DNA of 64,000 nucleotides. Origin: Macrostomum lignano (Eukaryota). The position numbers were made by a program, and so were the translations under genes. A model generated the notes under the pieces. That model was not told the DNA's origin and did not search any database. It saw only the letters and a list, made by a program, of their open reading frames with translations. Positions 1 to 64,000 of this stretch are shown here, piece after piece. Position 1 is the first letter of the stretch. Every line of letters starts with the position of its first letter. The stretch covers positions 310,001 to 374,000 of the forward strand of contig NIVC01000992.1 in assembly GCA_002269645.1 (NCBI GenBank), read 5' to 3'.

Positions 1-1344
1 ACATGGACTATTAATTGAGGTAGGGCCAGGTCACAGATGTCAAAATAAATATCGTCACGCTCTGATGATACGAAACAATTGAGGTTGAAATCTCATGAGA
101 TCGATTGCCCGTCAAAAAATGAAAAAAGCGCCAGTCACGTGATTCTCCCAGACCATCTGGTGCCATGGTTTTTTTACCACAGACCCACATTCCAGGTGGC
201 TGCCTAATAACTTGAAATCTATCAGATCTTCCAAGATTTTGTAAGTCATCGTCAGATTTTGTCAGACGATTCGTAAGATTGTCAACTAGGGTAGCTGGCC
301 GGCCATGGCGATTTACATCTACTTGTACCTGTACATAATTAATGACCCGAAAAAGTATGCTATGGAGTAGAATCACAATGGAAAAGAAGAAAAAAATCAT
401 GAGCGAAAGAGAAAAAGACTAAAGACAATTGTGTACAAAAGAGAGGATACATGTAGGAGAGGGAATAAAATCAAGAATGGGGAAGATAAATGTTTGGAGA
501 AAAGAGGAGGTAAGTATATCATTGCTACTAGGGACAGTAGTAAGTACAGTAACGGGAAAGGAGCCCCATGTGCCGTCGCATTACTGCTGAAAGTCTGGTT
601 CTTATCGTCAATATTATTTTTGTTGTTTTTCAATATAAAACTCAATGTAGCCGATCGTACATTCTAAATTCTAAACAATTCTCTACATGAATTATTCTAC
701 ATAAATTCTCTTAACTGTGGGAATGATGCAATTCGCGTCACTAATGCGAGGCTTAGGCTTAGCTTAGGCTGGTCAGGAGAAAGTGGAGGGTTGCGACTAG
801 AGTTGGATTAAAGCTGCCACTTGTTGATCACTGGTTTCGGGGTGAAAACAACATGTTTCTGAGTGTATGCATGCATCCTAAAATGCATTTGCAAAAGTAA
901 ATATCATGCATTCTCTTTAACGAATTCTAGCTTTTTGAACTATCACTACAGTTATAGCCACAGTTCTTATGAGACTAGAGGAATTAACGAGCGTATATCC
1001 CGTACAGCAATACGATGTCGGCCGATGTCCCCGAAATCTATATCGATGTCTATGACAAAAATGTACTTTTACATTACACCGACGTTGCACGTAGGACGTA
1101 AACATCGTAGGGACGTGTATGCAATGCAAAAGCACGTATTTGTCATTGACGCGTCGATAGACTTTGGGAACGTTGGCCAGGCCATGCTGTTTATGTACTC
1201 GTACTATAGGGAACTTTCATTCTCCTCATTTCGCTTCCTTATTTGACACCAGAATAGCTATTAGACTGGATCTGACTTTTTACAGGTTTTTTTCAGCTGA
1301 GAGTTGCACCTTTACAAGCTCATATTGTTTTCTCGTCGAGGACT

Positions 1345-1548
1345 TTAAGAGCCAACCCTAAATAATTGGCGCATATTTCGGCTTGAGAACCGAGGTGTCC
1401 TCGCCGAGGCGCAGACTTTCCTGAAAGAGAATTTCTTAAACTCGTAGAAGATGGCGATACTCGCTCCAGCACGGCCGTTAAACAGCAAGCAGCCGTCAGT
1501 GAAGCAGCGAATGCCCTGGCTGCGCCGGTTCACACAGAGTCTGGTCAA
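1345..1548 (-). mobile_element. Possible retroelement RNase H fragment
   Basis: Short ORF contains [19 protein letters not shown], resembling the YTDGS...GRAGAG N-terminal motif of retrotransposon RNase H; it abuts a minisatellite and no other domain is visible. Confidence 0.3.
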
Positions 1549-2540
1549 ATGTCACTGACAGTCAAATGTCACTGACAGTCAAATGTCATTGGCACTCAAA
1601 TGTCACTGCAGACAATCAAATGTCATTGGCAGTCAAATGTCACTGCAGACAATTAAATGTCATTGGCAGTCAAATGTCACTGCAGACAGTCAAATGTCAA
1701 TGGCAATCAAAATGTCACTGACAGTCAAATGTCACTGACAGTCAAATGTCAATGGCAGTCAAAATGTACTGACAGTCAAATGTCACTGACAGTCAAATGT
1801 CAATGGCAGTCAAAATGTACTGACAGTCAAATGTCATTGGCAGTCAAATGTCATTGGCAGTCAAATGTCATTGGCAGTCAAATGTCACTGACAGCCAAAT
1901 TTTATTGGCAGTCAAATGTCACTGACAGTCAAATGTCATTGGCAGTCAAATGTCACTGACAGTCAAATGTCATTGGCAGTCAAATGTCACTGACAGTCAA
2001 ATGTCATTGGCAGTCAAATGTCAATGGCAGTCAAAATGTACTGACAGTCAAATGTCATTTGCAGTCAAATGTCATTTGCAGTCAAATGTCATTTGCAGTC
2101 AAATGTCATTGGCAGTCAAATGTCACTGACAGCCAAATTTTATTGGCAGTCAAATGTCACTGACAGTCAAATGTCACTGACAGCCGAATGTCATTGACAG
2201 TCAAATGTCACTGGCAGTCAAATATCATTGGCAGTCAAATGTCACTGGCAGTCAAATGTCACTGACAATTCAAATGTCATTGGCAGTCAAATGTCACTGA
2301 CAGTCAAATTTCATTGGCAGTCAAATGTCAATGGCAGTCAAAATGTACTGACAGTCAAATGTCATTGGCAGTCAAATGTCACTGACAGTCAAATGTCATT
2401 GGCAGTCAAATGTCACTGGCAGTCAAATGTCACTGACAGTCAAATGTCACTGGCAGTCAAATATCACTGGCAGTCAAATGTCACTGACAGCCGAATTTCA
2501 TTGGCAGTCAAATGTCACTGACAGTCAAATGTCATTGATC
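1543..2540. repeat. 17-bp minisatellite (CAGTCAAATGTCACTGA / CAGTCAAATGTCATTGG variants)
   Basis: About 1 kb of tandem units read directly; explains the repetitive ORFs 1657-2573. Confidence 0.95.
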
Positions 2541-2712
2541 AACGAAGACGACACTGAAGTTAAATCTTTGTAAACTACATGTTGTGCTTTTTCCTGGTAC
2601 TAGAATGAGAAGATTGACTCACTTACAGACCCGTCGGTCGTTTTTGCAGTTTTGACCAACTTTTTTGTTTAAGATTCGCATCTTATGTTAATTATATTTT
2701 TTAAACAAACAG

Positions 2713-4240
2713 CACAGTCGACGTTCTGACGTTCGCCCCAAGGACTCCAGGCAGCAAAGCGCTGGGTCCGGACGAGGTGCCCATCGAGGCGCTGCGACTC
2801 CACTGTGTGGCCAGCCAGGTCGCCAGTGTGATGAAGCGCGTGCTTTTCGGTGAGGCAGCACACAACGAAAGATATACGGCGCACGTCGTCTCTATTCCGA
2901 AGAAGCCGGGAACCACGCGGCTTGAGGAGCACCGAGGTATCTGCCTGCAGTCCTGCGCTGCGAAGTTGTTCAACCGAGTGCTGCTATCGCGGTTGCAGCC
3001 CGTGCTGGATCCGTATTTGCGGCCTGAGCAGAACGGGTTCCGGCCCCACCGCGGCACCGTGGCGCAGATCCTGGCTCTTCGCCGAGTCATTGAGAAAGCG
3101 TGGACCCGCCAGTCGATTGCTCTGCAGGCTTTCGACTCGGTCTTGAGGGCCGTGCTCCCAATGATGCTTCGTGCGTACAACGTGCCAGGGCAGCTGATTT
3201 ACACCGTCATGGCGCTGTGTCATGGCACGAACGCTGCTGTGCTAACGCCGGACGGCCTGTCGGATTTCTTTGAAACATCCTCTGGGGTGCTTCAGGGAGA
3301 TACGCTTGCGCCGTTCCTGTTCGTTCTGGTGCTTGACTGGGTGCTGCGGACTGCTCTCCCTTCTAACAACGACGGGTTCCTGCTGCAGCGACAAGTGGGT
3401 CGACGCAAACCAGAGAAGCGGCTCAGCCTGCTTGGCTACGCCTACGATCTCGCCCTGCTGTCCTCGACCTTTCAGGGCGCCCAGCGCCAGCTGGACCGGC
3501 TGGTAAGCGTTGCGGCGAGTGTCGGTCTGGTGGTCAACACGCAGAAGATCGTCGTGCTCTGCGTGCCGGATGACATTGAGGCTAAAATTTTCTGCCGAGG
3601 CGCTGACGGGCAGTTGAAGAGGCTTCCGTGCTGTCAGCAGTTCGTCTACCTCTGCGGTCTGGTGCCAGATGCTTGCGAGGATCTGCGACGTCGCCGTGAA
3701 CTTGCCTGGGCTGCCTTCCGTTCCATGAGGATTGTCCTGCAGTCCGAGGCCCCGCCTGACCACCAGATGGCGGAGTTGTTCCAGGTGGTGATCGAGAACG
3801 TCTGGTTTTACAACGCCGAGGGACCTGGAAGTTGACGAATCGCAGGTCGATGTGGCGCACGCTGGCCTACTGCGCGCCGCTTTCAAGATCGGCTACGAGC
3901 GAGTCACCAATGCGGCACTCTATCGCCGCACCAGCCTTTTCCGCCCCAGCGAACTGTTGTGCCGTCGGCGACTCCAGCTAGCAGGCCATTTCATCCGGGT
4001 CGAGTTCTACTGCCCACAGCCGGTGACAGGAGGTGCTGCTGCTGACGCTGCAGGCACCCTACCGGCGGGGACAGGCGCGCACTCGGCGTTTCGTCGACTG
4101 CCTGCTGGCTGATGCCGACGCCCCGGACACTGCCGGCGGCGTGGCCTACGTTCTCACCCAGGCTCTGAAACGCGCCCTGTGACACATTGTCCCACGCTTG
4201 ACTGGCTGACAATGTACTTTTGTTGTTGCTGTTGTTGTTG
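2713..4240 (+). mobile_element. 5'-truncated, decayed non-LTR retrotransposon (LINE, RTE-like) reverse transcriptase
   Basis: KALGPDEVP just upstream of ORF 2777-3835, which has PKK...RGICL, EQNGFRPHR, QAFDSV, GVLQGDTLAPFLF and YAYD (YADD mutated). Frame breaks after 3835; (GTT)n-like tail at about 4220-4240. Confidence 0.9.
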
Positions 4241-4719
4241 AACTAGCCAATTATGTTAGAATATTACGTGTTCTATTTATATTTTTTGGAGAGACAAAAA
4301 CTCGTCGGATTAATTTCCATCTGGCTGATTATTTTTCAATGATTGTAATACTCGTAAATGCTTAAAATCATGCTTTTAATATCCGATGCTTTCTGTGGGA
4401 TTAACCAACAGGTCTCGGTTCTCACTTCCGCCGAGGCTGAGTCCTATATTTATCCTCCCCGAAAAAGCAATACCCAACTGCATGCAGTTCACAGTGGACG
4501 CTAGAAATGCTTTGCATTTTTTCACAATCCAAAAATTGCGTCCGAGAGAAAATATTCTCGAATAAAATCAAGACCTTTTTTAAAAGAATTTTGGTGAAGT
4601 CATTCTATGAGTTTTTCTCGCATTGAACTCAACTTGCTATATAGTGACTCTGTATTTCCAAGAACTTAAAAGTGTGGCCTTCTATATTTCAGTGGAGTAA
4701 GTGACTGTGTGAGTGAGTG

Positions 4720-4964
4720 AGTCAGTCAGTCAGTCAGTCAGTCAGTCAGTCAGTCAGTCAGTCAGTCAGTCAGTCAGTCAGTCAGTCAGTCAGTCAGTCA
4801 GTCAGTCAGTCAGTCAGTCAGTCAGTCAGTCAGTCAGTCAGTCAGTCAGTCAGTCAGTCAGTCAGTCAGTCAGTCAGTCAGTCAGTCAGTCAGTCAGTCA
4901 GTCAGTCAGTCAGTCAGTCAGTCAGTCAGTCAGTCAGTCAGTCAGTCAGTCAGTCAGTCAGTCA
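4720..4964. repeat. (GTCA)n microsatellite
   Basis: Perfect tetranucleotide run. Confidence 0.98.
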
Positions 4965-5367
4965 TGTACCAATAACGGATTAAAGAAAGTCGAATACTGC
5001 ATGTATTGCACAACCTAATAAATTGCTATACTTCAGCATCTACGAGCTCGTAGTAGCACTAGCAAATGATCCACAGAAGACGAGCGATCCCACTAATTAA
5101 CTGCCGTTCGTCCAATGCTGTTTTTACGTTCGTAGCAAGCAGATAATTTTAGAGTTGCCATGCAGTTCGTTTTATGGACAAGTCGCTGCCTAGGCGCCGG
5201 CAATGTAAATAATTATAGCTTTCTGTGTGCCGACTGCCGCTCGCACTGCAGGTCCGGAGTTAGAAGGGAAACATGATAGCATACATGTACATGTACACGG
5301 CTGTTGCTGTGGAGTACTGTGGCTGCTGTTCGTGAGGTTCAGCTGGAAACAAGTACTCATAAATCAT

Positions 5368-5917
<550 letters not shown>

Positions 5918-6636
5918 GTGTCTGTCTAACTAACTGTCTTTTCAGTCGCTTTCAGTGCGCTTCTGTTTCATATATATTGCTCTGATGAGTCCCTGTTTTC
6001 ATTCAGCGAGCTCCGAGTCAACTGAGCAGCAGCAGGTCAGTTTTCATCAGGAAAACATGAGAATGATTATCAATATGTAATCTATATATAGCTGCATGAT
6101 AATATTTGATATGTTTGCAGTCTATAAAAATAGATTGGAAACACATGATGAATAGAAGCTAGTTAATAATTTTTCTGGCAAAACTATACCATAGCTATAG
6201 CTAGTAACCTGGCTATCCCGCACCATTCCAGCTTTAAGAGTGCCGCTTGCACTTCAGTAGTCATGGAAGTCTTTCTTGGTCAGGTGTAGCGGGTGTAGTG
6301 GGGTGTTTACTTGGACTTGTCAGGGCTAGCCGTCTTCTGCCGTGCTCGCGTGCCCTCCCAAGGGTCCCAACTGTAATTTCGAGATGCTGCATCGCGTGCG
6401 TCAGAGACACAGAGTCCTCTTAGTTTTTCGATAATGCCAAAGGACAAAGAGCTTTGTAGCCGCTCCTTTGTTTCTCACCTTTCGAAGCAATTATTTGAGC
6501 AAAGTAATTAAAAGAAGAGAATTATTTTTGATTAATTTGATTAAAATTCGATGCCATGGACTACTTTCATCTGACGAGAGCAAATCGCCTTCAATTATTT
6601 TTGTGACAACAACTAACGGGCAGAGTTATTGTCTCC

Positions 6637-6850
6637 ACTCACTGCATTTGGTGCAGCTCCAAGGACTGCTAAATAACCACTGGGAAGCATGATTATCTCC
6701 ATTGCATTGGGTGCAGCTCCAAGGACTGCTAAATAACCACTGGGAAGCATGATTATCTCCACTGCATTGGGTGCAGCTCCAAGGACTGCTAAATAACCAC
6801 TGGGAAGCATGATTATCTCCACTGCATCTGGTGCAGCTCCAAGGACTGGT
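6637..6850. repeat. 60-bp tandem repeat, about 3.5 copies
   Basis: Consecutive 60-nt lines 6661, 6721 and 6781 are nearly identical. Confidence 0.95.
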
Positions 6851-7206
6851 AAAATACTCGTAACTAAGGGGGGAAGCAGTCCACATGTTCACTTTTAGTA
6901 ATCCACAAAATGCTGCAAAATGGCTCTAACTTGAATATCTGTGCGAACTGAGACATAAGGACCGTATTATAGACAGGCCCATTATAAAGCATAAACACGA
7001 GCCACATGCATAAATCGATATTACTCCCGCTAAACAGCTACAGCAGCGGGTTTAATGGCAGGTAATGAGAATGGATTAGAAGCGATCTCAGCCAATGGCG
7101 ATAGAGAGATAGAGGTCCTTGTCTAGGCTGCACGCACACCCCATGCACAACCAACAAGCCGCCTCCGCCCTTACATAAGAAGTCGCTAGGGCAGCAATCT
7201 GGCGCA

Positions 7207-7299
7207 TATAAAACGCCTGTCGAATTTATCCAACTGCTATAAGCCCGGTTCGCGGTTTAAGGTAAGCAAATTTTTCATCTGCGCTTTTTTGATTGACAG
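7207..7299 (+). promoter_or_regulatory. Candidate TATA box, short 5'-UTR exon and 38-nt intron upstream of the GPCR
   Basis: TATAAAA at 7207-7213; AG|GTAAGC donor at 7262; pyrimidine tract then TTGACAG acceptor ending at 7299. Confidence 0.35.
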
Positions 7300-7544
7300 G
7301 TGAAAGGTTGCTAAAAAATCGCTTATCCAGAAGGAAGGAAGCTGGAGAGAGAGTAAGAAAAGGTGAAGATGATTGCTTCGCTGCATAGTAAAGTAGAGGC
7401 TGTCCAAGTGTGCGGGATTCTATTTTTTTAAAGAATTTTAGTCTCTCGTTTTCTTATCACGTTCAACTTGAGATGTACAATGCATTTGGCTGCTTGTAGC
7501 TGGTGTTCTTTTAGACTCAGGCTTCTAATAGCGCTCAATTCAGG

Positions 7545-8240
7545 ACAGTGGCGCGGAATTCAAGACAGAGGCACCCTATATTTGAGAAAGTTTTGTCCAA
7601 TTTCATACAATGGCGCTTAATTTAATACGATGGCGCCCAATTTATTACAATGGCGCTTAATTTAATACAATGGCGTCCAATTTAGGAGAATTTAAGACAA
7701 TGGCGCCCAATTTGAGACAATGGCTCTCAATTTCAATTTAAGACAATGGCGCCTAAGTTAAGATAATGGCGCCCAATTTAAGACAATGGCGCCCAATTTA
7801 AGACAATTTAAGACAGTGGCGCCAAATTTTAGACAGTGGCGCCAAATTTTAGACAGTGGCGCCAAATTTAAGACAGTGGCGCCCAATTTAAGACTATCTA
7901 TCTATCATCTATCAGGGGCACCCAATTTAAGACAGTGGCGCCCAATTTAAGACAATGGCGCCCAATTTAAGACAATTAAAAACAGTGGTGCCAAATTTAA
8001 GACAGTGGCGCCCAATTTAAGACAGTGGCGCCCAATTTTAGACAGTGGCGCCAAATTTAAGACAGTGGCGCCCAATTTTAGACAGTGGCGCCGAACTTTA
8101 GACAGTGGCGCCAAATTTAAGACAGTGGCGCCTAATTTAAGACTTGGCGCCCAAGTTAAGACAATGGCGCCCAATTTAAAACAGAGGCGCCCTATATTTG
8201 AGAAAATTTCGCCTAATTTAAGACAGTAGGTGGCACCCAA
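7545..8240. repeat. 20-bp minisatellite (AATTTAAGACAGTGGCGCCC)
   Basis: Tandem units seen directly, increasingly degenerate toward the left. Confidence 0.92.
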
Positions 8241-8313
8241 TTTCGGACATTTTTACATGAACTCCAACTCCAATTTTCAGTTGTTAACACAATCAAACTG
8301 CAATTCAGAGAGC

Positions 8314-11300
8314 ATGGAGCCCGATCAGAACTTCACCCAGCAACTGCTCATGGACATGCTGCACGACCAAATCTACGGGCGCAGAGTGTTGAATGGATCC
8401 GATGTCGCACTGGTGTCCATCTACTCTGTCATTGCCCTGCTGTCTCTATGCGGAAACGGCTTCTTCTTGTTTCTGAGCTTCCGCTATCGAGGACTACGAC
8501 GGCACATATCGTACATCATGATGAGCTTGGCGGGCTCCAACCTGCTGGTCACGTGTACCTGCCTGCCAGTGTCTACGGTGAAAGTGTTCTACACGACTTG
8601 GCGCTTCGGTCTGGCAGGGTGCCGGCTGGTCAGCTTCATTGAAGGTAGACTGGGAGGCTTGAATTAGAAATTCAAAAAAGGACCTCTGTACACCCTGCGT
8701 GAGCGTGTTGTGTGAGTGCGTGACTGCGTACAGTATTGGCGGAGCGTGTTGTGTGAGTGCGTGACTGCGTACAGTATTGGCGGGCTTGCATGTGCTCAGG
8801 ACTCAGCAGTCTGGGCAGAATTGCCGTCAGGCCTGATTGTGGGACGATGTCTTCGAAGGTGTTATGTCCTGCGAATGTTTATTTTTAATTAATAATGTTT
8901 TTGTACGATATGCATTGTTTCACTGCACTGGAATGTACTGTAAAGGCCAAAAAGTGAAACATAAAAAGAAGCATTATTTCCAAAACAAAAGAACATGAAC
9001 GAGCCGTAGAACATGAAAAAATTCATTGGGGGAATTGCTAAGATGTCAAGGCTTACAAGGCTTAGAATTACAAGGATTACAAGAATTACAAGGCTTAGAT
9101 GTCAAGGCTTAGAATTGGTGAGATTTAAAGGCTTACTGGGGGCATTGGTGAGATTTAAAGGCTTACTGGGGGCATTGGTGAAATTTAAAGGCTTACTGGG
9201 GGCATTGGTGAGATTTAAAGGCTTACTGGGGGCATTGGTGAGATTTAAAGGCTTACTGGGGGCATTGGTGAGATTTAAAGGCTTACTGGGGGCATTGGTG
9301 AGATTTAAAGGCTTACTGGGGGCATTGGTGAGATTTAAAGGCTTACTGGGGGAATTGCTGACATTTCAATGCTTACTGGGGGAATTGCTGACATTTCAAG
9401 GCTTACTGGGGGAATTGCTGACATTTCAAGGCTTACTGGGGGAATTGCTGACATTTCAAGGCTTACTGGGGGAATTGGTGACATTTCAAGGCTTACTGGG
9501 GGAATTGGTGAGATGTCAAGGCTTACTGGGGGGGGGGGAATTGCTGAGATGTCAAGGCTTACTGGGGGAATTGGTGAGATGTCAAGGCTTACTGGGGGAA
9601 TTGCTGAGATGTCAAGGCTTACTGGGGGAATTGCTGAGATGTCAAGGCTTACTGGGGGCATTGGTGAGATTTCAAGGCTTACTGGGGGAATTGCTGAGAT
9701 GTCAAGGCTTACTGGGGGAATTGGTGAGATTTAAAGGCTTACTGGGGGAATTGCTGAGATGTCAAGGCTTACTGGGGGGGGAATTGCTGAGATGTCAAGG
9801 CTTACTGGGGGAATTGCTGAGATGTCAAGGCTTACTGGGGGGGGAATTGCTGAGATGTCAAGGCTTACTGGGGGAATTGGTGAGATTTAAAGGCTTACTG
9901 GGAGAATTGCTGAGAGTTCAGGGCTTACAGGGGGAATTGCTGACATTTCAAGGCTTACTGGGGGAATTGGTGAGATTTCAAGGCTTACTGGGGGAATTGC
10001 TGACATTTCAAGGCTTACTGGGGGAATTGCTGAGAGTTCAGGGCTTACAGGGGGAATTGCTGAGAGTTCAAGGCTGAGAAGTCAAAACCCATATTTTTTA
10101 AACCCACGAGTATATAGTCCAATTTTCTGAATATTCAGTGCAAAGCACAAATCTTCGCTTTGCATTATAGATTTTAGCTAACTAATTTTCACGTTGAGTC
10201 TAAGATGCTAAAAGATTTAAGTGAGATGGGATCTGGCTAAAAGTATCTACCGGGCGACAACAGATGATTAATTGCAGAGCCATTAGTCAGACACTGTCTA
10301 GAAAAAAAACTTTCACACCTGTCTTCATCATGACAAATAAAGCAGCCTCCTAAGGTAATTAGTTTTCATTTTACCCTGACTGCTACTGAACCATCTGGAA
10401 CTGGAGAAGTCAGCTAAATATTTAACAACGTCGGTTTCTTGGTCCTTCGCGCGTTAATCTTGCTTGAATTGTTTTTGCAGGTTGAGCCAGGCTCGGTAAG
10501 GGAGGGACCACTTATTAGATTTAGACCCGATGATGTGCCACTTCTATTAGATCTAGACCCGATGATGTGCCATTCATATTAGATCTAGACCCGATGATGT
10601 GTCATTCATATTAGATCTAGACCCGATGATGTGCCATTCATATTAGATCTAGACCCGATGATGTGCCATTCATATTAGATCTAGACCCGATGATGTGCCA
10701 CTTCTATTAGATCTAGACCCGATGATGTGCCATTCATATTAGATCTAGACCCGATGATGTGCCACTTCTATTAGATCTAGACCCGATGATGTGCCATTCA
10801 TATTAGATCTAGACCCGATGATGTGCCACTTCTATTAGATCTAGACCCGATGATGTGCCATTCATATTAGATCTAGACCCGATGATGTGCCACTTCTATT
10901 AGATCTAGACCCGATGATGTGCCACTTCTATTAGATCTAGACCCGATGATGTGCCACTTCTATTAGATCTAGACCCGATGATGTGCCACTTCTATTAGAT
11001 CTAGACCCGATGATGTGCCACTTCTATTAGATCTAGACCCGATGATGTGCCATTCATATTAGATCTAGACCCGATGATGTGCCATTCATATTAGATCTAG
11101 ACCCGATGAGGCCACTAGACCACTTCAGAAGCCAATCCTCACCCCCACCCCCCTCAGGCCTGGCTCTCAGCGTCAACAGTTTCTCTCTGGCCTCCATCGC
11201 CATCCTTCGCGCTCGCCAAAGCGCCCTAATGATTCCGCCAACTCAGACTTCGACTCGAGGACTTCGCATCCTGGTAGCCGGCACCTGGCTAAGCGCTCTC

Positions 11301-12059
11301 GTAGTCTCACTTCCGGCTCTGTTTGCTTTCAAATTGGCGGAAGTGCCGATTCCTGGAGTAGGCAAGAATGCCACAGATCGAGTCTACTTCGTGTGCTCGG
11401 AAGACCGCAGCAACTCGGCCGGACAGAAGGCCTACTCAGCCTACTTGCTGCTCATTCTGTTCCTGTCTCCCTGCATCGTGCTGACTTTCTCCTACGGCTT
11501 CACTGCCCGCTTCATCTCCCGGCAGTTCACCAGGCTGACTAAGAATCCCACAACTAGAAGCCAACAACGGGAAGCGGCCGTGGCGGAGGAGGAGGGAGCT
11601 GAAGCCGTCGAACTGCCGGGAGTCGAGCCGCCGCTGACCACCAATCAGACGTCCGTGATGGCCACGGCTCGCCTGATGGCCGGTGGCAGCCGTCTGAGTG
11701 GCAGCCGACAGCTCAACACTCTGGCATCGTCCAGGTCGCCGGCCTATCAAACTAGGAAGCTGCAGAAACGCACAGTTAAAACGGTTGTCGTACTCGTCAC
11801 GCTGTTCTTCTGCTGCTGGTTTCCGAAAGATCTGATCATCCTGCTGCAGGACTTCATACTGAAGAGTCCGTCGGACTTGAGCAGCCCCCTGCTAGCTGTT
11901 TATCCATACAGCCAGGCGCTCATCTATCTGCACAGCGCCCTCTGCCCCTTTCTATACTGGAGCCTCAGCAGGGTGTTTCAGCACTACGTCCGTAAGGCGT
12001 TCGCTAACAGGGCCGCAGGCGGCGGCCGCGGCGAGGGTCCTGGTGGAGGGAGGGCTTGA
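8314..12059 (+). CDS. Rhodopsin-like (class A) peptide-type GPCR, 2 coding exons, about 410 aa
   Basis: Exon 8314-8644 (MEPDQNFT, TM1 GN, TM2 LAGSNLL, ECL1 W, C3.25) joins by a phase-1 GT-AG intron to exon 11158-12059, giving CRLVSFIEGLALSVNSFSLASIAILRA. ECL2 Cys, TM5, TM6 FFCCWFP and TM7 SALCPFLY follow. 1233 nt in frame. Confidence 0.88.
9110..10075. repeat. 30-bp minisatellite in GPCR intron (GCTTACTGGGGGCATTGGTGAGATTTAAAG)
   Basis: Tandem units; generates the spurious 10-aa-repeat ORF 9013-10077. Confidence 0.95.
10513..11108. repeat. 32-bp minisatellite in GPCR intron (TATTAGATCTAGACCCGATGATGTGCCATTCA, two variants)
   Basis: Period 32 read directly; ends about 50 nt before the exon 2 acceptor. 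Confidence 0.95.
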
Positions 12060-12389
12060 GTATCGACTTTTCAGATGCCCGAATACCAGCTTATATAGGA
12101 GAATCAATATCTATCTCTAGGTGGAAACATTACTATTGATTTTGTCTGCATTGTCGCAGTAAAATGCATGCTGTGTAGTGTTCGCTCGTTCCTTTTGTCT
12201 TATTGTTCTTACAATATAAATCCAATATACTCGTAGCTGCTACAAATGCACACGCGATTAAACAAAATGACCACAAAGAGAATTTTATATGGTATTTTAT
12301 AGAGTGTATTTATTCGATGCGAATTAGTTATTTTTTTGTTTGTTTAGTCTTTTAAGTGTATACTTTAGAAACTGAAGACTCTGTAAGCT

Positions 12390-12816
<427 letters not shown>

Positions 12817-13550
12817 AGCGGTAACTCAGTTTATTGGTCTCAAAAAAATTTCTCCCTGGTCAAAATGTCAAATGCTTTCCCTTCTACCTGCCAGGTTGTA
12901 TTGTCAGTTGTCAGAAAGGGGAAGTGAGGATTTTCCATGCAATGCTGCCGTATCCCAGTCATGACATTTTTGTCTCTTAAGTAGGCCCAACTGCCTGGCA
13001 ACATTCGCATGACTATTCTCATGAGTTTTATTTCCGCAACAAAAATCTATTTTTGTCAATCTGAAAAATGATTTAACTATTTGTTAAAGTACAAGTGTGC
13101 GCAGAATTTGTTATTCATCTAAACTGTTCGAGTTGGTCTTGCCCTTCCTTATTTTTTCATTTCATCTGAGGCTTTCTTTCAGTACACACGGTTGTTGTTG
13201 TTCTATCATTTGCAGATAATAATTATTCTCTAGAATCACCGCTACCTCTTTTATCCCGTATTCAGGTCATTCGTCTGAGCCTCAAGGCTTCAATTTCCTG
13301 TTTGCTTTAATCGCGTTTTATCTTTTGACTGCCTGTCAGATAGAAACAAGGCATTGGTCGGTGTTTTCCAGGTTTTGCCTGAGGGTCTGCTTTGATTGCG
13401 CGTCCACAATATGTGGGCAGGGCAATTATAGATATTCACAATAAACAACTTAGAAACAAAGTATTTTGTCTCCCACCTGAACTGAGGCCATCATTCTATT
13501 TTGAGTTAGTCATTAAATAAATGAGACACCCATGAGTTGTCAGTGAAACA

Positions 13551-14370
13551 CCAATGAGATATCAATGAGATACTAATGAGATATCAATGAGATATCAATG
13601 AAATACCAATGATATACTGTATGAATGAGATACCAATGAGATACCAATGATATATCAATGAGATATCAATGAGATATCAATGAGATACCAAGTGATACTA
13701 ATGAGATACTAATGAGATATCAATGAGATACCAATGAGAAATGAATGAGATACCAATGATATATGAATGAGATATCAATGAGATATCAATGAGATACCAA
13801 TGAGATATGAATGAGATACCAATGAGATATCAATGAGATACCAATGAGATACTAATGAGATATCAATGAGATATCAATGAAATACCAATGATATACTGTA
13901 TGAATGAGATACCAATGAGATATTAATGAGATACCAATGGTATATCAATGAGATACCAATGAGATACCAATGAGATACCAATGATATATCAATGAGATAC
14001 CAATGAGATACCAATGATATATCAATGAGATACCAATGAGATACCAATGAGATATCAATGAGATACCAATGAGATACCAATGAGATACCAATGAGATACC
14101 AATGAGATACCAATGATATATCAATGAGATACCAATGAGATACTAAGTGATACCAATGATATATGAATGAGATACCAATGAGATACCAATGAGATACCAA
14201 TGAGATACCAATGAGATACCAATGAGATACTAATGGAATACCAAAGATATATCAATGAGATATCAATGAGATATTAATGAGATATTAATAAGATATTAAT
14301 AAGATATTAATGAGATACCAATGTGATACCAATGAGATACTAATGATATATGAATGAGATACCAATGAGA
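13551..14370. repeat. 11-bp minisatellite (AATGAGATACC / AATGAGATATC)
   Basis: Tandem units. Confidence 0.93.
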
Positions 14371-14755
14371 CAGCATTGAGCTATTATTTAAAATCAATTT
14401 CCCTGTTCAAGAACACCTGCATTGGGGATTATTTCTGCAACATTCTTCCGTCAAATTAATTATCCCCAAAAGCCAGCTGTGGCATTTGCATTGCTTCGCA
14501 TATCTGACAGTAAAAGTACAAACTACCCCATTGGCCAAACATCCCTATCTGCGAGCGTGCAGAAGACCCGGTTCACGGGTTGGCACAAAAATAACCCTCA
14601 GCTAATAACAAAACTGTGCGTCATCAAATCCAGGTTATAAATTTTATGGGCGTGGCAGCCTTGCTGCTTGTGCAATGTCTGTGGGATTTCTTTTATATCA
14701 TCCTTTGATTATTGCCTTATAGTGAGAGGAACAATAGACTGGTCACCGTGTTCGA

Positions 14756-15390
14756 GTATTTCTGTATTTGAACCCAGATGTCTGTATTTGAACCCAGATG
14801 TCTGTATTTGAACCCAGATGTCTGTATTTAAACAAAGATGTCTGTATTTGAACCCAGATGTCTGTATTTAAACAAAGATGTCTGTATTTAAACAAAGATG
14901 TCTGTATTTGAACAAAGATGTCTGTATTTAAACAAAGATGTCTGTATTTAAACAAAGATGTCTGTATTTGAACCCAGATGTCTGTATTTAAACAAAGATG
15001 TCTGTATTTAAACAAAGATGTCTGTATTTGAACAAAGATGTCTGTATTTAAACAAAGATGTCTGTATTTAAACAAAGATGTCTGTATTTAAACAAAGATG
15101 TCTGTATTTGAACAAAGATGTCTGTATTTAAACAAAGATGTCTGTATTTAAACAAAGATGTCTGTATTTGAACCCAGATGTCTGTATTTAAACAAAGATG
15201 TCTGTATTTGAACCCAGATGTCTGTATTTGAACCCAGATGTCTGTATTTGAACCCAGATGTCTGTATTTGAACCCAGATGTCTGTATTTGAACCCAGATG
15301 TCTGTATTTGAACCCAGATGTCTGTATTTGAACCCAGATGTCTGTATTTGAACCCAGATGTCTGTATTTGAACCCAGATGTATGTATTTG
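14756..15390. repeat. 20-bp minisatellite (TCTGTATTTGAACCCAGATG / TCTGTATTTAAACAAAGATG)
   Basis: Tandem units with two interspersed variants. Confidence 0.95.
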
Positions 15391-15698
15391 AGCGGTGTCT
15401 GTATTTGCAAAGATCTGCCTGTATGACTTGAACTAAACGAAAGTACAAACGCTCCCTGATTTCCAAAGTGAAACTTTCTAAGACTGTCATGTCAATCAAG
15501 CTTGAATTCCACAATTTTTTCTACTTAAATCCGATTTCTGAGATTTTTATTCACTTTTTAGTAAAGAACTGTTGACTATCAAATCATTTCAGACACCCAG
15601 TCGAGAGTGTGGGGTAGCAGCTGAGGATTTACACGCAAAAAACCGTCAAAAATATCTTTAAATGGCAGTGACGTAGTAGCAATATTGATTATTGAGTA

Positions 15699-16092
<394 letters not shown>

Positions 16093-16659
16093 CATTAGCA
16101 TAATTTAGCATCTCATTGGAAATCAGATATTATCTGCTTTTAGTAAAAGCAGGGTGCCGCTCCTAGAGGCAAAACACGCGCTAGGGTCATCTCAGGTCAC
16201 ATCCATCCGACACGTATCAACGCGCTGTTTCTCGCCTTGCGCAGCTGAATAAGAAATGAACCCAGAGCTGCAGTTTGTGAGGTGAGCCAGCGAAAGAGAG
16301 AGCGGGAAAACAGAACAGAAAAGCAGAAATGCATAGCAAATTCAGTCTTGCTTAGCTAAATAGACACACACGCGAAACTGCGCACCAGATTGTTTTCCGC
16401 GTCGGCTTTAAACATTCAATCGAATCTGTCTGACAGATAAGACACAGTAGGGCTGCTGTACCATCATAGTTTGCGTTTCGCATGAGTTTGGTGTGGTTTC
16501 AAAAGCAAAAATACGTACATTTTGTGAGCTGCGGCTTGCTTTTGTTAAAATATGGGGAGGCGGCTGTATTGATGAATTGTGCTGAGGGAGAATTTTATGA
16601 AATGTATAAACGATAACATAAACTTAGATATATGAGATTTATATATGAGAGAGTGAAAT

Positions 16660-17720
16660 CAGAGAGATCAGAATGAGATCAAAGACAAATCAGAAAAAGA
16701 TCAGAGAGAGGTTAGATTGAGATTAGAGAGAAATTAGAATGAGATTAGACTGGGATTAGAGAGAGATTAGGCTCAGATCAGAAAGAGAGACAGATTAAAG
16801 TCAGATCAGAGAGAGACTAGACTGAGATCAGAGAGATTAGGGTGAGATCAGAGAGATTAGAGTGAGATAAGAGAGATTAGACTGGAATTAGAGAGAGACT
16901 AGGCTGAGATGAGAGAGATTAGAGTGAGATCAGAGAGATTAGAGTGAGATCAGAGAGATTAGAGTGAGATCAGAGAGATTAGAGTGAGATCAGAGAGATT
17001 AGAGTGAGATCAGAGAGATTAGAGTGAGATCAGAGAGATTAGAGTGAGATCAGAGAGAGATCAGAGAGAGATCAGAGAGAGATTAGAGTGCGATCAGAGA
17101 GATTGGACTGGAATTAGAGAGAGACTAGACTGAGGGAGATCAGAGAGATTAGATTGAGATCGGAGAGATTAGACTGGGATCAGAGAGAGAGATTAGATTG
17201 AGATAAGAGAGATAATGGATTTGGATCAGAGAGAATAGATTGAGATCAGAGAGATTAGATTGAAATTAGAGAAAGATTAGACTTGGATCAGAGTGACATT
17301 AGACTGGGATCAGAGAGAGATTAGATTGAGATGAGAGAAAGATTAGATTGAGATGAGAGAGAGATTAGATTGAGATAAGAGAGAGATTAGATTGAGATAA
17401 GAGAGAGATTAGATTGAGATAAGAGAGATTAGATTGAGATAAGAGAGAGATAAGATTGAGATAAGAGAGAGAGATTAGATTGAGATAAGAGAGAGAGATT
17501 AGATTGAGATGAGAGAGAGATTAGATCGAGATAAGAGAGAGATAAGATTGAGATGAGAGAGAGATTAGATCGAGATAAGAGAGAGATAAGATTGAGATGA
17601 GAGAGAGACTAGATCGAGATAAGAGAGATTAGATTGAGATAAGAGAGATTAGATTGAGATAAGAGAGAGATTAGACTGAGATAAGAGAGAGATTAGACTG
17701 AGATTAGAGAAAGATAAGAG
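16660..17720. repeat. Degenerate GA-rich minisatellite of about 20 bp (GAGATTAGAGTGAGATCAGA)
   Basis: Homogeneous core at 16900-17060 with divergent flanks. Confidence 0.9.
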
Positions 17721-18209
17721 AACACATTCGGGGCGAGACAGGAGAGAGCTGTCTCATTAGTATTTTATGAAGCTTCAAGTCAAGCCTAATTACAATGAGA
17801 GTGCAAAGAATAGGAAGTGAACTCAGCTTTGTGCGTGCTTATTGTTTAATTTTGCTTTAGAAAAACTCTCTGATGAAGGCAGGACAAAGCTCTGATCACG
17901 GTTGCACTAAGTTTGGGCTAAATGTCAAATTTTAATAAAAAAAACGATTAGCCAAGTTGAATTAATCAGTCACGATCGGTTGGGAACATCATGCTGATTA
18001 ACAATAGCCTGTCGAAAAGCTAAACCCGTGCTCGAGCTGGAAATTCAATTCACTTTTTTAATTTTACTTCTTCTATATAGTGGTTGTTAAAAATAAGAAA
18101 TCTCATTTGAAAAATTTATAATCAATTTAGAGCTCAGGAGCCCGTCAAACCCGGGTCTATATGAGCTATTCGTCGAAGTTTGCAAGATCAACAGGACAGT
18201 GCAAACTGG

Positions 18210-18945
18210 CGGAAAACCTCCTGCGGAAATACCCTTGCGGGAAAACCTCCTGTAGGAAAACCTTCTGTGGAAAAACCTCCAGTGGAGAAACCTCTTGCGG
18301 GAAAACCTCTTGCGGGAAAACCTCTTGCGGGAAAACCTCTTGCGGGAAAACCTCTTGCGGGAAAACCTCTTGCGGGAAAACCTCTTGCGGGAAAACCTCT
18401 TGTGGGAAAACCTCTTGCGGGAAAACCTCTTGCGGGAAAACCTCTTGCGGGAAAACCTCTTGTGGGAAAACCTCTTGTGGGAAAACCTCTTGCGGGAAAA
18501 CCTCTTGCGGGAAAACCTCTTGCGGGAAAACCTCTTGTGGGAAAACCTCTTGTGGGAAAACCTCTTGCGGGAAAACCTCTTGCGGGAAAACCTCTTGCGG
18601 GAAAACCTCTTGTGGGAAAACCTCTTGTGGGAAAACCTCTTGCGGGAAAACCTCTTGCGGGAAAACCTCTTGCGGGAAAACCTCTTGCGGGAAAACCTCT
18701 TGCGGGAAAACCTCTTGTGGGAAAACCTCTTGTGGGAAAACCTCTTGCGGGAAAACCTCTTGCGGGAAAACCTCTTGCGGGAAAACCTCTTGTGGGAAAA
18801 ACTCTTGTGGGAAAACCTTTTCAGAGAAAACCTCCTGCCGGGGAAACCTCCTGTCGGGGAAACCTCCTGCCGGGGAAACCTCCTGTCGGGGAAACCTCCT
18901 GTCGGGGAAACCTCTTGCGGGAAAACCTCTTGCGGGAAAACCTCA
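18210..18945. repeat. 15-bp minisatellite (GCGGGAAAACCTCTT)
   Basis: Tandem units; stop-free in three frames only because of the repeat. Confidence 0.95.
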
Positions 18946-20467
18946 CTTCAGCAAAAGCCTCCTTAATGTTTCGTGTGTTCGTGTGTATGCTTGACAATTG
19001 CTGTCAAAGAGTGACGCTGATGAAATTTAAGCGTTTGTAACTGATAGCTATAAAGATGAACGGCACAGAACAGCAATTAATGAGCCGGGGTACCGGGTTT
19101 TACTAATTAAGGGAGGCCTCCTTGACCTTAGCGATCGAATAGCTGACGCTATCTTAAGTTTGGTTTCAAGCACGGACCCATGAAAATCTATCCTAGCAAC
19201 ATTATCCAGCGAGTATAGCAGAAGGACGAATAAAACAGCCGATCGCCCTCAGATTCTTTTTTCCATTTTTTCTGCTTCTACACGTACGCTACGCACCAAG
19301 AGTGCGAAATTGCAGGAAATTCTAATGTTCCCAGCAGGAAATCTTGAGCGATTCGTGCTGCGCCTCATCAACTGATCCTCTCAGCCAGCTTCTTCCCCAC
19401 TCACTAATTGCAATCGTAGTAAAGATCCAGTTCTTATTCAAATTCTTATACATATATGTGGATTAAATTCCTTGCCAGGTGTAGGCCCCGAAATCACGAT
19501 TTATTCTGCTTCATCAGCAGCTCACGAGACTGCAGAGAGCCAGAAAAAGATCGGTTTTTAATCACGCGCTGACTTCCATTCTGTGAGATCGTTTCATTCA
19601 CATAGTTTTCACATAATGCCCGATGTGAACTCCAAGTTACTTCAGAATAAACAGAGAACTCCGAAGCCCATAAAAATTATGAAAATGGTATTCAGTATTT
19701 TATCAGAACGTTTAATTAAAATTATTTCCAGAAACTCTTTTCAGTTCTTTGAAATGGAAAAGATGATTTTAACGAAAAAACGGCTTTACCGGTATAGTGA
19801 CGCGGCGTAAATCTACTTCATTTTAAATAGTTAAATATTAAATTAAAAACTATTACAATAAGGTAAAATTTATGGAATTCATATTGAATTTTTTTATTAT
19901 TAAAATTAATGACAACAGTACTTCGTGTGCTATATTTGTGTTTCATTAACAGCTGCTTTTATGTAACACACGACGATAAGCAAGCTGTTTAAAAACACGA
20001 GCAGACAGATTATAACAAACAAATTCACACTTATTTGAAAACTCACAGAAACAAAGCAAAGTAGGTTTAACTTGGCAAATCAAGCAAGAAATATTCAAGC
20101 AACAAAAAATTTTACTTCATAACTAATTTAAATAAAAATTAACTATATCTATAACATATTGATTGCGTTAGTCATTTTCGATTAGTAGTACAAAAACAGT
20201 TTATAGCTTATTAATCATTTTTTAAAACTAACTGTTTATTTAAACAAAAAAGAACAAACAGTGAATTGACAGTTTGTTAAAAATTGTATTTTAAATAGAT
20301 ATTCATTTTTGATTAGTATAACAAAAACAGTTTATAGCTTATTGATGATTTTATCAAACTGACTGTCAATTCAAGCAAAAAAGAACAAACAGTGAATTGA
20401 CAGTTTGTTAAAAATGGTAGTTTAAATAGTTTAAATTATTACGCAACTTTAAGAAACGGTTTTCAAA

Positions 20468-20857
20468 TCAACGCTTTTGCTTCTGCTGGCGTAGCATCAT
20501 CAGCTGGCGTTGCAGACGATTTCGTCGACTATCAACAAGATTGGCCTCCAGCATCTTCAAATAGATGGCCGCCACGGTGCGCCTGAGCTGCTGGAACTCC
20601 TGCTTGCTGACGCAGTCGGCTGGGGCTGACGATGCGCTCTGCGGTGGCTCTGCCGGCTTGGCCGAATCAGCGGCCGAGTCTGACCGCTTGCCGATGGCTG
20701 GGAAACCCGGACTAAGCGAGAACTGGCGTCGGACCAACTCCTCCAGGTAGTCTTCGTCTCCGTTGGTCGTCCCGGCAACAGGCGAACTGCTGGCTAAGCG
20801 GTTGCAGCCGCTCGCTACTAGAAGCAGAGCTAGCAATAGTTCAATATTCAAAGCCAT
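20468..20857 (-). CDS. Neuropeptide precursor (129 aa); predicted mature peptide pQFSLSPGFPAI-amide
   Basis: Hydrophobic signal peptide (LLLALLLVASG), acidic spacer, RR-QFSLSPGFPAI-GKR processing/amidation cassette, and a helical C-terminal associated peptide with further dibasic sites. Confidence 0.8.
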   Translation of the reverse strand: MALNIELLLALLLVASGCNRLASSSPVAGTTNGDEDYLEELVRRQFSLSPGFPAIGKRSDSAADSAKPAEPPQSASSAPADCVSKQEFQQLRRTVAAIYLKMLEANLVDSRRNRLQRQLMMLRQQKQKR

Positions 20858-21254
20858 CTATAGTCAATAAGGATCTACTGTTGTTTCAATAGAACTATAC
20901 GCACTATACCTGACCAAACCTACTGGATAGCTAGCTGTAAAATTTCTAACCGACTAGAAGAGCAAAGGCTTCATACAATATAGCGCGTGGACTGGTTTTA
21001 TCTTGCAGCGATTTATTCCTTTCTGTCAAAGTGAATTGATAAGCGACGGCCGATTCCGACTTACAAAACCATGAACGGAGCCGCGATAACTGCATGGGCT
21101 GCGGCTTCGTTCATTCCTTTGGCTGGCCGCATGGGAACCGGGGTTACTACACTGATAAATACAATATCTGCACTGCCCACGCAGCCACAGTCACTCAGGC
21201 TGCCTGCCCTCCTTGTGTTGTCGTGTCTGTCCGCTGTCGTGTGAGTCACCGAGC

Positions 21255-21526
<272 letters not shown>

Positions 21527-21954
21527 GAATTAGTTAATAACAGGATTTAAAATCAGTTCTTTTTGACGAGCTATCACTCAGCTTACAGCTATCAAAAACG
21601 TTCGTCTTGTTGTTTTGCATGCTTGATATATAACCTGAACAAGAAGCTTACACAATGGATTCTCAGGTGCCCATCATTTAATCGATTCATTAAACGCTGT
21701 GAAACTTGGATTTTACATCATCTTAGTAGTTAAGACAATCCTCAGCTGTCACATTCTGATCTATTGAAAAAGGCGTAAAACTTGTTTGGGCTATTTGGAA
21801 ATGCCGTGTTTGATGCATGTGCTTTCTATTCATGGTTTGCTACTTACGAGTAGGAATAAAAACATTGTCAAAACATTTTATAATATTTTATCTAATTTAA
21901 TAAATAAAAATAATTGTTTAGACCTTCCTGAATTGGGCCAGATGTGCAACCGAC

Positions 21955-22205
21955 AGCTCAGCCGCAGCTATTGCGCGGCGCATCTGAAGGCTGCGTACGG
22001 CTGTTCAGTCCAAGGACTGGGGCGTCGCTACACACCCTCAATTACCCCAGCTAATGCTGGCACCCATTTTACAGCTGGGTGAACTGAAGCAATGCAGAGT
22101 TAAGTGTATTGCTCAAGGACACAAGTTGTTTCGAGTGGGTCAAGAATCGAATTACCGACCTTCAAGTCGTGAGTCCGACGCTCTTAGCCACTAGGATACA
22201 ACCAC
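21955..22205 (-). mobile_element. tRNA-derived SINE
   Basis: Minus strand has a tRNA-like head with A box (TAGTGGCTAAGAGC) and B-box-like TTCGATT, then GTGTCCTTGAGCAATACACTTAAC and CACCCAGCTGTAAAATGGGT. A related copy lies at 44484-44940. Confidence 0.75.
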
Positions 22206-22485
22206 TGATCTGTACAATATTTAATCTTAGCATTTATAAGGACGTGAATTTAAAAATAGCACCTCATTTAAGCTTATCAATTTCCGAAGCTGCAGTGTAC
22301 TAGTAGGGGTAATGCTAAATAAATTAAAGAGATCTGCAACAGCAGATTAGACAAATTATTAAAACCTCGTGATGTTGCTGCATATCAACTGTTTATATAC
22401 TCGTAGACACTGAAAATTGCTGAAAACTGCAATTGCTTAGTGAGCAATCTGCACTGGGTACCTGCGACTGCTTGCATTCGACATT

Positions 22486-24195
22486 ATGATTGTTGCTAAT
22501 TCAGCCTTCGGTCTGCTTTTGGGAGTGCTGTGTTTCACTGCCGCTGCAGACTCCAAGGCTGTTGTACACTCCACTTTTATTGGTAAGTGTTTATTTAACA
22601 GACTGAATCCCTATCTAACAGGTAGCATCCCTATCTAACAGGTAGCAACCCTATCTAACAGGCAGCATCCCTATCTAAGAGGCAGCATCCCTATCTAACA
22701 GGCAGCATCCCTATCTAACAGGTAGCATCCCTATCTAACAGGTAGCAACCCTATCTAACAGGTAGCACCCCTATCTAACAGTTAGCAACACAATCCAACA
22801 GGTAGAAACCCTATCTAACACGTAGCAACCCTATCTAATAGGTAGCAACCTTATCCAACAGCTAGCAACCCTATCTAACAGGTAGCCACCCTATCTAACA
22901 GGCAGCATCCCTTTCTAAGAGGCAGCATCCCTATCTAACATGTAGCAACACTATCTAACTGCAGCAGCATCCCTATCTAACAGGTAGCATCTCTATCTAA
23001 CAGGCAGCATCTCTATCTAACATGTAGCATCCCTATCTAACAGGTAGCATCTTTATCTAACAGGTAGCAAACCTATCTAGCAGGTAGCGTATCCCTTCGG
23101 AACATTTAACAGTAACGTACAATTAGAATTTTAAAAACGCTTAGGAACGAGGAAAATTAATTTGAGTGCTATTTTCCCAATTCGCAGGTAAAAGCTTCGA
23201 CGTCTTCAGAGGAGATCGAACCAGCCTCGCCCTGATCAACCTGGTGCAACCGCGCACTATGAAATCGTCGCTGATCGGCACCGCACTTCACACCGCACCG
23301 GACTGCACACCTGGAACTAAACTGAGCCACAAAGCGGCCTGGGCAATGTGCTCAGTGTCCGGGATCGGGATCAGGTCCAGCACTGGTCGCATCGGCTGTC
23401 GTGACGTTGGCTGCACCTCGCTGGAGCAGGTGCGCTGCAACACTGTGATCGATATTGTCGCTTTCAAGAAGGCGTGCGGCTGTCAGAGCGTTGTTATCAC
23501 GGGAGGTACAGAAAAGGTCAGGCTGTGACAACTGATGATACCTGTTAGATAGTGTTGCTACCTGTTAGATAGGGATACTATCTGTTAGATAGGGATTCTA
23601 CTTGTTAGATAGGGATGCTACCTGTTACATTGGGTTGCTGCCTGTTAGACACGGTTGCTACCTGTTAGATAGGGTTGCTACCTGTTAGATAGGGATACTA
23701 CCTGTTAGATAGTGTTGCTACCTGTTAGATAGTGTTGCTACCTGTTAGATAGTGTTGCTACCTGTTAGATAGTGTTGCTACCTGTTAGTGTTGCTACCTG
23801 TTAGATAGGGATGCTAACTGTTAGATAGGGATGCTACCTGCTAGATAGAGATGCTACCTGTTAGATGGTGTTGCTACCTGTTAGATAGGTATGATAACTG
23901 TTAGATAGGTATGATAACTGTTAGAAGGGATGCTACCTGTTACGAACGGACTCTACTTGTACATGTAAGTCCAGCATATCCCAAACCCGCTGAGCAGGGG
24001 CACGCAAGCGGCAAGTACAGTCACTACAACGGGTACAAGCTGGACATCGCTCTAAATTCGTGCATAAGCAGCTACATCCAGGCCAACTTCCGGTATAGTG
24101 GTAAACGCCCAGGCGGAGCAGAGCTGTACACAGATGGCCGAGGAAATGTTTACGCTCTGGAGAGCAACCACTGGGACATTGTCTACTATAAGTGA
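22486..24195 (+). CDS. Secreted 207-aa putative zinc peptidase of the M15/LAS (DD-peptidase/Hedgehog fold) type, bacterial-like, 3 exons
   Basis: Exons 22486-22582, 23188-23516 and 23998-24195 join by GTAAGT..CAG and GTCAGG..CAG into 624 nt in frame. Signal peptide, then ITGGTEKGHASGKYSHYNGYKLD (H-x6-D) and ESNHWD. Confidence 0.8.
22607..23088 (+). repeat. 20-bp minisatellite (CCCTATCTAACAGGTAGCAT) in intron 1 of the peptidase gene
   Basis: About 24 tandem units. Confidence 0.95.
23539..23942 (-). repeat. Same 20-bp minisatellite in inverted orientation (ATGCTACCTGTTAGATAGGG) in intron 2
   Basis: About 20 units, the reverse complement of the intron 1 unit. Confidence 0.95.
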
Positions 24196-24833
24196 TTTGA
24201 TCTCTAATATAGATTCAGAGCTATTCAAATAACCGTTGTTTTAAGCGCGGCCAGTAATTTAAACCTTTCTAAATTCGTCGATTGTTCTATAGTTTTAAAA
24301 TTTCCTAACTAACCGATGTTAACAAGTTGTTTGATTCCTAATCAATACTAATAATAACAATAAATTTACGTTTAAAATTTGTTCATCATTAAATTGTTTA
24401 TTTGAGAATTAATTCAATTAAAAAATGTTGTATTAAATACCTTGTTTGTTATCTATTTCCAATAATTAAGTTTCAAATTAAAAAAATGGCTAGAAAAAAA
24501 TATATATTAACGAGTTTTAGAGTACAGATTAAGTAATCGAGAAGTAACATTATATTGAAAAGAGTTTTTCCCCACCCCACCTTGTGAGTCGTTGTGGTAA
24601 TCCATGATTTTTCTTTAGGACGCCAAAATATAGCGACTTCGGCGCTAAAATGAGTGCCTGCGTCAGGGACAACTTAAACTACCGGGACGCGAAACAAGCT
24701 AAATCATGCATGGTGTAAAAAGTTGGGGGCTCGTTTAAAAGCAGTGTTCTATGGCTGTTCCAACTGCAACTCTTCAGTCTAAAGAGGTGTGAGGGCAAAT
24801 AAAAAGCTCTCAACTCTTGTGCGACTGTGAAAA

Positions 24834-25185
24834 ATGTCGAGAAAGTGCAGCGTCTTCAACTGCAGATCAAACTATAACTCAGAAGAAGCCGAACAACGAT
24901 AATTGCTCTTCCTTAAGATGCACGAGAACGGGAGCGTTGGAGACAAACCCTACCAAATATTTTTGAGGTAAGAAGGATTTGATTTGATTTGATTCGAGAC
25001 TTGCAACAATTGGCAAACTGAATCCAATGGAACTTTAACTATTCTACCGCCAGGTGGAGACAGTTATATCGGCCAAATGGATGGACGCGATCCGACTGTA
25101 CAAATCAGAAGAATATCACGTTGTCAAACGAACCGAATTAACCCACGAAGCTTGCTATCCTTCAGTTCAAGCATACAGAAAAACG
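24834..25185 (+). mobile_element. Internally deleted P-element/THAP transposase relic
   Basis: MSRKCSVFNCRSNY...LP*DARERERWRQTLP (broken THAP zinc finger) followed by CNNWQTES and AKWMDAIRLYKSEEYHVVKRTELTHEACYPS, resembling P-type transposase core segments; stops and frameshifts present. Confidence 0.6.
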
Positions 25186-25591
25186 AAGGTAACACTCGCT
25201 CTCCAAGTTTAAAAATCCTGGCGATGCCCCGTTGAAGATCCAGAGAAGCTCGTCTGGGGTGAAGGCCAGTGACCAACCTAGCCAACAAAGTCAGAGTTGA
25301 TGAAGACACACATGTGACTGACGTGCTGATGAACGACTACGACTTCAACGTCGGTCCGACGTCCGATCAATAGGAAACACGTAATGCTACATAGACATCG
25401 TACGACGTCAGACAGAGGTCGGTGCTGCGACGTCGGCCGACGTCGTCGGATTGTTGTACGGGCATGTGATTATTATACTAGTACCTCCATGTTTGAGAAA
25501 AGGTACAAATACATGTAATCGAATAATCGGCCAGTTCGTCATCGATCACAATCAATTGGTTCTACGAACGTGTTCGCGCTCTTTGGTTCAA

Positions 25592-26175
25592 GGACATTTC
25601 GTCTAACCGGGCATTCGTCACATGGCATTTCGTCAACAGGACATTCGTCAACCAGACATTGGTTTGGACAAAGCCAAAATTATTCGTCCGTCATGCTAGC
25701 CTAACTGTTAGCCGTTCATCTGCACTCATGAATGACTAAAATAAACCTATACATGTTAAATTTTAATTAGTTATCTCTCGCTCAACTTAGTAGTGCACCC
25801 TCCTAGCTGCACATCACTTATTTAATATTTAAAGGGAAATGTCTGTCATTGACACTCTTTCAGCAAACAGGGGAATTTTGGAGCTCGCCAAAGCCTGCGA
25901 GGCATTGTTCAGCTGCACGATGCAACCCCAAGGCGCGCGACACAATAATTGAGGACCACAAACGTTTCTACAAAAAATTTACTTCCAAGAAGTTTACACG
26001 TTTTAAGACATCGCTGCCGTACCACTTCTCACATTCTCCGGCTGGTGCAGCTATAATAATCAGCTAAAATTTAAAATTTGCTGAGTTGACCAAATTAATG
26101 CCGCGTTGACGAAATTTGCCGGTTGACGAAATGCCATGCATGCAGTTGATGAAATGCCTGATGACGAAAATGTCC
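25592..26175. mobile_element. Non-autonomous foldback/MITE-like element
   Basis: GGACATTTCGTC at left and GACGAAAATGTCC at right, with subterminal TTCGTCAAC / GTTGACGAAA repeats in mirrored orientation. Confidence 0.55.
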
Positions 26176-28029
26176 GGTCACCAGCTCACTAATTTGCATA
26201 CATGTAGCAGCCCGTCAGCACGTGAAATCTTATGTCAGATCAAATATTCGTCACGACTCACAACATGCACATGTATAGATGGTAGAATTAAAAAGAGCAG
26301 GCCTTCAAATATCAAAATCGTTGACGTTGAGTGTTAAACTAGCTTCGTCCCTTTGATACTATTAGAATAATTTTATGGGTATAATACCTGTTAAGTAGAA
26401 ACAGTTTCAACTTTATTTTCCTTTTTTAGTACTTGCATTTTATACCCTTATACTTATCAGCACTTATGTTCAATTGCCTTACGCTGTACATTTTACTTTT
26501 TAAGTTTGAGATTTATAGTTCATGTTTCTTTCAGAAATTTTCCTTACTTGCGGTTTTTATAACAATTAAAGGCAATATTTTAGCGTTTATATCACTATGA
26601 TCTTTAAAAAATAAGAAAGTATTTTTAATTATAATAAAATTTGTAACGAAAAACGTTAGATTTCGTTTTTTTACGCAGCAATAATATTTTTTGCACTTTT
26701 TTAACTATTAAGCTTCGGTAAATTATTTAAATTGAATATTTTTGTATTATTTCACATCATGCTCGCGCGCGCACACCATGCACGACTGATGCGACATGTC
26801 ACGTGGTGGATACCGGCTAAGGTGACGCTTAAACAGCAATTCATAAATTCATATCCGCGTTATACCTATCTGCTATATCTGCTATATATACCTATCTGCT
26901 ATATCTACATAATAATATGTATAATAATAACAATCTGTACTAACAATATACATAGGCCTAATATGTATTTATGATATCTCTACATATAAAAATCAAAACT
27001 GTCTTATCCATATTTAAATTATCTTGTATTGGGTAGTATTAAATATTAATTAGGCCTATCCCTATATAATTACTATAGCATTTGTAAACTTGTCACAAAT
27101 ATTGAATCTATCAATAATTTCTATTAATATTAATAATTGAAAAAAACTCCTAAAAGCCAAAGGTCACTAATTTAATAAATTTATTAGGCCTATCTATTTT
27201 TGTTTAAGATTGGTAGGCCTAAAGCAGTTTTAATTAGGGCCTTAAACAAAAGTAAGAAATCAAGACAATTTTTTGAAATTGTAATCAATTTTAAAGATCT
27301 AATTAATAAATAGTAAATAGCTAATGCAGTAGGCCTAGGCCTAAGTAAGTCAAAACAAAAAAAGATGAATTGAAAAAATTAGGTATAAAGAACAAGTTTA
27401 AACTTTAAAAGTCATATGGATTCTAGTTCTAGAAAATCAACATAACTTATATATATAATATATATACTAAATTTTTACGTAGGCCTACATTACTAGTTTG
27501 GGGATGGAATCTTAGCTTTAGCCTCTAGATAATAGGGTAGGGCCTAGGCCTAAGATGCAATGTCTAAACCAATTGGTAATTAAATAAAGATTATAGAAAT
27601 AGGATATATAGGCTTAGGTGCCGCGGAACAAGTTTTTGCCAAGGAGCAGGATCAAGTTCCCAAAACTCAAGCCCAGACCAGACCCTGTCTTGGACAGTGA
27701 CCAAAAATTTGAGCAAGACCTAAATTTAATGTTTTCTGCTTAGAGAAAAAGGGGTTCCGCCTTTTAGATATAGGCACAGGCATAGCAAATTCTACTTGAG
27801 TAGGCCTATAAATTTTGCATCTTTTTTTATATTTTAAAATTGCTCATTGTCATTGACTTACTCGTATAATGTATAAAAGGTTGTCTTCCTTGGGGTTTAA
27901 GATATTTGTTAACAAATTAACAATAGAATGAACAATAGGCCTAGCCTAGAATGAAAAATAAAGTTAGCTAAGTGTAATTTAATGTGCAGTGAATGGTATA
28001 TAGTTAATAGTACTCAGTAGAGTGAAAAG

Positions 28030-28406
28030 TAGAGGTCAGACGGGATCCCAATCCCGATCCCGAAATCTCGGGATCCCGAAGAAAATTTAATTCCCGCGGG
28101 ACCAGAATCCCGACCCTAAAAACTCGACATTCGGGAACAGGTCTTTTGATTAAAAATTTATAGAATTAGTGATTACTTGAAGGTATTTTGCTTTAAATTG
28201 TACTTATTATATTATTTACTTTGTTGGTTACAAAACTTCATATCAATTTCGTTGTGTTTTACTTCTTGATCTTAACAATTTTAACTTTACATGGACAATA
28301 CACTAAAAGACCTGATCCCGATTCTCAAATCCCGATCCCGATCCTGAGAAAAAAATTATTCACAATCCCGATCCCACCCAAAGATTTCAATCCCGTCCGA
28401 CCTCTA
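28030..28406. mobile_element. hAT-type MITE (377 bp) with 8-bp TSD
   Basis: TIRs TAGAGGTCAGACGGGAT and ATCCCGTCCGACCTCTA; identical GTGAAAAG at 28022-28029 and 28407-28414; subterminal ATCCCG repeats. Confidence 0.9.
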
Positions 28407-28959
28407 GTGAAAAGTAAAGTGCCACTTGTAGATTAAGGATAGCGCGGATGACATATTTTAAGGCATTTGTATATATACACTTAGATTTAAAATAGAAGTT
28501 AGCAAACTCCAGCCCACATGTGACTCGCAAAGCCTCTCTATCTAGCCTTGGGGTCCTTTGAAACTTCACAATAGCAATCCAGCCTGCTCATCTCTTTTCC
28601 TTTCCTGTCCTCTCCTCTTATCTCCTCTCCTTTCTTCTCTCTAATCTTTCCTCTCCTATTTCATGTTTCTCTCCTCTTGTCTCCTCTCCTTTATGATCTT
28701 TTGCCTTTCATTCCCTTATTTCTCTTGTCTATTCCCTCTGACCCTTTCCTCTCTCTCCTCCTCTGGCCTGCAGTCATGCACTAGATTATCTGACTGGCCC
28801 TTAATAAGATAAGTTCACCAACCCCTAGCTGATTTAGAAAAAGCAGAATTAGTATAAATGAAAAGTTAAGATTAATTTTATGATGCAAACAGTGCATTCA
28901 ATTAGATATAACTATAGCGACAACTTGTGTGTTTATAATTGCTTTCATGCTTCAGCTTG

Positions 28960-31699
28960 AACTCCAAAGATGGCGCGGCGCTCAGATGTACAATCAGTGA
29001 AGTTCCAGAAAAGAGCCAGAAAATCCAAGCCCTTTACAACGTCTATGCATGTGACTTACTGATATATCAGAGTCATTGCTGTGTCATTGTTGACTGCATC
29101 CAAGTCGTAACTCTACGAAGAGCACTAAATGTCCTCTCAACTGCTGCTACTGAATAAGGCAGAGACAAGATTAGCTTGAGAAGCTTCACCAATTGAGGAA
29201 TGAATTCCAAAGCTGACAGGCTGGTGGTTCAAAAAATAGCAACAACATCGCTGAAGCTCTCAACCTGCTGTTGTCTTATCTGCCATACAATGATTGGAAG
29301 CAATGAATAAAGCTCAGAATGGAGGTCATTGAGACAAAAGTCTTCCAAGTAGACTTGCAAATTGTTAGCATTGGCCAGAATTCCCCCATTAGGATCAGAA
29401 TAATTGCATTTTGCAGCTTACAGAAGGAGGGTTTCCATCTGCCTTGCAATCCTAATTCCAGGCTGTTTGAACCTAAAACCAAATATTTGGTTGAATAGTT
29501 ACAATTTTACAAAAGTAAATTTCAGATTTTACAGATCTCATTAGCAATAGCAAAATTTGAGCAGCATTACAAGTACATCTAGTACATCTTTAGGCATACA
29601 TTTGATTCGTAGTCTATCCATTAAAAAATTCTCTTCAACTGACTAAGATCAACTATATATAACTACTGCCAAGCAACAAATTATATACTTATACATGTTA
29701 ATTCAAGCTACTGTAACTCACCGATCATTGATGCATTGCAATAGCCTGTCAACAGCGGCAAAGAATTCCACTCAAAGTGCCTCCTCTGGCAAAAAGTTAT
29801 ACTGCATTTTTTGATTGCTATCTATCCTAGAGGACAAACTTCTGGGCCTACTAGTGCTCGGCGTGATTCCTTTTTGTTTGGCATCTTGCTGGAATTCATT
29901 CTAGGAAGCATGATAGGTCTCATATTCTTGCATAGCAGCCACTAGAGCAGTCAAAGTGTCAAGACCAGTTGTTATATTCATTGCTGCAGAGTTGGAACCT
30001 TGCAGCATTGTCGCAAACTTTTCCGCTCCTTTGAAGAGAGCAATGGAGGCATGAATACCAAAGAAGACTCAATGCTTCTGCATGTCTTTCAACAGGCCTC
30101 TTGCTTTGGCCTGGACATCTGGCGTGAATGACTTATCTTCAATTATTGACTCAATGGAGTACTTGAGCACTTGCCAGTTTTGCAACCAGCATTTGAGTGC
30201 ATGCACTTGCACTGTCCATCAAGTAGGGCAAAACAAAAGAATTTTCAAGAAGCTGTTACTTTCATTTGACTTAGCTGAGTCCTTATATTCAATTTGCAGT
30301 GCTGCCTTAACATCAAAATAAATGCTGTCTTTTTCCCAACTCACAGATGAAGTTGGCCATGCACTTTATATGCTCTTAAGTATCATAGATCACTTGCTCC
30401 TCTTTGCAGGCCTCTTGGATGCTCAGATCTAGGGCATGGTTGGCACAATGATAATAGAGTGCACTTGGGTGCTTTTCCTGCAAAATAGCTCGTGTACCTT
30501 TAATTGCTCCTGTTGGCTCCATCAAACCCAAATCTACGACAATTTCCTAGGTTGATTTGCAGACAAATATAGACATCCATCAGTGCATTGGCCATAGTAG
30601 TAACCTTTTGCATTGGGTAGGTAGTAGAACCTAACAAATGTGTTATAAACAGTTAAGCTATCATCAACAGCATGGAAAATGATGCTTAGTTATTCAGAGC
30701 CATTAATATCCTGGGTTGAATCAGCGAGAACAGAAAAAAACTTGCTCTTTGAATATTGGTCATCATTACCTTTGCAACAGCGCTTGCAATAATAGATATT
30801 ATCTCATTCTGCATATTGTGTGATAGCCAATTGTCATGACAAATAAGCCAACTTTTTAATGCAGGTATTTCCTTTGATCGCAAATGTAGAAATTCTATGT
30901 AATTTCCATTGCTGGACTCATGGGCCTAGAATGCTAGACCCTGTGAAAGCAGAAAGCCAGCAGTGTCAAACATTGTCTGCAATGCCACAGTGTTACTCTT
31001 GCTGAGCATGGTGGCATGTCTGAAGCTGCTCACAAATCAACGCATCTCTTTGACCCAAGAGCAATCTCGCAGCCTGTCGGTGTTGTTCACTTCTTTCATG
31101 CAACCAAAGCTTTTCTGGCTTTTTCTAGTTGAGAAGCCATCAATAAAAGGCATATCAACTTTTGTACCTAGCAGAAACAAGCCTCTTTTGTAAGCAGTCA
31201 GGCAAGAAAAGCATTGCACACTATCATTTGATGTAACATAGTGCATCCAAGGGTGCTTTTCAAACCAGGATAGTTGAAAGCTTCTTGATGAGCCACTTAT
31301 GGTTTTGGTTGGAAAAACAAATTGCTTTGGTTGAAAAGGCTGTTCAGGCAAAGATGTACAGCTGCCTTTTGTATCTGTCTGTTGCAATTGTGTGACAGTG
31401 TCAGTAGTATAAGATTTGTTACTCACTGATGGTGTTGCATCTGGAAGCATTGTTAGAACTAGTTCAGGAAGCTCATTGAATACCTGCTGATTTGCTGTAG
31501 ACTTGGAATTTTCAGCTATTGATGCCAAAGCATTGTCATTGACTAGATTGGTCCCTGCAGTCCCAGCCCTAGAAATACATGTAGACACAGAAGTGTCAGT
31601 GGCTGATGCAGAGCTAGTAGTACTTGGAAAAAAACATAGTCTTGTCTGCTTGAATTGCTTGCTTGGCATTGGATTGCTCATAGTAGTATTATTTATCAA
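28960..31699 (-). pseudogene. Decayed hAT transposase (ZMYM1/DUF4371-like)
   Basis: TTF-type zinc finger (FQLSWFEKHPWMHYVTSNDSVQCFSC) in ORF 31037-31699, WLSHNMQNEII in 30686-30883, and hAT dimerisation motif PQLVKLLKLILSLPYSVAAVERTFSALRRVTTWMQSTM near 29080-29200; many stops and frameshifts. Confidence 0.85.
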
Positions 31700-32844
31700 T
31701 TAGTCATCCACATATATTATTGTAGATAATATATTGAAAATTTATTAAAATATTAATTTTAATAAAGATAATTTATTAAAAAAGTAATATCCAGTGTTGG
31801 GCACCGTTAATGAAAATCTTAACTTCCGTTAATAGCATAAGCGTTAGCATTAAAACAAAAAAATCTTAACTTTTTAACTCCTAATTTCGTTAGGTTAACT
31901 GAAAGTTAACTGATAATTGTTAATAAGCGTTAATCCATTAAAGTTAACACAGAAAATATGGAAATCTTGCACATTTTTTCCAAAACAGACTTTGTATTGC
32001 ACGTCTTTGCTATTCCATCTTTTTAGCAAAACACAGAGGTCATCTAAGCAATTTGAAAGCTAAAAAAGTAATAAATAATCATTTTAAAAACTTGCATGCA
32101 TAATACTACTAAAAGTAAAGCATATGGTAAAAAAGTAACTTATTTTATTTGAAACTTAAAAGCTAATAGTGAGAAATTCATAATTAAATACGCATAGGAA
32201 GGTTGTTTCAGTACCAGGGTCGTTCTCAAAACTTCGGTTCAATGTAGTATAACAAATCTTAGCAATTTATTAGAATATTGCACTGTCCTGCAACTTTTTA
32301 GGAAATAATTGTTAACAAAAATAAATAGAACCAAAGGTTTTATACGGGAAAAATCTAATAAAGAAGCTGTTATCAGCTCCAATATGCCAAATTAAAGTTA
32401 TCGCGCTGTCAAATCATACGTTTTTGTGAATGAAGCCAATCAAGTTTTTGCAAAAAGAGTCAATTTTCTTAGCCACAGCAAAAAATTTTGCAGCAATTGT
32501 ATTTTTAAGAAGTAATGCACATCCTAAATATCCATTTGGTTCTTTTTCACTGCTTAAGTTGGCTAAATAACATTAAAAATTACGAATTTGTAAATTTTCA
32601 AATTCAGACAGCATGCAATAAACCGGTTGATAAATTAATGGAAACGAATCTTCATTGAAAATATTTTTATTAGTGAAAGCATTAGTTCAAACATTTATGC
32701 TTTCAGCCTTATTTAAAGTATAGTCTAGTGTTTAGAAAGCCTTTCATTAAAAAGTATTTTGATAATTCACAAAAAATATCCACTATTAGAGAGCACAGTT
32801 TTCATTCTATAAGTGCACTATAACTCAGACCTCGAAAATCATTT

Positions 32845-33780
32845 GAAAGCAAAACTTCACACACATAAGGCACCCATCCTGAGGTGGTGCAAAAGTAATA
32901 ATTTTCAAAAATTTGAATAACTGTATGGGTATAGTAAGCAATAATGTCAATATTTAAGCATTTTTTTCTTAAATTTAGTCTATAAGTGCAATATAACTCA
33001 GACTTGGAAAAACAAAACAAGACAAAACTTCACACACATAAAGCATCCATCCTAAGGTGGTGCAGAAATCCACATTTTCTAAAATTTGAATAATTGTATG
33101 GGTATAGTAAGCAATAATGTCAATATTTAAGCATTTTTGCATAAATTTAGTCTATAAGTGCAGTATAACTCAGACTTGGACAAACAAAACAAGACAAAAC
33201 TTCACACACATAAAGCATCCATCCTAAGGTGGTGCAGAAATCCACATTTTCTAAAATTTGAATAATTGTATGGGTATAGTAAGCAATAATGTCAATATTT
33301 AAGCATTTTTGCATAAATTTAGTCTATAAGTGCAGTATAACTCAGACTTGGACAAACAAAACAAGACAAAACTTCACACACATAAAGCATCCATCCTAAG
33401 GTGGTGCAAAAATCCACATTTTCTAAAATTTGAATAATTGTATGGGTATAGTAAGCAATAATGTCAATATTTAAGCATTTTTGCATAAATTTAGTCTATA
33501 AGTGCAGTATATCTCAGACTTGGACAAACAAATCAAGACAAATCTTCACATACATAAAGCAGCCATCATAAGGTGGTGCAAAAGTTATACTGTTTTAAAT
33601 TGTGAATAAGTATCTGGGTAATAATAAGCAATAATGTCAATATTTAGGCTTTTTTTATTAATTTTGTCTATAAGTGCAGTATAACTCAGGCTTGGAGAAC
33701 TAAATCAAGACAAAACTTCACACACAAAGAACCCACCCTAAGGTGGTGCAAAATCTATAATATTTTGTATTTTTTAAGAT
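32845..33780. repeat. 172-bp tandem repeat, about 5.5 copies, inside the hAT element
   Basis: AAGACAAA recurs at 33019, 33191, 33363 and 33535 (period 172). Confidence 0.92.
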
Positions 33781-34029
33781 GCAATTGTGTATAAGAAGTA
33801 TAACTAATATCATTATTTAGGGATTTTTTAGATTTTTCAATGTGAAAAAAGTCAGATTGTACAACTCTTTTAACAACAGGACTTCTCTCGCATAAAGTAG
33901 CTAATCTTGAAGCTTTAAATTCAAAATGATTTCTGTTTCCATTTAAGTTTCTATTATGTTGGTGTTCTTTAATAAACTATCTGTGCACATTATGTGATTT
34001 GTTATCTTTTTAAGTAGCCTCTGTAAATA

Positions 34030-34221
34030 TATTGTGACGCTATAGATTTCGCGCGACTGGATTTCACGTGAATGGATTTCGCGTGACTGGATTTCACACG
34101 ACTGAATTTAAATACATTTACAACAACAAATACTTCCATCTAAACCTTCTAGTCTAACTCGAATCCAGTCGCGCGAAATCCAGTTGCTCGTAATCCAGTC
34201 CCGCAATTTCTAGTGCCCAAT
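34030..34221. mobile_element. Small foldback/MITE nested in the hAT element
   Basis: GATTTCGCGCGACTGGATT repeats mirrored by AATCCAGTCGCGCGAAATC. Confidence 0.5.
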
Positions 34222-37200
34222 ATATTTTAAAACTCATTCAATGATGATCTCCAGCAGGAAATAGAAGGAAAATAGGAGAGAAAATCAGGCAACCAGCACT
34301 TTCAGATAAGAATATGGGGGATCCCGCACGATTTAAGCTAGAGGCGGCAAGCCTGCGGACCAAATAAGGCCCTCAAAGCCCTCGGGTTCTTTAAAACTTC
34401 ACAATAGAAATCCGGCCCGCTCAAGTTTTGTGTCTCTTTTCAGCTCTCTTCTCTCCTCTCTTCTTCTCTCCTCTCCTTTCCTCTCACCTCTCTCTCCTCT
34501 CCTCTCCTCTCTCCCCTTCTCTCCCTTCTCTCTTCGCCTCTCCTCTCGTCTTCTCTCCTCTCCCTTTTCTCTCTTCTCCTCTTCTCTCCTTTCCTCCTCT
34601 CTCTTTTTTTCTTCTTTCTTCTCTTCTCTCTCCTCTCCTAATTCATTTCTCTTCTCTTCACCTCTCTTCTCCTTTATTCCCTTGCCTCTGCTTTCTCTCA
34701 GCATTGCGTGCAACATTGTGTGCAGCATTCTGCTCGTTCAATGGAAGAGAAATGACTTGAAATAATTTTATACACAATCGGTGGATGATGATGTGGAGCA
34801 GCTTCTCCCAGATTACAGTCCAGTTCTGCAAGATTTTATATAAACCAGACCTAAGCTCTGAGCTAAGAACGGAAAACTGTAGATTGAGATTGACTATCTG
34901 CAAAATGGATTTATATGGTGCCAGTAATGTAAGTTCCCCATTATTCTGACACATGAAAAACTACGATTACTCCTAATGCACAACTGCAATGAAATTGCCA
35001 TATTGTCGCTTCTAAATGTATATATTTCTCATAAAATATGCCACATTATGAATTCACCAACCATGTTGGTAATTTTGGCATTAAATTTAATCTTAGAAGC
35101 ATTGTGATCATTTTTAATTCAAATTTTAATCAGTATTGGTGCTTCTTATTGAGCATATAAATGTATCTGAAATACAATTTGAAAATTCTGGTTGAGGCAA
35201 TTTTTGACACGCGAATTTTTTCAGTTTTCAGCCTTTTATTATACAAAATTACAAACTTTACAAATACATTACAATTGGTTTTTAATTGAGTTTCTCATTC
35301 AATTTTACCTAATTTAAATCGAAATTGCTACTTACCAAATTGATACCTGCAATAAGATATATTTAAAAAGAGCATAATATATCATATTGAAAGTCAGTAT
35401 GAGAGTTGAGGTATAAGTGTTTTAATTTTTCCTCAATTTTCCATATAAATCTGGCTGCAATATCAGTAATAAATATTTATATCCTGAGAAACCTTATATT
35501 GCTTAGAAATGAAAATTTATATTTAGATTGCTTGTTTCAGCAACCAGTAATGATAAGCTATTTATTTAAACGATGTAACCCTATGGATTCTTTCAGTAAA
35601 TTCAATTCAGTTAATTGAGTTCCCGTATTGATTTATTAGTTATGATAATGATTATTATGACAGTTAAGATATTTTATTTCTACTTTCAAAGAAATAGAAG
35701 AAAGAAGAAGAAAGCAAGAAACAAATAAGCAAGCACAAAGAAAATCTACGGACTAATAGCTTAAATTTTTTATACATCGCGTAGCCGTAGTGTGGTAGTA
35801 GCGTTGTAGCTGATGTCAATTTAATACATTCTCCGTTTAGGAAGTCAAAATCATTCGGTGTAATCAAAATTTAACATATTAACAAATACACAGTCCCATT
35901 TAATCAAAAAAGACATTAGTTAAATGCTAGTTTAGTCGTGCTATATCTTTATGTTTTTAAGTAAAAATATTTTCTCTAAATATTATATTTAGCATATAAA
36001 AATTAGTCTCGTAATTTTCTGACGGTGCAAATAAACAAATCAGTTTCTGATTGTAAAATAAAGTGTTTTCTCTGCGTTTATACATGTTTTCGCAATATAT
36101 CATCATCTCTCTTGTGTTTAACATCGCTGGTTAACTGATTCCTTTAGAAAAATATTATTTTCACTACTGTGTCCCAAGTTCTGAGAACAACCCACCATTA
36201 GCAGGTGTAGCAGAAAGTTGCAAAAGATTGAGACAGAATTAAATCAAAGTGATCGATGCTCATGCGCAAGAAATAGTTTCATACTTTTAATTCATTATTT
36301 TAAAGTTTATTTGTAAGAAGTTTTTAATTACATGTACGTCTGTATGATCATCATAATAAATAAAGAGATTATATTTAGGCATATAGGTAAGCTCAAATAC
36401 GTTCGTAATGTTTAAACTTCTTGTAAGACTTCTATTTTTCATTCCTTCTTTGCGTCTTTGGTCATTGACATAGACACTACCATTAACAATGAATTTATTG
36501 TTAATTCACAAAATTTTTAACACAAATTCGTTAATCTGTTAGTTCAAAAAAATCTTAATGACAGTCTGTTAACATTAATGAAAAATCTTAATGCTTATTA
36601 ATGCTTATTAATGGATTAACGCTTATTAATGGACTGGTGCCTAACACTGGTAATATCTACAAACTACTTGGCCAGAAGTTTTATAGCGATCAAACTCAGT
36701 TTGCTATAGCTAGTTGCTGTAATGTAATGCTAAAGAATTAAAAATAGAATTTGATGTATTAGTGGGAACTGGATATTGAGGCATTAATTATATTAGCTCT
36801 ACAGCTCTAGATAAATCTTTAACAACAAAGAGGCCTTTCTTTAAATGTACATACTGTGTAGGTTCAGAAATCAGGAAATAAAAACACCAACCCCCCGTCG
36901 TGTGACCAGTACAAGTGTATTTCTGCTTGCATCCCAGAACCCACATGCCACCCCAAAAACGTTCTACTTATCAGAGCCCAGCCCCAGCTAGCAAATCAGA
37001 GCCAGAGGGAGGTAGGCATCTGGCGCTTGTACAGTTTAAGGTACAAAGTTTGGGCTTCTATGAATGAGACCCCCTGGCCCCAGCATGGCTCTGCCCTACC
37101 CTGTCTTGCGTGCTGCTGCATGATATAGACTCAAGTTCAGTAAATTTAAACAATTTTAAATATAAGAAAAATCTTGCTGTTGAATGGTATTTGAGGGGGG

Positions 37201-39877
37201 CAATGTCCCCCAACTCAATGTCAAAGGGGGCAGCTGCCCCTCTGCCCCCCCCCCTATTACAAAATCCTCATAGATAGGAAAAGGGAATTTAAAGTAATTT
37301 TTGGCCTAGTCCATACTCCATAGGCCTTGGGAATGTCAGTTAATATAATATCATATATTTATATTTTGGTTCTTTTTATTTGTCAAGTTTGAGAACTTAT
37401 TGTTTTTTTCTTTTCCAATTTTTTGTCTTCTTTCCTCTTAGCCTTCTTTCTCCTTTGTTGCTCTATTTAATACTTTTCTATTATAGAGCTATGTACTGTA
37501 AGCCTCATTGAGATCTTTAATTATCCTAGATCCTCATGCTTCTTATATAGCATTTTTATTTTTATTTAAAAATAAAAATCTTTCTTACTAGGATTTGAAA
37601 TAAAAAATGGTCTACCTTTAATCTTTGATTTGCCAAGTGGTCACCTTTATCACAATATATTAAATCTCTGAAGGTTTGTTTGTCCGATATTTCAGTCTAT
37701 AGCTAAAATAGTGCTTAGTGATTAAAGGAACAACATAGAAGAACCAAAATAATTAGCAAAAAAACTTTATTATACTCAAAGAAAACTAGCATGCAATGGT
37801 TATTGTTACTTTAATTATAGTGGTGCGTAACTTTAGGCATCGACTACCTTGTGCACTGTTTTGGCATTGACTACCTTAATAGTTTTACTCATGTCAAAAT
37901 TCCTTGCCTCTTACCTATTCCTTTTAATACATTATGCTAAACTTTTTATTTCTGTTGTCATAGCCATAAGAACAGCTAGCTACCATAGGCATATCTATAG
38001 CTGCCGTAGGCATCTATTTTACCATATTTGCCATAGGATCCTATAGCCATAGCTATGGCTACAGTGGAACACTATTATGCAATATATATTTTATTTTATA
38101 TAAGGCCTTTATTTAGTAGGAAAAGATAAATTTTAGTTATATAGATTAAATAATAAAACTTATTTTATTATATTCACTAAGTATGTTGAATATTTATTAA
38201 AATATTATATTATCTAGGTTTTTAGCCAATAGTTTATAGAACTTTGACAAAAACTTTTATATGTCTTCTTTATAAAAGGTTGCTAGCTATTCTTGAATAT
38301 ACTATACTTTACTTTCAAAACCAAAGTGCAAGTAGCTCTTTCCTTTTGTAAAAGTCCTTAGAAGGTGTGAGACATTATATGGTAGCTCTTTACATGCATC
38401 TACCAAAATGGCTAGTTCAGTGGGATCTTTTATATAGCATACTTGTATGCTAGGGGTTAACTTCTAGTCTAGATTAACTAACTTCTAGTTAACTTCTAGT
38501 ATATTGGTCTATTGGTATATGTACTTCATGTATTCCCAATCCTGGGCATTACTGAGATCAGAGGGTCACAGCCTCCGGTTATTCTTACATGTATCGATGT
38601 ATCAATTTATGATCTACTTCATATTCTTTTAATACTTCCACTTTTCAGTATGTGATCTATTTACTGTATGTGTTCTCTGCCACTTCACTTCTCTTTTGGA
38701 AATGAATAACTCGGAAAACAATCTTCAATAATGTTTACTAGGAACTCTTACTATTTGATACTGGCTTTCTTTCTTAAGGAACCGCGATGTATGAGGTTAG
38801 TCTCTCCTACACTGAAAACGCTTCTATTTATACTAAAATTTACTGCTAGTTAAAACAAAAATTAGTTTGCATAAAATATTATTAAAAATACATGTATTAT
38901 AACAAATGTGTTTTCCTAGATTTGGCATGCATTCGAAATGAGTTATACAATTATCAATTTTATAAAAGAATTAGGGAGGGGCCCTGCACACTTGTTTCTT
39001 ATTGTTGGTAATGATAATGATATTTGTAATGAGACTTGGAAAATATTTAAAGTAGATATTTCAACTTAATAATAACTAGTGGTTTTTAACAACTAATAAG
39101 GTGTCAGTTTTTTTAGGCATGGAGGCACAAGTATTGGGTTTTTTTATCTTTATTAGTAGCATGCAGGCTCTATTGAATGTTGCTATAAGGCAGTAGTAGC
39201 CAACAACTTGTATACATGGAAAACTAGGTTAGACATAGTCAATAATATTTTGCTATTTAGTCAAATTTCTAGACCCTTTTGGCAGTATTTGTATAATATT
39301 TCTGCATCCCTTTGATTTACGAGACTACTAGGTTTTTTAGGATATTGATACAATTTTGTACCTTGGGTCAAATTTTAAAGTATGATTGTGAATATTTAAG
39401 TAATAGACCTATATTTGTAAATAATATCTAGGATAAGATTACAAGGTTGGTATAAGTCTATACTTTTGGATACTGTTTGCACAAAAAATGTAGCTTACCA
39501 AAGGTATTCATAATGCACCTGGTATCAACTGTTGTTGGCTCGTTTGTGCATTGGTATAATCTAATTTAGTTCTTTGGTGCCTTCAGAAATCAAATTATAA
39601 ATAGTAAATACCATATTTCTTCCCTGTCTTTCTATTGCTGAGCCTCTCTGACCCATAGAAATTAGAGAATTCTACAGACTCCATGTTTACAGATTTCTCA
39701 TATTTGAGAATTGATAGAAGCTTAAGAAAGTCTAAATAATCTAATGAATCTGAATATTTATAAATTTAACAATAACCCATTCAAACTTCAGTCTACAGCA
39801 CTGGAGAACTAGTCATACTACTATCAGAAATGCAGTCGCTTCGATAAATTTACACGTTTAAACCCAGCAACAAGAGC

Positions 39878-48911
<9,034 letters not shown>

Positions 48912-48994
48912 GACACTTATAAATAAACTCATTAATGGGAACAACTCATCCTTGTTTTCTTAGGGATATTTGGCCATCTGTTAAAATATCCCAC

Positions 48995-49775
48995 ATCCTC
49001 AGTAGCTGGGCCAGCCTCTCAGATCCTCAGTTGCTGCGCCAGCCTCCCAGATCCTCAGTTATTGGGTCAGCCTCCCAGATCACAGATCCTCAGTTGCTGG
49101 GCCAGCCTCCCAGATCCTCAGTTGCTGGGCCAGCCTCCCAGATCCTCAGTTGCTGGGCCAGCCTCCCAGATCCTCAGTTGCTGGGCCAGCCTCCCAGATC
49201 CTCAGTTGCTGGGCCAGCCTCCCAGATCCTCAGTTGCTGGGCCAGCCTCCCAGATCCTCAGTTGCTGGGCCAGCCTCCCAGATCCTCAGTTGATGGGCCA
49301 GCCTCCCAGATCCTCAGTTGCTGGGCCAGCCTCCCAGATCCTCAGTTGATGGGCCAGCCTCCCAGATCCTCAGTTGCTGGGCCAGCCTCCCAGATCCTCA
49401 GTTGATGGGCCAGCCTCCCAGATCCTCAGTTGCTGGGCCAGCCTTCCAAATCCCAGTTGATGGGCCAGCCTCCCAGATCCTCAGTTGCTGGGCCAGCCTC
49501 CCAGATCCTCAGTTGATGGGCCAGCCTCCCAGATCCTCAGTTGCTGGGCCAGCCTTCCAAATCCCAGTTGATGGGCCAGCCTCCCAGATCCTCAGTTGCT
49601 GGGCCAGCCTCCCAGATCCTCAGTTGATGGGCCAGCCTCCCAGATCCTCAGTTGCTGGGCCAGCCTCCCAGATCCTCAGTTGATGGGCCAGCCTCCCAGA
49701 TCCTCAGTTGCTGGGCCAGCCTTCCAAATCCCAGTTGATGGGCCAGCCTCCCAGATCCTCAGTTGCTGGGCCAGC
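48995..49775. repeat. 28-bp minisatellite (CTCAGTTGCTGGGCCAGCCTCCCAGATC)
   Basis: Tandem units just downstream of the DHX34 stop. Confidence 0.95.
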
Positions 49776-51356
49776 CTGCTAGCCAAGATCCCCGGGCCGA
49801 TTCGCATTTTAGAAAAACGTTATTAAAACTCATTTTGTTGAAATTTTATCACTGCTTCCTATATAAGTATAGTAAAATTTCTCAGTTTTGCGATAAAGGT
49901 TGGCGCCTTTTCAATGATTGCCGAGTAATTTGTGTTTGCCTTTCACATTGATTAACAGTTGTATTTATCGTTTCTCGGCAATTTTTTACTCTATGAATGA
50001 GTAGTATACTAATATCTACAGATCATGTCCTGGTGTACATAAGTATGTATACATTTAGGTCTATTTATTAAGCGGTTTGCCTTATCGCACAGCAAAATCT
50101 ATTTTTAGCAACTGTTAGCTGACGCTGTTAGTGAATGTACAAAATGAAATAATAGCACGCGGTTTCGTCGTGATTAACTTGTTCTCGTGACTTGGTGAGA
50201 AATGCACAGCTGGGCTGGCTCTGCTCACCATCTAGTCACTCATTTCCAAGCTTCGAAGTCCAATAACAGTCTGCAAAACCATGTAGCTTTATCTCAAGCT
50301 CAATATAAACAGCGTAATCTTTGAAAAAAAGATAATTTCTTTAACACAAACGTATTGTCAACGTTATTAATGTCTTCTAGATTAAAAAAAATGGGTTATG
50401 GTTTCAATTGTTCAACAAAATACACGTGTAAATTGCTGCTGTAGCAATAAAATGTTTTTTATTCAATTACTTTTTTCCGTATTGTTTATGCTTAGATAGG
50501 TTTTTGTCTAAGCCTATACTTTTATATTTACAACGTAATGTTACATTTATATACTTAGCGTATAATTTATCGCCTTACTACTACTTATAATACGTTAAAG
50601 TTAAACTGTTTTATTAAGGATTTACTATTATATTAATTATAGCGATATTAGAAAAAATGAACGAAGTTTCAAATTGAAAAATAAAACTCGAAAAAATATG
50701 GGAAAAATTGAAACTTGGGTAGCTATACTACTATAGTGTAGTGCATGACTTATTAGATGGATTCGTAGTTATTAGTACTATTATTAACAATAAATTCAAA
50801 TTTATGCCAAAAATAACACTGGTTTTAAACAACAATTCAGCTTAAAATTGATTTCACTTCACAAATTCTAGATATTATTGCCATTATTAATGTTTTGAGA
50901 TTTGTTTTACAATTTCTCTTTTTGGCGCAAATTTGAATTTAATAAAATATTTAATTTGAATATATGTATACAAATGTAGATGATTGACATCAATTTAATT
51001 TAATTTATATGACACAGCATGGGCTAACCATTAACTAGATTTTAGATTGGGTTAAATAAACTGCATATTCTACATTTGTTCCACAAAATCAGTTTAAAAT
51101 CAAAAATGAAAATTTGGTTTATACTAGGATTCTGATTGATCCATGGATATTAGTTGGTAATCAGTAATCACTATCACTAACAAACACTACTTTTAAAATT
51201 GAAAACTGTAGCCCAACTTCTGTATCACTTTTGTTTTAATGCTGTCAATTAATTTTTAAACCAAAACCAGTATACCACTTATTATTATTAATAGGTAAAC
51301 AGCAAACTGTTTGTTTAGTTTTAAAGTATTGACAATTTCAATGGCTCAGTTGAGTT

Positions 51357-52157
51357 TCACTTGGACCTGAATCTGAGCTGGGCCTCAGCTGCCGCCCTGA
51401 TGTCGGCCAGCATTTGCACAAAAATCGTTTGAATTGTCCTACGCTGTTTACCCGGCGTCTCCGGCGGCAGCTCGCAGTCGGTGTACAACCCGTCGCCTAG
51501 GCAACGACTAACCCAGAGTCGGGCTTGAGCAGAATCCGTGTCGCCTTGGATTCCCTGCGTGTTTGCGGCCGCCTGCGGCTGATCCAAGTCCACAGTTGGT
51601 GCAGCATCTTGAATGCCCTGCTGCCTAGCAACAGCCGATGTATACAACTGCCGGCTTGGATGCGTTTTAATTAGACTATTAGCCACGAATTTGGCTCCCA
51701 AACCGCCGGCAGCTCCTTTGAAGTGCATATGACTTAATCCGGTGCCGCCTAGATTAGCAGGCGTTGGTACATAAGCGCCGACAGTTGGATAGTGGACACT
51801 CATTGGCTGAGAGGTGCCTGCGTTCTCTAACAGCAGCTGCGTGCTAGAATTCAACTGCAAACTGCTCATATTGTCGCACGGTCCTTTGTACGTGTAGTCC
51901 ACTGTATGAGCCTCGCTTAAATAGTCCGATTCTTCAGTTAGCAGAGGCAGATCTGTCATCAGGCCATTGTCGCTAGCCGTCTTGATATAAGCGGTATCCT
52001 GCTCATCAACGGGATCCTTGTACACCATGCTGCCTTTCTCAGTCTCCCATTCAGATGCGATTGCTGTCATTTTTGGCACCGCATTAGCTGCCGATCTTGT
52101 CGACAGAGCCGATAATGCGGCTTTGCCTCCTCGAAGGACTGTCTTGCTTACTTGCAT
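51357..52157 (-). CDS. Uncharacterised intronless 266-aa protein
   Basis: Long non-repetitive ORF in a GC-rich island inside AT-rich DNA; basic, acid-free N-terminus; no family recognised. Confidence 0.6.
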   Translation of the reverse strand: MQVSKTVLRGGKAALSALSTRSAANAVPKMTAIASEWETEKGSMVYKDPVDEQDTAYIKTASDNGLMTDLPLLTEESDYLSEAHTVDYTYKGPCDNMSSLQLNSSTQLLLENAGTSQPMSVHYPTVGAYVPTPANLGGTGLSHMHFKGAAGGLGAKFVANSLIKTHPSRQLYTSAVARQQGIQDAAPTVDLDQPQAAANTQGIQGDTDSAQARLWVSRCLGDGLYTDCELPPETPGKQRRTIQTIFVQMLADIRAAAEAQLRFRSK

Positions 52158-52745
52158 TTTGCAGTCCGTAGTCTGTTTTGGCTGTGTCGAGCGGACTGTA
52201 GGCTTTCACGCTGTTTTGCACTGGGGTCTGTTTAGTCCTCGCTTTTCTCTACGTATATTAATACAGCCTTGCCCTTGGTTCAATAAAGATTTCACTTACG
52301 CGACCTTGGCGTAGGACGGCTTTTTATTGGTTGACACGCCTTGAAAAACCACGTGTGTGCTAAAAATAGATTTCCAAGCGCGCGCTTTCCACGTTGTAAA
52401 TGCGTGATTCTACTTGCCTATTTCCGTTTGGCGTTTTAGAGCCTAAGGCTAAGGCTTAAGGAAAAAAATGCCCTTACCCACAAGCGGCCTCAAGCCTTGC
52501 TCAAGCTTTTTGTGAAAACAAAAAAGTAAAAGCCTATGCAGTATGCACTGAGGTTCAGTGCTGTTCTTTAGCTTTCTTCCTGCTATTTAAACTATTGCAC
52601 TATCATGTGATATTACTATGCACAACAACTTTCTGTCGATTTTAAATAGACAAAAAAACCATTTTGTACTACTGCTTTATAAGTATAGTGACGCAGTCTT
52701 CTGTCATTCGTTTATGCAGACCAGCACCCACCGTTTGAATAAGCC

Positions 52746-53114
52746 ATGGCCCACGACGATAAAGAGGGACAAAGCGAACTGGCTTGCACTTACGCCGCTT
52801 TGATCCTTGCCGACGATGACATCCCAGTCACTGCCGACAAGATTAGCGCCATATTGAAAGCGGCCAATATTCACTTTGTAGAGCCATTCTGGCCAAACAT
52901 GTTTGCCAGAGCTTTAGAGAAGCAGGACCTCAAGCAGTTGCTATTTAGCGCCGGAGTTGGCGCCGGTGGCGCCGCCGGTGGGGAAGCAGGCGCCGCTGCT
53001 GCTGATGGCGCCGGAGCTGACGCCGCCGCCGCCGCGCCTGAGAAAAAGGAAGAGAAAAAGCCGGAATCCGAATCCGAATCCGACGACGATATGGGACTGG
53101 ACCTGTTTGGCTAA
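52746..53114 (+). CDS. RPLP1: 60S acidic ribosomal protein P1 (divergent paralog), intronless CDS
   Basis: [38 protein letters not shown], Ala/Gly hinge and acidic tail [14 protein letters not shown]. Confidence 0.92.
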
Positions 53115-54503
53115 GCCTGACTAACCCGACTCGTGTAGCTTAACCAGCAAAATACATTTTTCTAGGTTAAAAAAAGTTTGCTGTGCCGTTTCTCATCTTG
53201 TAGTTTCTTTCTATCGTTCGAGCTGTTGTTTTCGAGTTACATTATTCAAACCCAGCTTTTTTCTCGAATCTACAAATTCAATATTTAATCTGCTTTTTCA
53301 CCAACCTTGCTCTGACTACTACCCTAAGAGTCCTCGTCCTGTTTTTACTGTCGTGTTTTGATCAAATAAATCTCACGTTTTACCAACGAGAAAATCACAA
53401 CGAAGTTTTTCTTTGTTTTTTTACCTGATTTTGATCAGTGTCACGCCATGGTTTTCATCACAAAATATTTTTGAGTTGTTTTTGCATCCCCAGAATGATT
53501 ACATTATTCGCTTTTTATATTAAATTACACACTTTTTCTTCAGTCCTACTTATGCTTTTGCATAAAGTACAACAAAATATTTTTCAAGCTCTTTGTTTTT
53601 TTGAAGTTGGCGTCGCTTTTTGCTATTGCACGCGACGCTTAGCTTTAAATTAACCACCGAAGATCCCTAAAAAAGCTTTTGCACTCTTGCAACACCATTT
53701 TTACCGTTTGCAAATGTAATCTGGAAAAAACTAACACCAGTTCTACTTATTATTGTCAAAGTAGTTGTCAGTAGTAGCAACCGTGTTTTTTATTTTATTT
53801 TTACTATATTTAAAAAACAATTTTGTTAATAATTAACATCATTGACATCTGGAGCATGAAGTAATTTTTATTTGTATGCAAGGCATTATAAATAGTTAAA
53901 TTTTTAAATTAATTTACTACAGTTTTTTTACTCAGTTCAGATTAACTGACCTGCACTATCAGACTATCTATTATTTAGTAATTCCTTCACTTACCTAAGC
54001 CCATAAACTAGAACTGTCTTCTAGCCATTTGTGTAAGATGAAAACATCTGCAAAAAATATTTATCCAGTTTTTAATTCACTTTTTTAATTGATTGATCCA
54101 ACTTTTTGATTAAAGCAAAAATATATGCTGCTAATCCTAGGCTGGTAGCAAGTTAAATTGTGACCGTTTAGCGCTTTTAATTGTTTTGATTTTTGAGACA
54201 CGTTTTCATGAAAAAAAAATATATTTATGAATAGATTAGTGTCTTTTCACCCGTCGAAAAAAACTGGGGTTAGGGTTTGTTAAAAAAAGGTTTTCAATAT
54301 TTCTGCCGATATGTATCGAAAGTAAAAAAATACAGGCGTTTAAACCCGTTGTAGAGATTTCTATCTTTTCATGGTTATTTTAAAGCAAAAATTACAAAAG
54401 GAACTTAAAATAATATTGTTACGACAACAATGGCGAAAAATATAAAATTAGTCATTTTAAATAGTTGCCATTTAAGATTGGAAAAATCACTTGCTAAAAA
54501 ATT

Positions 54504-54589
54504 TCCGGTGAGGCGGATTTGAACCACCGACCTAAGGATTGCTGTTCCGCATCTACAGTCCTCCGCTCTACCAACTGAGCTATCACCGG
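54504..54589 (-). tRNA. tRNA-Tyr: tRNA-Tyr (GTA) with 13-nt intron
   Basis: Minus strand CCGGTGATAGCTCAGTTGGTAGAGCGGAGGACTGTAG[ATGCGGAACAGCA]ATCCTTAGGTCGGTGGTTCAAATCCGCCTCACCGGA: perfect acceptor stem, C1-G72 and A73, intron after position 37, T6 terminator at 54496-54501. Confidence 0.93.
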
Positions 54590-54802
54590 CCTGACTTAGA
54601 AGGCGTCTTTTTGTATATTTCTATTCAGTTCGCTATTTTTTTACTTCTTAAACAGTAAAATAAACGACAAACATTCCGAATCAGAGTATCATAATAGTTA
54701 ATTGCTATTATAGTTGCACTTTTCGGACTCATGTTAGGATTAAACAAGCCTTATTCATTCATGTTATTTTATTGTCATGGCCTTTGCTGCTTGCTGTTGC
54801 AG

Positions 54803-55910
54803 ATGCTTCTTCCATTGCTGCTCCTGCTGTACATGGTCCAAGGCATACCCTATGGCTTTCAGTCGCGTTTCCTACCAATCTATCTGCGCACCCATGGCCT
54901 CAGTTTGAGCATCCTGTCTTCATTAAAACTGCTCTATACGCCTTGGCTATTGAAGACGCTCTGGGCTCCGCTTGTTGACGCATATCGAAGCAAACGATGG
55001 TGGCTCATAGTCAGCATGTCTGGCCTGTTAGCCACCTGTTTGGGACTTGGATGTCTAGAGCCAACTCAACTCTGGGTATTGGCCGGATTTATGGCCACTC
55101 AAAATCTTCTAGCATCGGTTTGTACTGCTTCTATATTAAATTTTTAAACTTTGCCGATATGTATCGAAAAACGTATTACCAAGATATAAATAATATCTAT
55201 ATTATTAATAAATATATTATTGAATAAAATTTAAATATTATATAAGCTCAGTAGCTATAATAAAATCGAGGATTTATTTACTAATTTATTTAAAATCAAT
55301 AAAATAATTTTTGGTTTGAAATCCGATATGTATCGAAAGTATGTATAATGTGTGTGCATACATATGATTGTTCCAGTTGCAAGACATAGCCGTTGACGCA
55401 TTCGCCATAGTCAGCTTGTCGCCCTCGCAGCTGGGCAGCGGCAATGTTGCTCAAGTGGTTGGCTACAAACTGGGCGCGGTGCTTGGCGGTGGTTGCCTAG
55501 TAACCCTGGCAGACTGGTTGCCATGGTCTGGTCTGTTCGTTGGACTGGCTGCCATCTACGCCGCCGCTATCTACGCTGCCAGCACCTCGCTAGGCCCCGA
55601 CGACGACGCCAGACGGTCTGGTCCGGATAACAAAATCGATGGCAATAAAAAATCTTCTGCAGCGCCGGAACAGGCGCTTAGTTTAGGCGCGTACGCGCGC
55701 ACCCTGAGTTCGGCACTGCGGTCCGGCGGCTCCGACACGGCCAGCATGGCCGGCTTGGTGCTGCTGTACAAACTGGGCGAGCAGGGGGCGCTTGGCATGC
55801 TGCCGCTGTTCCTGGTTGACAGGGGCGTGTCTCTGGGACAGGTGAGGCAAACCGGGACTGTCTGTCTGTCTGTCTCTCTGTCTGTCTGTTTTCGTCTGTC
55901 TGTCTGTCTC

Positions 55911-55941
<31 letters not shown>

Positions 55942-56007
55942 GTCTGTCTGTTTTCGTCTGTCTGTCTGTTGGTGTCTGTCTGTCTGTCTCTCTGTCTGTC
56001 TGTTTTC

Positions 56008-56083
<76 letters not shown>

Positions 56084-56732
56084 GTCTGTCTGTTTTCGTC
56101 TGTCTGTCTGTTGGTGTCTGTCTGTCTGTCTGTCTGTCTGTCTTTCTTAGTGTCCTCTCTACTCGCGCCTGTCTGTTTTTTGTCTAACTGTCTTAGCGTC
56201 TTAATCTCAAGTGTGTCCAGTCTAAGGTCTTAGTAATATCTACTCACCCTACACCAACCTCGCTCAGGTGGGATTCTGGACAGGTGTAGTAGGCCAGGTG
56301 ACCTCGGTGCTTGGCTCCGCTCTTGGCGGCCCCGCCCTTGCCCGCTGGCCGGCTCGCTCGGTCCTGCTGGCGTGCTGCTGTGTCCGCCTGCCGTTGCTGT
56401 GCGGCCTGGCTGCCTGCGCCTCGTCCGGAGTCCACGGTGCCTCCGACATGGTCCTGCCAGCCTCGGTGCTGCTAATGAACGCCAGCCTGCTAGTCAGCGG
56501 CTTGATCACCACATCGACGTTCGCCCTGATGATGCGGTGCTCGCAGACGGCTCCGCCAGCCTGTCGGGCCACGCACTATACGGGCTTGGCTACGCTTGAA
56601 GTGCTGGGCAAGCTGATGTTCAGCTCGGCGTCTGGCGTTATTGTTGATGGCCTGGGCTACGGCGCCAGTTACGTGCTGTTCCTGGTGCTGGCTGCTCTGG
56701 TGCCGGCTTATCTGCATCGCTACGTGTGCTGA
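54803..56732 (+). CDS. MFSD3: Major facilitator superfamily transporter MFSD3 (AmpG/acetyl-CoA transporter-like), 3 exons
   Basis: Exons 54803-55117, 55377-55841 and 56268-56732 with phase-0 GT-AG joins; [44 protein letters not shown]-like and YKLGEQG motifs match MFSD3. Confidence 0.88.
55858..56145. repeat. (CTGT)n-derived microsatellite in MFSD3 intron 2
   Basis: Tetranucleotide run with a higher-order TTTTCG interruption. Confidence 0.95.
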
Positions 56733-56812
56733 CCCAGTTATAATAAAAAGTTTATTACTGTTAGCATTTATTTGCAGGGTTGAACCGCTAGCAATAGTCC
56801 GAATTAATATTC

Positions 56813-56888
56813 TGGCCTAGCTGGGAATCGAACCCCCGGCCACTTCGGCGCAAGAGTCGGACGCGTTAACCGCTGAGCTACTGCGGCC
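56813..56888 (-). pseudogene. tRNA-like sequence (pseudo-tRNA or SINE head)
   Basis: Minus strand GGCCGCAGTAGCTCAGCGGTTAACGCG...GGTTCGATTCCC has A and B boxes, but the acceptor and anticodon stems pair poorly. Confidence 0.55.
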
Positions 56889-57105
56889 CACATTTATATT
56901 AGCAACATTCCGACTAATTATTATAGACTTTCTCTGCCTATGACTAATATTGATGATAGTAAAATGTTAAAACATGGTCCGTTCGTTTTCATGTCGTTTT
57001 TTCCTTCTTTGACATTTTAGCCTGTTGTTACCTATTCTCGCGTGTGTCTTTGATAATGTGCAACTCTTGGTACTAATTAATTACCATTATAGATAATTTT
57101 TAAGT

Positions 57106-58132
57106 CAGGGGTCGGCGAATTCCGGTCCGCGGGCCAAATCCAGTCTGCCAATCTTCCCTATCCGGCCCTCGGCTTATGTCTCTTCTCAGCTGTCTTCTCT
57201 CAAATCTCATCTCTCCTCTCCTCTGCCCTCTCCTCTCCTCTCTCCTTTCCCCTCCCCTCTCCTCTCTCCTCTCCTCTTCTCTCCCCTCTCTCTCTTTTCC
57301 CCTCTTCTCTCCTCTCTCCTCTCCCCTCTTCTCCCCCTCCCCTCTCCTCTCTCTTCTCTCTTCTCTCCCCTCTCCCCTCCCCACTCCCCTTCCCTCTCCT
57401 CTCTCCTTTCCCCTCCCCTCTCCTCTCTCCTGTCCTCTCTCCTCTCCCCTTCCCTCTCCTCTCTCCCCTCTCCTCTCCTCTCTCCTCTCCCCTCTTCTCT
57501 CCCCTCCCCTCTCCTCTCTCTTCTCCCCTCTTCTCTACCCTCTCCTCTCTCCTCTCTCCTCTCCCCTCTTCTCCCCTCCCCTCTCCTCTCTCTTCTCTCT
57601 TCTCTCCCCTCTCCCCTCCCCACTCCCCCCTCTCCTCTCTCCTTTCCCCTCCCCTCTCCTCTCTCCTGTCCTCTCTCCTCTCCCCTTCCCTCTCCTCTCT
57701 CCCCTCTCCTCTCCTCTCTCCTCTCCCCTCTTCTCTCCCCCTCTCTTCTCCCCTCTTCTCCCCTCCCCTCTCCTCTCCCCTCTCCTCTCCACTCTTCTCG
57801 TCCTCCCCTCTCCTCTCCCCTCTTCTCTCCCCTCTCCTCTCCTCTCCCCTCTTCTCTCCCCCCTCATCTCCTCTCCCCTCTTCTCTCTCCTCTACTCTCC
57901 TCATTCCTCTCCCCTCTCCTCTCCCCTCTTCTCTCCAATCTTCTCTCCTCATTCCTCTCCCCTCTTCTCTCCCCTCTTCTCTCCAATCTTCTCTCCTCAT
58001 TCCTCTCCCCTCTTCTCTCCCCTCTCCTCTCCTATCTCCTCTCTCCTCTTCTCTGTCTGGCCCGCAATCAGGCGCTAGATTCTCTACCTTCTCTACCTCT
58101 ACCTTTTTCTAAAAATATTTTGCCGATCCTTG
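57106..58132. mobile_element. hAT-like non-autonomous element with a long CT-rich core
   Basis: Left CAGGGGTCGGCGAA, right TTTGCCGATCCTTG (imperfect TIR); subterminal GGCCCGC motifs; about 880-bp polypyrimidine interior; TSD degenerate. Confidence 0.55.
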
Positions 58133-58624
58133 ATCAAAGTGACGCCTCCTCAAATAGGTTTTTTATTTACGTCGTCGAAAAGCAGAACTGTTCATAACTT
58201 AGAAAGTTCACCTGGGTTAATGATATTAGGTTAGCTGTTTTATGTCTGTGTTTGAATCTCTCTATTTTTAACTATTAATTTTGATATTTATGGTTTTCCC
58301 TTGTGTATCTTAACGATAAGACATCAGAGGTTCAATGACTTTAAATAAATGTTATCCAAAATTTAAACTACAATGCTAAATTCACTCAAGTTGCAATCAA
58401 TGCTGTTTGTGTTCATTCCAGTTCTAGTCTTGAATCTCGTTATATTGTATTTTTCTTGAAATTCTTGAAATTCGAAATACATGTACCATGATTAATTGAT
58501 CTATTCCTATGTGCTTTTGTCATTCATAAATTATGGTAATGACTGAAATCCTTCAAACCTATTAGTCCAATTTTAATAAGCTTATTTTCATTTTTTACGT
58601 TTGCCCATATAAAAGGTTAATTTC

Positions 58625-59005
58625 GGTCTGTGGGTCAGTTGGGAAAAGGACTTTAGTCTGTGGTCAATTGGGAGAAGGACTTTAGTCTGTGGGTCAGTTG
58701 GGAGAAGGACTTTAGTCTGTGGGTCAGTTGGGAGAATGACTTTAGTCTGTGGGTCAGTTGGGAGAAGGACTTTAGTCTGTGGGTCAGTTGGGAGAATGAC
58801 TTTAGTCTGTGGGTCAGTTGGGAGAAGGACTTTAGTCTGTGGGTCAGTTGGGAGAATGACTTTAGTCTGTGGGTCAGTTGGGAGGACTTTAGTCTGTGGG
58901 TCAGTTGGGAGAATGACTTTAGTCTGTGGGTCAGTTGGGAGAATGACTTTAGTCTGTGGGTCAGTTGGGAGAATGATTTTAGTCTGTGCGTCAGTTGGGA
59001 GAACT
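58625..59005. repeat. 30-bp minisatellite (CTTTAGTCTGTGGGTCAGTTGGGAGAAGGA)
   Basis: About 12 tandem units. Confidence 0.95.
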
Positions 59006-59695
59006 TAAATTTTCTGTGTCGGTTGGGATTTGGAAGAGTGATTTAGTCTCCGTCTTTGCATCTCTAGTTTTATTCCGGATTGCCTGAAGGCACTGGACGT
59101 TTTTAATAATTGGAAAAAAAAAGAATTTTTAATCGGAAATCGCTGACGCGGGACTTCTTGAACTGCAGGTCAAGTGCTGACTTCTTATATATGGAGATTA
59201 TTCTTGCGTACGATTGGCTCATTGTGAGAGCGTTTTCCGATTTCGTATGCATAATTTAGTAAATCCTTAAGGACCCTGCCCTGCCCTGTTAGCTCCACCC
59301 CTTAGCCTGAAATCGTAATTCTGTGCCAGTCAAGCGATTACAAACAAAGCTCAATAGCTAGTCTTCTGAGTTCCCTGAGACCTTATCGGTTTACATACTA
59401 TAACCTTACGTGTAGCCATGTGGGCTTCACATGCTTCTTGGATGAAATATGATCGATAGTCCGTGTTTGCACAGATCATCTTCATAACCTCCTTGCTTCA
59501 CGGCTTAGTGACTGACTGGATTCCGATTCTGTTTATTAAAGTAAGGCAATGAATAAGTAAAATTTGTATTGCTAGTAGCTTCTTTATTACCTGGGTCGAA
59601 AGCACTTTGTGTTTTATATAATTATTAGTTCCATGGCCTTTTCAAATACAGCATATATACTCATGTTACAAACAAGGACTACCCAACATGCTTGG

Positions 59696-59852
59696 GCGCA
59701 ACCTTGGGATTCACCCGGCCGTTTCTATTGGCAACACACACATGTAAGTCGCTTTTGGACGGAATAGTAAGTCACGTGACTGCTCTCAGCCAATAGCGAC
59801 TTACATGTGTGTGTTGCCAATAGAAACGGCCGGGTGATTCCCAAGGTTGCGC
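59696..59852. repeat. 58-bp inverted repeat (1 mismatch) with 41-nt spacer
   Basis: 59696-59753 is the reverse complement of 59795-59852 except at one base. Confidence 0.92.
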
Positions 59853-60879
59853 ATGTATGCTACCCAAGCAGGACGGGAAACCTTGTTTCTTGGAAAACTT
59901 TTGAAGGCCGGTTTTTTAATCGTTTATAAAATTGGGATTCTATGTTAAATTTCTATTCTACGTACACTTGCATATATGTCCTGTGCCTAAAAACTATCGA
60001 AATGGCACGGCTCGGCTCATTGGTTTTATGAATCTATTTTATCATTCTTGGATGACTGTGTGACAATACCGGTATATGTATCAGAGAACACTGGGGCTGC
60101 CTCCTATCGAAGGCAATAGCAATTTTTATGCTGAAAAAATGAAAACTTCCTATCTCCGTAGTGTATTTTTTTCGGAACCTGCCCCTAAAATTTTCAAAGA
60201 AGCAAGGTTTACTGTTTTTTTTTCTACTTCAGTAGCCCTTGGCTACAAATTTTGCGTATCAGAAATAACACGAACAGGGTCTGACAGTGAGCAGATTATC
60301 GGGAGTTAATCGGAAAAGAAGATTAAAGATGATGCCTTTAAAGTCCATGGCAATTTCAAAGGACTCTTATTTTACGTGAAGTTTTGCTGCTTCGATTTCC
60401 ACTATAGTCCCATTCCGCTGATCCCCTAAGCACGCGCATGGTCTCACAGGGTTTGTGTGTGTTTTCTACTCACATTGGCACATTTTGAACTGACATACAG
60501 GTGCAGTTGCTAGATTTTCGTGTAAATCTGATGCATCCTAAATGTACATACTCTGTACCTTAAAGGCTTGGCCCTCCCTGATCATGGTCGAGAATGGTGC
60601 AACAGTCAGACAAGTTAGGGTTGAGCTGCTCTCTGCCTCCTTAAGGTCTTAATTATTTTTAAAAAACTATATGGTTGTCTAACAAAGCTTTAATAATTTT
60701 GGCAAAAAATAATCAACACCTGCATATAAGATAATATAACTGCCTACCTGTTCAAGTAAATGTTGTGCACCTTGATAATAATAAATATATACTATTGCGC
60801 AAGAGTAAGACAGTGCTGAGATTAACTATCACAACTGATTAATTCCTCTACTCGTATATAACGCTTTTGAAGGTGATTT

Positions 60880-62859
60880 TTACGACCAGGTGAACAAAGA
60901 TCCATAGGTGTCGTTGGACTTCCCGTCGGAGCCAGCCGTGTCGGCGCTTTCAGATGCTTTTTCCGACGGCTCTGAGAGGACATCCGCCGGCGACAACTTC
61001 TCCTTGCTGTCGCTGGTGCGGCCGCCTCGACCTCTGCTGCTGCCGCCGCCGCCTCCGCAGTTGTTGCTCATAAAGGTGCCAATTAGAATCGCCAGCAGCT
61101 CAATGAACTCTAGCAGTGCAATTATTGTAATCCCCGACCACAGATTCATCGCTCCGCCGATAGAGCTGAGCAGTCGACTCAACGGGAACGAGGGAGTCTC
61201 AGCGATAACGGTAACATTCCAGGACGGTTTTGTGATTTTTATCTCGACAAAGTTGTCCTTCATCTTGCGGCTGGCGGCCAGGGCCGAGTACACTTCGGTG
61301 TAGCGCTCCTCAGCCACCATCTCCTGCAAGTTGGGAAACTCAGAAAAGTACTTCAGCCTGCTATAGTCGGTTGATAAGTACTTCTCAAACACGGCCAGGT
61401 GTAGCGACTCTCGCGGCCAGGCTGCATAAGAAATCGTCACCGAGTGCTCAGTTGTGTTGCACGGCACATCGCAGGTGAGGTTTCTAGCGCCGAGCATGCA
61501 GTATTTGATGCCGCTCTGCTTCACCAGCTGGCTCTGCCAGCAGGCCACTCGCTTCTGATAGACCTGATTGGCAACTGTCGTGTTTGCGCTTTTCTGCGGC
61601 CACTTCTTGCAGTAGGGCACCATACTTCAATCGGCTGGCGGTAGCAGAATCGGCGGAGCGATTGTCGTTGGCGTCTTCTTTGGCGTAGTGCTGGCAGCGG
61701 GACCCATGCCGGGTGCTGCGCGCGGCTCGCGATCGACCTTGAACTCGCCGTCTGGCAACACTTTCTCCGTGAAGACGAAGCCCCCTGCTGGCGGCGGTCC
61801 GGGATCGTCGCGCTTTGCAACTGACAGCGCTGCGCCAAAGTCGATCGCTCCGTCGTCGACCATAACGCCGCGCGGCACGGGCAGATTCGGATCGAGGCAG
61901 CCGCATTTTTTGATTAACAACTCCTGAAGGCAGATTCGTCGGCATGCGTGCGGCGTGTACGCGTAATTTAGGGTGTCGTCTAGAGGACTGCTGGCGGCAA
62001 TAGGCGCCACGGCCTCCTTTTTGCAGTCGCCGTAGGGCGCTGGCAGAAGGTTGCGCGTCACCGTGCTGACGTGCAGCGTTGCCGACGTTCCCGGCGGAAT
62101 GTCGATGTAGTTGGCCTCTAGCTGGGGCAGGCTGCCGTTCTGGTGGACGCTCACCCGGACACCCTGACGAGCCAAATTCGGTTCATTGTCGAGCATAGCG
62201 CGGCTGAAGAATGGATAGTTAAAGTTGTCCAGGAACAGCACCAGGCGAAGGCTGTGAAGCCGGGCGGCGCCCAGCTGCTGATCAATTTTCACCGTGAAAC
62301 AGCGCAGGTACCGCGGATGCGGAAATTTCTGCACGTTCTGATCCGAACAGCTCCGCGTCTGCAGCCGCCCGTCCTGTTCGAACTCGAACTGGCAGTCCTT
62401 GATTAGACGACCGCTCACGTGGGCAATGGCGTCCACTTGTAGAACTTGCGAATTCTGATAGAACACTTCGACGGTTTTCATCGACTCGAGCGACTGGCCC
62501 AGTGACGACTCCAACGAGTTGACCTTCTTGACGAATTCGTTGAAGCTCCGATTGGCAATGTAGCCCTCGGATGACGCTTCAGCCGCGAACGGCTGCTGAT
62601 TGCACAGCGTCACGGATGGGAACGGCGCGTTCGGGTCCATGGTGGAACTGTACTTCAGCTGCACGCCGTACTTCAGATAGATTATCACTATGTCGGACAC
62701 CTGCCATATAGCGATTCCTAGAAAGATAATTATAGTAACTATCCATAAAAGCTTCGATAGAATATTTTGAGCTTTGATTATTCTGGGAAAGCCGCGAATT
62801 GACGAGCTTTGCAGGTAGTTTTTCGTCACCTCCACGTAGGACGACTTTGATGTATCCAT
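60880..62859 (-). CDS. Degenerin/ENaC (amiloride-sensitive) channel subunit; ORF interrupted by an in-frame TGA at 61627-61629 (intron, readthrough or pseudogene)
   Basis: ORF 61627-62859 (SSIRGFPRI, TM1, FPSVTLCN, G..V.VH..G..P, PAPYGDC, C...C.Q...IKKCGC) and ORF 60880-61623 (PYC, C..PC, LSSIGGAMNLWSGITIIALLEFIE) are in the same frame, separated by TGA-AGT. Confidence 0.85.
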
Positions 62860-64000
62860 TGTGCCGCCGCCAACACAGCACGCACTCTTTGTCTGCCGAG
62901 CACTGCTAGCTCGTAGATCTTAAGCAATGCCGCTTTGCATATCCAAATGCAGCTGCTCGCTTTCTCTCTTTCAAAGAATTCGGGAAAAGTTTGACAGCGT
63001 CAACACCCCGCTCCTCGCTCGCTTGTCTATTTTCTAGCCTATAGTTCGTCTCCTTTACAGTGGCGTGAGCTACTTTTCAAATTGTTAGTGAGAAAAGCGA
63101 GAACCGAGGAATTTAATAACGACTGACTGGAAAGTGATCTAAACGGGTGCACTTGTCACACAGAGCTGGGCCGCAACTAAGTAAGCAGAGTGTTCAAGTT
63201 TTATGCAGCATAGCAACTGTGCCTGAGCTGTTGCCATGAAAGTTCAAGTGACAACGTGAAGGGGAAAATCGAAGCCCTATTCACTAATCAAGTTTCAACT
63301 TTTGAAACTGAGACGAACTTCGCAGATAGCCTTATAGGAGCGAGTGCAGCTGTCTGCAGGGGCCTAACCTATGCGTGCATGGCGTCAGAAGGTGTAATCC
63401 TATCTGAGCCTTGCTACCCACGCAGAAACAGACTTTCTCTTTGTGCAACGAGCTGGGAATCTGGGAAGCAAACTCTGGTTGTTTTGATAGCTTATTTCAA
63501 TATTATTTGATTGCATTCCGTGTTTATCAGTGCACTTGCAATGAGTGCGTGAACGTGTTTACACTGTGCATGCGCCGGCCGCCTCATTGATTGATAATAA
63601 CAAATGCTAATTGTGTTGGCTCAGATAATACGAGCTGGTGATTCCGGATTCAAATACGATTCTCACAACACAATGCAGTCATCACGCTTTCAACTTTTGA
63701 GTATAGAGCTGCATGGAAATTTTTCTACAAACAGTTCACAACATCATCATCGATTTGGGAGGCTCGAAATTCTCAATTTTCTAAAGTGGTCAGCTTTGAA
63801 AGCCCGCATCCTTTGAGCCGTCCGACCGTTTTTTTATTATTGTCGATTTCTGCTAGATAGTCTTAAAGTCCCAAAAATAGCCGCAGAAAAACAGCAATCA
63901 AACGAGCGTGTTGACCAGACGACAACAGCAACAAGGACGACAGTACCGATTTAGCTCTTTTGATTAAAGCTAATTCTGTGTCACAGCAATGTTGTTAATA

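What the first reader, a model, noticed from the sequence alone, without database searches (positions are those of the whole stretch)
20468..20857. Candidate new AKH/GnRH-superfamily-like neuropeptide pQFSLSPGFPAI-amide
Seen: signal peptide, RR-QFSLSPGFPAI-GKR (20684-20731), one peptide copy, and a long helical C-terminal peptide with a single Cys. Established: N-terminal Gln cyclises to pGlu and G-K-R yields an amide. The first 8 residues align with RPCH pQLNFSPGW (pQ-x-x-x-S-P-G-aromatic), and single-copy precursors with an associated peptide are typical of AKH/GnRH/corazonin. Deviations: the conserved F4 and W8 are L and F, and a spacer of about 20 aa separates signal and peptide. It may be a divergent member or a new family.
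Basis: partly seen in the sequence, partly recalled or inferred. Interest (0 to 1): 0.72.

Follow-up and report, generated by a model that had tools for sequence, protein, structure and literature searches.

The report
Orphan flatworm neuropeptide precursor, GnRH-like only superficially
A small gene of the flatworm Macrostomum lignano very probably encodes a secreted prohormone that releases one short amidated peptide (pQFSLSPGFPAI-amide); it looks a little like GnRH/AKH hormones but fails the features that define that family, so it is best treated as an undescribed, probably lineage-specific neuropeptide.

Summary
The ORF is real: minus strand 20468-20857, 129 aa. It has a signal peptide, a 25-aa acidic spacer, RR-QFSLSPGFPAI-GKR, and a 71-aa tail with one Cys and a confidently predicted 44-residue helix. 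Its composition is exon-like. The cassette arises in only 0.03% of shuffles.

The window is Macrostomum lignano. The only relative in about 5.8 billion proteins is a 97%-identical second copy, which UniProt auto-names "CRF domain-containing protein". That label fails every test run here.

AKH/GnRH/corazonin membership is not supported. All 20 reference precursors, including two from a polyclad flatworm, place Gln at or within a few residues of the signal-peptide end and have an invariant Trp. Nearly all have two Cys. This ORF has a spacer, no Trp and one Cys in its tail.

In profile-profile comparison it scores 25.1 (29% probability). True members left out of the profile score 43-94. Unrelated precursors score 11-21. 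Permuted versions of the peptide reach 22.9 at most. So the residue order is more GnRH-like than chance, but an allatostatin-A precursor reaches 21 through the same "FSPGF-GKR" motif.

Best reading: an undescribed, single-copy amidated neuropeptide precursor of unassigned family. A very derived GnRH-type ligand remains possible (about 20%).

The parts
20468..20857 (-). Complete single-exon ORF (129 codons plus stop) of the candidate prohormone gene
   Evidence: ORF listing and sequence. GC 0.58 / GC3 0.66 against flanks of 0.29-0.38. The exact protein is present in public M. lignano data and has a 97%-identical second copy, PAA80955.1.
20807..20857 (-). Predicted signal peptide, residues 1-17 (MALNIELLLALLLVASG), with cleavage after A-S-G
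   Evidence: Hydrophobic core at residues 7-15 (7-residue Kyte-Doolittle means up to 3.6), with small residues at -3 and -1. AlphaFold helix at 3-15. No dedicated signal-peptide predictor was available, so the exact cleavage site is inferred.
20732..20806 (-). Acidic propeptide spacer, residues 18-42 (CNRLASSSPVAGTTNGDEDYLEELV), net charge -4, contains Cys18
   Evidence: Sequence. No counterpart exists in any of 20 AKH/GnRH/corazonin precursors.
20726..20731 (-). Dibasic cleavage site Arg43-Arg44
   Evidence: Sequence. Prohormone-convertase cleavage is inferred from established processing rules.
20693..20725 (-). Predicted mature peptide QFSLSPGFPAI (residues 45-55), expected to become pGlu-FSLSPGFPAI-NH2 with [M+H]+ 1145.599
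   Evidence: Sequence and mass. Identical in both gene copies. The string is absent from the searchable literature and from the planarian prohormone catalogue.
20684..20692 (-). Amidation and cleavage signal Gly56-Lys57-Arg58
   Evidence: Sequence. This is the only G[KR][KR] in the protein.
20471..20683 (-). C-terminal 'associated' part, residues 59-129: disordered Ser/Ala/Pro-rich linker, Cys82, then a long basic helix; internal RR sites at 92-93 and 111-112; ends QKQKR without Gly
   Evidence: All 5 differences between the two gene copies fall here, 4 of them nonsynonymous. No significant match to CRF/DH44/ELH or to the spiralian GnRH/corazonin tails; only a marginal match to the AKH/RPCH tail profile (4.4 bits, 22/2000 shuffles).
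20474..20605 (-). Predicted 44-residue alpha-helix (residues 85-128)
   Evidence: AlphaFold2 single-sequence model with DSSP helix at 85-128; block mean pLDDT 87-96.

Best explanation
This is a single-exon Macrostomum lignano gene for a small secreted prohormone of a so far undescribed, probably lineage-restricted neuropeptide family.

Proposed mechanism, inferred from canonical prohormone processing:
1. The signal peptide (residues 1-17) is removed in the ER.
2. Prohormone convertases cut after Arg43-Arg44 and after Lys57-Arg58.
3. A carboxypeptidase trims the basic residues.
4. Peptidylglycine alpha-amidating monooxygenase converts Gly56 into a C-terminal amide.
5. The exposed N-terminal Gln cyclises to pyroglutamate.

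The product is one copy of pGlu-FSLSPGFPAI-NH2 ([M+H]+ 1145.60), blocked at both ends. It presumably acts on a peptide GPCR. The acidic spacer and the 71-residue tail with its helix are by-products or sorting and folding aids rather than hormones.

What is shown: the ORF, its sequence features, its coding-like composition, its restriction to M. lignano in the databases searched, and its failure to meet the defining features of the AKH/GnRH/corazonin and CRF families.

What is inferred: secretion, processing, neuronal expression and receptor action.
For: - Anatomy: signal peptide, acidic spacer, RR-Q...-GKR, single copy.
- The cassette is rare by chance: 0.029% of shuffles, and unique among 81 window ORFs.
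- Exon-like GC and GC3.
- Annotated gene with a second 97%-identical copy. The peptide, its flanking sites and the whole 5' half are identical between the copies.
- No homolog beyond that copy, either in the 5.8-billion-protein word-seeded search or in the exhaustive HMMER search of 1.84 billion representatives.
- No Pfam family.
- Against the AKH/GnRH/CRZ profile the score is 25.1. That lies between the negatives (11-21) and the true members (43-94).
- A family-profile search of the big database returned 63 canonical members, but neither this protein nor any other Macrostomum protein.
- M. lignano is known to keep other classical peptide precursors such as vasotocin-type (PMC8896804), so peptidergic signalling of this style is expected in the species.
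Against: - No expression, peptidomic or receptor data could be obtained. No paper mentions the gene or the peptide.
- There are no orthologs from other species, so conservation of the peptide cannot be shown.
- The two copies are too similar, and their differences too patchy, to show constraint.
- The residue order of the peptide is more GnRH/AKH-like than any of 400 control cores. 'Unrelated orphan family' may therefore understate a real, very old relationship.
- Signal-peptide cleavage was judged by simple rules only.
Confidence: 0.6

Rival explanations
1. It is a true but highly derived member of the GnRH/AKH/corazonin superfamily. In this reading Trp was replaced by Phe and Phe4 by Leu, the second Cys of the associated peptide was lost, and an N-terminal propeptide was acquired so that a convertase rather than signal peptidase exposes the Gln. 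It would act on a GnRH/corazonin-type GPCR.
For: - pGlu start, length of 11, GKR, single copy, and a tail with Cys followed by a helix.
- An ungapped fit to pQ-[hydrophobic]-[S/N/T]-x-S-P-G-[aromatic]. Closest peptides are RPCH QLNFSPGW, Terebratalia QISFSPTW and Lineus corazonin QGFHYSPGWEPS.
- The spiralian GnRH-1-like peptide QFSFSLPGRWGS shares QFS-S-PG.
- hhalign aligns the peptide, the GKR and Cys82 in register with P 6e-4.
- None of 200 permuted and none of 200 random cores reaches that score.
- GnRH and corazonin systems do exist in flatworms (polyclads) (PMC13551398; sequences).
- No canonical GnRH/corazonin precursor of M. lignano was found, so that slot may be empty.
Against: - Three family-defining features fail: there is no Trp (invariant in 20/20), the Gln is not next to the signal peptide (20/20 have it there), and one of the two near-invariant Cys is missing.
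- The score of 25.1 is well below the weakest true member (43.3). The polyclad flatworm precursors score 52 and 44.
- An unrelated allatostatin-A precursor reaches 21.1 through the same FSPGF-GKR motif.
- Tail-only profiles: spiralian GnRH/CRZ 1.7 bits (393/2000 shuffles reach it). The AKH/RPCH profile gives 4.4 bits, but it aligns only the Ala/Ser-rich stretch plus the Cys, not the helix.
- No hit to Pfam Adipokin_hormo or GnRH even at E up to 10.
- p of about 0.01 does not survive correction for roughly 50-100 peptide families.
Confidence: 0.2
2. The bioactive product is the C-terminal helix, a CRF/DH44/egg-laying-hormone-type peptide. This is what the UniProt automatic name of the second copy implies ('Corticotropin-releasing factor domain-containing protein').
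For: - The UniProt name for A0A267G4K0.
- A long basic helix at 85-128 with Arg/Gln/Leu-rich heptads that superficially recalls ELH/CRF.
Against: - No match to Pfam CRF for the whole ORF or for the tail alone at E up to 10.
- No CRF/urocortin chain among PDB sequence hits at E up to 10.
- Against a profile of 14 published DH44/ELH/CRF-type mature peptides the tail scores -2.8 bits, and 1808 of 1998 shuffles do as well or better. Left-out true members score 4-44 bits.
- There is no C-terminal Gly, so no amide, and no S-L-S-I/V-type N-terminal motif.
- 4 of the 5 differences between the copies are nonsynonymous and lie in this part; two (N113T, R123L) are within the helix.
Confidence: 0.03
3. 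It is not a neuropeptide gene. It is a small secreted or gland protein, or a young lineage-specific ORF, whose RR...GKR cassette is coincidental.
For: - No orthologs outside M. lignano.
- No expression or peptide evidence.
- The tail is rich in K/R/Q, so basic pairs are frequent (five dibasic sites).
- No demonstrable purifying selection.
Against: - The full cassette arises in only 0.029% of shuffles of this same composition.
- The acidic stretch directly upstream of RR, the Gln right after it, and a core free of K/R/C ending in the protein's only G[KR][KR] are the typical prohormone grammar.
- The peptide core is significantly non-random relative to a hormone family profile.
Confidence: 0.15

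Closest known systems
Protostome AKH / RPCH and spiralian 'GnRH-1-like' peptides (RPCH pQLNFSPGW-NH2; Terebratalia pQISFSPTW-NH2; Paranemertes/Hemithiris pQFSFSLPGRWGS-NH2; Thiel et al. 2021, PMC8557429 supplements)
   Same: N-terminal Gln, C-terminal G-K-R, 8-12 residues, and one copy per precursor followed by a tail containing Cys and a helix. Shared pattern Q-hydrophobic-S/N-x-S-P-G-aromatic. Best pairwise scores of all 26 family peptides tested. The peptide, the GKR and the first Cys align in register in hhalign.
   Different: No Trp (Phe instead) and Leu instead of the Phe/Tyr at position 4. A 25-aa acidic spacer plus RR lies between the signal peptide and the Gln. There is a -PAI extension. 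The tail has one Cys, not two, and a 44-residue helix instead of about 20 residues. The profile score is about half that of the weakest true member.
Polyclad flatworm GnRH/AKH and corazonin precursors (Prostheceraeus crozieri: QTFHYSNAWRP-GKR and QNIHFSDDDGAGSSSWQA-GKR; Piovani et al. 2023 supplement)
   Same: Same phylum. pGlu/amide single-copy peptides, each followed by a Cys-containing tail.
   Different: The polyclad precursors keep every canonical feature: Gln right after the signal peptide, the Trp and two Cys. When left out of the profile they are still recognised at 94-96% probability, with scores of 52 and 44. The Macrostomum ORF is not (29%, score 25).
CRF / DH44 / egg-laying hormone family (the UniProt automatic label of the second copy)
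   Same: Only a long basic, Arg/Gln/Leu-rich helix near the C-terminus.
   Different: No Pfam CRF match. The score against a family profile is negative and worse than about 90% of shuffles. There is no amidation Gly and no conserved N-terminal motif.
Allatostatin-A-type peptides of phoronids (…FFSPGF-NH2, …FYSPGF-NH2; PMC8557429 supplement)
   Same: They share the tetrapeptide S-P-G-F close to a G-K-R site.
   Different: Those precursors carry many copies. The motif is at the very C-terminus of each peptide, and the peptides do not start with Gln. It is listed mainly as a warning that 'FSPG-aromatic-GKR' recurs in unrelated families: the phoronid precursor scores 21.1 against the GnRH profile.

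Membership tests
AKH/GnRH/corazonin superfamily precursors | Mature peptide begins with Gln (giving pGlu) | tested here: met
   Gln45 immediately follows Arg43-Arg44.
AKH/GnRH/corazonin superfamily precursors | The hormone follows the signal peptide directly, so signal peptidase exposes the Gln | tested here: not met
   In all 20 aligned members the Gln lies at or within a few residues of the end of the signal peptide. Here a 25-residue acidic spacer plus RR intervenes.
AKH/GnRH/corazonin superfamily precursors | G-K-R (amidation plus dibasic site) immediately after the peptide, with one copy per precursor | tested here: met
   Gly56-Lys57-Arg58. It is the only G[KR][KR] in the protein.
AKH/GnRH/corazonin superfamily precursors | Invariant Trp in the peptide (position 8 of AKH/RPCH, or the equivalent in GnRH and corazonin) | tested here: not met
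   Trp is invariant in 20/20 aligned precursors. The ORF contains no Trp at all, and Phe52 occupies the aligned position.
AKH/GnRH/corazonin superfamily precursors | Aromatic residue (Phe/Tyr) before the conserved Ser/Thr (the 'hFS' core) | tested here: not met
   Leu48 precedes Ser49. The family consensus is H-F-S or F/Y-S/T.
AKH/GnRH/corazonin superfamily precursors | Associated peptide with two Cys bracketing a helix of about 20 residues | tested here: not met
   Both Cys are at least 90% conserved in the alignment. The ORF's tail has only Cys82, followed by a 44-residue helix. Locust AKH-I tails also have a single Cys, so this feature is not absolute.
AKH/GnRH/corazonin superfamily precursors | Profile-level similarity in the range of true members | tested here: not met
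   hhalign score 25.1 and probability 29%. Leave-one-out true members score 43.3-94.0 at 94-99%. Unrelated precursors score 10.7-21.1. Not among the 63 hits of the family-profile database search. No Pfam PF06377 or PF00446 hit.
AKH/GnRH/corazonin superfamily precursors | Activates a GnRH/AKH/corazonin-type GPCR of the same species | not testable with these tools
   The M. lignano receptor repertoire could not be searched. The GPCR gene about 8.4 kb away is not of this type: its best solved relatives are NPFF2, CCK-A and orexin receptors, and no GnRH or vasopressin/oxytocin receptor appears among the 60 hits shown.
CRF / DH44 / ELH family | Match to the family profile (Pfam PF00473, or a profile of mature peptides) | tested here: not met
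   No Pfam hit at E up to 10. -2.8 bits against a 14-peptide profile, with 1808/1998 shuffles scoring at least as well.
CRF / DH44 / ELH family | C-terminal amidation of a peptide of about 36-46 residues flanked by basic sites | tested here: not met
   The protein ends ...QQKQKR* with no Gly before the basic pair. Internal RR sites would cut the helix into 17- and 15-residue pieces.
Generic amidated-neuropeptide prohormone | N-terminal signal peptide | tested here: met
   Hydrophobic core at residues 7-15 and an A-x-G cleavage motif; helix at 3-15. Judged by rules only, because no dedicated predictor was available.
Generic amidated-neuropeptide prohormone | Peptide flanked by dibasic sites, with Gly as amide donor | tested here: met
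   RR|QFSLSPGFPAI|G|KR. Chance frequency is 0.029% of shuffles.
Generic amidated-neuropeptide prohormone | Expression in neurons or endocrine cells and detection of the processed peptide | not testable with these tools
   No paper in the library mentions the gene, protein accession or peptide.

The most novel reading that the evidence does not exclude
The peptide is the Macrostomum representative of the GnRH/AKH/corazonin lineage in an extremely derived form. It would be the first known member without the otherwise invariant Trp, and the first in which the N-terminal pGlu is exposed by a prohormone convertase after an acquired propeptide rather than by signal peptidase. It would signal through a co-evolved GnRH/corazonin-type receptor.
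Probability: 0.2. Interest if true: 0.6.

Novelty: new member of a known kind. Interest (0 to 1): 0.4.

Why it matters
Macrostomum lignano is a laboratory model flatworm from an early-branching flatworm lineage. Its neuropeptide complement is poorly described.

A 2026 review (PMC13551398) states that polyclads keep GnRH/corazonin systems whereas planarians and parasitic flatworms lost them. It does not mention Macrostomum.

A validated new amidated peptide would add a handle for studying peptidergic control in this model. If it proved to be a Trp-less GnRH-type ligand, it would show how far a ligand of this ancient family can drift, and it would help date the loss or transformation of the system within flatworms.

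On a practical level, the UniProt name 'CRF domain-containing protein' for this gene family is unsupported and should not be propagated.

Tried and rejected
1. **CRF/DH44/ELH identity of the tail (UniProt label).** Rejected: no Pfam or PDB sequence match, and a negative score against a family profile.

2. **Homology of the tail to AKH/RPCH/GnRH/corazonin associated peptides.** My eye-catching 'C…AIYLKMLEAN' versus 'C…IYKMIQNEA' lead did not hold up. The AKH-tail HMM gives 4.4 bits (22/2000 shuffles reach it) and aligns only the Ala/Ser-rich stretch plus the Cys, not the helix. The spiralian and combined profiles are not significant.

3. **Ligand-receptor gene linkage.** The GPCR gene about 8.4 kb away matched Platynereis GnRH and corazonin receptors better than two other receptors. 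A wider panel shows it is closest to NPFF2, CCK-A, orexin, bombesin and QRFP receptors, with no GnRH or vasopressin/oxytocin receptor among the 60 hits shown. Rejected.

4. **Orthologs.** None turned up in the word-seeded 5.8-billion-protein search, in the exhaustive 1.84-billion-representative HMMER search, or in a family-profile search. Polyclad sequences used as queries were not returned either, so flatworm transcriptomes are largely absent from these databases and absence is weak evidence.

5. **Selection from the two M. lignano copies.** The flanks are 96-99.9% identical and the differences are patchy. There are none at 20640-21340 and there is a divergent patch at 20213-20639. No constraint on the peptide can be inferred, only that the tail shows 4 nonsynonymous to 1 synonymous change.

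6. **Literature.** The peptide string, its fragments and the gene and protein identifiers are absent from the full-text library. Peptide fragments are also absent from the planarian prohormone catalogue and its supplements.

7. **M. lignano GnRH/corazonin-type receptors.** I decided against spending the last big protein search on this. Distant flatworm receptors would rank below thousands of closer GPCR clusters and the result would not be interpretable.
Full report
**What is there**

The finding lies on the minus strand. ORF 20468-20857 encodes 129 residues:

MALNIELLLALLLVASG / CNRLASSSPVAGTTNGDEDYLEELV / RR / QFSLSPGFPAI / G / KR / SDSAADSAKPAEPPQSASSAPADCVSKQEFQQLRRTVAAIYLKMLEANLVDSRRNRLQRQLMMLRQQKQKR*

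- The N-terminus has a nine-residue hydrophobic core and an A-S-G cleavage motif.
- The spacer is acidic (net charge -4) and contains Cys18.
- The tail has a single Cys (C82) and two more RR sites. It ends in KR without a preceding Gly.
- AlphaFold2, run on the single sequence, predicts helices at 3-15, 34-46 and 85-128. The last has block-mean pLDDT of 87-96. Residues 46-81 are disordered.

**Is it a real gene, and more than chance?**

The window is eukaryotic, with split genes and abundant micro- and minisatellites.

- The ORF has GC 0.58 and GC3 0.66. The window's other exons (GPCR, ribosomal P protein, ASC channel, helicase) have 0.56-0.59. The flanking kilobases have 0.29-0.38.
- The exact protein is in public Macrostomum lignano data. 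A 97%-identical second copy is PAA80955.1 / BOX15_Mlig030574g1 on contig NIVC01000556.1.
- The cassette [KR][KR]-Q-x(7-14)-G-[KR][KR] appears in 0.029% of 100,000 shuffles of residues 18-129.
- Among 81 ATG-ORFs of at least 60 aa in the window, this is the only one that combines a hydrophobic N-terminus with such a cassette.

**Relatives**

Apart from the second copy, nothing was found. This holds for the word-seeded search of about 5.8 billion proteins and for the exhaustive HMMER search of 1.84 billion representatives.

Pfam gives no family at E up to 10, either for the whole ORF or for the tail.

The two copies differ at five codons, all after the GKR: Q73H, a silent change at A78, V83A, N113T and R123L. 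The surrounding DNA is 96-99.9% identical and the differences are patchy. There are none between 20640 and 21340, then a divergent patch at 20213-20639. This says nothing about constraint on the peptide. It says only that the tail shows no sign of purifying selection.

**The UniProt label**

UniProt auto-names the second copy 'Corticotropin-releasing factor domain-containing protein'. I tested this label in three ways:

- There is no Pfam CRF hit.
- No CRF or urocortin chain appears among PDB sequence matches.
- I built a profile from 14 published DH44/ELH/CRF-type mature peptides (PMC8557429 supplement). Against it the tail scores -2.8 bits, and 1808 of 1998 shuffles score at least as well. 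Family members left out of the profile score 4-44 bits.

There is also no amidation Gly at the C-terminus. The label is unsupported.

**The AKH/GnRH hypothesis: the peptide**

I ran an N-anchored BLOSUM62 comparison against 26 family peptides. The best partners were:

| Partner | Peptide | Score |
|---|---|---|
| RPCH | QLNFSPGW | 24 |
| Terebratalia GnRH-1-like | QISFSPTW | 19 |
| Lineus corazonin | QGFHYSPGWEPS | 19 |

The real order beats permutations of the same residues at p = 0.015 for the best score and p = 0.007 for the mean of the top five. It beats random Q-initiated peptides at p = 0.006. This is suggestive, but it would not survive correction for the dozens of peptide families available for comparison.

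**The AKH/GnRH hypothesis: the precursor**

A 2026 review reports GnRH- and corazonin-type peptides and receptors in polyclad flatworms, and their loss in planarians and parasites. It does not mention Macrostomum (PMC13551398).

The supplement of Piovani et al. 2023 gives the Prostheceraeus crozieri precursors:

- GnRH/AKH: signal peptide, then QTFHYSNAWRP-GKR, then a tail with two Cys.
- Corazonin: signal peptide, then QNIHFSDDDGAGSSSWQA-GKR, then a tail with two Cys.

I aligned 20 precursors from polyclad, oyster, phoronids, brachiopods, nemerteans, a bivalve, crustaceans and insects.

- The peptide Trp and the GKR are invariant.
- The Gln sits at or within a few residues of the signal-peptide end in all 20.
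- Two Cys bracketing a helix of about 20 residues are at least 90% conserved.

The Macrostomum ORF has no Trp anywhere, a 25-residue spacer plus RR before the Gln, and one Cys in its tail.

hhalign of this family profile against the ORF aligns RRQFSLSPGFPAI-GKR…C82 in register with Q-x-h-F-S-x-g-W-…-GKR…C. It gives score 25.1, P 6e-4 and probability 29%. The controls calibrate this as follows:

| Sequence set | hhalign score |
|---|---|
| Window ORF | 25.1 |
| Peptide core permuted, all else fixed (n=200) | 16.8 ± 1.9, max 22.9 |
| Peptide core random (n=200) | 15.6 ± 1.6, max 21.9 |
| Whole sequence shuffled (n=200) | 9.4 ± 1.6 |
| 11 unrelated real neuropeptide precursors | 10.7-21.1 |
| True members, each left out of the profile | 43.3-94.0 (probability 94-99%) |

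The top unrelated precursor is a phoronid allatostatin-A, which scores through its FFSPGF-GKR copies. The two polyclad precursors score 51.8 and 43.6 when left out.

About two thirds of the score therefore comes from the generic Q…GKR…Cys scaffold. The remaining third is real but small, and a similar motif occurs in an unrelated family. The ORF sits just above the negatives and far below every true member.

Profiles built from the tails alone are not convincing:

- 4.4 bits against AKH/RPCH tails (22/2000 shuffles reach it). The aligned stretch is only the Ala/Ser-rich run plus the Cys.
- 1.7 bits against spiralian GnRH/corazonin tails (393/2000 shuffles reach it).

A search of the big database with the family profile returned 63 canonical members. 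It returned neither this protein nor any other Macrostomum protein. The polyclad queries themselves were not returned either, so flatworm transcriptomes are poorly represented and absence is weak evidence.

**Neighbouring receptor**

A two-exon rhodopsin-type GPCR gene lies about 8.4 kb away, at 8230-8644 and 11158-12059 on the plus strand.

In a four-receptor panel it matched the Platynereis GnRH and corazonin receptors best. Against all solved structures its closest relatives are NPFF2, CCK-A, orexin, bombesin-type and QRFP receptors. No GnRH or vasopressin/oxytocin receptor appears among the 60 hits shown. I therefore do not claim a ligand-receptor gene pair.

**Conclusion**

The gene most likely encodes a secreted prohormone. 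Standard processing would be:

1. Signal peptidase removes residues 1-17.
2. Convertases cut at RR44 and KR58.
3. Carboxypeptidase trims the basic residues.
4. Amidation uses Gly56.
5. Gln45 cyclises.

This yields a single pGlu-FSLSPGFPAI-NH2 with [M+H]+ 1145.599. Every processing step is inferred from established prohormone biochemistry. None is shown.

The precursor is not a demonstrable member of the AKH/GnRH/corazonin superfamily, because three defining features were tested and failed. It is not a CRF-type precursor either.

A residual, statistically modest resemblance to GnRH-type peptides leaves about a 20% chance that it is an extremely derived member. A coincidental cassette in a non-neuronal secreted protein remains possible at about 15%.

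Neither the peptide nor the gene is mentioned in the searchable literature. It counts as an undescribed candidate of a familiar kind. It is moderately interesting, and it can be tested directly by peptidomics, in situ hybridisation, comparative transcriptomics within Macrostomum, and receptor assays.

Noticed in passing
window 8230-8644 and 11158-12059 (+): Two-exon rhodopsin-family peptide-receptor-like GPCR gene (Pfam 7tm_1), tail-to-tail with the peptide gene and about 8.4 kb away. The usual DRY motif reads LRA. Its closest solved relatives are NPFF2, CCK-A, orexin, bombesin-type and QRFP receptors, not GnRH or vasopressin receptors. The intron carries a minisatellite (9013-10077).
   Followed up: partly
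window 20169-20429: Two tandem copies of a 130-nt AT-rich direct repeat (88% identical), beginning about 40 nt past the stop codon in the 3' flank of the peptide gene. Most differences between the two genomic copies of the locus cluster here and in the adjoining 3' part of the ORF.
   Followed up: partly
L001 (NIVC01000556.1) vs window 18211-27000: The second genomic copy of the locus is 99.95% identical over 5.7 kb upstream (window 21340-27000) but only about 96% identical over 18211-21457. Differences are concentrated in tandem repeats. This is consistent with recent duplication or haplotypes in the partly polyploid M. lignano genome, with mosaic divergence.
   Followed up: partly
window 60880-62859 (-): At least two adjacent ORFs match the amiloride-sensitive sodium channel family (Pfam ASC; DEG/ENaC). 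Some invertebrate members of this family are peptide-gated (FaNaC-type). Whether this one is was not examined.
   Followed up: no
window 2777-3835 (+): ORF with a reverse-transcriptase domain (Pfam RVT_1), probably a non-LTR retrotransposon remnant. An overlapping antisense ORF is likely spurious.
   Followed up: no
window 41470-48911 (+): Multi-exon DEAD/DEAH-box helicase gene with a weak (below-threshold) match to a DHX34-like C2H2 zinc finger in its last large exon. The introns hold minisatellites.
   Followed up: no
window 52746-53114 (+) and 54731-56732 (+): A 60S acidic ribosomal P protein gene (Pfam Ribosomal_60s), followed by exons of a transporter resembling the acetyl-CoA transporter family (Pfam Acatn; one exon above the family threshold, another below it).
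   Followed up: no
window 5227-5985, 12356-12964, 14743-15410, 15658-16111, 18161-19040, 42156-42791, 57176-58078: Unusually dense micro- and minisatellite arrays. They generate many long spurious ORFs, such as 'YLSI' repeats, a trinucleotide run of about 450 nt, and a 'GKTSC'/'GKPLA' minisatellite.
   Followed up: no
UniProt A0A267G4K0 (second copy, P0001): The automatic UniProt name 'Corticotropin-releasing factor domain-containing protein' is not reproduced by Pfam or by an independent family profile. It looks like a false-positive domain call on an Arg/Gln/Leu-rich helix.
   Followed up: yes
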